A DNA stretch of 64,000 nucleotides from the IMG/VR virus record IMGVR_UViG_3300007625_000001. One strand, given 5' to 3'. The DNA is from an uncultured virus (IMG/VR IMGVR_UViG_3300007625_000001). Taxonomy: Duplodnaviria; Heunggongvirae; Uroviricota; Caudoviricetes. Below are positions 1 through 64,000 of this stretch, piece after piece. Position 1 is the first letter of the stretch. Every line of letters begins with the position of its first letter. Position numbers and translations under genes: made by a program. The notes below the pieces were generated by a model that worked only from the letters and a program-made list of their open reading frames with translations, made no database searches and had not been told where the DNA came from.

Positions 1-161
1 ATACCGATGATCTCATTGAAGAGCTAAAGTCTCGTGATAGTGACTATGTCTATGGGAATAATGGTCTCATTGAAAAAATTTGGATCCTTCGTAGAGAGGG
101 TAGAGACTATCAGGTAGAGTTGGATTTGTTAATCTACAATACAATCGGAAAGATTATATGA
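1..161 (+). CDS. 3' end of a hypothetical phage protein (partial)
   Basis: Hand translation ...TDDLIEELKSRDS...LIYNTIGKII*; stop TGA 159-161 overlaps the next ATG (ATGA). Not in ORF track. Confidence 0.6.
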   Translation, partial: TDDLIEELKSRDSDYVYGNNGLIEKIWILRREGRDYQVELDLLIYNTIGKII

Positions 162-292
162 ACGAAGCATTGAAAGCGATAGCGATTGAAGCAGGTGCAC
201 CAGAGGAAGTACTTAACACTCTATGGTTTAACATCTTTTGTCAAAAGTTTGCACACCTGATTATTGAAGAACTTGAAAAGGAAATTGTATAA
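158..292 (+). CDS. small hypothetical protein (44 aa)
   Basis: Hand translation MNEALKAIAIEAGAPEEVLNTLWFNIFCQKFAHLIIEELEKEIV*; start and stop overlap neighbours on both sides. Confidence 0.65.
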   Translation: MNEALKAIAIEAGAPEEVLNTLWFNIFCQKFAHLIIEELEKEIV

Positions 293-525
293 TGAAACAG
301 TTATATTTGTCCAGACGTAATCTTCTTACCCTATTAAGTAAGTTAGATCGACTAGAGGATGGTGAAAGTACTGCATGTAGCATTATTAAATATGCTAATC
401 CAACGGATCCATATTGTAACACCATCGATAAGATTATGGTAACTGCAATTCCAGATGAATTGTTCTACACGAATCGTGCGCCTGGAGTTATGCATCCAAA
501 GGAAGAATTAGCCCTTAGGAGTTGA
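292..525 (+). CDS. hypothetical protein
   Basis: ORF track; TAATG coupling with upstream ORF. Confidence 0.7.
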   Translation: MKQLYLSRRNLLTLLSKLDRLEDGESTACSIIKYANPTDPYCNTIDKIMVTAIPDELFYTNRAPGVMHPKEELALRS

Positions 526-528
526 AGA

Positions 529-675
529 TTGTTCACAGCCTTAATAATCTTTCTTTCCCTAATAGGATTACAAGCACTAAGTATTGGTGTGACCCTGTAC
601 TTTAACAGATTTGGAATCTATGGGAGTGGAACATGGTTCGGCAGTGTTAAATACTTGACTAACAAGAAAATGTAA
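529..675 (+). CDS. small membrane protein (48 aa, TTG start)
   Basis: AGGAG at 517-521, TTG at 529; FTALIIFLSLIGLQALSIGVTLYF hydrophobic stretch; fills the gap between genes. Confidence 0.45.
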   Translation: MFTALIIFLSLIGLQALSIGVTLYFNRFGIYGSGTWFGSVKYLTNKKM

Positions 676-685
676 AGGATAATAT

Positions 686-865
686 ATGGTAGACTTTGAG
701 GTGAATCAGGTTGGATCTCTAAGCGAGTTACGTCTTGCACGTGCTCTTGGAAGAGTGATTGAGGAAGAATTGCAAAAAGGTAATTCACTTCCCGATGAGA
801 TAATGAGAGCGTATACAGAACTGTATGCACATTGGCAGTGGCAAATTAGCAAAGAACTATCATGA
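686..865 (+). CDS. hypothetical protein (59 aa)
   Basis: Hand translation MVDFEVNQVGSLSELRLARALGRVIEEE...WQWQISKELS*; ATGA overlap with 862 ORF. Confidence 0.6.
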   Translation: MVDFEVNQVGSLSELRLARALGRVIEEELQKGNSLPDEIMRAYTELYAHWQWQISKELS

Positions 866-1068
866 CCGAAAAGTATGGAATAACTGCAGACGACATGGCC
901 AGATGCTGGTGTGGTCGATCTCCCACTGGTAAGTGCGATGGATCCCATACCTTTACCGATGACCAGTGGGCAGAGATTAACTATGAGTTTAAGAAAGATA
1001 CCACTGGTAGTGCTCAAGACTCTTGGTTTAACAAGACCGATGATTACTGGAACAAGGATTTGAAATGA
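862..1068 (+). CDS. CDGSH iron-sulfur (NEET-like 2Fe-2S) domain protein
   Basis: CWCGRSPTGKCDGSH matches the CxC..S...CDGSH signature. Confidence 0.75.
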   Translation: MTEKYGITADDMARCWCGRSPTGKCDGSHTFTDDQWAEINYEFKKDTTGSAQDSWFNKTDDYWNKDLK

Positions 1069-1280
1069 TTACTGATATAAACACACTTGTATTAAAAATA
1101 GATGATTTATTAAGTAAAATGCTTGTTGATCATGACATAGATCCACTACATCTATCATCTATCATTCTTGCTCGTTTGGTAAGGATGAATCAAGAATTTG
1201 AAAGTCATGATGACTTTAATAAGATCATGAATGCAGCAATATTGAAAAGACCTGCTGATCATGAAAGGACACTACAATAA
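1065..1280 (+). CDS. hypothetical protein
   Basis: ORF track; overlapping start/stop. Confidence 0.7.
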   Translation: MITDINTLVLKIDDLLSKMLVDHDIDPLHLSSIILARLVRMNQEFESHDDFNKIMNAAILKRPADHERTLQ

Positions 1281-1498
1281 TGTCTTACTCTCGTTGGGGT
1301 GGCTCTGCATGGTATGCATTCTACAATGTAAGCGAGTGCCTTAGCCTTTGGTATGATATGGCGCACACGATTGATCATACTTACGATGAGTGTCTTGATT
1401 TAACGGTATCGAAGATTATGGAGATTTATGGTTGCACAGAAACAGAAGCACTGGAAGCCATGAACTATGTTAGAAATTTTATTGAGGATAAAGTATGA
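1280..1498 (+). CDS. hypothetical protein
   Basis: ORF track; AGGA upstream; coupled to neighbours. Confidence 0.7.
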   Translation: MSYSRWGGSAWYAFYNVSECLSLWYDMAHTIDHTYDECLDLTVSKIMEIYGCTETEALEAMNYVRNFIEDKV

Positions 1499-1839
1499 GT
1501 CTTGATGTTGATTTGATGGTTACACAACCATGCTCTGTTTACAACGCAAACATTACGCACAATCTTAATACGATGGCTGGTGAGGTAAAGTTGTCCAATG
1601 GTATGACACTATATCAGGTGCTATGGCGTCCAGATGAGCAGGTTGGATTAAAGTTTGCTCGAGATATCTCAGAGTTGTTAGATGAAGGTTGGAATATTTT
1701 GCTTTCCGACCCAGAGAAATATAAGAGATATAATCCAGAGAATGGTTGGGGTGACTATGAAGGACTCTGTAATTTTGTTTACAAGTATCGTAACGCATGC
1801 TGGGATAATCCAGAAGCAGAACTAAGGATATCAAGATGA
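1495..1839 (+). CDS. conserved phage hypothetical protein
   Basis: NITHNL..MA and NPENGWGDYEGL motifs that I recall from phage hypothetical proteins; GAGGA SD. Confidence 0.75.
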   Translation: MSLDVDLMVTQPCSVYNANITHNLNTMAGEVKLSNGMTLYQVLWRPDEQVGLKFARDISELLDEGWNILLSDPEKYKRYNPENGWGDYEGLCNFVYKYRNACWDNPEAELRISR

Positions 1840-2171
1840 TCGCATTAAGTATGGACTTTGAAACGGCAGATCGTATCACACGATTGACACTAACTGAGCA
1901 TCGAGATCTTTTACAATATCAGTTGGATGAATACTACGCAACACAGGATAGCGAAAATCCTAAGTGGTTACATCCAGAAGATGTTGGTAAGAATCATCTC
2001 ATGATCAAAAAGATGAATTACATCCTAGAATATTATGGTGGAGAATTATATGGCGAATGTAAAGCAAGGAAATATAAAGAGAGCACCTCAATGGTGGAAG
2101 CATCTGAGAGACTGGAAGCGTATTTTCTGGAAGTCGGAAAGAAAAGCGCAGAAGAAAGCCATCCAGAATGA
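1836..2171 (+). CDS. hypothetical protein; C-terminal third overlaps another probable gene
   Basis: ORF track; see finding at 2050-2184. Confidence 0.65.
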   Translation: MIALSMDFETADRITRLTLTEHRDLLQYQLDEYYATQDSENPKWLHPEDVGKNHLMIKKMNYILEYYGGELYGECKARKYKESTSMVEASERLEAYFLEVGKKSAEESHPE

Positions 2172-2184
2172 TTCGAGTAATTAA
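2050..2184 (+). CDS. small basic Trp-rich protein (44 aa)
   Basis: GGAG at 2040-2043, ATG 2050; MANVKQGNIKRAPQWWKHLRDWKRIFWKSERKAQKKAIQNDSSN*. Confidence 0.55.
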   Translation: MANVKQGNIKRAPQWWKHLRDWKRIFWKSERKAQKKAIQNDSSN

Positions 2185-2665
2185 ACATGCCTTACCACTA
2201 ACACTCATGAAAGAGTGTTTGGTGGAATCGCAGAAGCAGTTTCTTGGTAAAGAACTAAGGACTAACTGTGGTTGGGGGCAGGAATTGGTGCAGGAAAGTT
2301 CACCAGTGTTTATCTACGATCTCCCCGATGAATCTTTAAAAGAATCGATAGTAAGGGTTATTGGATCTGTGAAAGAAGTTCCAGAATTCACTGATACTAA
2401 TGTAATGTTCCACTACTGGACTAGAGGTTCTTATATTCCATGGCATACTGATGAGGGATATAAAGCTGGAATTACAATTTATCTAAATGATACATGGGGT
2501 CGTGATGATGGTGGATTATTTCTTTACCGAGAAAATGATGAGATTAAAGGATTAATTCCAGAGTTTAATATGATGGTAGTTCAGGTTGGAGGAACAGACC
2601 ACACAGTAACTCCAATTATTCGAGTCGGTGCAATTCGTGCATCTATTCAAATTTTCTTAAAATAG
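2168..2665 (+). CDS. 2OG-Fe(II) oxygenase (prolyl-hydroxylase-like)
   Basis: WHTD, TIYLN..W...GG, distal H (TDHTV), RxS (RASIQ). Confidence 0.85.
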   Translation: MIRVIKHALPLTLMKECLVESQKQFLGKELRTNCGWGQELVQESSPVFIYDLPDESLKESIVRVIGSVKEVPEFTDTNVMFHYWTRGSYIPWHTDEGYKAGITIYLNDTWGRDDGGLFLYRENDEIKGLIPEFNMMVVQVGGTDHTVTPIIRVGAIRASIQIFLK

Positions 2666-2668
2666 TTG

Positions 2669-2697
2669 TTGTCTTTTATTCGGATCTGGGGTATAAT
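2669..2697 (+). promoter_or_regulatory. sigma70-type promoter TTGTCT-N17-TATAAT
   Basis: Motif read directly; ATG of next gene 6 nt after the -10 box. Confidence 0.7.
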
Positions 2698-2703
2698 ATA
2701 AGT

Positions 2704-3297
2704 ATGAAAGAACATATTGTAAACAAAGAAAACATATTCATCATGGGCTGGTATATTGATCCAGCACTGTGCGATATGCTAATCGAGTATTATAATTTTA
2801 ATCCACATAAGTGGGAAGATGGTGTTACTAAGTCAGGTGATGTAGATCATTCTATTAAACACTCGACTGATTTACATTTAAACATCGATGAATTAATGCA
2901 AATGCAATATGCCAATGCATTACAAGAATGTGTTGCGTTATACATGGAAAAATGGAAAACTTCTGGGATGACTGGTGTTCTGCCAGTAGAAGGTATGAAT
3001 ATACAAAAGTATCCTGCTGGTGGTGGATTTAAAACATGGCACTTTGAAAGATCTAAAGCAAGTGAACCAAATTGCAATAGACACTTAGTGTTTATGACTT
3101 ATCTAAATGATGTAGCAGAAGGTGGTGGAACAGAATTTGCCCACCAACGTGAAGTGCGTGGTACAACTGCATTAAAAGCAGAAAAGGGTTTAACAGTAAT
3201 TTGGCCAGCAGACTGGACACATACACATAGGGGCATTGTTGCTCCGAATGAAGAAAAAATTATCGCAACTGGATGGTTGCACTTAACTGAGAAATGA
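2704..3297 (+). CDS. 2OG-Fe(II) oxygenase
   Basis: WHFE, FMTYLNDV.EGGGTEF, WPADWTHTHRG, KxIATGW. Confidence 0.85.
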   Translation: MKEHIVNKENIFIMGWYIDPALCDMLIEYYNFNPHKWEDGVTKSGDVDHSIKHSTDLHLNIDELMQMQYANALQECVALYMEKWKTSGMTGVLPVEGMNIQKYPAGGGFKTWHFERSKASEPNCNRHLVFMTYLNDVAEGGGTEFAHQREVRGTTALKAEKGLTVIWPADWTHTHRGIVAPNEEKIIATGWLHLTEK

Positions 3298-4184
3298 AAA
3301 TGAAAATCGCAATTTGTTCTGATGTACATTTAGAATTCGGTGACCTTATGTTACAAAACACTGAGGGTGCGGAAGTGCTTGTGCTTAGTGGTGACATCAT
3401 GGTTACTGCTGATCTTGGCAAACCAGATCCACACAACTTCTTAGAAGGTGCTAAGAGTCAGAGATTTATTGACTTCTTTAAGCGTTGCTCATTCCAGTTT
3501 CCCCATGTTGTTTATGTTATGGGTAATCATGAGCACTACCATGGTGATTACGCCATTAGTGCAAGCAAAATTCGTACTATGTTAAAAGATCATAGTTTAG
3601 ACAATGTTCACTTTCTTGAAAAACAAGTTTGGGATCATGGTGACTATCGTTTTGTCGGTGGAACACTCTGGACTGATATGAATGGTGAAGATGGCATGAC
3701 CATGCAACATGTGTCACGTCGTATGAATGACTTTCAGATTTGTGAAAACAGTAATCGAGAGGTCAACTACAGAGTATTTGATGCTGATGATGCTGACAAT
3801 AAGAAAGTTAAATTTAAGACTCGCCCAGCAACTTTGTCTCCAGAAGATGTAGTCGAAGATCATAAAGCAATGTTGACTCTGATTGATGAAACATACAAAG
3901 TCACTCCTCCATGGATGACAATGGTTGTTGTTGGTCATCATGCTCCAAGCAAAGGTTCTGAGCATCCACGTTACAAGCATGATCAATTGATGAATGGTGC
4001 ATACAATTCTAGACTTGAAGATTTTATTCTTGCTCGTCCAGGAATTAAATTGTGGACTCATGGTCATACTCACGAAGACTTTGATTATATGATTGGTAGC
4101 ACTCGTGTTGTTTGCAATCCTCGTGGTTACATCAACTACGAAGAACGTGCTGATCGATTTGAACTAAAGGTAGTTGGAGTATGA
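3294..4184 (+). CDS. calcineurin-like metallophosphoesterase
   Basis: SDVHLE, LSGDI, MGNHEHY, GHH, HGHTH motifs. Confidence 0.9.
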   Translation: MKMKIAICSDVHLEFGDLMLQNTEGAEVLVLSGDIMVTADLGKPDPHNFLEGAKSQRFIDFFKRCSFQFPHVVYVMGNHEHYHGDYAISASKIRTMLKDHSLDNVHFLEKQVWDHGDYRFVGGTLWTDMNGEDGMTMQHVSRRMNDFQICENSNREVNYRVFDADDADNKKVKFKTRPATLSPEDVVEDHKAMLTLIDETYKVTPPWMTMVVVGHHAPSKGSEHPRYKHDQLMNGAYNSRLEDFILARPGIKLWTHGHTHEDFDYMIGSTRVVCNPRGYINYEERADRFELKVVGV

Positions 4185-4342
4185 ATGTGCAACGCTATGT
4201 TAGAGATGTTACATTTGAGTGTGACAACCTTACATTGTGGGAAGGTATGTTACTCAAGGATATTGTCGAAGCATTATCAAAAGGAAAAAAAGTGAAAATT
4301 GAAACCGATGAAGAATTTGAAGCGAGAATAAAGCATGAGTGA
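4181..4342 (+). CDS. small hypothetical protein (53 aa)
   Basis: Hand translation MNVQRYVRDVTFECDNL...EARIKHE*; ATGA coupling; fills gap. Confidence 0.6.
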   Translation: MNVQRYVRDVTFECDNLTLWEGMLLKDIVEALSKGKKVKIETDEEFEARIKHE

Positions 4343-4670
4343 TTACAGACCAGACAAGTGGGTGATTGTTAAGATTACCTCTGACAAATATCCACCAGTC
4401 CATAAGGTGTTTGCCTGTTGGTATGGTGGATATCTTGGCTCTGATTCTTGGAAACTAAACAGTGGTATTACCAAGGCTACTCTTGAAGGATATGTTTATT
4501 CCTTTGAGGGTAGTTCTGGTTCTATCTATGAATGCCATGAAGATTCTTATGGAACAAATTTTTATGGTAGTGGTGTTCTTCAGAATATGATTGATAAGGC
4601 TGCATCGATTGGTGCCACTATTGAAATTCTTCCAGAAGAAACAAATTGGTTAGAGATAAATTATGAATAA
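4335..4670 (+). CDS. conserved phage hypothetical protein
   Basis: PDKWV...W.GGYL.SDSWKLNSGI motif recalled from T4-like phages. Confidence 0.75.
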   Translation: MSDYRPDKWVIVKITSDKYPPVHKVFACWYGGYLGSDSWKLNSGITKATLEGYVYSFEGSSGSIYECHEDSYGTNFYGSGVLQNMIDKAASIGATIEILPEETNWLEINYE

Positions 4671-4857
4671 TCATTGGACAATTACACTTGAAGAAGATCC
4701 CGCAACAGGAGATCTGATTATGCCATTCACACCTGATATGTTACGTCAGGTTGGATGGGATCTTGGCGACACGCTAATTTGGGAAGATATGGGCAATGGC
4801 TCATGGACATTAACTAAAAAGGAAATTGATAATGCCGAAATTCACACTGATAGCTGA
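4663..4857 (+). CDS. AbrB/MazE-like small DNA-binding protein
   Basis: GDLIMPF.PDML.QVGW..GDTL.W pattern of the swapped-hairpin fold. Confidence 0.6.
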   Translation: MNNHWTITLEEDPATGDLIMPFTPDMLRQVGWDLGDTLIWEDMGNGSWTLTKKEIDNAEIHTDS

Positions 4858-5161
4858 ACACACAGACATATATGGAGAACCAGATGGTACTAAAGTGAAC
4901 TATGAATTTCATGGTACATATTTACCAGAAATTCTAGAACATGTTGACTTATTCCTTAAAGGATGCGGTTTCAATCCAACTGGGACTCTTGACTATGTTC
5001 CTGATGAAGAATATTATGGTATACCATCTGACACAGAAGAATCAACATGGAATGATCATGGTGGTGGATCAACCATGGCAGATTATCCAGAATTGTATGA
5101 TGAACAAGATTTAGTTAAAACAAAATCTAAACACTACTTTGATACTGAGAGGAATAAATGA
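4832..5161 (+). CDS. acidic hypothetical protein
   Basis: ORF track 4826..5161; likely start ATG 4832 after AAGGA. Confidence 0.7.
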   Translation: MPKFTLIAEHTDIYGEPDGTKVNYEFHGTYLPEILEHVDLFLKGCGFNPTGTLDYVPDEEYYGIPSDTEESTWNDHGGGSTMADYPELYDEQDLVKTKSKHYFDTERNK

Positions 5162-5529
5162 TGGGAATGCCACTTGATGTCATGATGTTTCAACAAGCAT
5201 GCGATCAACAACCTTCAGAGAATAATGCATCATTATACATTAAACTGATTGAAGAAGAATATAAAGAATTTGTTGAAGCATGCAATAATGCTGATGAAGT
5301 AGAATCTCTTGATGCATGTATGGATATGATCTGGGTAATTCTGGGATATTGTCATATGAAACAACATAATGTTGCTGGCGCATGGGATGAAGTGCTTCGT
5401 AGCAATATGGCGAAAGTAGATCCGCTTAGTGGCAAGGTGCGTCGTCGTGAAGATGGCAAAATTCTTAAACCAGAAGGATGGAAACCACCTAATTTAACAA
5501 AATTTGTGAAAAACCTTGACAATAATTGA
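5158..5529 (+). CDS. MazG-like NTP pyrophosphohydrolase
   Basis: LIEEEYKE...D..MD, EV.RSNM.K, R.DGKILKP..W motifs. Confidence 0.8.
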   Translation: MMGMPLDVMMFQQACDQQPSENNASLYIKLIEEEYKEFVEACNNADEVESLDACMDMIWVILGYCHMKQHNVAGAWDEVLRSNMAKVDPLSGKVRRREDGKILKPEGWKPPNLTKFVKNLDNN

Positions 5530-5544
5530 AATTTCAGGTATAAT
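5516..5544 (+). promoter_or_regulatory. sigma70-type promoter TTGACA-N17-TATAAT
   Basis: Perfect consensus; ATG 6 nt downstream. Confidence 0.85.
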
Positions 5545-5550
5545 TACATT

Positions 5551-6075
5551 ATGATTACACTTTACTTAGACATGGATGGCGTGCTTTGCAACTTTGACAA
5601 GGCATATCGCAAACTAGACCCCGAAAAAGCTGATCGAAAGAAGTTTCGTGAAGCTGTTTTCACATATAAAATCTTTGAAGATCTGGAATTTATGCCAGAT
5701 ACCACAGAATTAATGAACTATGTGTCAAAACTTGAAGGAATTACCATCGAAATTCTCACTTCAATGGGTACTTATGATGCAGAACAAGGAAATGCTGCAA
5801 GATATCAAAAAATGAGGTGGTTGGACAGCAAAAATATCCCTTATAAAGCCAATTTTGTTCGAGCCAAACAGGAAAAAGCGAATTTTGCACATGATCATGC
5901 GATTTTAGTTGATGATTCCATCGGTTGCATCACTCCATTCAATGCAAAAGGTGGTCACGGCATTCTTCACACAAAATCTTCTGATACAATTCAACAAATT
6001 CATGATACAATTCGTGGAATTCGTGGATTAAGTGCTTTAAAATTTGGATATGACTCAATGGGTTCTTATGCTTGA
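5551..6075 (+). CDS. HAD-family 5'(3')-deoxyribonucleotidase-like protein
   Basis: YLDMDGVL.NF (DxD), ILTS, ILVDD motifs. Confidence 0.8.
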   Translation: MITLYLDMDGVLCNFDKAYRKLDPEKADRKKFREAVFTYKIFEDLEFMPDTTELMNYVSKLEGITIEILTSMGTYDAEQGNAARYQKMRWLDSKNIPYKANFVRAKQEKANFAHDHAILVDDSIGCITPFNAKGGHGILHTKSSDTIQQIHDTIRGIRGLSALKFGYDSMGSYA

Positions 6076-6358
6076 TGTATTTCAACCAACTTTTCAATGG
6101 ATAAAAGATGATTATCGATCTCATTCCTTTCGTTTTGCTGTTGAGTTGCTTGCTTGGGCTATTAGCATTGGTTGTGCGATCACTATGGCTGTCACAGTTC
6201 CCAATCCCCCTTTATTGGCTCTTTATCCTGTTTGGATCTCTGGTTGTGCCATGTACGCTTGGGCTGCTTATACTAGGAAATCATTTGGCATGCTTGTTAA
6301 CTACCTCTTGTTAGTAGCAATTGATATGTTTGGTTTGTTTCGGATGCTTACTCAGTGA
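6068..6358 (+). CDS. small multi-pass membrane protein
   Basis: About three hydrophobic segments; likely start ATG 6068. Confidence 0.7.
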   Translation: MLDVFQPTFQWIKDDYRSHSFRFAVELLAWAISIGCAITMAVTVPNPPLLALYPVWISGCAMYAWAAYTRKSFGMLVNYLLLVAIDMFGLFRMLTQ

Positions 6359-6966
6359 ATATATTTTATCTTCACGAAGATACTAAAGAATGTGCAAAAC
6401 AACATCTTGACAAACATGTCGTTAAGATGATTCTAGAATACGCACAACTTTTGTCCACTGCTCATCGTCTTCTTGATGGGTATGAGTATGAAGGTAAGTC
6501 TATTTCTGGTCGCAAAGCAATGCGATGGAAATTAGATGATTCTCGTGAAGATAATTTGTATCTTGCATCGCATATGAAACACCCATCTGGTATTTGGTGT
6601 CGTCAATCACAAGATAATTATTGGTGGTTATATAATCTGTGGCGAGATCTTATGAAAGAATATACATTTCGTTATGGTAAGCATCATGTCGCAGAAAGAT
6701 TGATTCCATTCTTATCTTTTGCGCCAACTAATATAACAGAAAGTATTGCAACTCCAATGCCACAGTGCATGCCAGAGCAATATAAAGTACCAACTGATTC
6801 TATTCAAGCATACCACAACTACTATATTAATGACAAACAACCATTTGCTGTTTGGACAAATAGACCAATTCCAGAGTGGTATGTTTGTGAGTGGAAAAAT
6901 AGAAACCACAAAGCAGTATATCAAAAACAAAACGATAAAATAAAATTTAGAATGGTTCCTGCTTAA
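6355..6966 (+). CDS. pyrimidine-dimer DNA glycosylase (DenV)-like protein
   Basis: MNIFYL....CA..H.DKHVVKMILEYAQLLSTAH, HP..IW, EYTFRYGK.H, AY.NYY..K. Confidence 0.75.
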   Translation: MNIFYLHEDTKECAKQHLDKHVVKMILEYAQLLSTAHRLLDGYEYEGKSISGRKAMRWKLDDSREDNLYLASHMKHPSGIWCRQSQDNYWWLYNLWRDLMKEYTFRYGKHHVAERLIPFLSFAPTNITESIATPMPQCMPEQYKVPTDSIQAYHNYYINDKQPFAVWTNRPIPEWYVCEWKNRNHKAVYQKQNDKIKFRMVPA

Positions 6967-7569
6967 ATGCAATACATAAATTTATTTCCAACACCATTGT
7001 TTATTGATGATCAATTAGTCCTTGCAAAAGAAATTCTACCTGTCGCTGAAGATTATATAAACCAACATGGTATTAAATATCTTGGACAGGAATCGTACGA
7101 TTCTACTTATAGCATTAACTCTGCATCACTTTTGCAACAAAATGATTTTAGATTAAATAAACTTAATAATTATATAAGCACTGTCTCTAGAAAATACTTT
7201 GCAGATAATTGTATAGATTCTAGTATGTGGACTCTTAAACCATATTATCTGTTTAATAAAATAAAAGCAGGTGGCACTCATCAAGCGCATACCCATCCAG
7301 GATCTATACTTTCTGGATGTTTTTATTTAAAAGTCCCACAGAATTCTCCACCAATAATTTTTAATGATCCCAGAGTTTACTGGAAATTTATACATTATGC
7401 TATTAATTTCGGGAGACCCCGAGAAGATTATAAATTACTACCTGAGTATGTGATTAATCCGATCGAAGGAACATTTTTAATGTGGCCAAGTTGGTTAGAG
7501 CACCAAGTACCTACAAGTATTAGTTCTGAAGAGCGAATTTGTGTCGCTTTCAATCTTAATCCGAACTAA
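6967..7569 (+). CDS. putative 2OG-Fe(II) oxygenase (TIGR02466-like)
   Basis: LFPTP start, HTHP.S.LSG.FY, F.DPR, WPSWLEH, ERICVAFN. Confidence 0.8.
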   Translation: MQYINLFPTPLFIDDQLVLAKEILPVAEDYINQHGIKYLGQESYDSTYSINSASLLQQNDFRLNKLNNYISTVSRKYFADNCIDSSMWTLKPYYLFNKIKAGGTHQAHTHPGSILSGCFYLKVPQNSPPIIFNDPRVYWKFIHYAINFGRPREDYKLLPEYVINPIEGTFLMWPSWLEHQVPTSISSEERICVAFNLNPN

Positions 7570-7572
7570 ATA
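7566..7572 (+). promoter_or_regulatory. T4-type late promoter-like motif (C/A)TAAATA
   Basis: CTAAATA before the FmdB-like/PhoH/lysin genes; the same motif recurs before many late genes. Confidence 0.55.
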
Positions 7573-7588
7573 AAACGAAGGAGTTATT

Positions 7589-7837
7589 ATGCCAACTTAT
7601 GTATTTCGTAATAAAGAAACTGGTGAACAGTTTGAAAAATTGATGAAGATCTCAGAACTCGACTCATTCAGAGCCGACAATCCCCAATTAGAAACAGTAA
7701 TTCAAGCAGTGTCATTTGGAGATCCCACTAAATTAAGTTCAACACGTAAATTTGATACTGGATTTAAAGAAGTCCTACAAAGGATACATGAAAAAACTCC
7801 AGGAAGTCAATTAGATAAGTCATCTTCACAACTATAA
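7589..7837 (+). CDS. FmdB-like regulatory protein (Cys-less variant)
   Basis: MPTY.F....TGE.FE..M pattern; AGGAG SD. Confidence 0.65.
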   Translation: MPTYVFRNKETGEQFEKLMKISELDSFRADNPQLETVIQAVSFGDPTKLSSTRKFDTGFKEVLQRIHEKTPGSQLDKSSSQL

Positions 7838-7846
7838 GGAATTCTA

Positions 7847-8614
7847 ATGGCTCGTACCACAGCAGCAAAAAAAGTAATAGATCTACATAATGAAGAACGT
7901 GAGTCAAAGCCAGTTGCTAGTAATCAATTAAAATTACGATTAGATAATTTAAAAACATTTCAACCATTAACAGATAATCAAAAAAAATTCTTCGATGCTT
8001 ATAAACTAGGTGACTACTTTATAGCATTGCATGGTGTCGCAGGAACAGGTAAAACTTTTATCGCACTTTATAAAGCAATAGAAGAAGTTCTCGATAAAAA
8101 TAATCCATTCAATAAAATTATTGTAGTTCGATCTGCAGTACAATCACGTGAGATGGGACATCTTCCAGGAGATGTAGGTGAGAAGATGGAAATCTATGAA
8201 CAACCTTATCGTCAAATCTGTCACCAGTTTTTTGATCGCAAAGATGCATGGGATCGTTTAGAAGAACAGGGTCATATTAGTTTTATCTCTACATCTTTTA
8301 TTCGTGGTATGTCATTTGATAATGCTATTATTATTGTTGATGAGATGCAGAACTTAACTTATGAAGAGATTGATACAGTTATGACTCGTGTGGGACATAT
8401 GTCTAAAATTCTTTGGTGTGGTGATTATCGTCAAACTGATCTAAATAAGAAACGTAATGATATGTCAGGTATTCTTAAATTCTTTGATATCGCTCAGCAT
8501 ATGAAAGCATTTACTCGTATTGAGTTTACTGTAGACGATATTGTTCGGTCATCCTTAGTCAAGGATTATATTTTGGCTAAACTAAAATACGAAGATTACG
8601 AGGACAGAAAATGA
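7847..8614 (+). CDS. phoH: PhoH-family ATPase
   Basis: GVAGTGKT, GHLPGD..EK, FIRGMSF.NAIIIVDEMQN, TRVG..SK..CGD..QTDL. Confidence 0.95.
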   Translation: MARTTAAKKVIDLHNEERESKPVASNQLKLRLDNLKTFQPLTDNQKKFFDAYKLGDYFIALHGVAGTGKTFIALYKAIEEVLDKNNPFNKIIVVRSAVQSREMGHLPGDVGEKMEIYEQPYRQICHQFFDRKDAWDRLEEQGHISFISTSFIRGMSFDNAIIIVDEMQNLTYEEIDTVMTRVGHMSKILWCGDYRQTDLNKKRNDMSGILKFFDIAQHMKAFTRIEFTVDDIVRSSLVKDYILAKLKYEDYEDRK

Positions 8615-9231
8615 TAACATCAGAACAATTTCACCATCTATTTCCAAGAGCACAAGACCCAACATCATGGGCAGAGTCTATGTGTAATGTATTTCCAACA
8701 TATGATATAACAACACCAAAACGTGTGGCAGCATTCCTCGCTCAGTGCGGTCATGAGTCTGGTGGTTGGACAGTGTTTGAAGAAAACCTTAACTATTCAG
8801 CACAAGGATTAAATGGTATCTTCAAGAAGTATTTTCCTACACTTGAATCTGCACAACCTTATGCACGCAAACCAGAAATGATTGCCAATAAGATCTATGC
8901 TAATCGTATGGGTAATGGCGCACCAGAATCAGGTGATGGATATAGGTTTCGTGGTCGTGGACCAATTCAACTAACTGGTCGTGCAAACTATACAGCATTT
9001 GCTAAAGAGATGTTTGAAGACTGGCAGAATGTGGTAGATAATCCTGACTGGGTTACTGCTGATCGTGATTTTGCTCTTATGTCAGCTATTTGGTTCTGGA
9101 ATAAAAATGGACTAAACAAAGAAGCAGACGCAGGTGATCTAAAATTAATGACCAAAAAGATTAATGGTGGTTACATTGGACTTGAAGATCGCATTAAACA
9201 TTATAATGAGTGTATTGATTTACTTACCTAA
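8611..9231 (+). CDS. GH19 (chitinase-like) endolysin
   Basis: FLAQCGHESGG, ENLNYS, YRFRGRGPIQLTGRANY, SAIWFW, INGG..GLEDR. Confidence 0.9.
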   Translation: MITSEQFHHLFPRAQDPTSWAESMCNVFPTYDITTPKRVAAFLAQCGHESGGWTVFEENLNYSAQGLNGIFKKYFPTLESAQPYARKPEMIANKIYANRMGNGAPESGDGYRFRGRGPIQLTGRANYTAFAKEMFEDWQNVVDNPDWVTADRDFALMSAIWFWNKNGLNKEADAGDLKLMTKKINGGYIGLEDRIKHYNECIDLLT

Positions 9232-9881
9232 TGCCAACATTTATACATCATGATCTTCCCAAATTGGAACGTACCGACTCTAACCAAGTTAGACTTTACA
9301 AAACCCCGTCGGGTCGAGCCTATCCAAGCATCACCACCATTACAGGACTCCACTCAAAACAAGGAATCCTCGAATGGCGAAAAAGAGTCGGAGAAGCAGA
9401 AGCAAATAGAATCTCCAGCCAAGCAAGTAAACGTGGAACAAAAGTCCATGGATATTGTGAATCATATCTCCGCAGTGAACTCTGTGAACCTGACACGTTC
9501 GATTCAGAGATATTTGGAAGAATTAGACCCTACCTCGAAAAAATAGATAACATACATGCATTAGAAACACCATTGTATTCTGATCATCTTGAGGTTGCTG
9601 GGACTGTTGATTGTATTGCTGAGTATGAAGGTAAACTTTCAGTTATTGATTTTAAAACTTCAAGCAAACCAAAGACTAGAGATCACATCCATGGCTATTT
9701 TATGCAGACTGCAGCATATGCTGTGGCATTCGAAGAACTAACAGGAATTCCAGTAGGAAGACTGGTTATCATAATGGGTATAGACGATAATCCGACAAAA
9801 ATATTTGTCGAAAAAAGAGATGACTGGATCGATGGATTTAAAAGTCTAAGATTAGAATATAAAAGTAAACATGGAATCTAA
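9231..9881 (+). CDS. PD-(D/E)XK exonuclease
   Basis: YPSITT, RGTKVH, AGTVDC, IDFKTS, Q.AAYA motifs. Confidence 0.85.
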   Translation: MPTFIHHDLPKLERTDSNQVRLYKTPSGRAYPSITTITGLHSKQGILEWRKRVGEAEANRISSQASKRGTKVHGYCESYLRSELCEPDTFDSEIFGRIRPYLEKIDNIHALETPLYSDHLEVAGTVDCIAEYEGKLSVIDFKTSSKPKTRDHIHGYFMQTAAYAVAFEELTGIPVGRLVIIMGIDDNPTKIFVEKRDDWIDGFKSLRLEYKSKHGI

Positions 9882-10338
9882 TATTAATTTTTTTGAGCAT
9901 GTATTATCTAATGATGACTGTCAGACATTAATAAATTATTTACTAAATGATACTCCATCAGCAGTTTCATTAGATTATAATAATTTAAAAAGAACACGAG
10001 TATTAGAGCATTACATTGTTATTGATCTAAGTAAAAAATTAAATATCAATTTTGATCGAGCGTTTTTAATGCATTATAATGCAGGAATTGGTTCCGTATT
10101 ACATAATGATAACTATTCGATTGAAGAATCACGAGAAGTATTTAATGCATGGAAATCTTCTGCTGTTGTGTTTTTAAATCAAGAATTCGATGGTGGAGAA
10201 TTGATTTATCCAAATCAGGGGATTACTATAAAACCAGTAACAGGTAATATGGTAATTGCACCAGCAGATGAAAGCGCACCACACTTCGTGAGTCCATCAT
10301 CTTCAGATAGATATGTATTAGTATTAAGAATTATTTGA
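9871..10338 (+). CDS. 2OG-Fe(II) oxygenase
   Basis: LHND, FLNQEFDGGEL.YP, PHFV, DRYVL. Confidence 0.8.
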   Translation: MESNINFFEHVLSNDDCQTLINYLLNDTPSAVSLDYNNLKRTRVLEHYIVIDLSKKLNINFDRAFLMHYNAGIGSVLHNDNYSIEESREVFNAWKSSAVVFLNQEFDGGELIYPNQGITIKPVTGNMVIAPADESAPHFVSPSSSDRYVLVLRII

Positions 10339-10363
10339 CACGTAAGAATATATAATGTATAAT
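10335..10363 (+). promoter_or_regulatory. sigma70-type promoter of the tmRNA gene (TTGACA-N17-TATAAT)
   Basis: Perfect consensus; predicted start near A10370. Confidence 0.85.
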
Positions 10364-10369
10364 TGTGAT

Positions 10370-10706
10370 ATTGCTGTATGAAGCAAAGAGAAAAGTGTTC
10401 TGGACGGGAGTTCGATTCTCCCCACCTCCACCAAAAAGATAATTATGAAAAATAGATATACCGCATTGTGTCCAACTTGTTTTATTAGATTTCAGTGGAT
10501 AAAGGACAATGGGTTATCGAAACATAAGTGTCTTTCTGATGGGGGTGACTAGGTTTCGACAGGGCAACAAGTAAATGCGTGGACAGCACGAGACAGATAC
10601 TCGTTAAAAGTAAAAAACCGTAAACGCAAACGACGCACAGTTCGCATTAGCAGCCTAAACACTGCTTAGGGTTTCGGTAGGTTTCCTCGTAACAGAATAA
10701 CCTACC
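10370..10706 (+). ncRNA. ssrA: circularly permuted (two-piece) tmRNA, tag ANDAQFALAA
   Basis: T-arm GGGAG-TTCGATT-CTCCC (10406-10422) and CACCTCC-A-CCA (10423-10433) come BEFORE the 5' strand GGGGGTG (10541-10547; gives the G3.U70 Ala identity pair); tag codons GCA AAC GAC GCA CAG TTC GCA TTA GCA GCC TAA at 10626-10658. Outer ends approximate. Confidence 0.92.
10445..10552 (+). CDS. putative 35-aa CxxC..HxC peptide within the tmRNA intervening segment
   Basis: MKNRYTALCPTCFIRFQWIKDNGLSKHKCLSDGGD*; no clear SD. Confidence 0.4.
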   Translation: MKNRYTALCPTCFIRFQWIKDNGLSKHKCLSDGGD

Positions 10707-10777
10707 ACTTTATTATGCCAGCCACGTAGTGTGCCAGCCATATAATTTTAACCTTATTACAACTTATAGGAAAATAA

Positions 10778-11341
10778 ATGAAATTGAAACTTATCACTGC
10801 TGCTTCTCTAGTAGCATTCTCTGCAATGGCAAGCGCACAGTCATCTGTAACTGCAACATATGGTGTTAAAGAAGCAAATGTTACAAGTGTGCAGAGCCAT
10901 GTAACGAACATGTCTGTTAAGACTCGTGCATTTACCAATGTCGATCTTGATGCAGGTATCAATACTGAAACTGCTGACGTAGCACGCACTGTTACAAATC
11001 GTTATGAAATTGGTGTATCTACAGGAATGGATCTAACTTCATTTCTTCGTGGTGATGTTCGTCTTGGTACTGGTATGAAGCAAAAATCAGGTGTTCAAGA
11101 CTTTGGTTACTACTCTGTAGAACCTGGAGTTACTGCAAAGTTTGGTGATATTAGCACACGTGTAGCATATCGCTATCGTACTGCATATGACTCAAATGTT
11201 AATGCTGATACTAGTCAAACTATGCGTTATAGCGTAGGTTATGCATTAACTAAGAAAGATGCTATCCGACTTGGATATGATGTTCAAAGTGGTGATGGTG
11301 CTAACAAGCAAACTACTATCGCTTACACTCGCTCATTCTAA
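10778..11341 (+). CDS. outer-membrane beta-barrel protein with signal peptide
   Basis: Sec signal MKLKLITAASLVAFSAMASA; alternating amphipathic strands; C-terminal AYTRSF (BAM beta-signal-like). Confidence 0.8.
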   Translation: MKLKLITAASLVAFSAMASAQSSVTATYGVKEANVTSVQSHVTNMSVKTRAFTNVDLDAGINTETADVARTVTNRYEIGVSTGMDLTSFLRGDVRLGTGMKQKSGVQDFGYYSVEPGVTAKFGDISTRVAYRYRTAYDSNVNADTSQTMRYSVGYALTKKDAIRLGYDVQSGDGANKQTTIAYTRSF

Positions 11342-11344
11342 TTT

Positions 11345-11373
11345 AAGAGTTGATGGTCTCTTTAAAACCATCA
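11345..11373 (+). ncRNA. H-type RNA pseudoknot, copy 1
   Basis: AAGAG/CTCTT and TGATGG/CCATCA with 1-nt L1 and TAAAA L3. Confidence 0.55.
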
Positions 11374-11488
11374 TGGATTAGTGAAGTCTTCGCTTGATGT
11401 TAGCAACCGATCACCCAATGGTATCTTGTACTAACTTATAGTGGCAACATTAATATTGTCAATTTATTTTTAATTGTTAGGATATGAT

Positions 11489-11725
11489 ATGAAATCACTT
11501 ATCGCATTGGTAGCATTGGCATTCGCATCACTTTCTTTTGCAGCTGAACCTGTTAAGAAAGAAGAATCAAAGGCTCCAGCAAAAACTGAAGCAAACTGCG
11601 TAACTAAAGATAAATCTGGTAAGTGTCCACCTGCTCCAAAGTCTGAAAAGCCTACTCCTAAAAAAGTAGAACATAAAGACGAAAAGAAAGCAGACGCACC
11701 AAAAGCAGAAGCCGTAAAGAAGTAA
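11489..11725 (+). CDS. small secreted Lys/Ala/Pro-rich protein
   Basis: Signal peptide MKSLIALVALAFASLSFA; low-complexity mature part with one Cys pair. Confidence 0.75.
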   Translation: MKSLIALVALAFASLSFAAEPVKKEESKAPAKTEANCVTKDKSGKCPPAPKSEKPTPKKVEHKDEKKADAPKAEAVKK

Positions 11726-11748
11726 CAATTCCTAAATAATTGTTACAG

Positions 11749-11777
11749 TGGGTTGAAGGATCCCAATAAAACCTTCA
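11749..11777 (+). ncRNA. H-type RNA pseudoknot, copy 2
   Basis: TGGG/CCCA and TGAAGG/CCTTCA with 1-nt L1 and ATAAAA L3. Confidence 0.55.
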
Positions 11778-11807
11778 TTTTACACACACAACACAAAGGA
11801 GTATTTT

Positions 11808-12083
11808 ATGTCAAATCTGACACCATTCGAAATTCGTCTTGAACTATTAAAAATGGCCAAAGACATGTTAAATGATGATTATTATGGGAAGCGTGAGGTT
11901 ATTAGCAATGTTTGGCAATCCAAACTAGAAATTGCTAAAATCAATGGTGGTGAGTTGCCCGAACATCCAGGGTTTCCAACTTATCCATCAGAAGCTGAAA
12001 TCATTTCAAAAGCACAAGTGCTTAATGGTTTCGTTTCAAACATCCCAAATATAGATACAAAGACTAGCAAAAAGTCTGCCTGA
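11808..12083 (+). CDS. conserved phage hypothetical protein
   Basis: AAGGAG SD; TPFEIRLELLKMAKDML...YPSE.EII.KA..LNGFVS. Confidence 0.8.
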   Translation: MSNLTPFEIRLELLKMAKDMLNDDYYGKREVISNVWQSKLEIAKINGGELPEHPGFPTYPSEAEIISKAQVLNGFVSNIPNIDTKTSKKSA

Positions 12084-12092
12084 TCGGGATAG

Positions 12093-12115
12093 GAGAAGTG
12101 CATTTTGCACTTCTC
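12093..12115 (+). terminator. stem-loop, possible terminator
   Basis: GAGAAGTGCA-TTT-TGCACTTCTC after the stop of the 11808 gene; weak U-tract. Confidence 0.45.
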
Positions 12116-12136
12116 TCTAACTTTAAAAGGAGAACT

Positions 12137-12697
12137 ATGCGACAATATCGTTTATATGTTCCAATCATACTATTAATACTATGTTTAAGTTTTTATTTGA
12201 ATTCAGTACTATCAAGTAAAGACATTTATTTAAAGATTAACTATTCACAGTTAACACCAGAATCTCAAGAACAAGTGCGTTGTCTTGCAGACAACATTTA
12301 TTATGAGGCTGGCTATGAGCCAGATGATGGTAAACTTGCAGTCGCACTCGTCACAATGAATCGTTTACAAGATCCAAGATATCCAAAAGATATTTGCTCT
12401 GTAGTCAAACAAAAGGTAAGATCAACATGTCAGTTTAGTTGGTTCTGCGAAAACGTAAAAGCCAAAAGAAATGAAGTATACAATAAAGCAATGGAAGTTG
12501 CTCTTGATGTCTATGCTAATTATGAGAAGCTGACAGACATCACGTATGGTGCATTATTTTATCATGCTGATTACGTCAATCCAAGATGGAAGTTAGAAAA
12601 GACGACTGTTATCGGTAGACATATTTTTTATAAAGAAAGTGAAGGAAAAGATGATGCAAAAAATGAACATTCAACTAAAGGAAGATCAGTCTTCTAA
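12137..12697 (+). CDS. SleB/Hydrolase_2 cell wall hydrolase with N-terminal anchor
   Basis: CLADNIYYEA..E...G.LAVA.VT.NR, CQFSW, GALFYHADYV.P.W, IGRHIFY; AGGAG SD before ATG 12137. Confidence 0.9.
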   Translation: MRQYRLYVPIILLILCLSFYLNSVLSSKDIYLKINYSQLTPESQEQVRCLADNIYYEAGYEPDDGKLAVALVTMNRLQDPRYPKDICSVVKQKVRSTCQFSWFCENVKAKRNEVYNKAMEVALDVYANYEKLTDITYGALFYHADYVNPRWKLEKTTVIGRHIFYKESEGKDDAKNEHSTKGRSVF

Positions 12698-13211
12698 ACA
12701 TTCCTTCTTCTTACTAATGGAAGAAGTTACGTTGACTAGTGTGAAACAAGCAGTTGAGTGGATATTCGAAGCCAACTTCTCTGAAGAACCACCTGAACTA
12801 ATGAATTTAATCATTACAAGTCCAGGTGGTGATTTAAATGCTGCATTTGCATTGATTGATACTATTCGTGGTTCTTCAATTCCAGTTAGAACAATTGGAC
12901 TTGGACAAGTTGCCTCAGCAGGATTGATGATCTTTATTGCAGGACATAAAGGACATCGTCTGCTGACACCAAATACATCAATACTCTCGCATCAATACTC
13001 TTGGGGTGCGTTTGGTAAAGAACATGAACTGTTCGCTACTGTGAAAGAGTTTGATTTAACTACCAAGAAGATGATTTCCCATTACAAAAAATGTACTGGG
13101 TTATCAGAAACAAAAATTCGAGAAGTGCTATTGCCACCTCAGGATATCTGGCTTAGTGCTATCGAAGCAAAAAAGTTAGGACTCTGCGATGACATTAAAG
13201 AACTTTCTTAA
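12651..13211 (+). CDS. clpP: ClpP-like protease subunit
   Basis: ITSPGGD, G.VASAG (catalytic Ser), ILSHQ (His), WLSA.EAK.LGL.D. Confidence 0.88.
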   Translation: MMQKMNIQLKEDQSSKHSFFLLMEEVTLTSVKQAVEWIFEANFSEEPPELMNLIITSPGGDLNAAFALIDTIRGSSIPVRTIGLGQVASAGLMIFIAGHKGHRLLTPNTSILSHQYSWGAFGKEHELFATVKEFDLTTKKMISHYKKCTGLSETKIREVLLPPQDIWLSAIEAKKLGLCDDIKELS

Positions 13212-13380
13212 TTATTGTAAGTATTCTGGTGTATGGATTTCTCTCACATTAAATCCATATCACTGGAGATTATCATTTGACTACACAAAACCAGATGATA
13301 TGGATCCAAGTTTATATTCTATCCATATCAGCATTGCGCCATTATCAATAAAATTTGTATTGGATGATGGATCATGGTAA
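13189..13380 (+). CDS. hypothetical protein
   Basis: ORF track; NPYHW and DDGSW motifs. Confidence 0.65.
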   Translation: MTLKNFLNYCKYSGVWISLTLNPYHWRLSFDYTKPDDMDPSLYSIHISIAPLSIKFVLDDGSW

Positions 13381-13430
13381 CAGGAATTTTTACAAAACTT
13401 AAACCACCTTCTTTTTTAAAGGAACTTATT

Positions 13431-13670
13431 ATGTCAGATAATGTTTTTATCATTTCAATTGCACTTGCTGTTTTGACTGCGATTTGCGCACTTGGTCATG
13501 ATTCATATGTTTCAACAAAATCTATTGAAAGAAACATTGAATCCGCTATCGTTAAAGGTATCGATCCATTAGCTGTTCGTTGTGCTTATGCTAAACGAGA
13601 TGACACTATTTGTATCGTTTATGCATCTTCACACAACTCACCCTCCAGTTTGTCTAGTTCTAAAAAGTAA
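13431..13670 (+). CDS. small membrane-anchored protein
   Basis: AAGGA SD before ATG 13431; N-terminal TM segment; KGIDPLAVRCAY. Confidence 0.7.
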   Translation: MSDNVFIISIALAVLTAICALGHDSYVSTKSIERNIESAIVKGIDPLAVRCAYAKRDDTICIVYASSHNSPSSLSSSKK

Positions 13671-13689
13671 TACTTTAGGATTCTAGCCG

Positions 13690-13718
13690 ATACCCCTCAT
13701 CTTTTGAGGGGTATTTTT
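13690..13718 (+). terminator. intrinsic terminator
   Basis: ATACCCCTCA-TCTTT-TGAGGGGTAT followed by TTTT. Confidence 0.85.
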
Positions 13719-13726
13719 CCTTGTAG

Positions 13727-13787
13727 AATCAACAACTTACCCTCTCTCCAGAAAGTTGTTGTCTTTAATCGACCTTTGGAGCATAAT
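13727..13787 (+). promoter_or_regulatory. sigma70-type promoter TTGTCT-N17-CATAAT with upstream IHF-consensus site and 9-bp inverted repeat
   Basis: AATCAACAACTTA (13727-13739) fits WATCAANNNNTTR; CAACAACTT/AAGTTGTTG inverted repeat overlaps the -35 box. Confidence 0.6.
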
Positions 13788-13817
13788 ATATCTTATAGTG
13801 AATGAGAAAGGTTTATT

Positions 13818-13991
13818 ATGAGTCGAATGGCTGAATTAGACATGGAAATAAACGATGCGTTAGATGCACATCGTGGTCCAGAAAATTGGATGTCCTGCGA
13901 GGAAATTGCATTTCAATTGGAAATTCCAGTTGAGTTGGTGCATCAGGTTGTTGAAAACAGATGGAACATTTTGATTGGAGAATCAGTATGA
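13818..13991 (+). CDS. small helix-turn-helix-like protein (57 aa)
   Basis: Hand translation ...MSCEEIAFQLEIPVELVHQVVE...; ATGA overlap with next gene. Not in ORF track. Confidence 0.6.
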   Translation: MSRMAELDMEINDALDAHRGPENWMSCEEIAFQLEIPVELVHQVVENRWNILIGESV

Positions 13992-14689
13992 GTTTACTTA
14001 CAGTCGGCAACCCAAAATTGCTTAAAGGTGAGAAGAAAGGCTATTTGTCTTCTGTTCTACACTTTGCGCCAGCAACTCTTTCTGGTAAAGAAGTCTGCCC
14101 CAAGCGCACAGCTGGATGTACTGCTGCATGTTTGAATACTGCTGGTCGTGGTGGCATCTTCAAGAAAGGTGAAACCACCAATGTGATTCAAAAAGCACGG
14201 ATCCGTAAGACCAAAGCATTCTTCGAAAATCGTCAAGCATTTCTCAATGAGTTGACTGTTGAGATTATCAAAACAAAAACCAAAGCAGAAAAACAAGGAC
14301 TGATTCCAGTCTTTCGTTTGAATGGCACTTCAGATCTCGCATGGGAAAAGTATGAAGTTGCAAATGGTAAAAACATTTTCCAAATGTTTCCAGAAGTGCA
14401 ATTTTACGATTACACCAAAATCAACAATCGCAAAGTTGCACACATTCCAAACTACCACCTGACTTTCTCTAAAGCAGATGGAAACGATATGGATACTCGA
14501 CTTGCAATTTCAAATGGTATGAATGTCGCAGTTGTATTCCACAAAGTGCCAGAGAACTATCTTGGTCGTCCAGTTATCAATGGCGATGAGACTGATCTTC
14601 GTTTCTTGGATCCTAAAGGTGTTATCGTTGGTCTCAAAGCCAAAGGTAAAGCCAAGAAGGATCTTTCTGGATTCGTAGTTACTGCTTGA
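13988..14689 (+). CDS. Gp88-like Cys-cluster protein (radical-SAM-related fold inferred)
   Basis: CP....GC...CLN.AGRG, RLNGTSD..WE, QFYDYTK, NYHLTFS, GDETDLRF.D; GGAG SD before ATG 13988. Confidence 0.7.
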   Translation: MSLLTVGNPKLLKGEKKGYLSSVLHFAPATLSGKEVCPKRTAGCTAACLNTAGRGGIFKKGETTNVIQKARIRKTKAFFENRQAFLNELTVEIIKTKTKAEKQGLIPVFRLNGTSDLAWEKYEVANGKNIFQMFPEVQFYDYTKINNRKVAHIPNYHLTFSKADGNDMDTRLAISNGMNVAVVFHKVPENYLGRPVINGDETDLRFLDPKGVIVGLKAKGKAKKDLSGFVVTA

Positions 14690-14714
14690 CATTAATTCAT
14701 AATTAGAGTATAAT
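14686..14714 (+). promoter_or_regulatory. sigma70-type promoter TTGACA-N17-TATAAT
   Basis: Perfect consensus; ATG 7 nt downstream. Confidence 0.85.
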
Positions 14715-14721
14715 AGAACTT

Positions 14722-15066
14722 ATGCAGATGCTACATACATCACTTGGTAAAACCAAGAAGAAGAAACCGACTGCCAAACAACGAGAGTTGCAGTCGTCGT
14801 GGGAAACCATGTTAAAGAAGTATGCCACAAAGACGATTGCACCTAAACAACAATCACTCAGTGAAGTATACTCGCTCGGGAGACCTGCTGGTCGGGAGAC
14901 CCCTAAGATTCCGAGTCTTCCATTCAGTGGTGCACCATGCACTAAAAAAGACTCACCAGTCTACACTGGATCTCTAATTAAGGGTATTGGTACTATGCAC
15001 AAATCAAATGCCATACCAATTTTTAGTGATGAACAAGCAGTTGAAATTGCAACAATGAGGAGATGA
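14722..15066 (+). CDS. basic conserved phage hypothetical protein
   Basis: YTG..IKGIGTMHKSNA.P...MRR C-terminus recalled from T4-like phages. Confidence 0.75.
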   Translation: MQMLHTSLGKTKKKKPTAKQRELQSSWETMLKKYATKTIAPKQQSLSEVYSLGRPAGRETPKIPSLPFSGAPCTKKDSPVYTGSLIKGIGTMHKSNAIPIFSDEQAVEIATMRR

Positions 15067-15067
15067 T

Positions 15068-15706
15068 ATGAAAGTGTTCTCTGCATTCCCAACTCCGATA
15101 TATATTAATAATATTGAATACGATAATGATCTACTTAATACTGTGAAAACCTATGACTATGAATCATTTCACTCTAAAGAACTATCTGGTCGTTACACAG
15201 TATCTAAAAATATATTAGATAAATCTGAGTTGAAATTTTTAAGAACAATTATTGAACAAAATTATAATACACTTTTTTATGATATACTTGGCTTTAATAA
15301 AGAAATTGAATTTAGAATAGCAACATCTTGGGTAGTTAAATTAGAACCACAAGATTTTGGACACAAGCACTATCATTGCAATAGTTTTTTTAGTGGAGTG
15401 CTCTATTTGGAAGTTGATGAGACCACTAGTCCCATCGTCTTTTATAGAAATACATCAAACATAAATGAAATGGGTAATCCAGTTATAATTGAAATTCCAT
15501 TTGATGAAGACTTCTATTATAATGAATTTAATTCGCCATCTTGGAAATATCAACCAAAGAAGGGTGATTTGATTTTATTTCCATCTAATTTGGCTCATAT
15601 GATGCCAGAAAATAGTTCTAACATCACAAGATATTCACTGGCATTTAATATATTTCCTTATGGAATATTCGGTAAAAATACTGAAAACGCATTGGAGTTA
15701 AAATGA
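15068..15706 (+). CDS. putative 2OG-Fe(II) oxygenase (TIGR02466-like)
   Basis: FPTP start, HYH.NS.FSGVLY, LILFPS.L.H, RYSLAFN. Confidence 0.8.
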   Translation: MKVFSAFPTPIYINNIEYDNDLLNTVKTYDYESFHSKELSGRYTVSKNILDKSELKFLRTIIEQNYNTLFYDILGFNKEIEFRIATSWVVKLEPQDFGHKHYHCNSFFSGVLYLEVDETTSPIVFYRNTSNINEMGNPVIIEIPFDEDFYYNEFNSPSWKYQPKKGDLILFPSNLAHMMPENSSNITRYSLAFNIFPYGIFGKNTENALELK

Positions 15707-15891
15707 AAACTTTACAACAACAAGAAACTGAAGCAGTCTTAGCAATGGGCGAGCAGTTAAAAATTTATGAACAACAAATTGATGTTCTCAAGAAACGAAT
15801 CGAGAAACTTGAGTCTGATAATGAAGCCTTAGTTATGGATGTTGCATTCTATGGTGGTAACTTGCTTAACTTGTCTTGCAATAATAAATAA
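15703..15891 (+). CDS. coiled-coil hypothetical protein
   Basis: ORF track; GGAG SD. Confidence 0.65.
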   Translation: MKTLQQQETEAVLAMGEQLKIYEQQIDVLKKRIEKLESDNEALVMDVAFYGGNLLNLSCNNK

Positions 15892-15899
15892 GGTATAAT
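15871..15899 (+). promoter_or_regulatory. sigma70-type promoter TTGTCT-N17-TATAAT
   Basis: Same TTGTCT -35 variant as at 2669 and 13759; upstream of gp33-gp59-gp32. Confidence 0.6.
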
Positions 15900-15900
15900 T

Positions 15901-16137
15901 ATGAATAACTTTGAACTGGCTAACCTACACTTCAAATATCAAGATCTGCAATTAGAGGTTATGAAATTGGATAAATTTTTCACGATGTACTTAGATAAAT
16001 TTTCTAAAAAATTAGATCCTGAAAAACCAAATACTCCAATCTGGAAATTATACAAACAAAAAACGAAAGAATATCATGATCTTTGCAGAGAACTTCGAAT
16101 CACCGACTACTACATTAAAAGAAAAACCAATGTTTAA
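15901..16137 (+). CDS. hypothetical protein
   Basis: ORF track; start uncertain (only 1 nt after a -10 box). Confidence 0.65.
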   Translation: MNNFELANLHFKYQDLQLEVMKLDKFFTMYLDKFSKKLDPEKPNTPIWKLYKQKTKEYHDLCRELRITDYYIKRKTNV

Positions 16138-16345
16138 AACAGCCAACGAATTTTCAATGCATATTGAAGAAATTGTTCGTGATAAGAGATTGTCTTATAT
16201 GGATGCTGTCTTGGAATACTGCAAAGAAAATTATTTGGAACCAGCAGATGTTGCATCTCTGATAAATAAATCTCTAAAGGATAAGATTGAAATGGATTTT
16301 AGAGAGTTGAACTATCTACCTAAACAGGCAAAATTGGATGTGTGA
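16130..16345 (+). CDS. gp33: late promoter transcription coactivator
   Basis: F...IE.IV.....SYMDAVL.YC..N.LE...VA.LI.KSLK.KIE; synteny with gp59 and gp32. Confidence 0.85.
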   Translation: MFKTANEFSMHIEEIVRDKRLSYMDAVLEYCKENYLEPADVASLINKSLKDKIEMDFRELNYLPKQAKLDV

Positions 16346-16956
16346 TGGATGGCTTTAAAGCGTATCGTTATTACCTAGCGATTAAACTTCATTTCACTTC
16401 TGAAAAATTTAACGTCTTCGAAAATCGAGGTAATGTTAAAGGTACACGTGAAGCATTCACCGCCAGAAATGATAGATATATATTCGAGAAACTTGCCAAC
16501 AAGTACAACGATGATAGAGAAATTATTCAGTTCTTTGTTGCAAATTTTGCTTATGGTAATGAGTCTGCGATATATGAAGGACAACAGGCAGAAGAAAATC
16601 TTGTCGAATGGATTAAACGAAAACAGTCAATCACACAAAGGTTCATTGATGACTTAGCTACTATATTAACACACACTGAGGTAAATAGGTTACCACAAAC
16701 ATCTATCTTCAACTTTATTGATTCTGCATATCCAGTTACATTAGAGTTGTTTGTTGGAGGTAAGGTATCGATAGAAACTCTTAGGATTATAGATGATTTT
16801 TATCCGATAATTGCAAAATGGCAAGATAATACCTCTATTAAATATATTTGGAATCAAGAATTGTTGAGAATTAAAAAGTTGACTGGCTTCGTTAAATACG
16901 ATAGAATTAAGGCTGAAAAGATCTTTAGTCACTTCATGGAAGAAATCGAGATTTGA
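16345..16956 (+). CDS. gp59: helicase loader
   Basis: GF.AY..YLAIKLHF, F..R.DRY.FEKLA, FFVANF; synteny. Confidence 0.85.
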   Translation: MDGFKAYRYYLAIKLHFTSEKFNVFENRGNVKGTREAFTARNDRYIFEKLANKYNDDREIIQFFVANFAYGNESAIYEGQQAEENLVEWIKRKQSITQRFIDDLATILTHTEVNRLPQTSIFNFIDSAYPVTLELFVGGKVSIETLRIIDDFYPIIAKWQDNTSIKYIWNQELLRIKKLTGFVKYDRIKAEKIFSHFMEEIEI

Positions 16957-16960
16957 CATC

Positions 16961-17179
16961 ATGGGCAAGACATATTATAAGTCATCGAAATCAGATGATG
17001 ATAGTTTTGGTGGTCGTTCAGGGAAACCTGCCAAACATGCTAGTGGTCGAAAGACTGGTGGTATGAGAACGATAAATAGTTATGTTGAAGAAGATTATGA
17101 TTTAAACAATGAAGACTTTGATGACGACATTGAACTAGATGATAAAATACAAATCGACCATACTAAAAATAAACCGTAA
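16961..17179 (+). CDS. small protein with basic N-terminus and acidic C-terminus
   Basis: ORF track; between gp59 and gp32. Confidence 0.7.
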   Translation: MGKTYYKSSKSDDDSFGGRSGKPAKHASGRKTGGMRTINSYVEEDYDLNNEDFDDDIELDDKIQIDHTKNKP

Positions 17180-17200
17180 TATTAATATAAAGGAAATACG

Positions 17201-18103
17201 ATGGACATTCAAACACTCCGCAAAATGCGCAATCAAGACTTCGGAAAAATCTCTGGAGAATTCGATAAGATTGCTAATCCCCAAACCGAAAAGAAATCAT
17301 ATTCAGACGATCGCTTCTGGCGTCTCGAAGGTGACAAAGCTGGCAATGGCACAGCAACTTTCCGATTCCTACCACGTGTAGAAGGTGATGAACTCCCATG
17401 GGTTCGAATCTTTTCTCATGGCTTCCAAGGTCCAACTGGAAAGTGGTATATCGAAAATTCTCTAACCACTCTTGGTGAGAATGACCCTGTTGGTGAGTTG
17501 AACACAACTCTTTGGAACTCTGGTTCTGAAGCCAACAAAGAAATCGCTCGTAAACAAAAACGTAAGTTGTCATTTATTGCCAACATTCTCATTGTGTCTG
17601 ATCCAAAGCATCCAGAGAATGAAGGTAAGGTATTCTTGTTTAAATTTGGCAAGAAAATCTTTGATAAGATCATGGACAAAGCACGTCCAACTTTCGAAGA
17701 CGAAAAGCCTGTAAACGTGTTTGATTTGTGGGAAGGTTCTAACTTCAAATTGCGTATGCGTAAGAAAGATGGCTACGCAAACTATGACGAATCTTCTTTT
17801 GCAGATCCAGCACCTGCTGCTTCTGATGAAGACTTGGTTCGTATCGTAAATGGTCAGTACAAGTTGTCTGAGTTTACTGATCGTAGTAACTTCAAGTCTT
17901 ATGATGAGTTGAAGAAGAAACTAGATGCAGTTCTTTCTGGTGATTCTTTTGCTGGTAAGTCTGCTGCACAAATGGCTGAAGAAGAAGATCGTCCTGTTGC
18001 ATCTGCACCAAAGATGGCTTCTAAACCAGCACCTGTGTCAAAGTCGATGGATGACGATGAAGATGTTATGTCTTATTTTCAGAAGATCGCTAAAGAAGAC
18101 TAA
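17201..18103 (+). CDS. gp32: single-stranded DNA-binding protein
   Basis: DDRFW...DKAGNG.A.FRFLP, HGFQGP.GKWYIENS.TT, NEGKVFLFKFGKKIFDKI, acidic tail. Confidence 0.97.
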   Translation: MDIQTLRKMRNQDFGKISGEFDKIANPQTEKKSYSDDRFWRLEGDKAGNGTATFRFLPRVEGDELPWVRIFSHGFQGPTGKWYIENSLTTLGENDPVGELNTTLWNSGSEANKEIARKQKRKLSFIANILIVSDPKHPENEGKVFLFKFGKKIFDKIMDKARPTFEDEKPVNVFDLWEGSNFKLRMRKKDGYANYDESSFADPAPAASDEDLVRIVNGQYKLSEFTDRSNFKSYDELKKKLDAVLSGDSFAGKSAAQMAEEEDRPVASAPKMASKPAPVSKSMDDDEDVMSYFQKIAKED

Positions 18104-18115
18104 TTAGTTTTTACC

Positions 18116-18146
18116 AAAAAGAAAGGGGACGAAAGTCCCCTTTTTT
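18116..18146. terminator. bidirectional intrinsic terminator between convergent genes
   Basis: AAAGGGGAC-GAAA-GTCCCCTTT with A-tract before and T-tract after. Confidence 0.9.
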
Positions 18147-18147
18147 A

Positions 18148-20238
18148 TTATGCGAATTTAGATCGTAACCAACTACTTGCTGATGATTCAGGATTTCTTA
18201 TCGCTGGTCTTGTTACTTGCGTTACATTAGAGTTGTTTGTTACTGGTGCATTTACTGCGACAGTGCCACCACCCTTAGCATTTTGTCCCTTAACTTCGGC
18301 AGAAGTATCTGCATTCATTTTAGAAGCATTGGCTACTTTAGTACCATCCACTTGCATGGCACCACCAGCTGCAACGAATGCTGTTGCTTTTAGCCATGGG
18401 AAGTCATTGACAGCATCCATTCCACCTTTTGGAATTTTACCGAATGCTACCATAGCACCACTCAACTTATCGAGTCCCATTGCTGCTTTCATCACACCTT
18501 CGCCATTTTGACCAATTTTAATCAATTGTTCAACAGGACTATCAGTGCCAATAGTCAATAGTCTACCAACTAAGTTTCCGATACCAGCAACTGCCTGACC
18601 AGCACCAAATGCTGCCATAGCAAGACCCAATGCAGCTACACCTGCTGCTACTGATAGTAAATTACTACCATCCATCTTTCCTATTCGTTCGAGACCATCG
18701 GTCATGTCAGAAAAACCTTTTCCAACTGCCTGCATGGCTTCACCGATTACATACAACGCACCACCCATTAATCCTAATGCCACTGCGCCAGCAATAATTA
18801 AAGGTGCTGCTGTACCAGCAATTGCACCGATTATTCCAAGTCCTGCCACTGCTGCTAATCCTTTACCGATTGTTTCCCAATCTAATCCTTGGAAATTTTG
18901 CATAGCATCACCAGTGATCCATAGAGCACCAGCAAGTATTACTAATGCAGCACTGCCAATTAACATAGATGGAGAAGATTTTCCAAGCAACATAGCAATG
19001 CCAGCAAGTCCTAACAATGCCACCCCACCCATAGCGATACTTTCCCATTCGACATCAGCGAATTCTTGAAGTGCTTTTGCCGTTACGTATAATGCGCCAG
19101 CAAGTATCACCATCGATGCAGCACCTTTGATTACATTTGCATTACCAAATGAACCAATACCTTTAGCGATTCCAGTTAACAAACCTTGTATACCTGATCC
19201 AATACCTTTACCTAGTCCAGCGATACCACCACCAAGTGCTTTAAGACCAGCACCAATTCCAGCCATTATACCGCCACCACCTTCTCCACCAGATGCAGCC
19301 TGTGCTTTAACTGGTGTAGAATCACCTCTGGTATTTTCCTCAATCTTTTCCAGAAGATCAGTTTGAGAACCCATCATTCGATTATTTTCTAATTCAGTTT
19401 CTTCAGACTTACCTGCATTTGCTGCAGCTGTGGTAGCAGTTGGTGGTTTTAATCCAGCCGAGTTACCACTAAGATTACTAAGTATCGCTCTGTTCACTGG
19501 AGTTGGACTTTTCACATCAGTACTATAATCGTACTTTGCATATTCATCTGCACTGGCTTGTCGTTTATCTAATAAAGCACGACCTGCTTTAGATTTACCC
19601 ATCTCGTCATCACTATGACCCGTAATAGATTTAAACTTTTCTATAGCAGCTTCATTTTTCTTTATTTCTTTTGACGCATTGTGCGCACCCTCATAATCTT
19701 TTTTCAGCTGTTCACGTGTTCCTGGATTACCGAGTGCTTTTTGTTTTTCAATAAACTTTTCTCTTTCCATACTTTTATTGAATACACCACCGATGTTAAG
19801 TGCACCCATTACCTTCTGTTTCACATTACTAACAGATAGAGATTGTTTTAAGTTGTCTTTTTTATCTTGAATCTTTTCGCCGAGTGTTTTGAATGTTGTC
19901 ATACCTTTAGCAATTTCAGATATTGCTTTGGCTTCTTTGTCCCATTCTTTTTGGAAATCTTCGTCAGACTTCCCCATTCGTTTCGTAGTTTTTAACTGAT
20001 CAGATAGAGTATCTCTAATTTTAGCGAGGATAGCAGTATCGCTTGCCTGTCCTCCACCAAGTTTAGCAGCAGTGGCAGATTGAACCTTATTCGATAATTC
20101 CATTAGTTGTTTAATGGAAGTCAACTCACCTAATGTAGCAGATTGAACTGCTAAAATTTGTGAGAATCCTTCAGTAGTAGTACTGGTCTGTTCTCTAATA
20201 CTAGAATTTACCGAACTGTTGCTGGTTCTCTTTGCCAT
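18148..20238 (-). CDS. tape measure / baseplate hub (gp29-like) protein
   Basis: 696 aa; helical N-terminal part and Ala/Gly-rich hydrophobic repeats; directly follows gp26-gp51. Confidence 0.7.
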   Translation of the reverse strand: MAKRTSNSSVNSSIREQTSTTTEGFSQILAVQSATLGELTSIKQLMELSNKVQSATAAKLGGGQASDTAILAKIRDTLSDQLKTTKRMGKSDEDFQKEWDKEAKAISEIAKGMTTFKTLGEKIQDKKDNLKQSLSVSNVKQKVMGALNIGGVFNKSMEREKFIEKQKALGNPGTREQLKKDYEGAHNASKEIKKNEAAIEKFKSITGHSDDEMGKSKAGRALLDKRQASADEYAKYDYSTDVKSPTPVNRAILSNLSGNSAGLKPPTATTAAANAGKSEETELENNRMMGSQTDLLEKIEENTRGDSTPVKAQAASGGEGGGGIMAGIGAGLKALGGGIAGLGKGIGSGIQGLLTGIAKGIGSFGNANVIKGAASMVILAGALYVTAKALQEFADVEWESIAMGGVALLGLAGIAMLLGKSSPSMLIGSAALVILAGALWITGDAMQNFQGLDWETIGKGLAAVAGLGIIGAIAGTAAPLIIAGAVALGLMGGALYVIGEAMQAVGKGFSDMTDGLERIGKMDGSNLLSVAAGVAALGLAMAAFGAGQAVAGIGNLVGRLLTIGTDSPVEQLIKIGQNGEGVMKAAMGLDKLSGAMVAFGKIPKGGMDAVNDFPWLKATAFVAAGGAMQVDGTKVANASKMNADTSAEVKGQNAKGGGTVAVNAPVTNNSNVTQVTRPAIRNPESSASSWLRSKFA

Positions 20239-20239
20239 T

Positions 20240-20389
20240 TTATCTTACTCTCTTTTGTGATTCTAATCTACGTTTTTCTTCTTCTAAATACTGAATCAAC
20301 ATATGCACATATATTTCTCGTTCAAACGGTATCATTTCCTCAATTTCCGTAAGCGAGTACTTGTGGTATTGCATTAAAGCAAAATTCAT
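20240..20389 (-). CDS. gp51: baseplate hub assembly catalyst (frame open upstream to 20437; probably expressed by -1 frameshift from gp26)
   Basis: Hand translation MNFALMQYHKYSLTEIEEMIPFEREIYVHMLIQYLEEEKRRLESQKRVR*. Not in ORF track. Confidence 0.85.
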   Translation of the reverse strand: MNFALMQYHKYSLTEIEEMIPFEREIYVHMLIQYLEEEKRRLESQKRVR

Positions 20390-20427
20390 CTTATAATAAT
20401 TGTGCAATGTCTCATGACAAAGGTTTA

Positions 20428-21150
20428 TTAAAAAAAACTTTGGAGTCCCTCCAATGTCTTCTTATGTTCTTTACTACAAAGGGGACATGTGTACTCAATA
20501 TCTTTTTTAATCTTAGGCATTGTAGTAAAGAATTTTTGTACTTTCAGAAACTGTTCTGAAGTTAAATTCTCAACGAATGCTAAAAGTTCTTTTTCTGTTT
20601 GTTCATGACCATGGAAAATTTCATCGCCTTGATAGATATAATCTATTGAATTTGCGATAATCTTAAAGATATTGTCGATATTTTCTGTATCTGCAAGTTC
20701 TAGTTTCTTGGACATTTCTACTGTTGGATATTTCATCACAACACCAACATCTCCAAACAACTCAATCTTTTTATTATGGTCTGCATCTTTTTCTACGGAC
20801 AGTTTTGTTAAGTCAATACTAATCTTAACTTTGGCTTTGTCGTTTTCTTCACCATGATCTACATCACATGGGACTAAAATTTCAATAATTTCTCCAACAG
20901 ACTTAGCACGAATCTGAGTAAACATATACTCAAGATCAAATGTTGCCAGTTTGTTAATATCAATCTTATCAAGAACACAAGAGCCGATAACACCCTTCAG
21001 ACTATCTACCATCACAGATAAATCTTCACTTTGTTGGGCAATCAGCAGAGCCTTTTCTTCTTTAATAAGAAATGGACGGTATTTAATCGATTCATTAGTT
21101 GAGGGAACCACCATACTGTATGTTGGTGTACTCATCATTGGTAAAGACAT
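20428..21150 (-). CDS. gp26: baseplate hub subunit / assembly chaperone
   Basis: MSLP...PTY, YRPFL.KEEK.LL.A, FDLEY.F.QIRAKSVGE, CP.C, LEGLQSFF. Confidence 0.92.
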   Translation of the reverse strand: MSLPMMSTPTYSMVVPSTNESIKYRPFLIKEEKALLIAQQSEDLSVMVDSLKGVIGSCVLDKIDINKLATFDLEYMFTQIRAKSVGEIIEILVPCDVDHGEENDKAKVKISIDLTKLSVEKDADHNKKIELFGDVGVVMKYPTVEMSKKLELADTENIDNIFKIIANSIDYIYQGDEIFHGHEQTEKELLAFVENLTSEQFLKVQKFFTTMPKIKKDIEYTCPLCSKEHKKTLEGLQSFF

Positions 21151-21151
21151 A

Positions 21152-21568
21152 TTATTCTCCTTTAGACATATTCTTAATTAACTTATTCAACTCACTTGTG
21201 CTACCTACAAAGATAGCATTGTTTGTCACCTTCTTACTCGTTTCTGATTTAGAAGGTGCATCAAGTTTGGCTTTTTGCTGATGTATATCCATAAGTTGTT
21301 GGTTAACATCGGCTAACTGTTTCATCAAATTACCCACGACTTCAAAAGCACGTGGGTGTTCACTAGATTTTGCTACTTCCAAAGCATGCATTAAAGCATT
21401 TTGTCCTGTAGTAAGTAACTCACGAAGATTATCTCTGGCTGTATCATAGTCAGATTCAATTCTTTCATTTGGTGGAGTTACTATTTCTCCTGTTTCAGCA
21501 ACAATCATTTCATTCTTTGGTATTGAAGGGATATCAAAGACTTGTGACAAAGAATCATCAATTTTCAT
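21152..21568 (-). CDS. gp16: terminase small subunit
   Basis: DY..AR.NL..L, A..SEHPRAFEV...L.K, NNAIFVGSTSEL.K. Confidence 0.88.
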   Translation of the reverse strand: MKIDDSLSQVFDIPSIPKNEMIVAETGEIVTPPNERIESDYDTARDNLRELLTTGQNALMHALEVAKSSEHPRAFEVVGNLMKQLADVNQQLMDIHQQKAKLDAPSKSETSKKVTNNAIFVGSTSELNKLIKNMSKGE

Positions 21569-21573
21569 ATTTA

Positions 21574-21996
21574 TTAATCGTTTCTAGTGTTTCTTGTTGG
21601 TGGGTCACCTGGAAATCCTGCACCAAAACTTGCTGCTGGCGCAGGGGTTGGGAATGCTGGCGCAGGTACACCAGCAACTGGGAATGCTGGAGTTGTTGGT
21701 GTGATAGTAGGTGTAGCATTTGTTGCTGTTCCTGCAATCTTTTCTTGAGTTCTTCCGAATGCTGCGATACCTAATACCGCACCCATGGCTAAGTGAAACA
21801 AACCAGCACCTTGTAGTGTCAGTGGATTCCATTGAGTGACTGGCTGTTTCATTGTTGCCTGTAGTAATGCCCACAGAACTGGAAATATAACCATGTCACA
21901 CATACACACAATCATGTACATCCAACCCATAGCTGGACGCCACTTTTTCTGCATCCAGTCTTCGTCTTTTTTAACTTCTTTAATTTCATCAGCCAT
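21574..21996 (-). CDS. holin (3TM / GTA-holin-like)
   Basis: WRPAMGW.Y, hydrophobic segments, LG..AFGRT.EKI. Confidence 0.65.
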   Translation of the reverse strand: MADEIKEVKKDEDWMQKKWRPAMGWMYMIVCMCDMVIFPVLWALLQATMKQPVTQWNPLTLQGAGLFHLAMGAVLGIAAFGRTQEKIAGTATNATPTITPTTPAFPVAGVPAPAFPTPAPAASFGAGFPGDPPTRNTRND

Positions 21997-22006
21997 CTTT
22001 ATCTCC

Positions 22007-22735
22007 TTAACGTCTTCTTAACAGACTTGGTATTTTTGTAACTAATTTTGCACCAATTGCACCTATAGCAAAATTCTTCAATTTGTCCACTAATGTATTT
22101 TGTTGTTTTGGACTAACTGAATCAACAGTTGTTGTAAAGTCTGGACTATATCTGCTCGCTGAATCTGGAATCACCCCATAAGTCTGGGATATGTGTTCAT
22201 CAGATAATTTAAATCCATCTGCAACTCTTTCCGTAATATAGTATTTGTAGACAAAGTTCACTGACATCTTCATGACATCTTTTGAAGTTGTATCTAATTG
22301 TATAGCACCTACACTTTTTGGGTATGCTTCAAACATAGTGACTTTATATCTAACATTATTTTCTAGATCTTCCACGAATACTGTAATGTCTGTAATGTAT
22401 TCTTTATAGTAGCTGAACAGACGAGTATCTGGATTTTGAATAGAGATTGTCCATGTATCAAACAATTCTTTAACTGCCATTGCTCTGTCTACATAAAATG
22501 ACATTGATATTGGTTCGTAAAGTCTTTCATATGGTGTTTCTCTAAATTCACCGAATGCTCTATTCTGTGTTGTTGAATAATTAGTACCTGGAATTTGTAC
22601 TTGGTCACAAAGTAATCCAACTAATCCTATCACTTCTGGATCCAGAAAAGGTGGTTGGAACATAACATGGAATCTATTAGTTCTAGATAATCCACCTCTT
22701 TTTATTTGAGCAACAAATTCGTTTAGTTCAGCCAT
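22007..22735 (-). CDS. gp54: tail tube initiator / baseplate subunit (gp54-like, tube fold)
   Basis: GL.R.NRF.V, C..V.IPG, F..W, EAYP.SV...L, V.F.Y; synteny with gp2 and gp4. Confidence 0.7.
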   Translation of the reverse strand: MAELNEFVAQIKRGGLSRTNRFHVMFQPPFLDPEVIGLVGLLCDQVQIPGTNYSTTQNRAFGEFRETPYERLYEPISMSFYVDRAMAVKELFDTWTISIQNPDTRLFSYYKEYITDITVFVEDLENNVRYKVTMFEAYPKSVGAIQLDTTSKDVMKMSVNFVYKYYITERVADGFKLSDEHISQTYGVIPDSASRYSPDFTTTVDSVSPKQQNTLVDKLKNFAIGAIGAKLVTKIPSLLRRR

Positions 22736-23334
22736 TATAGTTTTCTTATTTTCTTTCTGGAGTCAGACCAGACTTGTTGTTTAGATGCGCCAACAAATCG
22801 TTCTACAGGAAGCAACATAGCAGTTGCCCAGTCAGCAGAACTAACTCTTCTAAATTGGCTTCTTACATGACTATTTAAATATTGTTTAACACATGGATGG
22901 GCTGCTTTGTATTTCGAAACACCATCTATAAGAGCCCATGAATATTTCAACTTTGTAGTTTCATCCCAACGACTATTGTTCTTAAAGGTTAGCAGAGCAT
23001 CTAATAAATAGATTCGAAGGTCGTATGGAAGATAATGCATATTAAGACCATAGAATCCATCTGCAGTTTTTCTAAATGGAAACACTAGAGGGAATCTATC
23101 ATAGTATGGAAGATCCTCTTTTGTTTTTGGATCATAAGCATACATATACAAACTTCCAGGTTGTATAGTAGTTGTATTCTGTGAAGGATCACCTTTTATC
23201 ACTTGATTTGGGGTGATGTTTTGCTGGGCGAGAGAACTCACCTGTTTGTTGAACCAACTAGTAGATCGTTTAACTGATGTTAATAGATCGTACTGATTAC
23301 GTTCAAATACGTCTTGCATTGGTTTTTTAGCCAT
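22735..23334 (-). CDS. gp2: DNA end protector protein
   Basis: YDPK.K..LPYYDRFPLV, GLN.HYLP, C.K.YL..HV.S.F. Confidence 0.93.
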   Translation of the reverse strand: MAKKPMQDVFERNQYDLLTSVKRSTSWFNKQVSSLAQQNITPNQVIKGDPSQNTTTIQPGSLYMYAYDPKTKEDLPYYDRFPLVFPFRKTADGFYGLNMHYLPYDLRIYLLDALLTFKNNSRWDETTKLKYSWALIDGVSKYKAAHPCVKQYLNSHVRSQFRRVSSADWATAMLLPVERFVGASKQQVWSDSRKKIRKL

Positions 23335-23339
23335 AATGT

Positions 23340-23346
23340 TATTTAG
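23340..23346 (-). promoter_or_regulatory. late promoter-like motif CTAAATA
   Basis: 5 nt upstream of the gp2 ATG. Confidence 0.6.
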
Positions 23347-23347
23347 G

Positions 23348-23785
23348 TTACTTCAAACCAAGTTCGTGTTCTGTTATTATTTTAAATTCCCATCCACGAT
23401 CTTTAGCGTATGCTCTTGCAGCAGCCCATTTGGCTTGATTTTTGATATACATAAACGATTCTTGTAGATAACGCTGGGTTTGTTTCCCAGGATATTGTGG
23501 AGGATTGGTTTGTTTCTCTGGCTTAACTTCAATTAAGTATGTTTTCAACTTACCGTCATTAGAATTAACCTGTATTTTAAAGTCTACAAAGTAACGATGG
23601 ATCAGGTTATCTGTTGGACAACGATATGGAACAACAGTTTCTTCTGAACTCCATTTAATAACACTAGGGTTCTTATCGCACCACATGGCAAAGCGTGTTT
23701 CCCAGCTAGATCTCATAATTATATTTGTAGGATCCCCTGCATATTTTTCTGCAAAAACTGGCTTGAACGATCTTTTATGGAACAT
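23348..23785 (-). CDS. gp4: head completion nuclease
   Basis: KY.GDP.NI..RSSWE, W.SEE..VPY, HRYFVDF, IEVKP, NQAKW.AA, F.IITE.EL. Confidence 0.93.
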   Translation of the reverse strand: MFHKRSFKPVFAEKYAGDPTNIIMRSSWETRFAMWCDKNPSVIKWSSEETVVPYRCPTDNLIHRYFVDFKIQVNSNDGKLKTYLIEVKPEKQTNPPQYPGKQTQRYLQESFMYIKNQAKWAAARAYAKDRGWEFKIITEHELGLK

Positions 23786-23825
23786 AAATAACTAATTAGA
23801 AATAAATAACATCCCCTTTATTTAG
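23784..23825. promoter_or_regulatory. divergent late promoter-like motifs
   Basis: ATAAATA (+) at 23784 and 23802; CTAAATA (-) at 23819-23825; between divergent gp4 and gp48. Confidence 0.55.
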
Positions 23826-23834
23826 AGAAACCAA

Positions 23835-25037
23835 ATGGCACTACAATATAACGACGATGGCGAACCAGAAGATCAGCCAGTAGAAACACCTGATAATCAG
23901 GCAGAGGTTCAAGCGCAAACACGTGCCGTACCTGTTTCTAAGAGAGAAACTTATCCAGAAAAACAAGCAACTAAATTTGAACAATTTGGTAAAGAAACTG
24001 GTAAGTATGACATCGGTAATTATCAGTATCCTGATGATTTAACTACTGATTTTAGGTATGGTGGTAACTATGTTATTTTTTACATTAACGTAGCAGAAGA
24101 TTCGAAGTTAATATCAAAATATAAAGCAGATACGGTAGATGATTTCCCAGCCAGAGATGTTGGAGATAATCGTGCCATGAATTGGGATCAAAAGAGTCTT
24201 ATCGGAGCAAATGCTGGGGTTAATACTATTACTGGTATTGCAGGTGGAACCATCGGATTCGGTCCAGCTAAAAGTGTTGCTGAGGGTGTTGGTAATGCAG
24301 CTAAAGGTGCAGCTGTAGCAAATATTGGAACTGTTGGTATTGCAGTAGCATCTACAATGACTACTGATCAGTTAAGATCTCAGAAAAGATTAAAGACTGC
24401 TATTGCTTTACATATACCAAACAAACTTGGTATAAAGTATGGAGTTACATATGACTCCACTGATACTGCTGGGCTTGGTATGGTAAAAGCACTTGGTGGA
24501 GAAACAGCTGATGCTATTATGAATGCGCTTGGAAAATCTAGTAAAGAAAGTAATGTTACTGGTGTGGCTCAGGCAGTTATCACAAACCTAGCATTATCAA
24601 AAGGACCAAATGCCGAAGCAAATTCACAGATGCTTGGCATGGCAGCAAATCCTAAGAAAGAACAAGTATTTAAGGGTGTTGACTTTAGATCGTTCTCTTT
24701 TGAATATCAATTCTTTCCAAGAGATTATAGCGAAGCACAAAATGTACTTAGGATCATTGAAGAATTTAAGTTTCATATGCATCCAGAATTTAAAGATGAC
24801 AATAACTTCGTTTATCTCTATCCTTCTGAATTTGATATTTTTTACTATCAGGGTGGAGAAGAGAATTTAAATTTACATCGTCATACGTCATGTGTTCTTA
24901 CAGATTTAGATATTGATTATACTCCAAATGGACAATTTACTACATTTGCTGATGGCATGCCAACTCAAATTAATGTTACTTTAGCATTTAGAGAATTGGC
25001 TCTGTTGACAAAAGATAAGATTAAGGCAGGTCTATAA
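23835..25037 (+). CDS. gp48: baseplate tail tube cap
   Basis: NP..EQ.FKGVDFRSFSF.Y.F.P, EA..V..II..FK, CVLT...DYTP.G, L.F.E. Confidence 0.88.
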   Translation: MALQYNDDGEPEDQPVETPDNQAEVQAQTRAVPVSKRETYPEKQATKFEQFGKETGKYDIGNYQYPDDLTTDFRYGGNYVIFYINVAEDSKLISKYKADTVDDFPARDVGDNRAMNWDQKSLIGANAGVNTITGIAGGTIGFGPAKSVAEGVGNAAKGAAVANIGTVGIAVASTMTTDQLRSQKRLKTAIALHIPNKLGIKYGVTYDSTDTAGLGMVKALGGETADAIMNALGKSSKESNVTGVAQAVITNLALSKGPNAEANSQMLGMAANPKKEQVFKGVDFRSFSFEYQFFPRDYSEAQNVLRIIEEFKFHMHPEFKDDNNFVYLYPSEFDIFYYQGGEENLNLHRHTSCVLTDLDIDYTPNGQFTTFADGMPTQINVTLAFRELALLTKDKIKAGL

Positions 25038-25786
25038 TGTACTTCGAAAATTTTCAAAAAATATTATATGATTTTGACATAGAAGCAAAGGCTGGCACTG
25101 GCACTCAGGCATATGCAATCTGTGATTTGGCTGGTGGTGGTGTGAATGCAATTACTGTAACGAACGTGGGTTCTGGATATACTTCAGCAACTTGTATATT
25201 TGGACCACCCGATAATGGTGAAGCTGGTGTATCTGCAACTGGAAGAGTAGTAGTTATTGGTGGACAGATATCATCTATAGTTGTAACAAATCCAGGAACT
25301 GGATATACTACTATACCAGATGTAACAATTTCTAATCCATATGGTATCACTAGAAAATTTCATAAACTTATTGCCATGACGGATATTACTACAAATATTC
25401 GTTTTAGAAAAGAAATTCTATCTAATGTAACTACATATGACTCATATGATATTAAAGATGGAGATACTCCAGAAATTCTTGCTGAGAAAATATATGGTAG
25501 TCCAGAATATCATTGGGTTATAATGTTAGCAAATAATCGTTATGATTATTTGGCTGACTGGCCACTAACGTATGGTGCTCTTCAAGAATATGTAGATTCA
25601 AAATATGGAGCCACTGCAGATAGCATTCGTCATTATGAAGATGCCAATGGTCATGTAGTTATGGGTGGTGTTTCAGTATCTAATAGAGAATATGAAGAAC
25701 GAATAAATGAAAGAAAGAGAAGAATAAAAATAATTTCTCCTTCTTTAATTAGCACTATTCTGGCGAATTACAAAGATTTGATTTAA
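25037..25786 (+). CDS. gp53: baseplate wedge subunit with inserted beta-repeat module
   Basis: MYF..F..I.Y, Y.IKDGDTPE.LA.K.YG...YHWVI, WP, YE...NE.KR.IK. Confidence 0.88.
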   Translation: MYFENFQKILYDFDIEAKAGTGTQAYAICDLAGGGVNAITVTNVGSGYTSATCIFGPPDNGEAGVSATGRVVVIGGQISSIVVTNPGTGYTTIPDVTISNPYGITRKFHKLIAMTDITTNIRFRKEILSNVTTYDSYDIKDGDTPEILAEKIYGSPEYHWVIMLANNRYDYLADWPLTYGALQEYVDSKYGATADSIRHYEDANGHVVMGGVSVSNREYEERINERKRRIKIISPSLISTILANYKDLI

Positions 25787-27064
25787 ATGACAGCCAAAAC
25801 AATAAGATTCGCTGGTGATGTAAACGTAAATTCTATTAAGATTGTTACCAGATCTGGTAACTCTCAGAATATTACTGCTCAGGTTATTAACATCCAAATA
25901 TTCGAAGACTTATTTTCTCCATTTATCACAGGCTCTCTTGTACTTAAAGAATCATTAGATTATGTTAATTTATTACCATTCACTGGTGAGGAACAAGTAG
26001 AAATTGATATTAGTACTCCAACCTTATCCAAGGGTAATATTAAAGGTACATTTTATATTTACAAATTAACTGATAGAGAACTGCTTGGAGATAAGTCTGT
26101 TACATATCAGTTACATTTTATATCAATGGAAGCCATTGTTGATTTAAATAAAAAGATTAGCAGAGTTTATACTGGTAAAGTTAATGATGTTATTGCAGAT
26201 ATACTAACAAATAAAACTGATGGTCTTCAATCTACTAAAAGATTTATATCAGAAGAATCATCTCGTTCAGTTAAATTCATATCTAATTTTTGGTCTCCTG
26301 TTAAGTCCATTAATTATGCTGCACAGTTTGCAGAAAATAACAATAACTCTCCAAGTTTTTTATTCTTCGAAAATAGAGATGGATTTTATTTCACTAGTTT
26401 AGAATCTATGTATGAATCTCAATCGGTGCAGAAGTTTACTTATGACAGATATACACGTGATAAAAAGCCTAATGGAGAAGATGCTAGAAATGTAACTGAA
26501 GATTTCAAACGAATAAACCTAATAAGTATACCAATAGGGTTTGATTATATTGATAGAATAAGAAGTGGTATGTTTGCTTCTAAAGCAACTTCGTATGATC
26601 TAACTAAAAAGTCTTATAGAGTTAAGACATATAATATGTTTGATAAATTTGATACATCTAAACATCTCAACAAATATAACGTGGCTTCTTTAAATTCTAT
26701 TTTTAGAACAAATTCTTCCATGATGATTATACCAAGATACACTGACGGATTTAGTGGTGGTGGTGATCTTAGTTATTTTAAATCAATTCAACAAAGAATT
26801 TCTTTATTGAAAGCAGCAGAGGCGAACAAGATTCACATTTCTGTTCCTGGAAGATTAGATTATACAGTCGGGCAAAAAGTAGAAGTTAGATTGAATAAAG
26901 TAGAACCATTAAGAAGCAGTGATAGAGATATCGAAGATAAAATGTTTTCAGGTTTTTATATAATTTCTGCTATCAATCATAATGTAGATAAAGAAATGCA
27001 TGAGTGTCATATGGAATTGATTAAAGATAGTTTGTTAATGAGTGTAGATAAGGCGAAAAAATAA
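25787..27064 (+). CDS. baseplate hub protein (gp27-like)
   Basis: I.IFED.FSPF.TG, FFENRDGFYF.S, VPG...VG, SG.Y.I.AI.H; lies between gp53 and gp5. Confidence 0.7.
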   Translation: MTAKTIRFAGDVNVNSIKIVTRSGNSQNITAQVINIQIFEDLFSPFITGSLVLKESLDYVNLLPFTGEEQVEIDISTPTLSKGNIKGTFYIYKLTDRELLGDKSVTYQLHFISMEAIVDLNKKISRVYTGKVNDVIADILTNKTDGLQSTKRFISEESSRSVKFISNFWSPVKSINYAAQFAENNNNSPSFLFFENRDGFYFTSLESMYESQSVQKFTYDRYTRDKKPNGEDARNVTEDFKRINLISIPIGFDYIDRIRSGMFASKATSYDLTKKSYRVKTYNMFDKFDTSKHLNKYNVASLNSIFRTNSSMMIIPRYTDGFSGGGDLSYFKSIQQRISLLKAAEANKIHISVPGRLDYTVGQKVEVRLNKVEPLRSSDRDIEDKMFSGFYIISAINHNVDKEMHECHMELIKDSLLMSVDKAKK

Positions 27065-30000
27065 TGTTTTATTCAGGTATTGTAGAAAACAGATCAGATC
27101 CACTTCAACTTGGTCGTTGTCAGGTTCGTATTGTGGGATTACACACCCATGATAAAACTCAATTACCGACTAATGAATTACCATGGGCACTTCCAGTACA
27201 ACAAATTGGTTCTGCTGCAATGAATGGTATTGGTTATACTCCAGTTGGTCCAGTTGAAGGTACTACTGTTATTATTATGTTTGCTGATGAAGATCAACAA
27301 CAACCAATTATACTTGGTACTATTGGTGGTATACCACAAGCACCAACTGCTATTGATGATGATGACAACTCTAGTCCTGTAGAAGATAGCACAGAAGTTT
27401 CTAAGATAGAGTTGAGAACTATTGTTGGTCCAGTTAATGGAAAGAAATTAACATTCATAGACAAAGCAACAGGAAGAACTGATTTAACTAAAGATCTAAA
27501 AGCCAATATGAAAGTTATTGGCTTTCAGTTACCTGAAGATACATTTATTGTTAGTGTAGATAGTGGCACTCAGATAACTATTAATAATGTAGTTGCAGGT
27601 TATGGTGAAAATATCATAACATTTAAAGATGCACCCACTAATCTTGCAGAAGTTAATGCAAGTAAAGCACAAAATTATTTGACAGATGGCTCAGGAAAAC
27701 CAGTTACTTCTGGAGATGGAACACCAATTACCGTTGGAGAATCTCCAGTTCAACCAACGAAAACTAATCTTGCAATACCTACAAAACCACCAAAAGGTGC
27801 ATCTCTAAATCCTGCTAAAGCGGAGGAAGGCATCAAAGCACTTATTGCTGCATGTGATAAAGTTGGATTAACTACCAGAGAACAGAAGTGTGCGCTGCTT
27901 GGTATTGCTGGTGGTGAGTCTGGTTGGATCCCACAATTAGAAAGTTATAATTACAGTAAAGATCGTCTGAAACAAATATTTTCTTTTGCGACTGATGCTA
28001 CTGCTGAACAATATTCACAAGCATCAAAAAAGGGAATGACTAGAGCACAATTTTTCTCTTGGGTTTATGGACCAACTACACGTGGTAAAAACTTTCTTGG
28101 TAATCAAACAGATGAAGATGGTGGTAAGTATTTCGGTCGTGGATTTATTCAGTTAACTGGTAAAGCAAACTATAAAAAGTATCAGGACATGTCAAACAAG
28201 ATGGGTCTAAATTTAGATCTTATCAATAATCCTGACTCACTTGATACTGATATTAATACATCTGCTTTAGTTGCTGCTCTCTATATTAAAGACAGAGTGC
28301 CATCTTCTGCAAAAACAACAGATCATCCTGGATATTTTTATGCTGCTAAAAAAGCAGTTGGTGTTAACTCACCAGATATCGCAGCACGTAAATTATCTTA
28401 TTATGAATATTTTTATGGAGAAGTAGCAGGTGGTGTAGTAGAAAAAGACGCAGGAACAAAAGCAGCAACACCACCAAAAGATGGATCTTCTCCAACTCCT
28501 GGACCATCTGCAGAATCTAAAAAACGAGGTTCAGATAATACTGGATTTAGAGATCCAAATAATAAGTATCCTTTAAAATCATATATTAATGAGCCAGACA
28601 CAAATCGTTTGGCACGTGGTATAATTACTGGAACTGTTATAGAGAAAAAAGATTCTAATATAAAAAAGGGTGTGCCGAAAGCAGTAGATCAAGGATCATG
28701 GGATCAACCAAATAATGGCTTTGGCTCAAAATATCCTTTCAATAAAGTTATGGAAACTGAGTCTGGTCACATTCAAGAATTTGATGATAGTCCTGGACAT
28801 GAGAGAATACATACGTATCATCGCTCTGGTACATTTACTGAGATTGATCCAAATGGAACTCAGGTAAATTATATCATTGGTGATAATTTCACACTAATGG
28901 AACGAAATGGTTCTATCCATGTGGCTGGTGAATATAATCTAACTGCTGATGGAAACGCAAATATATTCTGCAGATCAGATGCAAACATTGAAGTCTCGTC
29001 TAATGCAAATGTTCGAGTTGGAAATAATGTATCACTTGCAGTGGCAAACGATGTAGATATTGCAGTTGGTGGTCATTTTAATGTTAAGGCAGTTGGTGAT
29101 TTTAATGTTCAGGCTGCAAATATTAATCAGTTAGCTGACAGTGCTATGAAAATAGGATCGAGTGGAACTGTTGATATTAATTCTTCTGGTGTTATGAATG
29201 TTAATTATAGTCGAGGTAATTTTGGTGTTAGCGCAACAGCACCTTCTACTGTAGCAGGTACACCACCACCAGCAGGGCAACCTTTAAATCCAACTATTCC
29301 TTATTTAATTCCTCCAGAAAGAGAACTCGAACAACAGGCTGCAGTAGAAACCCCAGAAGATTTTAATACACCAGAAGGTCGTAAGCAATCACAAATACAA
29401 ACACAAAAGGGCGAGCCTAATGCTCCAGCACCTGTTGCAACAGAAGAAGCACCAACACCAACTGGTGGAGCACAATCTAAACCAGTTGCTGCTGATTGTA
29501 AGATAATCTATACTACTAAGAATTTCACTAATGACTATACGATATCTAAGAATTTTACATTGGGTATGTTAATGGATGGTGGTGTTAATGGAAAACATAA
29601 ACTTGTTGACCAAATGCTTCAACCAACGGCTAATACACCATTAAGATTATATACTGTTCAAGAAATTGTTTGTAATTTAGCGATGAGTGCTCAGAATCTA
29701 CTTGAAAATTATCTAGCTGTTCTTCCAAACGGCATAAGTGGATATAAGAAACAATGGACTATTTCTTCTGGTTATAGATTAAAGGGTGTTGTTAGTTATG
29801 AGAGCGCAACATCAGATCACTGTAAGGGACACTGTTTTGATGTTTGTTTACTAGGTGCAGATGTGAGTAATAAAACATATGATCTCGTTCAGAAGATGGA
29901 ACCACTAGTAACATATGATCAGATGATTTTAGAATATAGAAATCCGACTTCAGTGTGGATTCATTCTAGCTACAAAGCCCCAGGATCACCAGCAGGTGGT

Positions 30001-30114
30001 AATCGTAAGATGGCATTCACTATGGTAAATGACACAACTTATAAACGAAATGCTAAAGGGATACCTGAGGGATTCGTCTTAATTAATCCAATACCTCCAA
30101 AGAATAAAGCATAA
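27064..30114 (+). CDS. gp5: baseplate central spike with GH19-like and peptidase M15-like domains
   Basis: G.VE.R.DP.QLGR..VR..G.H OB fold; YPFN.V.ETESGH..EFDD.PG.ER; GRGFIQLTGKANY; SGYR..SDH..G...D..WIH. Confidence 0.92.
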   Translation: MFYSGIVENRSDPLQLGRCQVRIVGLHTHDKTQLPTNELPWALPVQQIGSAAMNGIGYTPVGPVEGTTVIIMFADEDQQQPIILGTIGGIPQAPTAIDDDDNSSPVEDSTEVSKIELRTIVGPVNGKKLTFIDKATGRTDLTKDLKANMKVIGFQLPEDTFIVSVDSGTQITINNVVAGYGENIITFKDAPTNLAEVNASKAQNYLTDGSGKPVTSGDGTPITVGESPVQPTKTNLAIPTKPPKGASLNPAKAEEGIKALIAACDKVGLTTREQKCALLGIAGGESGWIPQLESYNYSKDRLKQIFSFATDATAEQYSQASKKGMTRAQFFSWVYGPTTRGKNFLGNQTDEDGGKYFGRGFIQLTGKANYKKYQDMSNKMGLNLDLINNPDSLDTDINTSALVAALYIKDRVPSSAKTTDHPGYFYAAKKAVGVNSPDIAARKLSYYEYFYGEVAGGVVEKDAGTKAATPPKDGSSPTPGPSAESKKRGSDNTGFRDPNNKYPLKSYINEPDTNRLARGIITGTVIEKKDSNIKKGVPKAVDQGSWDQPNNGFGSKYPFNKVMETESGHIQEFDDSPGHERIHTYHRSGTFTEIDPNGTQVNYIIGDNFTLMERNGSIHVAGEYNLTADGNANIFCRSDANIEVSSNANVRVGNNVSLAVANDVDIAVGGHFNVKAVGDFNVQAANINQLADSAMKIGSSGTVDINSSGVMNVNYSRGNFGVSATAPSTVAGTPPPAGQPLNPTIPYLIPPERELEQQAAVETPEDFNTPEGRKQSQIQTQKGEPNAPAPVATEEAPTPTGGAQSKPVAADCKIIYTTKNFTNDYTISKNFTLGMLMDGGVNGKHKLVDQMLQPTANTPLRLYTVQEIVCNLAMSAQNLLENYLAVLPNGISGYKKQWTISSGYRLKGVVSYESATSDHCKGHCFDVCLLGADVSNKTYDLVQKMEPLVTYDQMILEYRNPTSVWIHSSYKAPGSPAGGNRKMAFTMVNDTTYKRNAKGIPEGFVLINPIPPKNKA

Positions 30115-30410
30115 TGGCTAAGGTAACGTATAAGGGAGCTATGTCAGATGCATCTTGTGGTTTACCTGCAAATGCATTGACTACTGAAGTATGTACCAAA
30201 AGTTTTGTAGCAGAGGGTGCTATAGGACTAGTTGGTTCTAAATTCACACAACAGCAGGTGGGAAGTAGTATACATCCTATTAGTGCTAGAAATATAAGTT
30301 CTGGTGCATCTAAAACTTTCTTTGAAGGTAAGGCTGCAGCAAGAATTGGAGATTCAATTTCTTGTGGTGATAAAGTAAAAGATGGATCTGCAAAAACGAA
30401 CGTAGAGTAA
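30114..30410 (+). CDS. PAAR spike tip protein (gp5.4-like)
   Basis: G.AAARIGD.ISCG motif; follows gp5. Confidence 0.85.
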   Translation: MAKVTYKGAMSDASCGLPANALTTEVCTKSFVAEGAIGLVGSKFTQQQVGSSIHPISARNISSGASKTFFEGKAAARIGDSISCGDKVKDGSAKTNVE

Positions 30411-30411
30411 C

Positions 30412-30418
30412 CTAAATA
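30412..30418 (+). promoter_or_regulatory. late promoter-like motif CTAAATA
   Basis: 5 nt upstream of the gp25 ATG. Confidence 0.6.
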
Positions 30419-30423
30419 AGAAT

Positions 30424-30816
30424 ATGGCAAGAAATACAAGAATCTTCTCTGATCTAGACTTCAATTTCACGGCTCACCCAGTGACTAAGGATTTGACACG
30501 TCGATATGGCGACAATGCCATAAAGACTGCGCTAAAAAATCTTATCCTAACCAACAACTTTGAACGACCATTTCATAGTGAAATTGGTAGTCCTATTAGA
30601 CGTTTACTGTTCGAGCCAGCAACTCCTCTACTTGCAGCTTCCCTAAAACAGGCTATTATTAATACTATTAATAACTTCGAGCCAAGAGTAGAGCTAATTA
30701 ATGTAATAGTTAGCGTAGATGAAGATTCTTATTCAGTTGGAGTTTCTATAGAATTTCAAGTTATTAATACAACAAGACCACTAACTCTTGACCTAACGCT
30801 AGAGAGAACACGATAA
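30424..30816 (+). CDS. gp25: baseplate wedge subunit
   Basis: FSDLD.NF..HP.T.D, AIK...KNL.LT...ERPF, FEPRV. Confidence 0.93.
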   Translation: MARNTRIFSDLDFNFTAHPVTKDLTRRYGDNAIKTALKNLILTNNFERPFHSEIGSPIRRLLFEPATPLLAASLKQAIINTINNFEPRVELINVIVSVDEDSYSVGVSIEFQVINTTRPLTLDLTLERTR

Positions 30817-30817
30817 A

Positions 30818-32647
30818 ATGGCAAATAAAAGAATCACCGTAACAGAGTTAGACTTTGATGGTATCAAAGGAAACTTAAAGAATTTTTTAAAAGGACAGAC
30901 AGAATTTCAAGATTACGATTTTGAAGGTTCTGCTATGTCAGTTTTAATAGATGTTTTAGCATACAACACGCATTATAATGCTTTGTACAATAACATGTCT
31001 ATTAATGAGATGTTTCTTGATTCTGCTAGAAAACGTAACAGTGTAGTTTCTATTTCTAAGATGCTTGGTTATTCTCCAAGATCAGCAACATGTTCTCAAG
31101 CAACAGTCAATATAGTAGTTTCTGGTGGAACTTCTTCTCCTGGAAATTTATCGTTACCTTCATATAGTCCATTCACAAGTAGTATAAATGGAAAGACATA
31201 TACTTTCTATACACAGGGAACTATAACTGTGAATAGAGTAGCCAATTCATACACATTTGCTGATGTTTCTATCATTGAAGGTACTCCTCTTTCTTATCAA
31301 TATAATGTTTCTGCTGGAACACGTTATGTTATACCAAACCTTGGTATTGATCTTGCTACATTAAAGGTTAGAGTACAAGAAAATTCTTCTTCCAACGTCT
31401 ATGAGACATGGTATAAAGCAGGAGAACTTGTAGATATTGATAATAGCACTCTTGCATATTGGACGAAAGAAATTGATGATGGTTTATATGAACTAACATT
31501 CGGAGATGATAATCTTGGTAAAGCACTAGAAGCTGGTAACGTAGTTCACTTAGATTATTTTGTATCTAGTTTAGAAGCACCAAATGGTGCACGATCATTC
31601 ACATATAATGGATCAACTTTAATTTCTGGTGCTACTGTTGCTATTACAACAAACGATCCTGCCAATAATGGTGCTGATCGTGAAGACACAGAAAGTATTC
31701 GTTTTAATGCGCCAAGATCATATGCAGCACAAAATCGTGCAGTAACTCCAGATGACTACAAAGCATTGATTTATTCTGCTGTTCCAGAAGCACAATCAGT
31801 AACAGTTTGGGGTGGTGAGGATAATGATCCTCCAGTATATGGCAAAACATACATTTGTGTTAAACCTAGAAATGCTAGTAAGTTAACATCAATCCAAAAG
31901 GCTAATATTATTAGTACGGTTTTGGGCAAACGTGGTGTTGTTTCAGTTATACCAGAAATTGTAGATCCAGAATATATTAATATTGCTTTACATGTAACTG
32001 TTTATTATAACGAACAAACAACAACAAAAACATCAGATGAAATTGCTAGTCGAGTTAGAACAGCAGTCATGGAATATAATAATACAGATCTCCAAACTTT
32101 CGATGGTGTTTTTAGATTCTCTAAATTGAGTAAACTTATAGATGAAACAGATACATCTATCGTAAATAATATTACAACTGTTCTTCTTCGTAGACAACTA
32201 ACTCCAAGATATAATGTACGTGCTCAGTATATTCTTAATATGATTAACCCTATTTTGAGTACTGGGCTTCCAGAAAATGCTTTTAGTAGTACTGGTTTTT
32301 ATATTTCTGGTTCGGATCAAATTCACTATCTTGACGATGATGGTGTTAAATATGTTCGTCTTTGGAGATATGGCGATAATGGTATTAAAATTATTGTAGA
32401 CAATCAATTGGGAACTATTGATTATGCCAAAGGATATGTTGATATACGCAATCTAAATATTGTTGCACTAGCAGATATTGATTTAGAAATTTCAATTCGT
32501 CCGCTATCCAATGATGTAGTTTCAGCACTTACACAAATTGCAGAAATTGCAACTGACCACTTATACATAACAGCTATTGCGGATAAAACTGCTTCTGGGG
32601 ATTTACGTGGTGGTTATAACTATACATTCGCTTCAAGTAGATCATAA
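30818..32647 (+). CDS. gp6: baseplate wedge subunit
   Basis: ELDFD.IK.NL, DYDFEGS, LAYNTHYNA, E.FLDSA..R, QNRAVT..DY, WGGE.N.PP.YG. Confidence 0.95.
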   Translation: MANKRITVTELDFDGIKGNLKNFLKGQTEFQDYDFEGSAMSVLIDVLAYNTHYNALYNNMSINEMFLDSARKRNSVVSISKMLGYSPRSATCSQATVNIVVSGGTSSPGNLSLPSYSPFTSSINGKTYTFYTQGTITVNRVANSYTFADVSIIEGTPLSYQYNVSAGTRYVIPNLGIDLATLKVRVQENSSSNVYETWYKAGELVDIDNSTLAYWTKEIDDGLYELTFGDDNLGKALEAGNVVHLDYFVSSLEAPNGARSFTYNGSTLISGATVAITTNDPANNGADREDTESIRFNAPRSYAAQNRAVTPDDYKALIYSAVPEAQSVTVWGGEDNDPPVYGKTYICVKPRNASKLTSIQKANIISTVLGKRGVVSVIPEIVDPEYINIALHVTVYYNEQTTTKTSDEIASRVRTAVMEYNNTDLQTFDGVFRFSKLSKLIDETDTSIVNNITTVLLRRQLTPRYNVRAQYILNMINPILSTGLPENAFSSTGFYISGSDQIHYLDDDGVKYVRLWRYGDNGIKIIVDNQLGTIDYAKGYVDIRNLNIVALADIDLEISIRPLSNDVVSALTQIAEIATDHLYITAIADKTASGDLRGGYNYTFASSRS

Positions 32648-32659
32648 TTAGTTAATAAA

Positions 32660-34981
32660 ATGGCAATCACAAAACCGCAGTTAAAGTCGCTGGTCAAATC
32701 CCAGCTACCAGAATTCGTAAGAGAAGAGTACGACACATTCGTACAATTCCTACAAGCATATTATGAATTTCTTGAAACGACTCAGGTAAATTTAAATACG
32801 ACACGTGATTTAGATAACACATTAGAAAGTTTTGTTAGTTATTTTAAAAATGAGTTAGCTGCTAAACTTCCTTATTCTACTATAGATGAGAGATTTTTAT
32901 TACAACATATTAAAGATCATTATCGTGCTAAAGGTTCTGAGAACTCATTTAAACTTTTATTCAGGATTCTTTTCAATAAGGAAGTTACACTAGACTATCC
33001 ATCGAAACAGATGCTACGTGCATCAGATGGTAAATGGAATCAAGATGTATCAGTATTCGTTAGAATCATTCAAGGAAACCCAAACGATATCGTCGGTAAA
33101 CTTGTTGATGTTGTAACAACTACTAAAATCATTCGTGTCTTAGTTGATCGTCGTCAGTATGTTGAGGTAGAAGTAGATCGTGCAATTCGAATCTCTGATG
33201 ATGTTTATGAGTTTATCATAGATCGTCGTTTCTTCGGTAATATTTCTGTCGGTGATAGATTACGTTATCGAGATGATGCCAATGGCATTTTCTTTAATGG
33301 TACGATCTTAACTACAACAGCTAGCCTTATAATTCAACAACCTGGAACTGGATTTAAAGTAGGTGATTTATATAATGTTAAAAACTTTGATGGTTATGGA
33401 TCTATATTAAAAGTTTCAGGTGTAACATCAACAGGTGGTATGGCATCTGCTGTTTTTATTAAATATGGTATTGGATATACCACTGACTTTACTACTACAA
33501 TTTCTTCTACAAGTGGTCAGGATGTAGCTGGTACTGCAGGAACAATTATTCAGCGTGTAGATTCTATAGTTGGTGGGGTTAATACATTAAGTACATTAAC
33601 CATATCAGAAGGTATGGATGGCTTCTCTGAGAGTGGAACATTCAGTGTGGCAGACTATAACCAACAGGTACCAGCAGATTCTAACTATGCGACTGGACCA
33701 GCAATAGATGGAACTTATGCTGGTCTTGTTGTTCGTGAATTTGGTATTAGTTCTGTAGATTCTCAAGCATCTACAACTGAACCAGCTATTCTTAAAGTTA
33801 CTCTTGGACCACTTGCAAAATATCCAGGTTATTATATTAATAATGATGGATTCTTGGATGATGCAATTTATATCCAAGATAGTCGTTACTATCAATCATA
33901 CTCTTATGTTATTAAGATTGATGAAGCATTAGACAGTTACAAAACCGCTGTTAAGAATTTAATTCACCCCGCTGGTATGGCAATTTTCGGTGAATATGAT
34001 ATTCGAAATGAATTTAATGTCGGTATTACTTTGGAGTCTATGTTAAAGATTCTAAACGTAACTGTGAACGATTCGTTCATGCTTGGCGATACTACTGGAA
34101 CATTATTCACTAGAACTGTCCCGTATTTAAATTTATCAAAACCGATTGATGATACTACATTAAATTATGATAATTACGCTGATGGACATTCTGTAACTAT
34201 AACAGAAATTGGATATGCGAGTGATTTAACGAGAACACTTCCGTATCTTGATTTATCAAAACCAATTAATAGTACTACATTAAATTATGGTTTAGTCACA
34301 GAATCGCAGGATGTAACTCCAAGCGAACTTACATCTACATATGCTGATGCTAGCACTCGTTTGGGTGCAAATATATTTGACTTCTCCAAGAGTTTAAGTC
34401 TTGGACACTTTATTAACAATGGAACTACGACAGACGATGAATCTGTTATAATGACTGAAACTGGTTATACTGCAGATCTTGGTAGAACTCTACCAATTTT
34501 AAATGTTTCTAAGTTACTTTATAACAACACATTTAACTATGATAATGTATTAGACGATAATACAGCGACTATGACAGAAGTTGATTATGCTGGTATTCTA
34601 GGAACCAGACTTGGCATTTCAGCAATTGATAGTAATAAAGTACTAAGTGCTGGACATTATTTACTTGATGGTTCATCTACAGATACTGAAACTGCCACTA
34701 TGCTGGATACAGATGCCTCAAGCGCATCTGACCTAAATAGAACAAACCCTGCATTCTCTTTAACAACTACCCTAAATAGTCAGTACTACATTGTTGGTAC
34801 TGCTACATATGCTGGCGATAATAGTATTACTTTACCCACTGGTGGTGAGAGTGGTGTTTTAGATCTTAACCCATATGCTGCAGGAGATTATTTCTTGCAT
34901 GACGATGGTTTATACGTTGGAGTTCTATATGTTGCAGGGCAAGGATACGGATATCAGACCTTTACTGGGGCTGGTGTATAA
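32660..34981 (+). CDS. baseplate wedge protein (gp7-like) with repetitive C-terminus
   Basis: QLPEFVR..Y..FV.FL.AYYE, Y.AKG...S.KLLFRILF, IQDS.YYQ.YSY, HPAG...FG; between gp6 and gp8. Confidence 0.75.
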   Translation: MAITKPQLKSLVKSQLPEFVREEYDTFVQFLQAYYEFLETTQVNLNTTRDLDNTLESFVSYFKNELAAKLPYSTIDERFLLQHIKDHYRAKGSENSFKLLFRILFNKEVTLDYPSKQMLRASDGKWNQDVSVFVRIIQGNPNDIVGKLVDVVTTTKIIRVLVDRRQYVEVEVDRAIRISDDVYEFIIDRRFFGNISVGDRLRYRDDANGIFFNGTILTTTASLIIQQPGTGFKVGDLYNVKNFDGYGSILKVSGVTSTGGMASAVFIKYGIGYTTDFTTTISSTSGQDVAGTAGTIIQRVDSIVGGVNTLSTLTISEGMDGFSESGTFSVADYNQQVPADSNYATGPAIDGTYAGLVVREFGISSVDSQASTTEPAILKVTLGPLAKYPGYYINNDGFLDDAIYIQDSRYYQSYSYVIKIDEALDSYKTAVKNLIHPAGMAIFGEYDIRNEFNVGITLESMLKILNVTVNDSFMLGDTTGTLFTRTVPYLNLSKPIDDTTLNYDNYADGHSVTITEIGYASDLTRTLPYLDLSKPINSTTLNYGLVTESQDVTPSELTSTYADASTRLGANIFDFSKSLSLGHFINNGTTTDDESVIMTETGYTADLGRTLPILNVSKLLYNNTFNYDNVLDDNTATMTEVDYAGILGTRLGISAIDSNKVLSAGHYLLDGSSTDTETATMLDTDASSASDLNRTNPAFSLTTTLNSQYYIVGTATYAGDNSITLPTGGESGVLDLNPYAAGDYFLHDDGLYVGVLYVAGQGYGYQTFTGAGV

Positions 34982-35005
34982 TAAATCACTCAATAGGAGA
35001 TTCTT

Positions 35006-35473
35006 ATGAATTTAAACGAACAAGATATAAAAGCAACAGGACATGTAGAAATTGTTGTTACCGATAAACAAGGCAAGATTAAAGAAACACGTAGTGTAAA
35101 GAATCTCGTTATGACTGTTGGTAAAGCATATATTGCACAACGTATGACTTCTGGTTCTACGCAGATTATGAACACAATGGCCATTGGTGTTGGAACTACA
35201 ACCCCAGCTGCTACTCAGACTGCTTTGTCATCTGAGGCTGGTCGTGTTGCGACTTCTTCTTTCTCTGCAGGTGGTACTTCTGGTAATGAAGTTACTGCGA
35301 CTGCTACATTTCCAGCTGGTACTGGTACTGGATCTATTACTGAAGCGGGAATTTTTAACCCATCTTCAGCTGGTGCAGCTGCTGGTACTATGATGTGTCG
35401 TACAACCTTCCCAGTTGTTAGTAAAGCTGCTGGTGATTCTATCGCCATCACATGGAAAGTTACTGTATCCTAA
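35006..35473 (+). CDS. virion structural protein
   Basis: KNLV...G, MAIG.G, ITEAGIFN, M.CRT.F.VV.K; AGGAG SD. Confidence 0.7.
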   Translation: MNLNEQDIKATGHVEIVVTDKQGKIKETRSVKNLVMTVGKAYIAQRMTSGSTQIMNTMAIGVGTTTPAATQTALSSEAGRVATSSFSAGGTSGNEVTATATFPAGTGTGSITEAGIFNPSSAGAAAGTMMCRTTFPVVSKAAGDSIAITWKVTVS

Positions 35474-35488
35474 ACTAGGAAAATCTAA

Positions 35489-38065
35489 ATGGCATCACTA
35501 CTGAAATCACCATTACACAATTCGATTGCAGAAGGGTTGTATAATGAACTTCAGAATCGTACATCACGATACTATTATTTCTTAGGAAAATCTCTCAGTT
35601 GGACAGATTCGGATACACCTCCACTGCCTATTGATAGTTTTGACTATGAGTTACAAACACGTAACGAAATAATTACAATGAAGGAGATAAAGTCCACAGA
35701 CGTGGCTTTCGTCATTCTACGCAGAGACTGGATTTCTGGTACAATCTATGATATGTATGATGATCAATATAGTGATGAACTGCAAGGTATTAATTTAATC
35801 TCTGGTGGATATGGTTATTCAGATACACCAAGTGTAACTATTACTGGTGGTGGTGGTACAGGTGCTGCAGCAACAGCACAACTAACAGATGGATTCGTTA
35901 CATCAATAATTTTATCTTCTCGTGGCAGAGGTTATACAACTGCTCCAACAGTTAATATTTTAGGTGGTGGTGGAGAAGGTGCTGCTGCACTTGGTGTTAT
36001 CACTAAAGCACCTTCTGGAACTCAAAAATTAGAAGACACTAACTGTTATGTAATGACAGATGAATACAACGTATATAAATGTCTCGATAACAACAATAAT
36101 GCGATTTCTACTTACAAACCAATTGGTACTGTTGTAGATCCTGTTATCATGCCAGACGGATATATGTGGAAATATTTGTATAGTATTCCAATTGCATTGC
36201 GCAATAAATTCTTGACTGATGTCTATATGCCTGTTGTTAATGCATTAAGATCTCAGTTTTATTCTGATGGCGAAATCCTAAACATAGTTGTTGAGAATGG
36301 TGGGCAGAATTATACCACAGCAAGCATTTCAGTTGCTGGTGATGGATATAGAGCATCAGATCCTCTATTACTAACTGGTGTTAATATAACTACTGGAGGT
36401 ACTGGATATAGTGGTGGAGCCACATGTTTAATGACTCCTCCTTTCAATGGTGCAAATAACTGGGTTGCTAACATAGGTATTCTTCTTGGACAATTGGTGG
36501 AGCATGATAATAACATTTATATTGCAACTCTTACTGGCACCACAGCAACTCCTGCCCCATCTCATAAATCTGGAATTGTTGCCAATGGAACTGCAGCACT
36601 AAAATATATTGGTTCAAGAGTAACTGGTACACCAATAGTTTCTAGTGGTGTAATAACTGGTGTTACTCTTAATGGTAGTATTTATGATATTACTATGGCG
36701 ACTTCTGGATCAGGATATACATCTGCTCCAGCTGTAACATTAATTGGTGGAGGTGGTTCTGGATTTGTTGGTTCTTCAATTATGAGTGGTACTTCTGTAC
36801 AAAGAGTATACATAACTAATTCTGGAATAAATTTTACTAGCGTTCCAACTGTAAGATTTGGAACTTTATTTACAAATTCTACTGTATATACTGTTGGACA
36901 ACAGGTATACTTTTCAACTAGATTATATACTGTGACTGGTGCAGGAACATCCCATGCATCTACTACACCGAGCCACACTTCTGGAGCAGTTGTTAATGGA
37001 ACTGCTACATTAACATATGTTGGCTCTCCTGCAACTGGTACTGCTACTCTAAAATATGGTGCTGGTTATTCTACACTACCATCTATATCGTTCTCTCCGA
37101 TTTCAGGTGGGGCTGGTGGAACAGGTTATTTTGCAGGTATAAAATCTGAAGCCAAACTAATTCCTATATTAAACAATGGACAGATTTATGGTGTGCAGAT
37201 TGACGATGGTGGTGTTGGATATACATATGCTAACTTAACTGTTACTGGTAATGGTACTCTTGCTTCTCTAACTGCAGATCTATCTCCAGGTGATATTAAT
37301 ACACTTCAAGCGAATACTGAATTGTTGACACCTGATGGTCGTATTATGGCTTACCCAGTTATTTCTGGGGGTTTTGGATACGGTGGTGCTCCTACTGTTA
37401 CTGTTACTGGTGATGGTACAGGGGCTAGTGCAACAGCTACTGTTGTAAATGGGGCTGTTAAAAAGTTAATTGTTGTTGATTATGGTACTGGTTATCGTTG
37501 GGCAAATGTTTCTATAACAGGTTCTGGATATGGAGCATCAGCTAGAGCAGTTCGTGCGCCATATGGTGGCCATGGTAAAGATCCAATTACTGGTATGTTT
37601 GCCAATACATTGATGTTTTATACTAATATTTCTAAAGATAAAAATCAAGGATTTGATGTTAATAATGACTTCAGACAACTTGGTATAATTAAAAACCCCA
37701 GACAGTTTGGTTCTTATGGAAACCTAAAAAGTGCGCTAGCATCTGCATGCTATGTTGTAACTGCTTCTATGAACACTACATATTTTACACAAGATATGCA
37801 AGTAAGACTTGGTACTCTAACTGGACCAAGATTTACAATTGTTGCACTAACAACAACTTCTTGTTTACTTCAATCTATAGATAATGCTGTTCCTGCTGTT
37901 GGGTCTGTATTTCTAAATTCTGTGGCACAAACATTTAGTGCAGCTGGTGTCACTACTCCAACGGCAGATAAATACTCAGGACACATCTTGTTTATTGATA
38001 ATAAACAAGCATTTACTCCTACAGCAGACCAGACTGTTACTTTGAGAACTGTTATAAAATTCTAA
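35489..38065 (+). CDS. gp8: baseplate wedge subunit expanded with inserted modules
   Basis: R.DW..G..YDMY, YV.T..YNVYKCLDN, DGY.WKYLY, NDFRQ.GII.NP, SG.ILFIDN. Confidence 0.85.
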   Translation: MASLLKSPLHNSIAEGLYNELQNRTSRYYYFLGKSLSWTDSDTPPLPIDSFDYELQTRNEIITMKEIKSTDVAFVILRRDWISGTIYDMYDDQYSDELQGINLISGGYGYSDTPSVTITGGGGTGAAATAQLTDGFVTSIILSSRGRGYTTAPTVNILGGGGEGAAALGVITKAPSGTQKLEDTNCYVMTDEYNVYKCLDNNNNAISTYKPIGTVVDPVIMPDGYMWKYLYSIPIALRNKFLTDVYMPVVNALRSQFYSDGEILNIVVENGGQNYTTASISVAGDGYRASDPLLLTGVNITTGGTGYSGGATCLMTPPFNGANNWVANIGILLGQLVEHDNNIYIATLTGTTATPAPSHKSGIVANGTAALKYIGSRVTGTPIVSSGVITGVTLNGSIYDITMATSGSGYTSAPAVTLIGGGGSGFVGSSIMSGTSVQRVYITNSGINFTSVPTVRFGTLFTNSTVYTVGQQVYFSTRLYTVTGAGTSHASTTPSHTSGAVVNGTATLTYVGSPATGTATLKYGAGYSTLPSISFSPISGGAGGTGYFAGIKSEAKLIPILNNGQIYGVQIDDGGVGYTYANLTVTGNGTLASLTADLSPGDINTLQANTELLTPDGRIMAYPVISGGFGYGGAPTVTVTGDGTGASATATVVNGAVKKLIVVDYGTGYRWANVSITGSGYGASARAVRAPYGGHGKDPITGMFANTLMFYTNISKDKNQGFDVNNDFRQLGIIKNPRQFGSYGNLKSALASACYVVTASMNTTYFTQDMQVRLGTLTGPRFTIVALTTTSCLLQSIDNAVPAVGSVFLNSVAQTFSAAGVTTPTADKYSGHILFIDNKQAFTPTADQTVTLRTVIKF

Positions 38066-38099
38066 TAAATAATAGTAACTAACATAAAGAAGAAAAAGA

Positions 38100-41000
38100 A
38101 TGCTAGATTTTAATACCGAACCGTATAATGATGATTTCGATGAAGAAAAAAAATTCTATCGAATTTTGTTTCGCCCTTCTTTTGCTGTTCAGGCACGTGA
38201 ACTAACACAACTCCAGACAATCCTTCAGAATCAGATTACTCGCCATGGCGATAATATTTTCAAACAAGGTGCCATGGTTATACCTGGACAGGTATCTGCT
38301 GAAACTATTACTAATACTACAAAAGGTATTGATTATGTTAAACTACAGGCATTGTATAATGGTGTAGCCGTTGCTACATTTATTGATTCTTTGCAGGGTT
38401 TAGTTATCACAGGTTCAAGTGGATTAAAAGCACAGGTTATCAAGGCACAACGAGCAGAAGATACAGATCCAACAACTCTTTATGTTCGCTATTTAAATTC
38501 TGCAACTGATACTACGCAAAAAGTTTTTGCTGGTAATGAAGTTCTTCATACTGATACTGGTTTTTATTTTCAAGCACAAGCAAGTTCAGCTACAGGTAAA
38601 GGATCTTTGGCTACAATTGAGAGAGGTGTCTATTACATTAATGGACATTTTGTTCTTTGCGATACACAAGCAATTACACTAAACAAATATGACCCTTCTC
38701 CATCATATCGTGTTGGATTGAATGTATCAGAAAATATCACTACTGCAGAAGATGATGAAACTCTTTTAGATAATGCGCAGAATAGTTATAACTTTGCTGC
38801 TCCAGGTGCTCATCGTTACTTTATTGATTTAACACTATCTAAAAGATCTTTGGAGTCAACTGATGATCAGAACTTCGTAGAATTGATTCGTGTAACTGGT
38901 GGTGTTGTTAATACCATTGTTAAAGAAACTGCATATAATATAATCTATACTCAGATTCAAAATGAGATGGAAAGAAGAACATTCGATACTAATGGTGATT
39001 ACACTGTTAATGGATGGTCTGTAGATGTTCGTGAATCACGTAATAATAATCGTGGAGCATGGGCTCAAAATAGTGCATATCTAATTAATGATATTGTTAC
39101 ATATGGTGGTTATACATATACTGCTAAAAATAGTGCATCTTCAGTAACTACTCCTCCAACTCATAATTCTGGCTCAGCATATGATGGTGCAGGTAATAGC
39201 GGTGTTAACTGGCAATATGATGAAAATCCAGTATACAATCGTGGTATAAAATTAACTGGTAATGAAGGTGATCTTGCTATCGGTATTGATGCTGGAAGAG
39301 CATATGTTTCTGGAGCAGAACTTGAAAATCCTGCTACTGCATACATAACAGTACCAAAGGCTAGAGATTATGATCAAGCGATCGATTCTGTAATAACTCC
39401 AGTTGTTGGAAATTATGTTATTGTAACTAACTTAAATTATGTACCAACTATCGATACAGGTACGTTAGTTAATATCTATGACGGTATCACTGGATCTTCT
39501 AATCGAGGTAATGCGTCAGCAGTTTCTAATGCACAATTAATCGGAACTGCCCGTGCTCGTTTTATTGAGTGGCACAATATTCTTCCTTATGGATCTACTT
39601 CACAATATAAATTAGGTCTATGGGATATCCAGATGAAATCTGGATTTGATTTCAACAGAAATGCTAAGTCTTTCTATACTGTTGGCAGTGGTGTTGGGAC
39701 TTCTTTCTCAGCCGACATACAACCAGCATTAGTTAATTTAACTGGTTCAGTTACTGCAGTTGCAACTAATACTGTAACTGGTGTTGGGACTTCTTTCCTA
39801 ACAGATTTAAAAGTTGGTGATTACATCCTTATTAACGATTCTCTGTATAGAAGAATCTCAGCCATTACTTCTCAAAATTCTTTAACAGTTGATAGCTCAA
39901 TATCATCAGTGACTGGTGTAAAATATCAACTAGTAACAACTGTTCTACAAGAAGCCATAGCAAATAATTTAGTGTTCCCTCTTGCATATAGTTCTGTTCG
40001 TTCTATGAGAACATCTGGCAATAGTGGAGTTAACAATTTAAACTATACAGCTTATGTTAAGTTTAATAGTGTAAATACTGCTACTACTACTCTTGCATTA
40101 AATACATCAGGTAATTTTGCTTCTGCTGCAGATAATGATAGTTATCTTGTAGTTAAAGATTCTGATGGATCTGTTGTGAACATCACAGCATCTAATATTA
40201 GTGGTACTGGTACTTCTAACGTAAGTATCACTGTTCCGACATCTGGAACATATACTGTAATTGCTGCAGTTATTCGTTCTGGATCTGGTTTCGAAAAATC
40301 AAAAACACTAACACAAGTCACTGAAACATTCATTAGTGCTACTGCTGCTCAACAAGCATCAATCGTTCTAGATAAAGCAGATATATTCAGAATCATAAGC
40401 ATTAAGATGGCTCCAGGAACTGCCTTTGATAGCACTCCAGGATCTTATACTCAAGATATTTCAGAGAGATATTCTTTCGATAATGGTCAGCGTTTGACAC
40501 ATTATGATTATGGTAAATTAAATTTACTACCATCTTATACTCAACCATCTAATCCAGTTCAAGTTGTATATGAATACTTTGAACATGGTGCTGGTGACTA
40601 TTTTGATGTTAACTCTTATAGTGGTATTGATTACAAACAGATTCCTGCCAATCTACGAGACTCTATTGATTTTAGACCAAGAGTTGCTAATAAAACAACT
40701 GGTAGTGGAGTGAAGAACTTTACTAGCACAGGCTCTTCTATGACTTCTATACCAAAACGTGGTGAATATGTCAAAGCAGATTACAGTTACTATCTTGCTA
40801 GAAAAGATAAAATTATTTTAGAGCCAACTGGTAAATTAGTTGATATACAAGGCGTTCCATCTACTGTTCCTGGAGAACCAGTAACACCAGCACTTGGAAT
40901 GGTATTGTATAATCTATCTCTAGAACCATATACTTTTGGTACTGCATCAACTAATGTGAGCGTTTCAAAAGTTGATAATAAACGCTACACAATGCGTGAC

Positions 41001-44000
41001 ATCGGTAAGTTAGAAAATAGAATTAATAATTTAGAGTACTACACATCATTATCTCTGTTGGAATCAGAAACATCTAGTTTAAAAATTCCAGATAGTAATG
41101 GTATGGATAGAATGAAGAATGGTTTTGTTGTTGATAACTTCGGTAGCAGTGCTCTTGTAGCTGATCCAAAAACTTCTGATCTTAGCTGTTCTATTGATAT
41201 GGGGGCTAACTTACTGCGCCCAGCGCACACAATGCATAATGTAGATTTAATCGAACAAGCCTCTACTACTTCTGCAAGAACTAATGCTAATTATCAGCTA
41301 ACTGGTGATATTATAACTTTACCTTATACTACTACACCTCTGGTCACACAGGCATATGCGTCTAGACTAGAATATGTTAATCCATTTGCCATCTATACAT
41401 TCTTAGGAAGTGTTCAGATAACCCCAGCATCAGATGATTGGTTTGACACTGACAGAGTACCTGATCTTATTCAGCAGGTAGAGGGGAATTATAATTCTCT
41501 TAAGAATATGATAGATTTAAATAATGGTTGGCCAATTTATGGCGCATGGACTACAGATTGGTCTGGAACTCCTCAACATACTGTTACTACTAATAACTAC
41601 ATAAGTGGTAATCTTTTGATGGAAACAACTACTGATTCATGGTCTCAGACTGGTATTAAGTCAAGAAATGGTACTAAAACTTCTATAGTAGCAAAAACAG
41701 ATTATGAGTCAGTTGGTGACAGAACAGTATCAACTTCTATCGTTCCTTATGTACGATCACGTTTTGTATTAGTTCAATCTAAACAATTAAAGCCATCTAC
41801 TCGCTTTTATGCTTATTTTAATGAAGTTGATATAAATTCATATTGTACTCCAACGACTAAACTGGTGTATACTCCAACAGGTTCTACTGAAATTCTAAAA
41901 GCAGCAAACCATAAACTTTGGAATACTTCAACTAATGTCGGTGGATCTAGCACAGACATTAAAAGAAGAATCGGTACAGACGTACAAGTTTGTTTAACAC
42001 GTGGTGACGTAATAACAAAATCAGACAATTCTGCATCAGCAGTAGTTGTTGGTAAATATTTAATACATAATGATGATGGTACTACATCTTATGCGCTTGA
42101 TTTAGTTAATATTATCGGAACATTTAGTTCAGGTAATACATTTACTGGATCTATTAGTAATCAAACAGGAACTGTAGTTTCGGTAACAACTAATACTACA
42201 TTAACTACAAATCAATCAGGTGAAGTAAACTTCTTGTTTAATATACCAAATACTGAATCTGTTCGTTTCCGTACTGGTAAATCTACATTAAAACTAATGG
42301 ATTCTGCAACTTCTACAGGAAATTATACTTCTCGTGGAATCGGCACTTATGAAGCCACTGGAACACTTCAAACTGTTCAAGGTATAGTTAATGCTGTTAG
42401 AAATTCTACTATTGTTCAAGAACAGATTAATCCTCGTGCTGGTGATCCTAATACTTATGAGGTCGTTAATAGAAATGGTAGTTCTACTTCTACCAGAGTT
42501 ATTGCTGATTTAACACCAGCATGGACAGATCCACTTGCACAATCATTTTATGTAGAATCAAGAGGTGGTGCATTCTTAACAAGTATTGATTTATTCTTTG
42601 CAACTAAATCTGCAAATGTCCCAGTAACTGTACATATTCGTGAGATGGTCAACGGTAATCCGACACATCAGGTTCTTCCATTCAGTAGTGTAACTTTAAA
42701 TCCAGATTTGGTTAATGCTCCTGTTTCTGGAACTACTGCAGAAGCATCAGGATATACATCTGTTGCTCTGCCTGATGGTAATTCTTATGCAGACTATAAC
42801 ACAGCAACGAAATTCACATTCGAATCTCCTGTCTTTGTAGAAGACAGTAAAGAGTATGCATTTGTTATTCAGTCTGATTCAAATGATTACAGAGTTTGGA
42901 TTTCTAATATGGGTGATGTCATCCCAGGAACAAGTAGAACTATTTCTGAACAACCATATGCTGGTGTAATGTTCAAATCTCAGAATGCTTCTACATGGAC
43001 ACCAGATCAAAATCAAGATATTAAATTTACAATACATCGTGCTGTATTTGCTACAAATACGGTTGGTGCTATTGTTATGACGAATAATGTTTTACCTCAT
43101 GACCAATTGAAAAATAACCCAATCCAAACTGTTACTGGATCTAATGTTATTAGAATTTGGCATCCTAATCATGGTATGTCTTCTGGTTCTAGTGTTCAAC
43201 TTAGTGGATTGACTTCTAATATTAATGGAATCCCAGTCGGTGAAATCAATACGACTAAAGTTATTGCTAACGTAGATGCTCATTGTTATACAATAACTAC
43301 TAGCACAGTTGCTACTTCTACTGGTTATTCTGGTGGTAACTTACTAAAGGCTTCTAGAAATATTGCATATGATTTAATTAAACCAACTTTGCAGATGCAA
43401 ACTTTCGGTGAATCATTAGCAAAATTCTCTATGAAAACAACATCAGGAACATCACCTGATGGAGCACAAACATCATATGTTATAGATACTTCTTATTCTC
43501 CAGTTGTAGTTGATATTGACAACATTTGGGACAAAACAAGAGTTGTTGCTTCTGAGGTTAATGAAAACACTTATATGAGTGGAGAAAAATCTCTACAATT
43601 GTTGTGTCAGATTTCTACTACAAACAATGCAGTTTCTCCTGTTATTGATACTGCTCGTTCTAGTGCAGTATTAGTTTCAAATAAATTAAATTATCCTACT
43701 GAATCTAATACAAATGTGGCTTCTTTAGATACAAAAATAATGTTTGCTGGAGCAGCTGGAACTATTACTGGTGTTCCAAATAGTGGTGTGGCAGTAGCAG
43801 TTACTGGTGGATCATATAACTATGCTATTACTGGAACTCTATTAACTTTATCAGGCTCTCAATCCTTAACTCAAGGAACACAGTACTATTATGGAAATAA
43901 ACTTTACCTATGTACTGTAGGAGGAACTGCTAGTGTCAGCGCACCTACTCACACATATGGTGTAGCAACAAATGGCACAGCAACTTTACAGTGGGTTGGA

Positions 44001-44618
44001 AGTGCATCTTCTATAACTTCTACTAATGCGACTGTTAGAGGATTAATGGCTGGACTTGGAATTGGTAGATATCTAACTACTGGTGGTTCTTCAAACACAG
44101 CAAATAATAGTACATGGATAGTTACTGGCTATGGTGATAATGGTACTACTGGAACTGTTTATGTAGATTCTGTTTCTGGGGCTGTATTCACTGCAGAGAC
44201 AGTTACTTCTTCTGCAATTTATGTTGCAGTCAGAGAATTATTCTACGATGAAATCGCCCCACGTGGAGGAAGTTCGCTAAGTAAGTATGTAACAACACCT
44301 ATTAAATTTGCGAATTCTTCTAGTTTCGTGAGAATTAAACTTGGAGCTAATTGCCCGAATGAGGCTGATATCAAAGTTTACTATAAGACTTGTCTGGGTG
44401 ATAGCAAACAGTTAGATACTATTAGATATACGCTAGCCTCCGCTGATAATAATGGAATAATTAAAGTCGACAATGGAAACTATGCATTCTCTGATGTAGA
44501 CTATACTATGAACAATATGACACCATTCGATACTATTGCGATTAAAATCGTTATGCAGTCCACTAATAGTTCTGCTACTCCAATCATCAAAGACTTTAGG
44601 GTTATTGCCTGCGCATAA
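38100..44618 (+). CDS. very large baseplate/virion structural protein (DUF4815-like)
   Basis: PYNDDFD..K.FYRILFRP..AVQARELTQLQ, APGAHR, KRYTMRDIG.LE.RI..LEYYTSLSLLE, DPLAQSF, FKSQNASTWT. Confidence 0.85.
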   Translation: MLDFNTEPYNDDFDEEKKFYRILFRPSFAVQARELTQLQTILQNQITRHGDNIFKQGAMVIPGQVSAETITNTTKGIDYVKLQALYNGVAVATFIDSLQGLVITGSSGLKAQVIKAQRAEDTDPTTLYVRYLNSATDTTQKVFAGNEVLHTDTGFYFQAQASSATGKGSLATIERGVYYINGHFVLCDTQAITLNKYDPSPSYRVGLNVSENITTAEDDETLLDNAQNSYNFAAPGAHRYFIDLTLSKRSLESTDDQNFVELIRVTGGVVNTIVKETAYNIIYTQIQNEMERRTFDTNGDYTVNGWSVDVRESRNNNRGAWAQNSAYLINDIVTYGGYTYTAKNSASSVTTPPTHNSGSAYDGAGNSGVNWQYDENPVYNRGIKLTGNEGDLAIGIDAGRAYVSGAELENPATAYITVPKARDYDQAIDSVITPVVGNYVIVTNLNYVPTIDTGTLVNIYDGITGSSNRGNASAVSNAQLIGTARARFIEWHNILPYGSTSQYKLGLWDIQMKSGFDFNRNAKSFYTVGSGVGTSFSADIQPALVNLTGSVTAVATNTVTGVGTSFLTDLKVGDYILINDSLYRRISAITSQNSLTVDSSISSVTGVKYQLVTTVLQEAIANNLVFPLAYSSVRSMRTSGNSGVNNLNYTAYVKFNSVNTATTTLALNTSGNFASAADNDSYLVVKDSDGSVVNITASNISGTGTSNVSITVPTSGTYTVIAAVIRSGSGFEKSKTLTQVTETFISATAAQQASIVLDKADIFRIISIKMAPGTAFDSTPGSYTQDISERYSFDNGQRLTHYDYGKLNLLPSYTQPSNPVQVVYEYFEHGAGDYFDVNSYSGIDYKQIPANLRDSIDFRPRVANKTTGSGVKNFTSTGSSMTSIPKRGEYVKADYSYYLARKDKIILEPTGKLVDIQGVPSTVPGEPVTPALGMVLYNLSLEPYTFGTASTNVSVSKVDNKRYTMRDIGKLENRINNLEYYTSLSLLESETSSLKIPDSNGMDRMKNGFVVDNFGSSALVADPKTSDLSCSIDMGANLLRPAHTMHNVDLIEQASTTSARTNANYQLTGDIITLPYTTTPLVTQAYASRLEYVNPFAIYTFLGSVQITPASDDWFDTDRVPDLIQQVEGNYNSLKNMIDLNNGWPIYGAWTTDWSGTPQHTVTTNNYISGNLLMETTTDSWSQTGIKSRNGTKTSIVAKTDYESVGDRTVSTSIVPYVRSRFVLVQSKQLKPSTRFYAYFNEVDINSYCTPTTKLVYTPTGSTEILKAANHKLWNTSTNVGGSSTDIKRRIGTDVQVCLTRGDVITKSDNSASAVVVGKYLIHNDDGTTSYALDLVNIIGTFSSGNTFTGSISNQTGTVVSVTTNTTLTTNQSGEVNFLFNIPNTESVRFRTGKSTLKLMDSATSTGNYTSRGIGTYEATGTLQTVQGIVNAVRNSTIVQEQINPRAGDPNTYEVVNRNGSSTSTRVIADLTPAWTDPLAQSFYVESRGGAFLTSIDLFFATKSANVPVTVHIREMVNGNPTHQVLPFSSVTLNPDLVNAPVSGTTAEASGYTSVALPDGNSYADYNTATKFTFESPVFVEDSKEYAFVIQSDSNDYRVWISNMGDVIPGTSRTISEQPYAGVMFKSQNASTWTPDQNQDIKFTIHRAVFATNTVGAIVMTNNVLPHDQLKNNPIQTVTGSNVIRIWHPNHGMSSGSSVQLSGLTSNINGIPVGEINTTKVIANVDAHCYTITTSTVATSTGYSGGNLLKASRNIAYDLIKPTLQMQTFGESLAKFSMKTTSGTSPDGAQTSYVIDTSYSPVVVDIDNIWDKTRVVASEVNENTYMSGEKSLQLLCQISTTNNAVSPVIDTARSSAVLVSNKLNYPTESNTNVASLDTKIMFAGAAGTITGVPNSGVAVAVTGGSYNYAITGTLLTLSGSQSLTQGTQYYYGNKLYLCTVGGTASVSAPTHTYGVATNGTATLQWVGSASSITSTNATVRGLMAGLGIGRYLTTGGSSNTANNSTWIVTGYGDNGTTGTVYVDSVSGAVFTAETVTSSAIYVAVRELFYDEIAPRGGSSLSKYVTTPIKFANSSSFVRIKLGANCPNEADIKVYYKTCLGDSKQLDTIRYTLASADNNGIIKVDNGNYAFSDVDYTMNNMTPFDTIAIKIVMQSTNSSATPIIKDFRVIACA

Positions 44619-44619
44619 A

Positions 44620-44847
44620 ATGGATTATTTGAAAGTTCAAGGACATGATGGCTTAGTTAGAGATACCTCTACTGGAGCCATTATAAATACTAATAGAACA
44701 GAATATGAAACCTATATGAGCAGAAAAAAGATGGCTGAGCAGAGAGAGTTAGAGATTTCTCAACATACAGAAGACATAAATATATTGAAGAACGAACTGC
44801 AAGACATAAAATCTCTTATTTTACAGCTTTTGCACAAAAAAGATTGA
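44620..44847 (+). CDS. small coiled-coil virion-associated protein
   Basis: KVQGH..LVRD..TGAIIN, then heptad repeats; likely start ATG 44620. Confidence 0.75.
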   Translation: MDYLKVQGHDGLVRDTSTGAIINTNRTEYETYMSRKKMAEQRELEISQHTEDINILKNELQDIKSLILQLLHKKD

Positions 44848-44861
44848 CTAAGGAAACTTAA

Positions 44862-46067
44862 ATGCCAAATATTACATCCGCATCTATTACGCTAAGATCG
44901 ACTAAGGGTAGTCCTCTTACGAATACAGAAGTCGATAATAACTTTAATAACTTAAACACAGCCATTGCGACTGGTTTAACTGCAGCCAGCTATACCGCAG
45001 CTGATGTTCTAGCCAAACTAGTTACTGTTGATGGTGCTGGATCTGGTCTAGACGCTGACTTACTTGATGGACTGACTACTGCTTCAGCAAATACAGCATC
45101 TACTGTTGTTGTTCGTGACGCTTCTGGTAACTTCTCTGCTGGTACTATTACTGCAGCGTTAACTGGCACAGCGACTATCGCTTCCAGCTTGAATTATACA
45201 GTGGCTATCTCTGGTGGTGGTACTGGTGCTACTACTGCATCATCTGCTAGATCTAACTTAGGTTTGGCAATCGGCTCTGATGTTCAGGCTTATGATGGTG
45301 AACTAGCTGCGTTGGCTTCTACCACTTCTTCAGCAAATGCACTACCTTACTTTACTGGCGCAGGTACTGCTTCTACTACAACTCTTTCTGCATATGGTCG
45401 CACTCTTATCGATGATGCAGATGCATCTACTGCTCGTGGTACACTTGGTTTAACGATTGGTTCTGATGTTCAGGCTTATGCGGCAAACTTAGCTGCACTT
45501 GCAGGTGTTTCTGGTAATGGTCTTTATATTCGTACTGGTGCAGGTACTGCTGTTAATAGATCAATTGCAGCTGGTTCTGGTATTACTGTCTCCAATGGTG
45601 ATGGTGTTTCTGGTAATCCAACGATTAATGCAAACGTATTGTCTGTTCAGGGTAATACTGGTAACGTAATCGTTTCAGTTCCTGTTACTTCTGTTCAGGG
45701 TAATACTGGTGCGGTTATTGTTTCTAACATTGCTGGTAATGCTGCCACTGCCACCAACGCACATGCTGCACATACTTCTCAGTTCTCACACCATGCTCAG
45801 TATACTCCATGGTCTCAGGTTCAAGGTCGTCCACACCACTTATCTCAATTTGCCAACGACTTAGGTAACTATGGTGGTTGGGTTCCACATAATACTAAAC
45901 ATACTAACCCAGATGTCAGCTCTACCATTGGGCGAAATGCTGGTGGTGTAGGAAATTGTGGTAATATCGTATCTAGAAACGTATCGAGAATGCACTTAGA
46001 TACAAACCACCATTTTGATCCTCACCATCACCACAATAATTGTACCAATTGTAACTGTAACTGTTAA
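44862..46067 (+). CDS. tail-fibre-like protein with His-rich, Cys-terminated tip
   Basis: KGSPLT..EVD.NF start, [11 protein letters not shown], two [11 protein letters not shown] and two SVQGNTG repeats; ends [19 protein letters not shown]. Confidence 0.8.
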
Positions 46068-46084
46068 TAGGTAATAGGAAAACT

Positions 46085-47020
46085 ATGCAATATATAACTA
46101 AACTCCAACATCGTGCTAGATATTTGGGATACCCAAATGCAGTATTACCAAAACATTTCGATGATTCGGTAGGTTTAACTGGTATCACTGATCCTGTAGA
46201 ATACGATAGAATATCAGCTGCTGCTGACCCAACTATTTTCGAACAGATGGAATTTGATTTTAAGTGGGATTTAAATTTAACTGGTAATATTTTAAAAGCA
46301 AAATTTATTAATGTTACCGAAAATAATAGAATTATTAATAATTTTTCTATTGATATGTCATATTTAAGTAATGCAGACGCATGTACTCTTTGGTATATTA
46401 AAGATGATATTATTTTAAGTAATATATCCAAAGTACTTGATGCAGATGCAGAAGAACTAACTATAGTAGATACAGATCTAGTTAATTCTTTCGCAAATAC
46501 TTTACCAACCAAAAATTTTAATATTTATGGAACCCATGGTTTAATAGTATTTTATGTGACTAAAGATAATCCAACTCCTGCTGATATTATCACTTGTATT
46601 ATTAGACCTATAGTTAGCACAGATACGGACTATAATACAGTTTTACCAGAAATGTTAAGAAATAATATCGAAATTAAACCACTAGGTGATTATAGAGTTA
46701 CTGTTACAGGTAATTTGACTAAGCATCCTGCTGATCCTACTACATTACTGATTATTGATACACTTTTACCAGAAATAACAGTGACATCTTCAACAGTATC
46801 TGGTGATATTGTTACAGTTAATTTTACAACAGATTCGAAAATCAATAACATTTATCTGGTCCAATCTGAAGGTTATTTACCAAAATTAAAAATCCCAGTT
46901 ACTAATGGAACTGGTTCTTTTAAAGTAGTCACAACTGGTATGGATGCAGGTGATACTATTAAAGTTAAAATGGGTTTTAAATATTGGGTTAACAGAACTG
47001 AGTTCACTAAAATATTATAA
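46085..47020 (+). CDS. hypothetical protein (beta-rich C-terminus); possible fibre partner
   Basis: ORF track; AGGA SD; no recognised motif. Confidence 0.7.
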   Translation: MQYITKLQHRARYLGYPNAVLPKHFDDSVGLTGITDPVEYDRISAAADPTIFEQMEFDFKWDLNLTGNILKAKFINVTENNRIINNFSIDMSYLSNADACTLWYIKDDIILSNISKVLDADAEELTIVDTDLVNSFANTLPTKNFNIYGTHGLIVFYVTKDNPTPADIITCIIRPIVSTDTDYNTVLPEMLRNNIEIKPLGDYRVTVTGNLTKHPADPTTLLIIDTLLPEITVTSSTVSGDIVTVNFTTDSKINNIYLVQSEGYLPKLKIPVTNGTGSFKVVTTGMDAGDTIKVKMGFKYWVNRTEFTKIL

Positions 47021-47037
47021 AATTTATATTTTGAACA

Positions 47038-47070
47038 TATCCTATCGGAGATAAATACTCTGATAGGATA
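47038..47070 (+). promoter_or_regulatory. 13-bp inverted repeat whose loop is the late promoter motif ATAAATA
   Basis: TATCCTATCGGAG-ATAAATA-CTCTGATAGGATA (one G.U pair). Confidence 0.65.
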
Positions 47071-47089
47071 ATTTATTTTGAGGGATAGT

Positions 47090-48481
47090 ATGGCAACTTT
47101 TGAAATTTCAGCATGGAGTCCAGCAGAAAAGGTTACTAAGAAATTATTTTACAATAGTTCTCTTAGCACATTAAAGTGGGAAGATGGTTCCAATGTTATT
47201 GCAGATGTTAGAACACAACCTGATGTTGTTTCTCCTGCAAAGATTGAACATGGTAAAAAAGATTTAAAAACTGTTAAGATTCAACTAGGTCTTTCTTGTA
47301 ACTTTGAATGTGATTATTGCAATCAAAGATTCGTACCACATGCAGATGAAACTAATCCAAACGATGTAGATCCATTTGTATTGAATATGGACTCATGGTA
47401 TGAAGGTGGGTCTGATGGATTTGGTAAAGATACAAACTTCGAGTTTTGGGGTGGTGAACCATTTGTTTATTGGAAAACAATGAAGCCTCTTGCAGAAGCA
47501 CTTAATAAAAAATACCCAAATGCTCGTATGTCAGTAATTACAAATGGTAGTTTATTAGACATAGAAAAAAATGAGTGGTTAGAACGATATAATTTTGGTG
47601 TGGCGGTTTCACATGATGGTCCAGGACAACCAGTTCGTGGACCAGATCCTTTAGATGATCCAAAATCTAAAGAAGGTATTATAGATCTTTATAAAAGACT
47701 TGCACCAAAGCGTATGTTTAGTTTTAATTCTATGATTAACTCTAAGAATACTAGTCGTGCTGAGATTGAAAAATTCTTCTTCAATTTTGTTGATACTGAA
47801 ATCGGTGAGAAATATAAACAGTTCTTAACAATAGGCGAAGGTGCTTTCGTTGATGCTTATGATGAGGGTGGATTAGCAAATTCTTTAGTTGATGGTGAAG
47901 AAGATATTTCTTATAGAAATCAAGCATTAGAAGAATTGCGTGCTGGTAAGGTAACAAGATTTGATGTTATCGGGCAGAAAGTCGGTGGGTTTATTGACTC
48001 ATTAGCGAATGGTGTTAGAATCGAATCACTACCCCAAAAGTGTGGTATGGATAAATCTAATTCTATTGCTCTTGACTTAAATGGTAATGTTTTAACCTGC
48101 CAAAATGTAAGTCCAGTTTCTACAAATCCCGCAGGTATATCTCATAAACTTGGACATATATCTGATCTTTCTTCAACTAGATTAGATTCAGCTACTCATT
48201 GGAGTGATAGAAAAGAATGCCCAAACTGCCCAGTAGTACATATTTGCAAGGGTGCTTGTATGTTTCTTTCTGGTCCACTATGGGATGCTTCTTGTGATAA
48301 TGCATTTAGTGATAATATCATCCCATTTTGTATCGCAATTGAAGAGATAACAGGATGTATCCCTGAGTATATCGAGGGTCCATTAAGAGAAGATCGTAAA
48401 GATATTTTCTGGTGGGTTAAGGGTAAACCAGAAAAGGTTAGAAAACCTAAAAAGATTATACCGATTGTGATGGCATCATGA
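47090..48481 (+). CDS. radical SAM enzyme with SPASM domain
   Basis: CNFECDYC (CxxxCxxC), FWGGEP, ITNG, SHDG; KCG...GNVLTC and CPNCPVVHICKGAC...C auxiliary-cluster motif; GAGGG SD before ATG 47090. Confidence 0.92.
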   Translation: MATFEISAWSPAEKVTKKLFYNSSLSTLKWEDGSNVIADVRTQPDVVSPAKIEHGKKDLKTVKIQLGLSCNFECDYCNQRFVPHADETNPNDVDPFVLNMDSWYEGGSDGFGKDTNFEFWGGEPFVYWKTMKPLAEALNKKYPNARMSVITNGSLLDIEKNEWLERYNFGVAVSHDGPGQPVRGPDPLDDPKSKEGIIDLYKRLAPKRMFSFNSMINSKNTSRAEIEKFFFNFVDTEIGEKYKQFLTIGEGAFVDAYDEGGLANSLVDGEEDISYRNQALEELRAGKVTRFDVIGQKVGGFIDSLANGVRIESLPQKCGMDKSNSIALDLNGNVLTCQNVSPVSTNPAGISHKLGHISDLSSTRLDSATHWSDRKECPNCPVVHICKGACMFLSGPLWDASCDNAFSDNIIPFCIAIEEITGCIPEYIEGPLREDRKDIFWWVKGKPEKVRKPKKIIPIVMAS

Positions 48482-48792
48482 GTAGTTTCTTTAAAGGATA
48501 CGTATTAGAGATTAATCAATTCCCTAGAATTGTAGGAAACATTGGAACTATCGAACACTATACAGTCAAAGAAGTATTTGAATTTGATAGTGATACTAAA
48601 GAATATGGGTACAGAGATAGCCTAATTCCACTACAATCTGTTATAAATAAAGATGAGATTGACCTAAATACAATTAAAGATCTTATAAATAATAAGGTGG
48701 CTTTCTTGAGAAGAACCTTAAATTTTCAGAACCAAACACAAGTCTGGTCTTTTGATACCAGCAAATTAGGAGAACTAAAAAATGACAGTTAA
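48478..48792 (+). CDS. hypothetical protein (104 aa)
   Basis: ATGA-coupled to the radical SAM gene and overlapping the next gene. Confidence 0.65.
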   Translation: MSSFFKGYVLEINQFPRIVGNIGTIEHYTVKEVFEFDSDTKEYGYRDSLIPLQSVINKDEIDLNTIKDLINNKVAFLRRTLNFQNQTQVWSFDTSKLGELKNDS

Positions 48793-49729
48793 AAATGTAA
48801 AATGGGTTATCGCTCATGAGCCTATTGGTTTATTTTTGAAGGTAGCCGAAGCATTTTCCAAAGAAGTTAACGAAAGAACTAATGGGAAATTTAATGTTGA
48901 GATTCTCTCATTGACTGAGTATTCTCAAAAGTACAATTTCGGTAAACAACTAACAAAACGATCTATGATGGATTTAGTTGGTTCTGGACAAGTTGAGATG
49001 GGTCACATCTATACAACTTGGCTCGCAGATATCAATCCAGATCTTAATGTTTTAGATTTACCATTCTTGTTTAGAGATCACGATCATGCTGATGCTATTC
49101 TTGATGGTCCAATCGGTGCTGATTTGTTAGCTGGTGTTGAGAAGAACTCTCAGATCAAAGCAATGGCATTTACATATTCTGGTGGATATCGTGTGGTTCC
49201 TGCTAATTTTAAAGCAGATACGATTGAATCTTGGAAAGGTAAAAAAGTTAGAATTAGTTCTAGCCCAGTTGCCCAAGCAACTTTCGAAACACTCGGTGCA
49301 ATTGCAAATCCTAATATCGAATTAGAACAAATGAATGAACAAGCCGATCGTGGAAACATCGATGCAGGTGAATCAACTTATGTTCGCATTTTCCCACTAC
49401 AGCAAAACAAATCTTTCAAGTATGTTAATGATACTGCACACAGTTTGTTCTTGACTTCTATTATTGTCAATGAGGCTTTCTTCAATCAGTTTGACGATGA
49501 AACTAAACAGATCATGTCTGAAGCAGCATTTAATGCAGCAAAGGCAGAACGTAAAGAATCTGTTGCAGATATTCCAAATATTTTAGATCAATGTAAAGCT
49601 GAAAAAGTTGAAGTTATCTCTATGTCTAAATCTGAACAGAAAAAGATGCAAGATCTATTGACCCCTCTCCATGATAGATTTGAGGCTTCCTTTAGTGATG
49701 GATTAGTCAAGAGCATTAAGTCTCATTAA
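48782..49729 (+). CDS. TRAP-type solute-binding protein (DctP family) without signal peptide
   Basis: F..EV..RT.G...V, LDLPFLFRD.DH, G.KVR (conserved Arg), GA.....E, H.......VN..F...D; AGGAG SD. Confidence 0.85.
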   Translation: MTVKNVKWVIAHEPIGLFLKVAEAFSKEVNERTNGKFNVEILSLTEYSQKYNFGKQLTKRSMMDLVGSGQVEMGHIYTTWLADINPDLNVLDLPFLFRDHDHADAILDGPIGADLLAGVEKNSQIKAMAFTYSGGYRVVPANFKADTIESWKGKKVRISSSPVAQATFETLGAIANPNIELEQMNEQADRGNIDAGESTYVRIFPLQQNKSFKYVNDTAHSLFLTSIIVNEAFFNQFDDETKQIMSEAAFNAAKAERKESVADIPNILDQCKAEKVEVISMSKSEQKKMQDLLTPLHDRFEASFSDGLVKSIKSH

Positions 49730-49750
49730 TCTAAACTAAATATATTATAC

Positions 49751-49775
49751 AGGGGATGTTTAGCATCCCCTTTTT
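49751..49775 (+). terminator. stem-loop with U-tract, immediately after a CTAAATA motif
   Basis: AGGGGATG-TTTAG-CATCCCCT-TTTT; CTAAATA at 49736-49742. Confidence 0.6.
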
Positions 49776-49780
49776 ATTTT

Positions 49781-50836
49781 ATGGAAAATATAATGAAACC
49801 TAGAATTTTATATTATAACAAAAAACAAGCACCTTTCTTAATTAATAGAGATGCTTCTTCAATGTCACCATTTTTATCTAAAACGTATACATATAAAATT
49901 TTTAATTCATATGAGACACTTGGATTAAATAAACATAATATGGTATATGATAGATCTGGTTCTGTACCACATTATTTAAATATTGCAGAAGATGCCCACC
50001 CAATACCAGAGGTGGGTATTTCTTTTAATAAATCATTTTATCAAGCATGTGAAGAACGTGCAAAGCACCTCCTAAGTCTTAATAAAGTAGTACATGTACT
50101 TTGGTCTGGTGGAATTGATAGCACTTTTGTTTTATTCATGTTAAAGAAATTCTCCAACGATCCCGATCAGGTTAGAGTTTGGGGTACATTAAATTCTATC
50201 TTAGAATCTGGTGATATGTTTGATAGAAGATTAAAGAATGAATTTCCTTACACTATCCTAGAACCAACAGATAATGAGTTTTCCTTTAATGTAAATGAAT
50301 GTATTTTTGTCAGTGGGATGGGTGGGAATCAGTTATTTGGACCAACAGATGATATGTTCGCCACTGGTGGAACTGCTATGTTCCACCACACTCTTGGTAC
50401 TCCAGAAACTATATACGAATCTTACGAGAATAACATAGACCCTAAACTATTAGAATTTCTGGATCCAATGATAAAGAATTCTTATAGGAAAATTGAAACA
50501 GTCGCCGATCTAAGATGGTATTGTATTTTTAATCTAGACTGGTACACTGGCTTATATGAACATAGAACAATGCTTCAGATAGAAAAGACTAAAAAGATGC
50601 ATGCGTTTTTTGATTCTGACGATCTACAACGCTGGGCTATGACTACTAAAGAACCATTCACCAAAGTTCGTGGGAATGCCAATACACATCGTTGGCAAAT
50701 GAGGCAAATTCTGTCCGAAGAATTCGGAGAACGAGATTATGCTTTAAACAAATCAAAGAAAATATCAAACCTAAACGTCCAACGTCCTCAGTGGCTATTT
50801 TTACTAGACGATTTCCATAATGTCCTGATCGACTAA
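49781..50836 (+). CDS. asparagine-synthetase-like N-type ATP pyrophosphatase (no glutaminase domain)
   Basis: PP-loop VLWSGGIDST and FVSGMGGNQLFG (cf. AsnB SGEGxDELFG). Confidence 0.7.
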   Translation: MENIMKPRILYYNKKQAPFLINRDASSMSPFLSKTYTYKIFNSYETLGLNKHNMVYDRSGSVPHYLNIAEDAHPIPEVGISFNKSFYQACEERAKHLLSLNKVVHVLWSGGIDSTFVLFMLKKFSNDPDQVRVWGTLNSILESGDMFDRRLKNEFPYTILEPTDNEFSFNVNECIFVSGMGGNQLFGPTDDMFATGGTAMFHHTLGTPETIYESYENNIDPKLLEFLDPMIKNSYRKIETVADLRWYCIFNLDWYTGLYEHRTMLQIEKTKKMHAFFDSDDLQRWAMTTKEPFTKVRGNANTHRWQMRQILSEEFGERDYALNKSKKISNLNVQRPQWLFLLDDFHNVLID

Positions 50837-50861
50837 GTTGCAAATACAAAAATCCCTCGCT

Positions 50862-50869
50862 TATAAATA
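50862..50869 (+). promoter_or_regulatory. canonical T4 late promoter TATAAATA
   Basis: Intergenic, upstream of the fibre operon. Confidence 0.7.
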
Positions 50870-50898
50870 AAGAGGTAAAAGCAATTTAGGATCAGAAA

Positions 50899-51234
50899 AT
50901 GGCGACTGTTAGTAATCTATTCGTTGACGCTGGGGCTAACTACAGCAATATAATTACTGTATCCGCATCCAATGGTCAAGCACTCGATTTGACTGGATAT
51001 ACTGTGGCTTCTCAAATGAGAAAGTCATATCAGTCCAGCACATCCTATAATTTCACATCAAGTATATACTTAGCAGCTTCTGGTAAGGTTAGACTTCAAT
51101 TAACAGATGTACAATCTGCTAGTATTCCAGCTGGACGCTGGCTTTATGATGTAGAGATAACTTCTCCATCTGGTACAAAAACCAGAGTAGTCGAGGGAGT
51201 TGTCACAGTTAACCCACAAATTACACAGATTTAA
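50899..51234 (+). CDS. virion structural protein (Ig-like fibre adaptor)
   Basis: DLTGYT..SQMRKSY, G.V.L.LT, GR..YDVEI, RVVEG.V.V.P. Confidence 0.75.
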   Translation: MATVSNLFVDAGANYSNIITVSASNGQALDLTGYTVASQMRKSYQSSTSYNFTSSIYLAASGKVRLQLTDVQSASIPAGRWLYDVEITSPSGTKTRVVEGVVTVNPQITQI

Positions 51235-51236
51235 TT

Positions 51237-51488
51237 ATGACAGATACAATAGCAATTGTTACCCCAGATGAAGCGTTAACTGTTGCAGTTTCCGAAGGTG
51301 TTCTTACACTTTCACAATCAAACTTAGCTGCACCAGCTGTAGTCGAATCTATGTCAAACATCGCCGATGTCGATGTTACTACGAATGGTAAGTTAAATGG
51401 ATCGCTTTTAGTATACAGAACAACAACAAATAAATGGACTGCTTCTACTACGCTTGATGCGCAGAATTTAGAAGGTGGCGAATTTTAA
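51237..51488 (+). CDS. small fibre-associated protein
   Basis: DVD......NGS.LVY...KW; ends EGGEF. Confidence 0.7.
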   Translation: MTDTIAIVTPDEALTVAVSEGVLTLSQSNLAAPAVVESMSNIADVDVTTNGKLNGSLLVYRTTTNKWTASTTLDAQNLEGGEF

Positions 51489-51502
51489 TCGGAGAATAAA
51501 AG

Positions 51503-54178
51503 ATGGCATCAATAATTAGAATAAAACGCTCATCGGTTTCAGGGAATCCAGCTACACTGGGTGCTGGTGAATTAGCGTATTCAGCACTTAATGGGGCTGG
51601 TGGTAATCGTCTATACATTGGTATGGGCACAGAGACCTCAGGTAATGCTGCTAACCACTTAGTAATCGGTGGTACTTACTACACTGGTTTAATTGACGCA
51701 TCAGTTGCTGGCACATTAACTACTAGTGCATCCTCAATTCCAGTTCTTTCTGCAACTGGTACGATCGATACTTGGAAAGTTGGTAATACTCAATTAACTG
51801 GTAACACATTATCATCTACTGACACCAATGGTAACATTAACCTTACACCAAATGGTACTGGTAAATTAGTTCTTAATAATCCGTACATTAATGGTACGAC
51901 TGATACTCTTGCTGAGTATATCTTTGATACAGTTGGTGGAGCAGTAACTGCTGGTACAGGTATTACTGTAACACCAAGTGATGTTGGTAATACTACTACC
52001 ATTTCAATAACTAATACTGCGGTAACTCCTGGAACTTATGGCTCTGCTACTTCGATTCCAACATTCACTGTTAATCAACAAGGTCAATTAACTGCTGCAG
52101 GTAGTGCTTCTTTAGCAACTACTTTAAATATCGCTGGTGATACTGGTACGTCAGCATTTGCTCTACTAACAGACACCATGACTTTTGTTGGTGGTACTGG
52201 TATTACTTCTGTTGTCGCAAAAGTTGGTGCTGCTACTAGTGTAACTTTTGATATTGATTCAACTGTTACTACTTTAACTGGTACTCAGACACTTACTAAT
52301 AAGACTTTAACTAGCCCAATAATCAATGGTGCAACCATTGGTGCTACAGGTGCTACATTTAATGGTTCTACTTCTGGTACAATTACTGTACTTGCATCAG
52401 CTGTTGCTGGAACAAATTCATTAACTCTACCAGCTGCAACTGATACTTTAGTCGGTAAAGCAACAACTGATACACTTACTAACAAGTCTATCAACTTAGC
52501 AAACAATACACTAACTACTACTTCTGCTCAGTTAGCAACTGCTATCTCTGATGAGACTGGTACTGGTGTTGTTGTATTCTCTAATACTCCAACTCTTGTT
52601 ACTCCTATTCTTGGTGTTGCTTCTGCTACTTCTATTAATAAAGTAGCAATTACTGCTCCTGCCACTGGTTCTACTTTAACTATTGCTGATGGTAAAACCT
52701 TTACTGCAAGCAATACTTTAACTCTAACTGGTACTGATACTTCATCTATTGCTTTCGGTGCTGGTGGTACTGTTGCTTATGTAGCAAACAAACTAAGCGT
52801 ATTTGCTGCCACTACTTCTGCTGAACTTGCTGGCGTTATCTCTGATGAGACTGGTACTGGTGTTCTAGTATTCTCTAACAGCCCAACTCTAGTTACTCCA
52901 ACTCTTGGTGCTGCTTTAGCAACTAGCATTACTGCCACTTCTGGCAATATGACTGTTAATGCTGCAGCTGGTAATAACAGTGTAAACTTAGTTGCAACTG
53001 GTACTGGTACTGTTGACGTTGCCAACAAGCGTATTACTTCTGTTGCTGAGCCTACTCAGTCTAGCGATGCTGCTACTAAGAACTACGTTGATGCTGTTAA
53101 GACTGGTCTAAAAGTTAAAGATGCTGTTCGTGCTGCAACTACTGCAAACCTAGCTGCAACATATGCTAACGGATCTTCTGGTGTTGGTGCTACATTAACT
53201 AACTCTGGATCTCAAGCTGCCTTTACAATTGATTCGATCGTATTAACTGCTGGACAACGAGTTCTTGTTAAAGATCAATCAACTGCCTTCCAAAATGGTA
53301 TCTATACAGTAACAACTGTTGGTACTGTTTCTACAAACTGGGTTCTTACTCGTGCTATTGACAATGATAGTAATGTCACTGTTCTAGAAGTTGAAGGTGG
53401 AGATTTCTGTTTCGTTCAAGAAGGTACAGTAAACGCTGATAATGGTTTCGTTGTAACTACTAATGGATCTATTACAATTGGTACTACTGGAATTGACTAT
53501 GTTCAATTCTCTGGTGCTGGACAAGTTATCGCTGGTGATGGTTTAACTAAGACTGGCAATACTCTAAACGCAGTTGGTACTAATAACCGTATCTCTATTT
53601 CTGCTGATGCGATTGACATCTCTTCAAGTTATGTTGGTCAAGCAACTATTACTACTCTTGGTACTATCGCAACTGGTACTTGGCAAGGTACTATCGTTGG
53701 TTCAACTTATGGTGGTACTGGTGTTAATAATGGATCTAGCACTATTACACTTGGTGGTAGTTTAAGCACTATCGGTGCGTTTACTACTGCGTTAACTGCA
53801 ACTGCTAATACTACATTAACACTACCTGTTACTGGCACTCTTGCTACACTAGCTGGTACTGAAACATTTACTAACAAAACTTTAACTGCTCCAGTTATCG
53901 CAACTATTGTTAATACTGGTACTTTAACACTACCAACTTCAACTGATACTTTAGTTGGTCGTGCCACTACTGATACACTTACTAATAAAACAATCACTGG
54001 TGCGATAATCACTACTGGTAGTATTAACAATACTCCAATCGGTGCCACTACTACAAACACTGGTGCGTTCACTACATTAAATGCAAGTGGTACTATTACT
54101 GCTCAAGGTAATATTACTGGTGCTGGTGCTGGTACTTCTACTCTCGATGGATTCAATATCGATGGTGGTACGTACTAA
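51503..54178 (+). CDS. long tail fibre protein
   Basis: IRIKRS...L..GELAY start; Thr/Gly-rich; TLTNKT repeats; PT..SDAATKNYVD; ends IDGGTY. Confidence 0.85.
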   Translation: MASIIRIKRSSVSGNPATLGAGELAYSALNGAGGNRLYIGMGTETSGNAANHLVIGGTYYTGLIDASVAGTLTTSASSIPVLSATGTIDTWKVGNTQLTGNTLSSTDTNGNINLTPNGTGKLVLNNPYINGTTDTLAEYIFDTVGGAVTAGTGITVTPSDVGNTTTISITNTAVTPGTYGSATSIPTFTVNQQGQLTAAGSASLATTLNIAGDTGTSAFALLTDTMTFVGGTGITSVVAKVGAATSVTFDIDSTVTTLTGTQTLTNKTLTSPIINGATIGATGATFNGSTSGTITVLASAVAGTNSLTLPAATDTLVGKATTDTLTNKSINLANNTLTTTSAQLATAISDETGTGVVVFSNTPTLVTPILGVASATSINKVAITAPATGSTLTIADGKTFTASNTLTLTGTDTSSIAFGAGGTVAYVANKLSVFAATTSAELAGVISDETGTGVLVFSNSPTLVTPTLGAALATSITATSGNMTVNAAAGNNSVNLVATGTGTVDVANKRITSVAEPTQSSDAATKNYVDAVKTGLKVKDAVRAATTANLAATYANGSSGVGATLTNSGSQAAFTIDSIVLTAGQRVLVKDQSTAFQNGIYTVTTVGTVSTNWVLTRAIDNDSNVTVLEVEGGDFCFVQEGTVNADNGFVVTTNGSITIGTTGIDYVQFSGAGQVIAGDGLTKTGNTLNAVGTNNRISISADAIDISSSYVGQATITTLGTIATGTWQGTIVGSTYGGTGVNNGSSTITLGGSLSTIGAFTTALTATANTTLTLPVTGTLATLAGTETFTNKTLTAPVIATIVNTGTLTLPTSTDTLVGRATTDTLTNKTITGAIITTGSINNTPIGATTTNTGAFTTLNASGTITAQGNITGAGAGTSTLDGFNIDGGTY

Positions 54179-54236
54179 CTAAATATAGTATAATACTGGG
54201 GATTCTTATCCCCAGATAACCTTTTTAGGAAGATGA

Positions 54237-55013
54237 ATGAGTAATCAAATCATACTCAAGAAATCATCTGTTGGAGCAAAAGTTCCAGTTGCAGGTGATT
54301 TGGCATACGGTGAATTGGCATTAAACTATGCTGATGGTAAACTGTATTTCAAAAACTCTTCCAATGCAATTCAATCGTTCTCAAACGATTCGAATAATGC
54401 ATCAAATGTTACCTTAACTGGTACACAAACCCTAACAAACAAAACAATCGCTTTTGGTAGTAATACTATTAGTGGAACAACAGCACAGTTTAATACAGCA
54501 TTAACTGATGGCGATTTTGCTACGTTAGCTGGCACTGAAACCCTAACAAATAAAACTTTAACATCTCCAAGTCTTAGTGGTACAGTTGCATTAACTTCTA
54601 CTACGCTACTTTCTATTAATGGTAGTACTGGAAGTTCTGGACAATTCCTTGCACGTGGACCAACTGGTCTTACTTGGACAGCAGCACCCAGTCCAGCACT
54701 ATCAACATTAAGTGATGTTGCGATTAGTGGACCAACAGCACAACAAGTTTTAACATATACAGGTTCCGCATGGATTAACGCTGATTCAAATGCAGTTGTT
54801 GCTTCTGCGGTTTTTGCCACTTCTCAATCAGATCTTGGATACGTCTATGATGGTAACGTAACTATCACAGAAGAGTTAGGTACAATTACTGAAATTGCCA
54901 ACAGTATTTACGATTTGGGTGTACTAAGTTTTACAGGTATTATCTCATTAAACAACATAGACCAATCGATCAAATCAGATTATCTTGGTTACTCTATTAT
55001 TTTCGGATTCTAA
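54237..55013 (+). CDS. tail fibre-related protein
   Basis: I.LKKS...P...L.YGELALNY.DGKLYFK; TLTNKT repeats; LSTLSDV.I. Confidence 0.8.
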   Translation: MSNQIILKKSSVGAKVPVAGDLAYGELALNYADGKLYFKNSSNAIQSFSNDSNNASNVTLTGTQTLTNKTIAFGSNTISGTTAQFNTALTDGDFATLAGTETLTNKTLTSPSLSGTVALTSTTLLSINGSTGSSGQFLARGPTGLTWTAAPSPALSTLSDVAISGPTAQQVLTYTGSAWINADSNAVVASAVFATSQSDLGYVYDGNVTITEELGTITEIANSIYDLGVLSFTGIISLNNIDQSIKSDYLGYSIIFGF

Positions 55014-55022
55014 GGATATACA

Positions 55023-57899
55023 ATGGCACGTCAGTTAATTGAAAAATACATCTTCTCTCCAAATGCAGCAGGATATGGTACAGTAAAATTTCCTGGTAAA
55101 GTTGATTTAACTCAACTTTTGATTATTGCAAATAAAACTCAACAAACAAACGTCTATGCGATTGGTGACCCTACTAAGAATGGTACAATCGTATATGATC
55201 CAGATGATGTTACTTTTATGGGTAGCACAGCACAGTATTCTGAACAGGTTGGTGCAAGTACTGTAACATTCGCAGCTGATACTGCTTCAATGTTATCTAC
55301 TGATAAAATTGCTATCTATACTGATGCGCCAAAACAAATTGGTAACATCGTTCGTCCTTACGCATTCGGTGTTGATGCTATTGAACGCCAGAGGGTGGCA
55401 ATGCCCCAAGCGTTAATTGACGCTGACTTTGAGTATGGATTACAACCAACTAAATGGCAGAACTATTCTGACATTCGTGGTATTCCAGGTATTTACGAAA
55501 AACCTGGACTTGACTTGTTCATGACTAACATTACTTCAGATGGTGGTAATCCATCTGTTATGACAGTTACATGTTCACAGGCGCATGGACTTTCTGTGGC
55601 TCAGCCAGTTATTATCTTCGGTACTGCTGGTGTATCAAATGCTGCTCGTGCTGAAGGTGCTTTCGTTGTAACAGCTGTGCCAACTTCTACTACCTTTACA
55701 TTCTTTGCTAAAGGTATTGTTGGAACTAATGGATCTTCTATTTGGAATCAGTCTACATATGCTCGTCGTGGTGGCTTTTATGCTGGTGCTGGTCTACCAA
55801 TCACTGGATATGTTTCTAATGCAGCATCTCCTTCTATCATTACTGTAACATGTTCTGCCAACCATGGTTTAGTGGCTGGTGCTCCAATCGTTAACATTGT
55901 TACTTCTTCTGGAGTATATCATGACCTAATGGGTGGTAACTTCTTCGTTGAATCAGTTCCCACTGGAAATACATTTACATTTACTGCTCGAGTTGGTGGA
56001 GCAGTAGCAAATGCGTCTATCGTAGCTACAACATATACTCGTTCTGATGCTTATGTTCAACACAGACCATTCGATGGTGGTGTTAACATTGGTACATTCT
56101 TACCGTCTCATGGTGCATCTGTTTCTCGTCAAACTAAAAAATATATGCGTTACCAATCTGGTAAAGGTATGCTCTGGACTTCAGGTGTTCTGTTTAATCC
56201 AGTTATGAACTTAGACCAAATTTCTGCAGCAGCAACTTCTGTTGGTTCATTAATTACAGTATCCACTGAAATTGACCATGGTCTACAGGCTGGCGCAACT
56301 ATTCAAATTGCTGGTGTTGTTACTTCTGGTTATAATGGTACATATGGTGTAGGAACTATTGTTAATGAATCGTCATTTACAGTTAATGCTATTCAGACTC
56401 TTGGTTCTACTTCTGCTGTTATTACTAATCTACCACGTGTTACTGTTAAAAATTGGATTGGTGCTTCTACTCGATGCGGTCCATTTGATGATCAAAATGG
56501 ATTATTCTGGGAATTTGATGGTCAAGAATTAGCAGTCGTTAAGAGATCTGCGACTTATCAGTTATCAGGATTCGTTGCTGTAACTGCTGGTTCACAATCT
56601 GTTGCTGGAACTAACTGTCGTTTTACTCAACAATTAAAAGTTGGTGATTCTATCGTTATTCGTGGTATGACATATCGTGTTGGTTCTATTACTGATGATA
56701 ACACTATGTCTATCAATCCAGAATACCGTGGTGTTAATAATTCATCTGGTATTAAAATTGCTCACGTAATTGATACTCGCATTCCACAATCACAATTTAA
56801 TTTTGATAAGATCGATGGTACTGGTATCTCTGGTTACAATATTAACCTAAACAAAATGCAGATGTTGGGGATTTCATTCTCATGGTATGGTGCTGGTTTT
56901 ATTGACTTTATAGTTCGTGGTGGTGATGGTAATATGATTCAAGTTCATCGCATGAAACAGAATAACGTAAATGATGAAGCATATATGCGCACAGGTAATA
57001 CTACTGTTCGTTATCAAGCGATTAACGAATCTGCTAGAGATCGTTTGGCTGCAACTATGACAAACAGTCAAACAAGCATGACATTAGTAGATGCATCAAG
57101 ATTTCCATCTACTGGTGGCATTGTATTAGTTGATAGTGAATACATTTCATTTACTGGTAAAGCAGGTAATGTATTAACTGGACTAACTCGAGCAGCAACA
57201 TTCTCTATGTTCGTTGGTGGATCTACTAAAACATTCTCTGGTGGTGCAGCTGCAGTTCATGCTGTTGGTAATGGATTTAACTCAGTGACTCTTATTAGTT
57301 GCACTTGCTCTCCAATTATCAATCACTGGGGTTCTTCATATATTATGGATGGTAACTTTGATACAGATCGTGGTTATTATTTTAACTACGCTGCAACTGG
57401 AATTGCATTAACATCTGGTCAAACTAAAACTGCATTCTTCTTAAGACTTGCACCGTCCGTATCAAACTCAATTGCTGGTCAATTTGGAGATCGAGATCTT
57501 ATTAATCGTTCACAATTATTACTACAGCAATTACAAATTCAATCAGATCAGTCAGTACAGGTTTACGGCATTTTAAATCCAGGTAATATTGATGCGTCAT
57601 CATTAACTTGGACAGCGGTTAATACTACTGCTCTTGGTTCTCAACCTTCGTTCGCTCAAGTTTCTACAAGTAGTTCAACTACTGCATCTCCAGGAGAACA
57701 AAACTTTAGTACGTTGGGTCAACCAGCTGGATTTGCGCAGATTGACTTATCAAACCTTAAAGAATTAACAAACTCAGCAATTGGTGGTTACTCAAATTAT
57801 CCAGATGGTCCAGACGTCTTAGCAGTTGTTGTTAAAAATCTAACTACCAATACTGCTACTGCCAATATTAACCTATTCTGGTCAGAAGCACAAGCCTAA
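55023..57899 (+). CDS. virion structural protein (fibre / receptor-binding associated)
   Basis: LIDADFEYGLQPTKW, three HGL..G..I repeats, RQTKKY.RYQSGKG, SWYGAG, HWGSS.IMDG. Confidence 0.75.
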   Translation: MARQLIEKYIFSPNAAGYGTVKFPGKVDLTQLLIIANKTQQTNVYAIGDPTKNGTIVYDPDDVTFMGSTAQYSEQVGASTVTFAADTASMLSTDKIAIYTDAPKQIGNIVRPYAFGVDAIERQRVAMPQALIDADFEYGLQPTKWQNYSDIRGIPGIYEKPGLDLFMTNITSDGGNPSVMTVTCSQAHGLSVAQPVIIFGTAGVSNAARAEGAFVVTAVPTSTTFTFFAKGIVGTNGSSIWNQSTYARRGGFYAGAGLPITGYVSNAASPSIITVTCSANHGLVAGAPIVNIVTSSGVYHDLMGGNFFVESVPTGNTFTFTARVGGAVANASIVATTYTRSDAYVQHRPFDGGVNIGTFLPSHGASVSRQTKKYMRYQSGKGMLWTSGVLFNPVMNLDQISAAATSVGSLITVSTEIDHGLQAGATIQIAGVVTSGYNGTYGVGTIVNESSFTVNAIQTLGSTSAVITNLPRVTVKNWIGASTRCGPFDDQNGLFWEFDGQELAVVKRSATYQLSGFVAVTAGSQSVAGTNCRFTQQLKVGDSIVIRGMTYRVGSITDDNTMSINPEYRGVNNSSGIKIAHVIDTRIPQSQFNFDKIDGTGISGYNINLNKMQMLGISFSWYGAGFIDFIVRGGDGNMIQVHRMKQNNVNDEAYMRTGNTTVRYQAINESARDRLAATMTNSQTSMTLVDASRFPSTGGIVLVDSEYISFTGKAGNVLTGLTRAATFSMFVGGSTKTFSGGAAAVHAVGNGFNSVTLISCTCSPIINHWGSSYIMDGNFDTDRGYYFNYAATGIALTSGQTKTAFFLRLAPSVSNSIAGQFGDRDLINRSQLLLQQLQIQSDQSVQVYGILNPGNIDASSLTWTAVNTTALGSQPSFAQVSTSSSTTASPGEQNFSTLGQPAGFAQIDLSNLKELTNSAIGGYSNYPDGPDVLAVVVKNLTTNTATANINLFWSEAQA

Positions 57900-57922
57900 A
57901 TATATCGAATTAGAGGAAAACT

Positions 57923-60322
57923 ATGTCAACACAAGTACAATTTAGACGAGGTACAACTACACAAAATAATGCGTTCACTGGAGCGCAGGGTGAATTGTCT
58001 GTTGACACCGATCTTAAAACGATTCGTCTACACGATGGAACTACCGCAGGTGGTGGTTCCACTATGCTTAATAACATCTCTGCACAAACTGCTTTAAATA
58101 AAACATTTAGTACTGGTTCTGTTTGGCAGGGTAATGCTGTTGGTTTAGGTTATGGTGGTACAGGTTCTGCTCTCAGCCCAGCAGCTGGTGCTGTTCTGTA
58201 TTCTACTGCCAGTGGTCTTGCTCTTTCTGCAGCTGGTACTTCTGGTCAAATTCTAGTTTCTGGTGGTGCTGGTGCTCCGACATTCGTTGCTGCTTCTTCT
58301 ATCGCAGCTGGTACTTCTACTACAGCTGCTACTGCTACTAACATCGCTGGCGGTTCTGCTGGTCAGTTAGTTATTCAAGCAGATACAAGTTTATCTACAT
58401 TCATTACTGCTGGTGCATCAGGTACATTCTTGCGCTCTGCTGGTGCTGGTTATGCACCTACTTGGGCGACTGCAGACGTAACAATTGGTTCTACTGTTAT
58501 TGCTCTGGGTAGTTCTTCTACTAGTTTAGCTGGTATGAATATTATTGCAGCTACTGGTACTAGCCATTGGACACTTCCAGTGGGTACAACTGGTAATCGT
58601 CCAGTTTCTCCTGCTGCTGGTATGGTTCGTTACAACTCTACAATCACTTCGTTCGAGGGTTATTCATCTGGTGCATGGTCTTCTCTTGGTGGTGTATCTT
58701 CTGTAGATAAGTTTACATACATTCAAGCAGAAACTTCTGCCAATGCTTCTAATGGTGATCTAGATTTCTTTGCTGAAGATGCAGCTGGCACTGCTGCCAC
58801 TCAAGTTGGTCAGTGGAATAGAACTAACCTTAAAGATTATACTGGTACTTTAGTTGGAACACAAACTACTCAGAATGTCTTTAACGCTACTGCAACAACT
58901 GTTAATGCTTTTGGCGCAGCGACTACACTTTCTCTTGGTGCTGCAAGTGGTACAGCGACTGTTAATAACTCAACAGTAACATTAGCCAATGCTACTGCTC
59001 TTAACATTAATGGTGCGTCTCCAGCAATTGCTACAACTAGTACTACTGCTTCCCTATTCAACTCAACAGTTACTACATTAAATATCGGTGGTGCAGCAAC
59101 TACTATTTCTATAGGTGCTGCAACTGGCACACTAACAATCAATAATGCAAATACAGTTATTACTGGTAACTTAACTGTAAACGGCACAACTACAACAATT
59201 AACTCAACAGTAACTTCTGTTGATGATATTGAATTTGAATTAGGTTCTGTTGCATCTCCAACTAATGTTACTGCCAATGGCGGTGGTATTCGTCTTAAAG
59301 GTACTACCGATAAGACTATTACTTGGGATAGCACTAATGCTAACTGGACTTCTAGTGAAAACTGGAATCTTGCTACTGGTAAGACATTTAAGATCAACAA
59401 CGTATCAGTTCTAACTGCTAATGCTGTTCTTAATGATTCTACTCAAACATCTATTACTGTTGGTGGTTCTGCCACTGCGATTACTCTAGGTGCTAATAGT
59501 GGAACATTAACTATTGGTAACCCAACTGTTGTTGGAACACAAACAACACAAAACTTATTTAATACAGTAGCAACTACTTTAAATATTGGTGGTGCATCGA
59601 CTGCACTAAACTTAGGTGCATCTACAGGTACAGCGACTATCGCTAACCAAACTGTTACATTAAGTAATGCCACTGCATTGAATTTGAATGGCGCTTCTCC
59701 TGTAATTGCTACAACTAGTACTACTGCTTCAGTTTTTAACTCATCAGTTACTACTCTCCATATTGGTAGTGCAGCAACTACACTAGCGATTGGTAATGCC
59801 ACTTCTGCTACCTTGACTCTTCGTCCAGGAACTGTTGTTGGATCTAATACCACTCAGAACTTATATAATACAGTTGCCACTACTTTAAACTTAGGTGGGG
59901 CAGCAACTGCACTAAACTTAGGTGCATCTACTGGTACTACAACAGTTAACAATGATTTAACAGTTGCCTCTGGTAAAAAGATAGTAATGACTAACATCTA
60001 CGATATCGTAGCATTTAGTGGTTCAACTTCTGGAACTGGTGCCACAGCAATAACTACTTTATCTTCTTCTGTGTATCGTTCTGGTAAAGTTGTACTGTCA
60101 ATCACTAATGGTTCTGTTTATAGAATTATGGAAATGTTGTTTATGCATGATGGTACTACTGTAACATTTAACGAAAACTACACAGTTGCCAATGAAATGC
60201 AAAGTGCAACTACTAATACTACATTTAGTGGATCTATCTCTGCTGGAACTTTAACGATCTTTGCTACTTGTTCTTCTGGAACTTCTGCAATAAAAGGTCA
60301 AGCAACTTTATTCAAGGTATAA
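57923..60322 (+). CDS. tail fibre with Mtd-N-like N-terminal domain
   Basis: QVQFRRGTT.....FTGA.GE..VDTD....LHDG.T.GG; LP.GTT..RP...GM.RYN; internal duplications. Confidence 0.85.
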   Translation: MSTQVQFRRGTTTQNNAFTGAQGELSVDTDLKTIRLHDGTTAGGGSTMLNNISAQTALNKTFSTGSVWQGNAVGLGYGGTGSALSPAAGAVLYSTASGLALSAAGTSGQILVSGGAGAPTFVAASSIAAGTSTTAATATNIAGGSAGQLVIQADTSLSTFITAGASGTFLRSAGAGYAPTWATADVTIGSTVIALGSSSTSLAGMNIIAATGTSHWTLPVGTTGNRPVSPAAGMVRYNSTITSFEGYSSGAWSSLGGVSSVDKFTYIQAETSANASNGDLDFFAEDAAGTAATQVGQWNRTNLKDYTGTLVGTQTTQNVFNATATTVNAFGAATTLSLGAASGTATVNNSTVTLANATALNINGASPAIATTSTTASLFNSTVTTLNIGGAATTISIGAATGTLTINNANTVITGNLTVNGTTTTINSTVTSVDDIEFELGSVASPTNVTANGGGIRLKGTTDKTITWDSTNANWTSSENWNLATGKTFKINNVSVLTANAVLNDSTQTSITVGGSATAITLGANSGTLTIGNPTVVGTQTTQNLFNTVATTLNIGGASTALNLGASTGTATIANQTVTLSNATALNLNGASPVIATTSTTASVFNSSVTTLHIGSAATTLAIGNATSATLTLRPGTVVGSNTTQNLYNTVATTLNLGGAATALNLGASTGTTTVNNDLTVASGKKIVMTNIYDIVAFSGSTSGTGATAITTLSSSVYRSGKVVLSITNGSVYRIMEMLFMHDGTTVTFNENYTVANEMQSATTNTTFSGSISAGTLTIFATCSSGTSAIKGQATLFKV

Positions 60323-60325
60323 TAT

Positions 60326-61285
60326 ATGGCAATCCCAACAACTAGAGAAGGTTTAAAACAATACTGTCTCCGTGACTTGGGTGCACCTGTACTCGAAATT
60401 AACGTAGATGATGATCAACTAGAAGATCGTATTGATGAATCGTTAGATTATTGGAGACAATATCACTATGATGGTATTGAAGAAATTTATTTAAAACAAC
60501 TTATACGTGCTTCTGAGATCACTCTAACAGCTAGCGTGGCTGGTACATTTGATACTGGTGAAATAATTACAGGTGTTTCTTCTGGAGCAAAAGCAACAGT
60601 TTGTGTAGAATCTCAAAGAAAATCTAATGGAACATTACTATTAGTTAAAAAGGTCACTGGAACATTTACTGCAGGTGAAGCAATTACTGGTTCTGCTGGA
60701 CATAATGCTACTCTTAGTTCTATCACTCTAAGAGAGTACGATAACAAATACATAATTGTCCCAGATTATGTTTGGGGTATAACAGGTATTCTTAACATTG
60801 GGCAAGCATCTTCTTCTAAGAATATGTTCGACTTGCAATACCAGTTGCGTTTAAATGACTTGTATGATTTAACTTCTACATCAATCATTTATTATACAAC
60901 TGTGATGCAGCATTTAGACTTACTTGATTGGACTCTAAATGGTAAAGCAGATTTTAGATTCAATAGACTCCAAGATCGCATGTACTTAGACATTAACTGG
61001 GACTCAGATTTATTTCTTGGTGATTACATAATCATTAAAGGATATCGTGCAATGGATCCTACCACTTGGTCTAAAGTTTGGAACGAGACTTGGCTAAAGA
61101 AATATACATCTGCATTGTTTAAGAAACAATGGGGAACAAACCTTAAGAAATTCAAAGGTATTCAACTTCCAGGTGGAGTTGTTTTAGATGGCGATACACT
61201 ATACCAAGAAGCAATTGCAGAAATACAGATGTTAGAACAAGATTTAATTACCAAGTCTGCGCCACTAAACTTCATAATGGGCTAA
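60326..61285 (+). CDS. gp13: neck protein
   Basis: L..YCLR.LGAPV.EINV.DDQ..DRI, K.QWG.NL.KF.G.QLPGGV.L.G. Confidence 0.95.
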   Translation: MAIPTTREGLKQYCLRDLGAPVLEINVDDDQLEDRIDESLDYWRQYHYDGIEEIYLKQLIRASEITLTASVAGTFDTGEIITGVSSGAKATVCVESQRKSNGTLLLVKKVTGTFTAGEAITGSAGHNATLSSITLREYDNKYIIVPDYVWGITGILNIGQASSSKNMFDLQYQLRLNDLYDLTSTSIIYYTTVMQHLDLLDWTLNGKADFRFNRLQDRMYLDINWDSDLFLGDYIIIKGYRAMDPTTWSKVWNETWLKKYTSALFKKQWGTNLKKFKGIQLPGGVVLDGDTLYQEAIAEIQMLEQDLITKSAPLNFIMG

Positions 61286-61286
61286 A

Positions 61287-62216
61287 ATGTCAACAACAAA
61301 TGTTTATTTCTCTCAGGGAACTAAAAACGAACAGTTCCTAATTGAGGATTTGATCATAGAATCGTTACGTATTTACGGTAACGAAGTTATGTACATCCCT
61401 AGAACTTTGGTTTCTAAGGATAATATTCTTGGTGAAGATCGTCTCTCTCAATTTAAGTCTGCATTTCCTATTGAAATGTACTTCGAGAACGTAGACTCGT
61501 TTGCAGGACAAGGTGCTTTTATTCAGAAGTTTGGTTTAATGATTGAACAATCTGCCACTCTGGTATGCGCACGTAGAAGATGGGAACAGTTTGTTGGGCG
61601 CTATGGAGTAACTACAATTCCAAGTCGCCCAAACGAAGGTGATTTGATTTACTTCCCACTATCAAAGGGGTTGTTTGAAATCAAATTTGTTCAACATCAA
61701 GATCCATTTTATCAACTTGGTAAACTTTATGTTTACAAACTGCAAATTGAATTGTTTCAATATGCTTCTGAGTTTATCGATACTGGTATACCTGCTGTAG
61801 ATGCATTCGAATCTCTAAAATCATTCACAACTAATACTACCAGAAGTTCTCGTGGTGAGGTTGTTAGTATCACTATGACCAATCTTGGATCTGGATATAC
61901 TTCTGTTCCGACAGTTTCATTTGTTAGTGGAAGTGGTTCTGGTGCTACTGCTACAGCAATTAGGGGAACCTCTGGAGCAAACCTTAATAAAATTACAGGT
62001 GTGACTATTACAAATGGTGGTACTGGTTATCAAAGTGCTCCAGTCGTACAATTTACTGGAGGTGGTGGAATTGGTGCTCAAGCAACTGCTACTATCGAGA
62101 CTAATATAGACAAAGCAGCAGACTCTTTCGCTGACAATAATTCATTCAAGAAAGAATCTGTTAATGTTATTAATTTTGATGAATCAAATCCATTCGGTGA
62201 AATAAACAATGCTTAA
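61287..62216 (+). CDS. gp14: neck protein with inserted beta-repeat module
   Basis: EQ.L.EDL..ES..IYG..V.YIPR, RPNEGDLIYFP, FEIKFV, FYQLGK.YVY.L, F.ESNPFG. Confidence 0.95.
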   Translation: MSTTNVYFSQGTKNEQFLIEDLIIESLRIYGNEVMYIPRTLVSKDNILGEDRLSQFKSAFPIEMYFENVDSFAGQGAFIQKFGLMIEQSATLVCARRRWEQFVGRYGVTTIPSRPNEGDLIYFPLSKGLFEIKFVQHQDPFYQLGKLYVYKLQIELFQYASEFIDTGIPAVDAFESLKSFTTNTTRSSRGEVVSITMTNLGSGYTSVPTVSFVSGSGSGATATAIRGTSGANLNKITGVTITNGGTGYQSAPVVQFTGGGGIGAQATATIETNIDKAADSFADNNSFKKESVNVINFDESNPFGEINNA

Positions 62217-62952
62217 CGATAACGTATACTATCATGGAATAATTCGAAAAAGCATTGTTGCTTTTGGTCGTTTATTCAGCGACATCTATATTGATCGCAA
62301 ACAAGGTGACTCTGTTACTGGAACTACACTACAGCGTTTGCAGATTCCTCTTGCCTATGCACCAAAAGAAAAATGGTTAGTTAGAATTGATGGAGATCCA
62401 ACTTTAGAAAATAACGTAAACACTGTTCTCCCAAGAATGTCTTTTGAGATCACTGGTTACAATTATGATGCTGCTCGTAAGACTAATCGTATGCAGCAGA
62501 TTAAATCTGGTAATAGTCTTAACAAATCAGTTATGTACACACCAGTCCCATACAACTTAGATATTTCTTTGTATGTGTTAACTAAAACACAAGAAGATGG
62601 TCTTCAAATTATCGAACAGATTCTCCCAACATTCACACCAGAGTATACATTAAGTGTTAATGCTGTGCCAGATATGGGTGTTGTTATTGATGTTCCCATT
62701 GTATTAAATTCTATTCAAGTACAAGATGAATACGATGGCGATTTTCAAACTAGAAGATCAGTGGTTCATACATTAAATTTCCAAATGAAATTAAACCTAT
62801 TTGGACCAATGTCAAATCAAGCAGTTATTGGTACTGTGTATGCCAATGTTGGTCAAAATGAAAACTTCGCAAATGCAAATAGAGTTTATACTGCAGAAGG
62901 TGATGTTACCACAGCTACTGTAACAACAGAAGACTGGACTTCGAATTTCTAA
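62209..62952 (+). CDS. gp15: tail sheath stabilizer / terminator protein
   Basis: YH..IRK..VAFG.LF, PLAYAPKEK, LPRMSFEI, PVPYN, QIIEQILP.F.P. Confidence 0.95.
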   Translation: MLNDNVYYHGIIRKSIVAFGRLFSDIYIDRKQGDSVTGTTLQRLQIPLAYAPKEKWLVRIDGDPTLENNVNTVLPRMSFEITGYNYDAARKTNRMQQIKSGNSLNKSVMYTPVPYNLDISLYVLTKTQEDGLQIIEQILPTFTPEYTLSVNAVPDMGVVIDVPIVLNSIQVQDEYDGDFQTRRSVVHTLNFQMKLNLFGPMSNQAVIGTVYANVGQNENFANANRVYTAEGDVTTATVTTEDWTSNF

Positions 62953-62954
62953 AC

Positions 62955-64000
62955 ATGGCTGAAATTTATAATTCGAATTCGAACTTAAAAGCTGCTGGTG
63001 TAACTGTACAATTTACTCCAGAAAATATTCAAGAGTACATTAAGTGTTCTCAAGATTACGTTTACTTTATTGAAAACTATTGCTATATCGTTACACTTGA
63101 CCATGGTCTTCAGTTGTTTAAACTGTATGATTGTCAGAAAAATAAACTACATATAATCCATCAGAATCGTCGTGTGATTTTAATGGAAGGTCGTCAGCAG
63201 GGTAAGACAACTACATCAGCTGCATACATTTTATGGTATACCTTATTCCAAGCAAACAAAACTGTAGCGATTTTGGCTAACAAAGCTACATCTGCTCGTG
63301 AAGTTTTAAATCGTTATCAAACTATGTATGAATTGCTTCCTCAATGGATGCAACAAGGTGTCACTACTTGGAATAAAGGTGATATTGAACTAGAGAATGG
63401 ATCTAAAGTATTCACTTCAGCAACTTCTGCTTCTGGTATTCGTGGTAAATCTGTTAACTTACTTTATGTTGACGAAGCTGCGATTATCCCAAATCAAGTT
63501 GCCGAGGAATTCTTTACATCTGTTTATCCAACGATTTCTGCTGGACAGACTACTAAGATTCTTTTATCTTCTACACCACTCGGCTATAACCATTTCTGGA
63601 AGTTTTGGAATGATGCTGAAAATGGTCGCAATGGGTTTACACCATTATTCATTCCTTATTGGGAAATTCCAGGTCGTGATGATAAGTGGGCAGCTGAACA
63701 GAAAGCCATGCTTGGTGAACTTAAATATAACCAAGAGGTTGCTTGTAAATTCCTTGGTTCTAGTTTAACTTTAATCTCTGCAGATGTTATCGCCAAGATG
63801 CCAGTCGATCCTATCATCTATACAAAAGATGGATTGGATGTTTATGTTAAGCCACAGGCTGGACATACTTATTGTATGGTCTGTGACGTAGCAAAAGGTG
63901 TTGGTGGTGACTATTCAGCATTCCAATTAATAGATATAACAGAAGTTCCATATAGAACAGTCGCAAAATACAGAAAGAATGATATTAGTCCTCTCTTATA
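62955..64000 (+). CDS. gp17: terminase large subunit (5' part, runs off window)
   Basis: Hand translation MAEIYNSNSNLKAAG...; Walker A EGRQQGKTT, ILANK, Walker B LLYVDEAA, STPLGYNHF, DVAKGVGGDYSA. Absent from ORF track because no stop lies in the window. Confidence 0.95.
   Translation, partial: MAEIYNSNSNLKAAGVTVQFTPENIQEYIKCSQDYVYFIENYCYIVTLDHGLQLFKLYDCQKNKLHIIHQNRRVILMEGRQQGKTTTSAAYILWYTLFQANKTVAILANKATSAREVLNRYQTMYELLPQWMQQGVTTWNKGDIELENGSKVFTSATSASGIRGKSVNLLYVDEAAIIPNQVAEEFFTSVYPTISAGQTTKILLSSTPLGYNHFWKFWNDAENGRNGFTPLFIPYWEIPGRDDKWAAEQKAMLGELKYNQEVACKFLGSSLTLISADVIAKMPVDPIIYTKDGLDVYVKPQAGHTYCMVCDVAKGVGGDYSAFQLIDITEVPYRTVAKYRKNDISPLL

Follow-up and report, generated by a model that had tools for sequence, protein, structure and literature searches.

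A conserved reading frame for a zinc-finger-like peptide in the spacer of a phage two-piece tmRNA gene

In the phage two-piece tmRNAs described for the OM43 phage Melnitz and for pelagimyophages (PMC9004378, PMC11915505), an acceptor piece ending in CCA is followed by a spacer and then by a coding piece that starts at G1. In the passages considered here, these two papers describe a mature RNA that lacks the intervening sequence. As its contents, PMC11915505 mentions a tRNA-Ala and a repetitive element, and PMC9004378 a glutamine riboswitch located in the 3′ domain. Our search of the literature, mostly open-access main texts, returned no report of ORFs in tmRNA spacers. Protein genes within segments removed from stable RNAs are found in the group I introns of tmRNA, tRNA and rRNA genes, which carry homing-endonuclease ORFs (36 of 883 tmRNA introns; PMC11915505). 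A second case is the intervening sequence (IVS) of the Coxiella burnetii 23S rRNA, which is closed by a stem, excised from the stable-RNA precursor by RNase III, horizontally acquired and dispensable; its small S23p ORF is seemingly not made in vivo and is decaying (PMC4990558).

We analysed 64,000 nucleotides of DNA from an uncultured virus (IMG/VR record IMGVR_UViG_3300007625_000001), a stretch hereafter called the window. The carrier is a freshwater T4-like phage and its tmRNA is of the two-piece type, with the same order of pieces as in Melnitz and the pelagimyophages. It also resembles them in a tag frame ending in ALAA, in an early-type promoter and in being carried by an aquatic T4-like myophage. 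Unlike the described tmRNA intervening sequences, its spacer appears to be a conserved protein-coding gene, and a segment so far treated as disposable RNA would here be coding sequence under selection. Like the Coxiella IVS, it is a stem-closed, ORF-bearing segment of a stable-RNA gene, presumably excised from the precursor, horizontally acquired, dispensable and variably present among close relatives. It differs in that the host gene is a tmRNA with tRNA-type junctions (CCA and G1), for which tRNA-type excision enzymes are expected, and in that purifying selection acts on the ORF of its family, which crosses the processing site and in most members has a good Shine-Dalgarno (SD) sequence upstream. 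The window spacer is thus an analogue of S23p-type IVSs and not a member of that class. The likeness to group I introns ends at the presence of a protein gene in a removed segment: the tmRNA spacer involves no intron or self-splicing, and the cargo is diverse (membrane peptides, a thioredoxin, the zinc-finger-like peptide) and not made up of endonucleases. Dual-function RNAs such as SR1/SR1P, RNAIII/hld and SgrS/SgrT, in which one transcript presumably combines a non-coding job with a peptide of at most 50 residues, can also be likened to the tmRNA of the window; they differ from it in that its coding part would be physically removed from the functional RNA at maturation and its non-coding product is a tmRNA, which acts in translation quality control.

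Anatomy of the tmRNA gene and its spacer ORF

ARAGORN called a permuted tmRNA gene at positions 10341-10749 of the plus strand, with the tag ANDAQFALAA. Two Rfam covariance models scored above their curated thresholds, which places the gene among the tmRNAs: tmRNA_permuted (RF04321) with 131.8 bits against a gathering threshold of 47 (10372-10658, model positions 1-213) and beta_tmRNA (RF01850) with 127.2 bits against 84 (model positions 1-331). The order is permuted, the T-arm and the 3′ acceptor strand with CCA lying upstream, and the 5′ acceptor strand and the tag frame with its stop downstream.

On the plus strand, like all features below, a sigma-70-type promoter (TTGACA-17-TATAAT, 10335..10363) matches the consensus at 12 of 12 positions and is kept in syntenic relatives; the Rfam model starts at 10372, downstream of it. 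The acceptor piece (10372..10433), delimited by the RF04321 alignment, ARAGORN and the sequence, holds the T-arm, the 3′ acceptor strand and the encoded CCA (10431-10433). It is followed by a stem-closed spacer of 107 nt (10434..10540, from the sequence and Rfam) with a conserved CTGAT at its 3′ end. The coding piece (10541..10712, from the beta_tmRNA alignment) comprises the 5′ acceptor strand from G1, the pseudoknot region, the tag frame and a terminal hairpin. By reading of the sequence, CACCTCC-A-CCA, which ends at 10433, pairs with GGGGGTG, which starts at 10541, the third pair being G.T. The tag frame runs from GCA to TAA at 10626..10658 (gene positions 286-318 in the ARAGORN call, confirmed in the sequence). 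At 10676..10706, the terminal hairpin GGTAGGTT...AACCTACC with a T-rich tail behind it is read from the sequence as the tmRNA 3′ end or a terminator; the beta_tmRNA model has a paired helix here, and relatives keep the hairpin. The 3′ end of the gene lies at 10712 by the beta_tmRNA alignment and at 10749 by ARAGORN. Two-piece tmRNAs mature through an RNase P cut at G1 and 3′ trimming back to CCA.

An ORF of 35 codons (10445..10552) translates as MKNRYTALCPTCFIRFQWIKDNGLSKHKCLSDGGD, a C2HC zinc-finger-like peptide whose putative metal ligands C9, C12, H27 and C29 are spaced as CxxC-x14-HxC. Codons 1-32 lie inside the spacer, while codons 33-35 and the TAG (10550-10552) fall within the mature 5′ acceptor strand GGGGGTGACTAGG, the stop being 12 nt into the mature RNA. 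A CCA end at 10433, G1 at 10541, a 107-nt spacer holding an ORF with this Cys/His spacing and a TAG beyond the 5′ maturation site had all been proposed in a first-pass annotation made from the DNA letters, and were borne out by the sequence, ARAGORN and Rfam. When 30 spacers of 80-119 nt belonging to this tmRNA lineage were shuffled by mononucleotide, 1.45 of 30, or about 5%, held a spacer-filling ATG ORF, and a single instance would be insufficient to exclude chance. A chance ORF is ruled out by conservation across homologous spacers, because the peptide recurs there with synonymous variation and invariant Cys and His residues.

Conservation of the spacer ORF and diversity of spacer cargo

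A phmmer search of 1.84 billion representatives returned three small homologous proteins (83%, 70% and 67% identity, E-values from 1.3e-14 to 5.2e-8), and a degenerate codon pattern of the peptide retrieved 25 viral loci, 15 of them unique. All but one of these (24 of 25) sit 11 nt past the CCA of permuted tmRNAs, which have at least four different T-arm/acceptor sequences; Rfam tmRNA_permuted confirmed the tmRNA for L213, L223, L215 and L235 (102-140 bits). A free-standing copy, L227, lies between tRNA-Arg and tRNA-Thr genes in a tRNA array, with the SD AAGGA and its own TAG three codons past the last Cys. The homologous spacers are 73-92% identical to that of the window, while in the adjoining mature coding piece the identity over the first 120 nt is mostly 44-63%.

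A set unconditioned on the Cys and His residues was assembled from T-arm scans and from a scan with CCA, leader and ATGAA alone. Among the matches listed, this set comprises 35 loci and 27 unique sequences, all 27 of which keep the C, C, H and C residues in an intact frame, free of stops and frameshifts. The scan with CCA, leader and ATGAA gave 29 loci, one of them ended by the contig end and one with another ORF. Loci retrieved by the pattern, which fixes 11 codons and is therefore biased, were left out of the dN/dS set. In these related and short (84 nt) sequences, partly from one habitat type, ancestral states reconstructed by parsimony on a FastTree tree of the 27 sequences gave 34 synonymous and 42 non-synonymous changes in the ORF frame. 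With 15.7 of 84 sites counted as synonymous, this amounts to an omega of about 0.28 (binomial P = 1.7e-7). The corresponding counts are 10 and 68 in frame +1 (omega 1.8) and 20 and 60 in frame +2 (omega 0.72). Residues Y5 and G23 stay constant despite five and six synonymous changes, respectively. Purifying selection specific to the ORF frame is what marks protein-coding sequence here, and the look at ORF and Cys/His conservation and at dN/dS that the first-pass annotation had proposed turned out in favour of the ORF. Judged from sequence, what the spacer holds is a genuine gene, conserved in evolution, that encodes a zinc-finger-like peptide of about 30 residues.

In the closest syntenic relatives, with 97-99% identity in the neighbouring gene, the spacers are unrelated and lack the frame; the ORF is therefore dispensable for this type of phage. 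The expectation that spacers of close relatives share the frame and the Cys/His pattern thus failed for these syntenic relatives, and it held for the homologous spacers, which keep both wherever they are present. When cultured relatives were sought among 50,697 phage records, blastn of the tmRNA region gave one partial match, to the T-arm and covering 15% of the query. No match to the peptide was obtained by tblastn against phage records at E up to 1, and bacterial and archaeal genomes contained 0 matches to its degenerate pattern.

Small genes are general in such spacers. Among the matches listed, spacer-filling ATG ORFs are present in 16 of 26 unique spacers of at least 120 nt, against 0.18 expected, and in 24 of 63 spacers of 80-119 nt, against 3.4 expected, the expectations coming from mononucleotide shuffles that leave dinucleotide content unpreserved. 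At locus L311, where the tmRNA is confirmed by Rfam, a spacer of 268 nt encodes a thioredoxin (PF00085, E 4.1e-21, 75.4 bits for a cutoff of 23.5; phrog_22), and other spacers encode membrane peptides. Spacers of sister phages include plain hairpins of 32-101 nt without an ORF. A scan with CCA and TAAGGA yielded 62 loci, with the G1 pattern lacking a partner in 51. The tmRNA spacer is an exchangeable slot, in which sister phages carry unrelated non-coding hairpins or other small genes. Its cargo points to a hidden class of phage micro-proteins, missed by gene callers and tmRNA annotators alike, and annotation pipelines should seek ORFs in permuted tmRNA genes.

The tmRNA precursor as a candidate messenger

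In 26 of 29 aligned spacers of the family, the SD AAGGA stands 6 nt before the ATG, and the region between the tmRNA promoter and the ATG of the window contains no promoter-like site. Together with the frame-specific selection and the free-standing copy, these sequence features lend good support to the earlier proposal that the precursor doubles as an mRNA. Since the spacer ORF behaves as real coding sequence, an additional messenger role of the tmRNA precursor is very probable. We consider it likely that the spacer is a genuine small protein gene and that one transcript from the promoter at 10335-10363 acts first as an mRNA and then as the source of two tmRNA pieces.

The spacer of the window folds with a predicted energy of −24.1 kcal/mol (z = −3.08), and none of 200 shuffles is as stable. 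In the consensus fold of the family, a closing stem joins alignment columns 2-8 to 96-102 and 10-14 to 90-94, and 28-29 of 29 sequences keep this pairing; the MFE fold of the window spacer has the same closing stem. Its 5′ strand (10435..10447) holds the SD-like site and the AUG, and its 3′ strand (10523..10535) holds the codons of His27-Lys28-Cys29-Leu30. The burial of the AUG in a stable stem speaks against translation. On the reading that we favour, the transcript from the sigma-70-type promoter would first be read as the mRNA of a Cys2-His-Cys peptide of about 30 residues. In the likeliest order of events, a ribosome would load during transcription, before the 3′ strand of the closing stem exists, and would read through the spacer into the 5′ acceptor strand. 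After its departure, the stem and the tRNA-like domain would fold and be cut, with RNase P presumably acting at G1 and 3′ trimming proceeding to CCA to give the two tmRNA pieces. The precursor of a stable RNA, transcribed from a promoter of one of the strongest types, would then double as an mRNA. Translation and processing would compete on one molecule, at the RNase P site, and the locus would offer a clean experimental system for studying the sharing of a transcript between ribosomes and the enzymes of tRNA processing.

None of the 30 unique family members with sequence beyond G1 has an in-frame stop inside the spacer, and all read past G1. On cleavage at G1 the ORF would thus lose its stop and become a non-stop message, as the first-pass annotation had pointed out. 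It could reflect a device in which the full peptide is made from the uncut precursor only, while the product of a spacer cut by RNase P at 10540/10541 is tagged by tmRNA and degraded, creating a pulse or a feedback. Besides the read-through in every member, the opposite rule in other spacer genes is in keeping with this idea: among 40 unique spacer-filling ORFs (spacers of at least 80 nt, matches listed), 31 end at a TGA 1 nt before G1 and nine read through it, namely L262 and eight copies of the zinc-finger ORF. To read into the 5′ acceptor strand, a ribosome would also have to melt the acceptor stem, so that translation and RNase P cleavage would be mutually exclusive on each molecule. We nevertheless regard the device as unlikely. 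The stops of the family lie at 10 different distances, from +12 to +90 nt past G1, and the C-terminal tails are unconserved; L227 stops three codons past Cys29, and no particular C-terminus is therefore needed. The TAG of the window lies within GACTAGG, a stretch common to the ORF-less relatives L129, L130, L134 and L135. The read-through copies all come from one family, and their frame thus represents one evolutionary event, without statistical weight. For these reasons we see the read-through as a by-product: the conserved YTGAT at the spacer end, together with the closing stem, forces an in-frame TCT GAT, and the frame runs on to a stop inside the mature RNA.

It is likewise doubtful that expression of the peptide is gated by tmRNA maturation, with two-piece tmRNA genes serving as a recombination-exchangeable slot for early small effectors. 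Were this true, the complete peptide would arise only from uncut pre-tmRNA, co-transcriptionally, before the stem over the SD and AUG closes. Each spacer released by RNase P would be a stop-less message, the tmRNA of phage or host would tag its product for destruction, and the outcome would be either an early pulse that limits itself or a measure of the capacity for trans-translation. With the read-through family at hand, a message that is turned into a tmRNA substrate on maturation becomes a directly testable idea.

The copy in the window has a weakened SD-like AAAGA (10435..10439, from the family alignment and duplex energy) 5-6 nt before the ATG. Its calculated duplex with the anti-SD is −0.9 kcal/mol, against −5.4 kcal/mol in the relatives with AAGGA and a median of −4.2 kcal/mol for the 42 long ORFs of the window; given this weak SD, the window copy may be poorly translated. 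A stronger version, in which the G-to-A change has largely silenced a now decaying gene in this lineage and left the spacer as a processing hairpin only, would agree with the good fold of the window spacer and with the ORF-less hairpins of sister phages, which imply that a hairpin alone suffices. We judge it quite improbable, as the ORF is intact in all of at least 21 loci with a spacer identical to that of the window, and a variant (L094) differs by four substitutions, two synonymous and two conservative (I19V, N22S), with Cys and His unchanged. Moreover, the distant member L213 also has AAAGA yet keeps an intact ORF, and 17% of the 42 long ORFs of the window have SDs equally weak or weaker.

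The notion that RNA structure or processing signals alone are conserved, the frame and the Cys/His residues being incidental, can draw on the stable hairpin, on its well-kept closing stem and on first and last spacer nucleotides that are conserved even where the spacer is non-coding, but we reject it as very improbable in view of the synonymous excess in the ORF frame only, the presence of a copy outside any tmRNA, the absence of stops and frameshifts from the unconditioned copies, and compensatory change in just 1 of 26 predicted pairs (covariation term −0.8 kcal/mol).

In metatranscriptome contigs from three studies, acceptor piece and spacer are continuous (X2, 10369-10520; X3, 10344-10560; X4, 10390-10560), which speaks for presence and not for transcription, ends or levels, as RNA-library contigs may contain DNA. 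Read in the same way, summed contig depth is 2.5-3.4 over the spacer versus 20-124 over the coding piece, and the depth over the spacer resembles that of the upstream gene in X1. No single metatranscriptome contig bridges G1 with at least 31 letters on both sides. Adapter letters directly before 10552-10555 in X1 and X2 hint at an RNA end near G1, though contigs cannot show ends.

Zinc-finger likeness of the peptide

In the 22 aligned sequences, residues M1, T6, A7, C9, P10, C12, F13, F16, W18, G23, L24, H27, K28 and C29 are invariant, and the four putative ligands among them are equally invariant in the 27 unconditioned unique copies. With its CPxC and HxC motifs and the conserved F and L between them, the peptide resembles small zinc fingers and ribbons (classical C2H2 fingers with their beta-beta-alpha fold, Mu Com, YacG). 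It differs from C2H2 fingers in its C-x2-C-x14-H-x-C spacing and in having no Pfam zinc-finger model or significant structural match. Pfam returned no family above threshold, the only row being DUF7752 (E 0.018, 15.6 bits for a cutoff of 29), no PHROGs family matched the peptide, and Foldseek against the PDB gave nothing at E up to 0.001 (best E 6.3); the zinc-finger likeness thus lies in the ligand pattern and not in a known profile or solved fold. The non-significant Foldseek rows include the zinc fingers YacG, Rad18 UBZ and ZitP, and phmmer also matched long multi-finger proteins, with 9-11 matched stretches. A moderate AlphaFold model (pLDDT 70.7, pTM 0.29) predicts a beta-hairpin bearing the CPxC knuckle. 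From its ligand pattern, we infer that the peptide would bind zinc. Our best guess for its partner is nucleic-acid or translation-related, on account of a conserved basic/aromatic face (R15, F16, W18, K26, K28) and of the links to tmRNA and tRNA genes. The nearest clusters in the ESM Atlas are unnamed small viral proteins (0.91-0.92), and the named clusters SR1P and Mu Com zinc ribbon (0.85) serve as leads only.

The permuted tmRNA gene and its spacer ORF

A permuted tmRNA (10341-10749, + strand; tag ANDAQFALAA, ARAGORN) is the sole RNA gene called in the 64 kb, and Rfam matches the region with the models tmRNA_permuted (131.8 bits, 10372-10658) and beta_tmRNA (127.2 bits, 10321-10712). The promoter TTGACA-17-TATAAT (10335-10363, +) agrees with the consensus at 12 of 12 positions. 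Sequence reading on the + strand places the CCA end of the acceptor piece at 10431-10433, a 107-nt spacer at 10434-10540, the tag frame at 10626-10658 and a terminal hairpin at 10676-10706; at G1 (10541), GGGGGTG pairs with CACCTCC, the third pair being G.T. The ORF list holds a spacer ORF of 35 aa, MKNRYTALCPTCFIRFQWIKDNGLSKHKCLSDGGD (10445-10552, +), whose TAG lies 12 nt within the mature RNA. Each element of the first-pass annotation (tmRNA, spacer, ORF and TAG position) was thus right. No promoter-like site was found by scanning the interval between the tmRNA promoter and the spacer ATG.

The gene neighbourhood is that of a T4-like myophage (gp32-type SSB, baseplate hub and wedge, PhoH, endolysin, exonuclease). 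The closest record, G001, is 100% identical across the tmRNA region, and none of 50,697 phage records gave a cultured-phage match to this region or the peptide. Directly after the tmRNA, a 187-residue protein (10778-11341, +) with a signal-peptide-like N-terminus and no PHROG match occupies the same position in relatives at 80-100% identity. A radical-SAM-domain protein (47078-48481, +; phrog_1802, E 5e-62) lies amid tail-fibre and structural genes.

Conservation of the ORF and nature of its product

Taken alone, a single ORF of this kind is no more than chance: after shuffling of the 80-119 nt spacers of the window's tmRNA lineage, 1.45 of 30 carried a spacer-filling ATG ORF. The window spacer folds at -24.1 kcal/mol (z = -3.08), and 0 of 200 shuffles were as stable. 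We located the closest syntenic phages through the downstream gene 10778-11338. Five syntenic loci have an identical spacer. In the others the mature tmRNA parts align well and the spacers are unrelated in sequence to that of the window: 32 nt in L129, whose neighbour gene is 99% identical, 74 nt in L130 and L134 (97%), 90 nt in L131, 101 nt in L135, and other spacers again in L132 and L133. Among the matches listed, 73 unique spacers of the window's T-arm type (28-208 nt) have the ORF only in the 107-nt type. These ORF-less syntenic phages at first seemed to refute the idea of a real gene.

Homologues were found elsewhere. With the 35 residues as query, phmmer picked up three small proteins among 1.84 billion representatives (49 aa, 83% identity, E 1.3e-14; 34 aa, 70%, E 2.4e-8; 49 aa, 67%, E 5.2e-8), in all of which the C, C, H and C residues are retained. 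Another five matches were long proteins, four of them aligned in 3-11 short stretches, as expected of zinc-finger arrays. A degenerate codon pattern for the peptide retrieved 25 viral loci, 15 of them unique, and had zero matches in one genome per bacterial or archaeal species. The ATG lies exactly 11 nt past the CCA of a permuted tmRNA in 24 of the 25, while T-arms and acceptor stems vary (GCGGGTTCGACTCCCGC/CAGGTCC, GGGGGTGCGAATCCCCC; acceptor CAGCTCC in L213). L213, L223, L215 and L235 are permuted tmRNAs by Rfam (102-140 bits). In L213 (533-698), the tmRNA is immediately preceded by tRNA-Leu(taa) and tRNA-Met(cat); in L223 (538-765), an overlapping one-piece 'tmRNA' call by ARAGORN, with an odd tag, is probably an artefact. 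The one exception, L227, has a free-standing gene of 32 codons (about 789-887, - strand) with the SD AAGGA and its own TAG three codons past the last Cys. This copy is flanked by tRNA-Arg(tct) (1067-1141, -) and tRNA-Thr(tgt) (701-774, -), and ends about 14 nt before the latter, thus also just upstream of an RNase P site.

Because the pattern fixes 11 codons, dN/dS on the loci that it retrieved was not relied upon. We assembled a set unconditioned on Cys/His from two T-arm scans and a metagenome scan fixing only the CCA, the 11-nt leader and ATGAA. The latter gave 29 loci: 27 with the family ORF, L237, where the contig end cuts the ORF, and L253, with another ORF. The set holds at least 35 loci (27 unique), every one of them intact and carrying C, C, H and C. 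Parsimony counts over 84 shared nucleotides on a FastTree tree gave 34 synonymous and 42 non-synonymous changes in frame (15.7 synonymous sites, omega ~0.28, binomial P=1.7e-7), values drawn from short, related sequences with ancestral states set by parsimony. The same alignment gave 10/68 (omega 1.8) in frame +1 and 20/60 (omega 0.72) in frame +2. Y5, T6, A7, L8, C9, P10, C12, F13, F16, W18, G23, L24, H27 and C29 never change, with 5 synonymous changes at Y5 and 6 at G23; non-synonymous changes are concentrated at the x positions. Fourteen columns are invariant when the proteins of 22 members, the free-standing copy among them, are aligned. Identity to the window is 73-92% in the spacer but mostly 44-63% over the initial 120 nt of the coding piece next to it: the 'discarded' part is better conserved than the neighbouring mature RNA. 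Judged by these substitution patterns, the spacer ORF is a protein-coding gene. The earlier proposal of a real gene in the tmRNA precursor is borne out by this conservation, by the frame-specific omega and by the fixed ATG position; homologous spacers kept the ORF and its Cys-His pattern, whereas the closest syntenic relatives carry unrelated spacers.

The peptide has four invariant ligands, CPxC-x14-HxC, and conserved F13, F16, W18, G23, L24 and basic K26 and K28. With the family alignment, AlphaFold predicted at moderate confidence (pLDDT 70.7, pTM 0.29) a beta-hairpin (strands 4-8 and 15-19) bearing the CPxC turn. Foldseek with this model returned nothing significant, its weak rows being the zinc fingers YacG, Rad18 UBZ and ZitP, and no Pfam or PHROG family matched the peptide. 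The nearest ESM Atlas clusters are unnamed small viral proteins (0.91-0.92); those of SR1P and Mu Com (0.85) are leads only. The product would work like a single small zinc finger, not assigned to a named family. From composition and genomic company, our guess for a putative partner is nucleic acid or something translation-related.

Read-through past G1 and proposed expression from the precursor

In each of the 30 unique family members for which enough sequence is available, the frame continues past G1; stops lie at +12 (5 sequences), +24, +27 (10), +36, +48, +57, +60 (3), +69 (3), +78 and +90 (4) nt, and the C-terminal tails are unrelated. Among unique spacer-filling ORFs in spacers of at least 80 nt, 31 of 40 stop at a TGA just before G1, which makes the zinc-finger family the exception; the other 9, which read through, comprise L262 and eight copies of the zinc-finger ORF. 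The read-through copies being one family, they represent one frame choice. The free-standing L227 copy needs only three residues past Cys29, and the window's TAG lies within a GACTAGG that ORF-less relatives have too. For these reasons we read the overshoot as a probable by-product of the frame taken through the conserved TCTGAT. Since no stop precedes G1, the spacer freed by cleavage there would be a stop-less message, so that the first-pass suggestion of a non-stop message follows from the read-through in 30 of 30. The feedback device built upon it is an unproven hypothesis that the stop-less released spacer makes testable. That interpretation as a whole is partly supported.

The leader AAAGGATAWTT-ATG occurs in 26 of 29 aligned family spacers and provides a good SD (-5.4 kcal/mol, compared with a median of -4.2 kcal/mol for the 42 long ORFs of the window). 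The window, L094 and L213 have an AAAGA leader (-0.9 kcal/mol), and 17% of the window's long ORFs are equally weak or weaker. The SD and AUG (10435-10447) form a stem with the codons for His27-Leu30 (10523-10535), and its pairs are retained in 28-29 of 29 sequences. In the mechanism we propose, the tmRNA precursor serves as the message for the peptide, and translation would be easiest co-transcriptionally, before the 3' strand of this stem exists. The ribosome would run into the 5' acceptor strand and thereby keep the tRNA-like domain unfolded; once it has left, the stem and acceptor helix would form, followed by the cut at G1 and trimming to the CCA. The enzymes of two-piece tmRNA maturation are taken from general knowledge.

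Contigs that span the junction of acceptor piece and spacer come from metatranscriptomes of three studies (runs X2, 10369-10520; X3, 10344-10560; X4, 10390-10560), and an X1 contig covers 10410-10562. Summed depth is 2.5-3.4 in the spacer versus 20-124 in the coding piece, as would be expected if the precursor is rare and the mature piece abundant, although contigs cannot show levels or ends and those from RNA libraries can stem from DNA. In X1 and X2, which belong to one study, contigs start at 10552-10555 with Illumina adapter letters directly before, 11-14 nt past the predicted G1. These starts may reflect the mature 5' end, a reading that contigs alone cannot decide.

Spacers as sites for small genes

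Dual-function sRNAs are a looser analogue of the spacer gene. Phage two-piece tmRNAs are known from Melnitz and pelagimyophages and make up 53 of 133 unique phage tmRNAs in PMC9004378, a paper in which the term 'intervening' is absent. In the covered part of the 2025 tmRNA database article (PMC11915505), the intervening segment (IVS) is defined as missing from mature tmRNA, a gene for tRNA-Ala and a repetitive element are mentioned as its contents, and homing-endonuclease genes are reported only in group I introns. Full-text searches of a literature set short of most subscription journals turned up no account of protein genes within tmRNA spacers. The closest parallel is the S23p ORF that lies in the 23S rRNA IVS of Coxiella and which, according to the abstract of PMC4990558, differs in being apparently unexpressed and decaying. 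We class the spacer gene with ORFs inside excised segments of stable-RNA genes.

T-arm scans, which are blind to spacer content, showed that many spacers open with TAAGGAG or TAAGGAA right after the CCA, have an ATG 9-14 nt in, and carry ORFs ending exactly at the TGA of a conserved YTGAT, 1 nt before G1. Among the matches listed there were 164 unique spacers; spacer-filling ATG ORFs occupied 16 of the 26 of at least 120 nt (0.18 expected from mononucleotide shuffles), 24 of the 63 of 80-119 nt (3.4 expected) and 13 of the 75 below 80 nt (7.1 expected). The cargo includes families of hydrophobic 22-26-residue peptides and soluble 37-75-residue proteins. In another phage, the 268-nt spacer of a permuted tmRNA (L311:8-463, -; Rfam 124 bits) is taken up by the ORF of an 84-residue thioredoxin with WCGPC (L311:137-388, -; PF00085, E 4.1e-21, 75.4 bits for a cutoff of 23.5; phrog_22), which ends at a TGA 1 nt before G1. 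The 52-nt spacer of L074 retains the first ~10 and last ~40 nt of the 208-nt ORF-bearing spacer of L037 and L093, and looks like a deletion remnant from which a 64-codon gene was removed. Diverse cargo and unrelated spacers in near-identical sister phages indicate that spacer content is often exchanged or lost.

In metagenome locus L253, the leader CCA-AAAGGATAWTT-ATGAA is as in the zinc-finger family and is followed by a different ORF, for a 34-residue hydrophobic peptide; this leader may be common to several cassettes. L215, L218, L220, L239, L257 and L258 share 88-89% identity with the window in the acceptor piece but only 46-51% over the initial 120 nt of the coding piece, which suggests mosaic genes formed by recombination between tmRNA modules. 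Just past the acceptor strand, the first pseudoknot helix (10560-10600) differs among near-identical phages when the window is compared with L129, L130 and L135, with changes that match on both sides (ACGAG...CTCGT versus TCATC...GATGT or TTGTC...GACAT), a pattern of fast, compensated evolution at this helix of the tmRNA body.

Follow-up and report, generated by a model that had tools for sequence, protein, structure and literature searches.

A radical SAM/SPASM enzyme that travels with Asn-Cys-tailed phage fibre tips and probably modifies them

The cluster described here lies in a freshwater T4-like phage genome, from which a 64-kb stretch of DNA (the window) was analysed. Six ORFs, all co-oriented on the + strand, were found at the coordinates claimed for them in the original prediction, and the placement of the cluster within the structural module is borne out by T4-like myovirus structural genes on both sides (Table 1). 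The fibre, 311-aa, enzyme, 104-aa and DctP genes are 99–100% identical to contigs from RNA libraries of three freshwater studies, which is consistent with expression of the cluster, DNA carry-over being an alternative source. The argument from late promoters fails: of six positions claimed, only 44682 and 48684 carry an exact TATAAATA, the other four being variants with one or two mismatches. Exact sites in the window number four against 8.0 expected from shuffles, and the 95 one-mismatch sites on its + strand, 13 of them in 44500–51000, show no enrichment.

Table 1. Coordinates of the cluster, its motifs and the flanking structural genes
Feature	Position (nt)	Strand	Basis
Baseplate genes	23835-38062		profile matches
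VrlC/DUF4815 giant gene	38100-44618		profile matches
Tail fibre, 401 aa	44862..46067	+	PHROG tail-fibre/structural families
Start of portable tip module, motif at aa 327-339	45840..45878	+	LSQFxNxLGNYG shared with separate tip proteins
C-terminal tail NNCTNCNCNC, presumed modification site	46035..46064	+	read from sequence
311-aa core partner (fam1)	46085..47020	+	family kept across enzyme loci; predicted Ig-like C-terminal domain
Radical SAM/SPASM enzyme, 467 aa from TTG	47078..48481	+	phrog_1802, TIGR04085
CX3CX2C of the enzyme	47297-47320	+	sequence motif
Seven SPASM Cys of the enzyme	within 48041-48295	+	homologue alignment
104-aa protein, first gene of accessory trio	48478..48792	+	ORF; without family match
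Leaderless TRAP-type DctP solute-binding protein, predicted cytoplasmic	48782..49729	+	PF03480, NF037995
Stand-alone AsnB-fold PP-loop ATP pyrophosphatase	49781..50836	+	predicted fold
Neck and sheath-stabiliser genes	60326-62949		profile matches

The fibre matches phrog_697 (E 6e-18) and phrog_24210 (E 2e-13). Its N-terminal 300 or so residues form a conserved body and its last 75 or so a tip module; in an alignment of 29 sequences the body is conserved and the last ~100 residues are hypervariable. The final ten residues are NNCTNCNCNC, and C399, N400 and C401 are invariant in all 29 sequences despite the hypervariability of the tip. In the window, the tip is also His-rich just ahead of the tail. 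The motif at the start of the tip module likewise opens the variable part of separate tailed tip proteins of 92–167 aa (loci L281 and L261). The fibre tail contains overlapping N-x-x-C motifs, from which (NC)n is built, and over 104 unique tails the residue x of (xC)n is N at 333, D at 42 and A at 42 of 452 positions. Seventeen unrelated sequence families of protein bodies carry such a tail, which is the exact C-terminus in 61 of the 104. In the phage JWF copy held by IMG/VR (L055), a PF05203 Hint domain begins at Cys308, immediately past the repeat, so that cleavage would again put the repeat at the C-terminus.

The assignment of the enzyme as a radical SAM protein with SPASM cysteines holds, and the protein is complete: CNFECDYC occupies residues 74–81, and all seven SPASM cysteines (C322, C341, C381, C384, C390, C394 and C406) are present and invariant in 55 aligned homologues. 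Translation probably starts at ATG 47090 instead of TTG 47078, since the homologues begin MAxFxI. The protein matches phrog_1802 with E 5e-62 and the SPASM family TIGR04085 with 34.0 bits (cut-off 27); its score against Pfam Radical_SAM, 29.2, is slightly below the cut-off of 29.5. TIGR04085 is thus matched above its cut-off, whereas 38 maturase families match below their own. No curated equivalog cut-off is reached (PapB 50.6 versus 340, QhpD 42.3 versus 453, anSME 40.8 versus 349, TIGR04463 28.2 versus 525), and family membership therefore cannot give the chemistry. A profile search of the PDB returned 8vpo (3e-16), CteB 5wgg (5e-10) and anSME 4k37 (2e-8, full-length). The top family and structure matches are thioether-forming peptide and protein maturases and anSME.

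Relatives of the enzyme were confirmed in viral contigs (501) and bacterial genomes (174), with 80 loci kept per source. The original prediction called for a test of co-occurrence between NC-repeat fibres and this radical SAM clade, and three counts now support the pairing; many of the loci counted are related, so that these numbers are not fully independent even when de-replicated. Starting from the enzyme, after de-replication at 90% and with at least 3.5 kb upstream, 86 of 99 loci had an upstream ORF with a tail, defined as a run of three or more xC repeats that includes two or more N/D-C and stands at the ORF end or ahead of a Hint domain; counting motif variants, which make up five of the 13 misses, the figure is 91. 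Among control ORFs, tails were found in 0 of 604 downstream and 0 of 1026 on the opposite strand. A convincing tail is absent at seven of the 99 loci (L083, L103, L034, L158, L162, L143 and L163). L143 and L163 are found in bacterial ABC-transporter contexts.

The co-occurrence is reciprocal. A scan for DNA encoding NCNCNCNC-stop matched 53 viral loci, and all 44 eligible ORFs (at least 80 aa, with at least 3 kb downstream) have the enzyme 8–3620 nt downstream; together with one ineligible locus, the 45 radical SAM-positive loci fall into 24 clusters at 90%. In the fibre family itself, 41 of the 80 loci were eligible; 16/16 with the tail on the fibre and 8/8 with it on a separate tip ORF have the enzyme, hence 24/24 tailed loci versus 0/17 untailed ones. 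The clade was not found to occur independently of Cys-tailed proteins, the outcome that had been named as speaking against the prediction. The pairing spans myovirus-type and siphovirus-type contexts with variable gene order.

The conserved core of the system is three genes: one for the fibre or tip protein that bears the tail, one of the 311-aa family and that for the enzyme. Members of the 311-aa family are found at 115 of 164 loci (74 of the 96 de-replicated eligible loci), and all 126 of them lie upstream of the enzyme; at some loci an unrelated 240-aa family replaces it. The protein has no match in Pfam or PHROG. Its N-terminal domain is variable and its C-terminal domain (aa 228–311, nt 46766–47017) conserved; in the predicted structure (pLDDT 90.8) the latter resembles intimin/invasin Ig domains (Z 8.1–8.9, rmsd 2.5 over 78–80 residues). 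The original prediction proposed looking for an RRE/PqqD fold in the unknown proteins; on the model, the 311-aa protein does not have it, its conserved domain being Ig-like. No RRE was found, and in the enzyme just ~70 residues precede CX3CX2C. The slot between fibre and enzyme is variable and holds from none to five additional tailoring-type enzymes, as in RiPP clusters; 2OG-Fe(II) oxygenases or fam4 are present in 41 of 96 loci.

The six-gene system originally proposed is retained in its three-gene core. The other three genes (104-aa, DctP and AsnB-fold) are a trio specific to certain lineages that is also found without the enzyme. The predicted coupling of the 104-aa gene is confirmed by overlaps of 4 nt with the enzyme stop and 11 nt with the DctP start; its product matched no known family in Pfam, PHROG and further family searches, and it always precedes DctP, enzyme-less loci such as L202 included. 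DctP matches PF03480 (156 bits, cut-off 23.4, E 1.7e-45) and NF037995 (116 bits, cut-off 50). The PF03480 match starts at residue 20, at profile position 13, and binding proteins solved in their mature form align from residue 23 onwards (PDB 4pdh, E 2e-24); judged from these alignments there is no room for a signal peptide, in keeping with the predicted signal-less form. The description of the last protein as AsnB-like is upheld at the level of fold; in sequence, just the SGGIDS loop (nt 50105–50122) matches. The model (pLDDT 93.5), which has no glutaminase domain, is closest to beta-lactam synthetase (Z 12.9), TsnB9 (12.8), human asparagine synthetase (12.6) and carbapenam synthetase (11.7); the asparagine synthetase family overall gives Z 10.4–12.9 and other PP-loop enzymes at most 10.2. 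The best Foldseek match is 8sue (2.3e-4).

The trio may be an optional tailoring or supply module for the fibre. We regard it as evenly balanced whether it is instead an independent cytoplasmic module that binds and activates an organic acid and merely adjoins the fibre cassette without acting on the fibre. The trio genes are limited to T4-like lineages, and the trio occurs at loci that have neither the enzyme nor a clear tail (L191, L195, L199–L203 and L210), the copy in L202 lying between nucleotide-metabolism genes and IscU/IscA. Moreover, close relatives of the window's phage keep the fibre, the 311-aa gene and the enzyme without the trio (L013, L014, L028, L036, L044, L046 and L049–L051), and PP-loop homologues of at most 31% identity have the enzyme in only one of seven loci. 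Independence is harder to reconcile with the homologues of at least 43% identity, which have enzyme and tail within 7 kb in 23 of 26 de-replicated loci, and with L024 and L066, where all three genes, and L061, where the 104-aa and PP-loop genes only, lie between the 311-aa gene and the enzyme, in the slot taken elsewhere by 2OG oxygenases. In a distant T4-like group (enzyme only 37–39% identity), too, DctP and the PP-loop gene persist next to very long tails, and AsnB-family enzymes adenylate carboxylates, while the tails finish in a free carboxylate.

We propose that the radical SAM/SPASM enzyme acts on the receptor-binding fibre tip, modifying the (Asn-Cys)n tail with which that tip ends. 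From the genomic patterns, the tail is very likely to be the enzyme's substrate; if so, thioether chemistry is rather likely by analogy, and the explanation as a whole, a post-translational modification with a thioether ladder as the most likely product, is on balance probable. Modification would take place in the cytoplasm of the infected cell, before or during fibre assembly, and would join Cys sulfur to Asn (or Asp/Ala) carbon in ranthionine- or sactionine-type links. Such a ladder could staple the small hypervariable tip, within one chain or among three, in a form resistant to reversal by oxidation or reduction. The tail would act as a portable leaderless tag, carried by many unrelated fibre bodies or by tip proteins that are small and encoded separately; some prophages would expose it through self-cleavage of a Hint domain. 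As a non-enzymatic, fibre-associated partner, the 311-aa protein would be a chaperone, adaptor or distal subunit. RiPP-type maturation of a Cys-rich fibre tip, as first suggested, draws strong backing from comparative genomics in three independent directions, without the six-gene set or the RRE/PqqD fold. Against it, we know of no solved precedent for a simple repeat in which NxxC rings overlap or join adjacent residues.

As far as the cited account of NxxcB goes, its native acceptor is Asn, with Ala, Gln and Asp tolerated, a range matched by the N, D and A that alternate with Cys in the tails (PMC9389541). The closest precedents we found are cellular proteins that serve SPASM enzymes as substrates, in particular the large Cys-rich CrpA, on which, as described in that source, the SPASM enzyme CrpC installs ranthionine (PMC13692751). 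Our literature search found no description of an enzyme-modified phage fibre tip system, in agreement with the earlier statement that none had been characterised.

With the tail still as substrate, chemistry other than thioether formation seems fairly unlikely. The enzyme might oxidise Cys to formylglycine as anSME does, epimerise residues, form C-C or C-O crosslinks, or join a Cys thiol to the free C-terminal carboxylate. anSME, which oxidises and does not crosslink, is among the few full-length matches (TIGR03942 residues 70–394; 4k37 residues 72–387) and, like this enzyme, acts on a protein without leader or RRE; its recognition motif, C/S-x-P/A-x-R, is however absent from the tails. The strong preference for a free C-terminus, with Hint domains exposing the repeat elsewhere, would suit carboxylate chemistry. 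The N/D/A alternation suits thioether acceptors, and among the families matched SPASM enzymes with Cys-rich substrates mostly form thioethers.

It is improbable that the tail instead binds metal or Fe-S along the axis of the trimeric fibre tip and is left covalently unmodified, the enzyme having an indirect link to it such as cluster handling or redox protection. Alternating Cys residues in a strand would share one face, three chains giving stacked Cys3 sites; the tip in the window has His residues before the tail; T4 gp37 and gp12 have metal-stabilised tips and lambda gpL an Fe-S cluster; and the trio adjoins IscU/IscA in L202. Such a site would nevertheless need no dedicated radical SAM enzyme, despite the linkage seen from both tail and fibre family, and a pure thiolate site would not require the Asn/Asp/Ala positions to be conserved like the Cys. 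Least probable is a target elsewhere, such as a molecule on the host surface, some small molecule or a different protein of the virion, with the tail as a docking or packaging tag or part of a co-inherited mobile cassette. The loci without a clear tail fit this, and the case for the tail as substrate consists of neighbourhood and family resemblance; yet simple co-inheritance would not yield a pairing that extends over all the unrelated tail-bearing families, phage types and gene orders while untailed fibre homologues are enzyme-less.

Pairing of the enzyme with the tail recurs in hundreds of phages and prophages. Because the enzyme travels with Asn-Cys-tailed tip proteins, it is very probable that the phage makes a chemical change to the fibre with which it binds its host.

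The ORF listing bears out exactly the six co-oriented plus-strand ORFs that the original prediction had described at 44862-50836 (see the table). The third encodes the radical SAM enzyme, which probably starts at the ATG at 47090. On PHROG scans of 50 window ORFs, the window phage is a T4-like myovirus, with baseplate genes, a giant VrlC/DUF4815 protein and neck and sheath-stabiliser genes; the cluster lies 3' of the giant protein, together with further fibre-like proteins. This position downstream of VrlC places it in the region that a pelagimyophage paper names the "host-recognition cluster", where radical SAM cassettes are mentioned without interpretation (PMC7029224). Comparison of the cluster with phage records by megablast gave zero matches. 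The fibre, 311-aa, enzyme, 104-aa and DctP genes are matched at 99-100% identity by RNA-library contigs from three freshwater studies, which is consistent with expression in nature, although DNA carry-over may also account for it. The same contigs scarcely reach 49748-50883, where the AsnB-fold gene lies. Late-promoter enrichment at the cluster, suggested by motifs that had been noted before several of its genes, was rejected.

Several neighbouring genes are recorded here as separate observations. Between the VrlC giant and the fibre lies a protein of ~75 aa (its ORF listed from the TTG at 44536) with a coiled-coil-like C-terminus, kept at the same position in 38 loci of the phage group; it may be a fibre-attachment or assembly factor. 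Directly 3' of the cassette is a 111-aa protein matching phrog_1084 and phrog_3304, 'L-shaped tail fiber protein assembly' (E 4e-20), and a second fibre-like protein of 891 aa is also found 3' of the cassette; in relatives without the trio of 104-aa, DctP and PP-loop genes, the 111-aa gene stands directly 3' of the enzyme. Four genes of 2OG-Fe(II) oxygenase type (phrog_61, phrog_81) sit far from the fibre cluster.

Positions of features in the window and in numbered loci of relatives (L followed by three digits)
Feature	Record	Position	Remarks
Fibre, 401 aa	window		first cluster ORF; C-terminal end NNCTNCNCNC
311-aa protein	window		second cluster ORF
Radical SAM enzyme, 467 aa	window	47078-48481	third cluster ORF
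104-aa protein	window		4-nt overlap with enzyme stop, 11-nt overlap with next start
DctP-family binding protein	window		fifth cluster ORF
PP-loop protein, 351 aa	window		sixth cluster ORF
Baseplate genes	window	23835-38062	PHROG scan
VrlC/DUF4815 protein, 2172 aa	window	38100-44618	PHROG scan
Neck and sheath-stabiliser genes	window	60326-62949	PHROG scan
~75-aa protein	window	44620-44847
GNCGN motif	window	45951-45965
111-aa protein	window	50899-51234
Second fibre-like protein	window	51503-54178
2OG-Fe(II) oxygenase-type genes	window	2704-3294, 6967-7566, 9871-10335, 15068-15703
Tandem tailed tip paralogues	L281	6243-7414
Tandem tailed tip paralogues	L261	5953-6865
JWF-type tailed fibre	L055	3853-5301	PF04917 match, 29.9 bits, cut-off 27.5
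JWF-type tailed fibre	L127	3745-5304	PF04917 match, 28.8 bits, cut-off 27.5
Collagen-like ORF	L052	6253-6762	just 3' of enzyme
Trio without enzyme	L202	5768-8732
Locus with Asn/Cys-rich protein	L253	6126-10231
Locus with Asn/Cys-rich protein	L283	6134-10163

We assign the enzyme, from its sequence, to the SPASM subgroup of the radical SAM superfamily. The cysteines C74, C78 and C81 of its CX3CX2C motif (CNFECDYC), the ligand of the SAM-cleaving 4Fe-4S cluster, are invariant in 55/55 aligned homologues, as are the seven SPASM cysteines C322, C341, C381, C384, C390, C394 and C406, which correspond to two auxiliary clusters. The SPASM model TIGR04085 is matched over residues 322-396 at 34.0 bits (cut-off 27), and Pfam PF04055 is marginally under its cut-off (29.2 against 29.5 bits). 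Thirty-eight maturase families match far under their own cut-offs. These include PapB (NF047865, 50.6 bits against an equivalog cut-off of 340), QhpD (TIGR03906, 42.3 against an equivalog cut-off of 453), CteB/SCIFF (TIGR03974, 29.7 against an equivalog cut-off of 425), the CrpC-type TIGR04463 (28.2 against an equivalog cut-off of 525), anSME (TIGR03942, 40.8 against 349), nif11, DynA and CcpM. The match to phrog_1802 has an E value of 5e-62, and a profile search of the PDB retrieved 8vpo, CteB and, at full length, anSME. Judged by these comparisons of sequence, the enzyme is a distinct SPASM clade (phrog_1802), whose chemistry is not readable from family membership.

The evidence that connects this clade with Cys-tailed proteins comes from co-occurrence. 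Full-length homologues of the enzyme, at 41-47% identity, are present in three cultured phages, Ralstonia phage RSP15 and Achromobacter phages JWF and 2-1, and in each the enzyme gene is 3' of a fibre gene. The RSP15 fibre has an N-C-Q-C run at its C-terminal end, and the JWF and 2-1 fibres have N/D-C runs directly before a self-cleaving Hint domain. The enzyme is widespread: scanning by alignment, we confirmed 501 relatives among viral contigs. Bacterial genomes yielded at least 174 more, mainly in Burkholderiales and alphaproteobacterial assemblies and in prophage-like contexts. From each of the two sets, 80 loci were retained. Clustering at 90% gave 112 clusters, 99 with at least 3.5 kb of upstream sequence. 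We scored as tailed any ORF with at least three xC repeats (any residue followed by Cys), at least two being N/D-C, in the last 45 residues or before a Hint junction. A tailed ORF on the same strand lies upstream of the enzyme in 86 of the 99 clusters (46/56 at 70% clustering), and the same rule picked out 0/604 downstream and 0/1026 opposite-strand control ORFs.

In the search that started from the tail, DNA encoding NCNCNCNC followed by a stop was found at 53 viral loci. To be eligible, a locus needed an open frame of 80 aa or longer ending in a genuine stop, with 3 kb or more of sequence beyond it. This left 44 loci; the remaining nine lie at contig ends or do not encode an ORF (10-37 codons, or lacking a stop). 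The enzyme is encoded 8-3620 nt downstream of the tailed ORF in all 44 eligible loci, and the 45 loci positive for it, one of them ineligible, form 24 clusters at 90%. Homologues of the fibre body were collected from 80 loci, of which 41 offered a complete ORF followed by 3 kb or more of sequence. Among these, the enzyme was found in 16/16 loci in which the fibre itself is tailed and in 8/8 in which the tail is on a separate downstream ORF, and in 0/17 tail-free loci, two of which have a match of 26% coverage to some other radical SAM protein. On the strength of these three tests, the outcome named beforehand as fatal to the original prediction, an enzyme clade that occurs independently of Cys-tailed proteins, did not materialise.

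The 13 enzyme loci that fail the tail rule are of several kinds. Five are motif variants: one residue interrupts the repeat in L015 and L016, in L001 the repeats number two, in L085 the Hint junction is a variant one, and the runs of L070 are Ala-Cys. At L052, an (xC)9 run is found at the N-terminus of a collagen-like ORF rather than as a C-terminal tail, and at L083 five additional enzyme genes displace the fibre beyond the fetched stretch. Two bacterial loci, L143 and L163, have enzyme relatives of ~39% identity with ABC-transporter-like neighbours and no fibre or tail; these may be cellular RiPP-type relatives of the phage clade. L103, L034, L158 and L162 have no convincing tail, and when the surroundings of the enzyme in L143, L163, L158, L034 and L103 were searched for small ORFs with Cys repeats, none was convincing.

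Among 104 unique tails the repeat number ranges from 2 to 9, with a mode of 4, and the residue before each Cys is Asn in 333 instances, Asp in 42, Ala in 42 and another residue in 35. The tail is the exact C-terminus in 61/104, is followed by one further residue in 14 and by a Hint domain in four. It is borne by 17 unrelated sequence families; the tailed structural proteins are 92-752 aa long. Alignment of 29 fibres related to that of the window reveals ~300 conserved residues at the start, a final stretch of ~100 residues whose sequence and length are hypervariable, and an invariant C-N-C at the very end. A GNCGN motif with an extra Cys, ~35 residues before the tail, is the sole conserved spot within the hypervariable tip in the alignment consensus; this spot may serve as a further site of modification or contact.

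Downstream of a fibre-stem gene, L281 and L261 each encode a tandem array of three small paralogues (92-167 aa). All of these begin with a conserved N-terminus, continue with an LSQFxNxLGNYG motif and a variable stretch, and finish in a tail; they may be alternative receptor-binding tips. The end of the fibre-stem protein itself resembles an intramolecular chaperone domain. Since a motif of the same type is found at residues 327-339 of the window fibre, the arrangement 'motif, variable region, (NC)n' is a portable tip module, fused in the window and free-standing elsewhere.

The Hint domain belongs to the JWF-type relatives; the window has none. In L055, the IMG/VR copy of JWF, the alignment to PF05203 (47.5 bits, cut-off 32.1) pairs the first profile position with residue 308, the Cys of CFPAGT, so that the domain begins at Cys308, directly after the repeat; self-cleavage would consequently put the repeat once more at a C-terminus. 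The matches in L127, L156 and L085 are under the PF05203 cut-off (E 1e-6 to 1e-4). Tailed fibres of the JWF type have, upstream of repeat and Hint, a further match to PF04917, the Shufflon_N constant region. A different arrangement was observed in L253 and L283, where a protein of 131-133 aa, about one-third Asn and Cys, is encoded directly 5' of the enzyme, the gene of the 311-aa family is 3' of the enzyme rather than 5', and a protein of ~400 aa with an N-terminal GxGxxG, a possible flavoenzyme, follows.

ORF clustering across 164 loci, of which 96 were eligible after de-replication, defined a common architecture: a tailed fibre or tip protein, a member of the 311-aa family or of a 240-aa family, zero to five accessory genes, and then the enzyme. 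The 311-aa family is present in 74/96 loci and an unrelated 240-aa (gp029-type) family takes its place in 9/96. The latter was considered as a distant relative of the former and rejected at an hhalign probability of 0.06%, the two being unrelated or their kinship undetectable. In the model of the 311-aa protein (pLDDT 90.8), the conserved last 84 residues are predicted to form an Ig-like sandwich resembling intimin and invasin (Z 8.1-8.9), and a Foldseek search with residues 1-227 gave nothing convincing (best E 6e-4, TM 0.2). This protein is not of the RRE/PqqD fold for which the original prediction had proposed to search it, its modelled C-terminal domain being Ig-like, and no cluster protein has a PqqD (RRE) match at E 0.01 or better. 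We read the 311-aa protein as a fibre-associated partner. The accessory genes encode 2OG-Fe(II) oxygenases (PF13759, PF13640) or a 205-aa family, fam4, in 41/96 loci; fam4 has a weak PKHD-hydroxylase hint (E 0.2) and is tentatively taken to be oxygenase-like.

The last three genes of the window cluster, for the 104-aa, DctP and PP-loop proteins, are an accessory set, present in 17-19/96 loci, in every case in or near a T4-like context of VrlC type. All three lie between the 311-aa gene and the enzyme in L024 and L066; in L061 only the 104-aa and PP-loop genes do. The DctP protein scores 156 against PF03480 (cut-off 23.4) and 116 against NF037995 (cut-off 50), is under the cut-off of TIGR00787 (121.5 against 175), and matches PDB entry 4pdh at E 2e-24; these scores identify it as a member of the DctP-fold TRAP solute-binding protein family. 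As had been proposed, it appears to be signal-less, its sequence opening directly with the first mature-domain strand. The 104-aa and AsnB-fold genes adjoin it in the window and in 24/26 related loci, and comparison of the 50 window ORFs with PHROGs, which may not hold DctQM, revealed no transporter subunit.

The reading of the sixth protein as an AsnB-like ATPase holds in part. Its model (pLDDT 93.5) superimposes on members of the AsnB family with Z values of 12.9, 12.8, 12.6, 11.7 and 10.4 over 188-260 aligned residues, other PP-loop enzymes giving 10.2 or less; the SGGIDS motif occupies residues 109-114, with S109, G110, G111, D113 and S114 invariant in 44 sequences. The fold and the SGGxDS PP-loop are thereby common to the 351-aa protein and to AsnB, beta-lactam synthetase, carbapenam synthetase and TsnB9, and lasso-peptide cyclases belong to the AsnB family. 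The N-terminal glutaminase domain is absent, the model aligning only from about residue 127-180 of the full enzymes, and the PF00733 (Asn_synthase) cut-off is not reached (12.7 bits against 21); PF00733 matches 13/44 members of the PP-loop family (best E 6.6e-4). A sequence search of the PDB with the window protein gave 0 matches at E 10 or better, and the match of the family profile is confined to the P-loop region.

Starting from the PP-loop protein, we confirmed 494 relatives and retained 78 loci, which form 55 clusters. Among relatives of at least 43% identity, the enzyme and a tail are within 7 kb in 23/26 eligible clusters and DctP in 24/26; the exceptions have the trio alone. In L202, the trio follows ribonucleotide reductase and glutaredoxin-like genes of nucleotide metabolism and directly precedes genes for NifU_N (IscU-type, E 3e-54) and Fe-S_biosyn/IscA (E 4e-16). 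The enzyme was matched in 0/5 trio-only contig records, which are fragments of 0-11% completeness. Because of these trio-alone loci, and because some close relatives of the window phage are without the trio, we regard it as a separable module that accompanies the fibre cassette in many loci but not in all. Thus, of the six-gene system originally envisaged, the fibre, the 311-aa protein and the enzyme recur together, and the trio is a detachable addition. That the trio acts on the fibre is conceivable, but we consider the odds to be somewhat against it.

As to what the enzyme does, we propose that it would crosslink the tail by Cys-to-Asn/Asp/Ala thioethers, within or between the chains of the fibre trimer; the small, rapidly evolving receptor-binding tip would thereby be stapled in a way that is insensitive to redox conditions. 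Thioethers are the usual product of SPASM enzymes with Cys-bearing substrates; QhpD and PapB make Cys-to-Asp/Glu thioethers, QhpD on a protein subunit. PapB (E 1.6e-13) and QhpD (E 3.7e-11) are among the best family matches of the phage enzyme, but the matches span only the radical SAM core, residues ~44-183, and the substrates and contexts differ. The streptococcal RiPP enzyme NxxcB, a radical SAM protein with auxiliary Fe-S clusters like the phage enzyme, links a Cys sulfur to the Asn beta-carbon in NxxC and accepts Ala, Gln and Asp (PMC9389541). This acceptor spectrum is the residue spectrum of the tails, which are overlapping NxxC runs with N/D/A at the partner positions; hence our proposal of thioether crosslinking. 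The NxxcB substrate NxxcA, however, is a short leader-bearing peptide from a cellular cluster, whereas the putative phage substrates are full-size fibre or tip proteins that carry 2-9 copies of the motif at their very C-terminal end, with no leader, protease or exporter present, and no sequence-level membership with NxxcB is demonstrable for the phage enzyme. A second precedent is CrpC of Methanococcus voltae, a SPASM enzyme of the TIGR04463 family that installs ranthionine in the C-terminal Cys-repeat region of CrpA, a full-size protein encoded beside it (PMC13692751). Modification of so large a Cys-rich protein also led us to propose tail crosslinking by a SPASM enzyme. As described there, the archaeal cellular system differs in its 17-residue repeat with C-x-x-Q/D, its predicted RRE and its leader-like N-terminus; the words 'phage' and 'viral' are absent from the paper (PMC13692751).

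Three rivals to the thioether proposal have to be weighed, namely a different chemistry on the tail, a metal or Fe-S site there, and another target for the enzyme. A different chemistry might be sought in anSME, whose alignment with the phage enzyme is full-length and includes the SPASM domain, and which acts directly on a folded-protein substrate without leader or RRE. It oxidises one Cys or Ser to formylglycine in the sulfatase motif, defined as C/S-x-P/A-x-R, but this motif is missing from the phage tails, with no instance in 104. For a metal or Fe-S site there are parallels among reinforced virions, in the metal ions of the T4 gp37/gp12 fibre tips and the Fe-S cluster of lambda gpL, to which the isopeptide crosslinks of the HK97 capsid may be added. 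These likewise stabilise a virion part, covalently or via a cofactor, and several do so at the host-binding tail end; they differ in being autocatalytic or simple cofactor binding, and to our knowledge neither a dedicated radical SAM enzyme nor a portable repeat tag is involved in any of them. The third rival, another target, has to be set beside the co-occurrence of enzyme and tail. Complex prediction with the enzyme (55-row alignment), fibre residues 340-401 (28 rows), three 4Fe-4S clusters and SAM gave scores of 0.21 and 0.02 against a mark of 0.32, which speak neither for nor against binding.

Returning to thioether crosslinking, a joint reading of the whole locus can be drawn up, although we think it unlikely to be right in full. 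The tail would be a leaderless, portable 'staple tag', recognised by the radical SAM enzyme on any fibre tip; through the enzyme, the three parallel tails of the trimer would become an interlocked ladder of inter-chain thioethers, turning the hypervariable receptor-binding tip into one covalent, redox-proof unit; and lineage-specific 2OG oxygenases or flavoenzymes would decorate the tip afterwards. In the window, a cytoplasmic DctP would pass an organic acid to an AsnB-fold ligase capping the free C-terminal carboxylate. If true, this would be a RiPP-like pathway with a part of the virus particle as its product, and with consequences for host range. The RiPP hallmark of a short leader precursor with a PqqD-like RRE was not found in these loci, where the tailed proteins are 92-752 aa and the 311-aa domain is Ig-like.

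Overall, we see here a SPASM maturase whose probable substrate is a protein, and of which the biological setting and the substrate tag are new. A search of full-text literature, mostly outside the subscription journals and confined to main texts, returned no published account of a radical SAM enzyme modifying a phage fibre or of an Asn-Cys fibre tail. Since the cultured Achromobacter phages JWF and 2-1 carry the module, the prediction is testable at the bench now, and covalent crosslinks at the fibre tip, if present, should be visible to cryo-EM and mass spectrometry. A SPASM enzyme that reads a short C-terminal repeat on full-size proteins, leader-free, would allow a direct test of how substrates are recognised without a leader, and could be turned into a genetically encoded tag for protein stapling. 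For the phages, the folding or function of such fibres would depend on the maturase, and swaps of receptor-binding proteins, or their expression without the maturase, could fail. If the enzyme does modify the tail, radical chemistry of the RiPP type, otherwise that of natural products, would be at work on a viral structural protein, at the very part that recognises the host.
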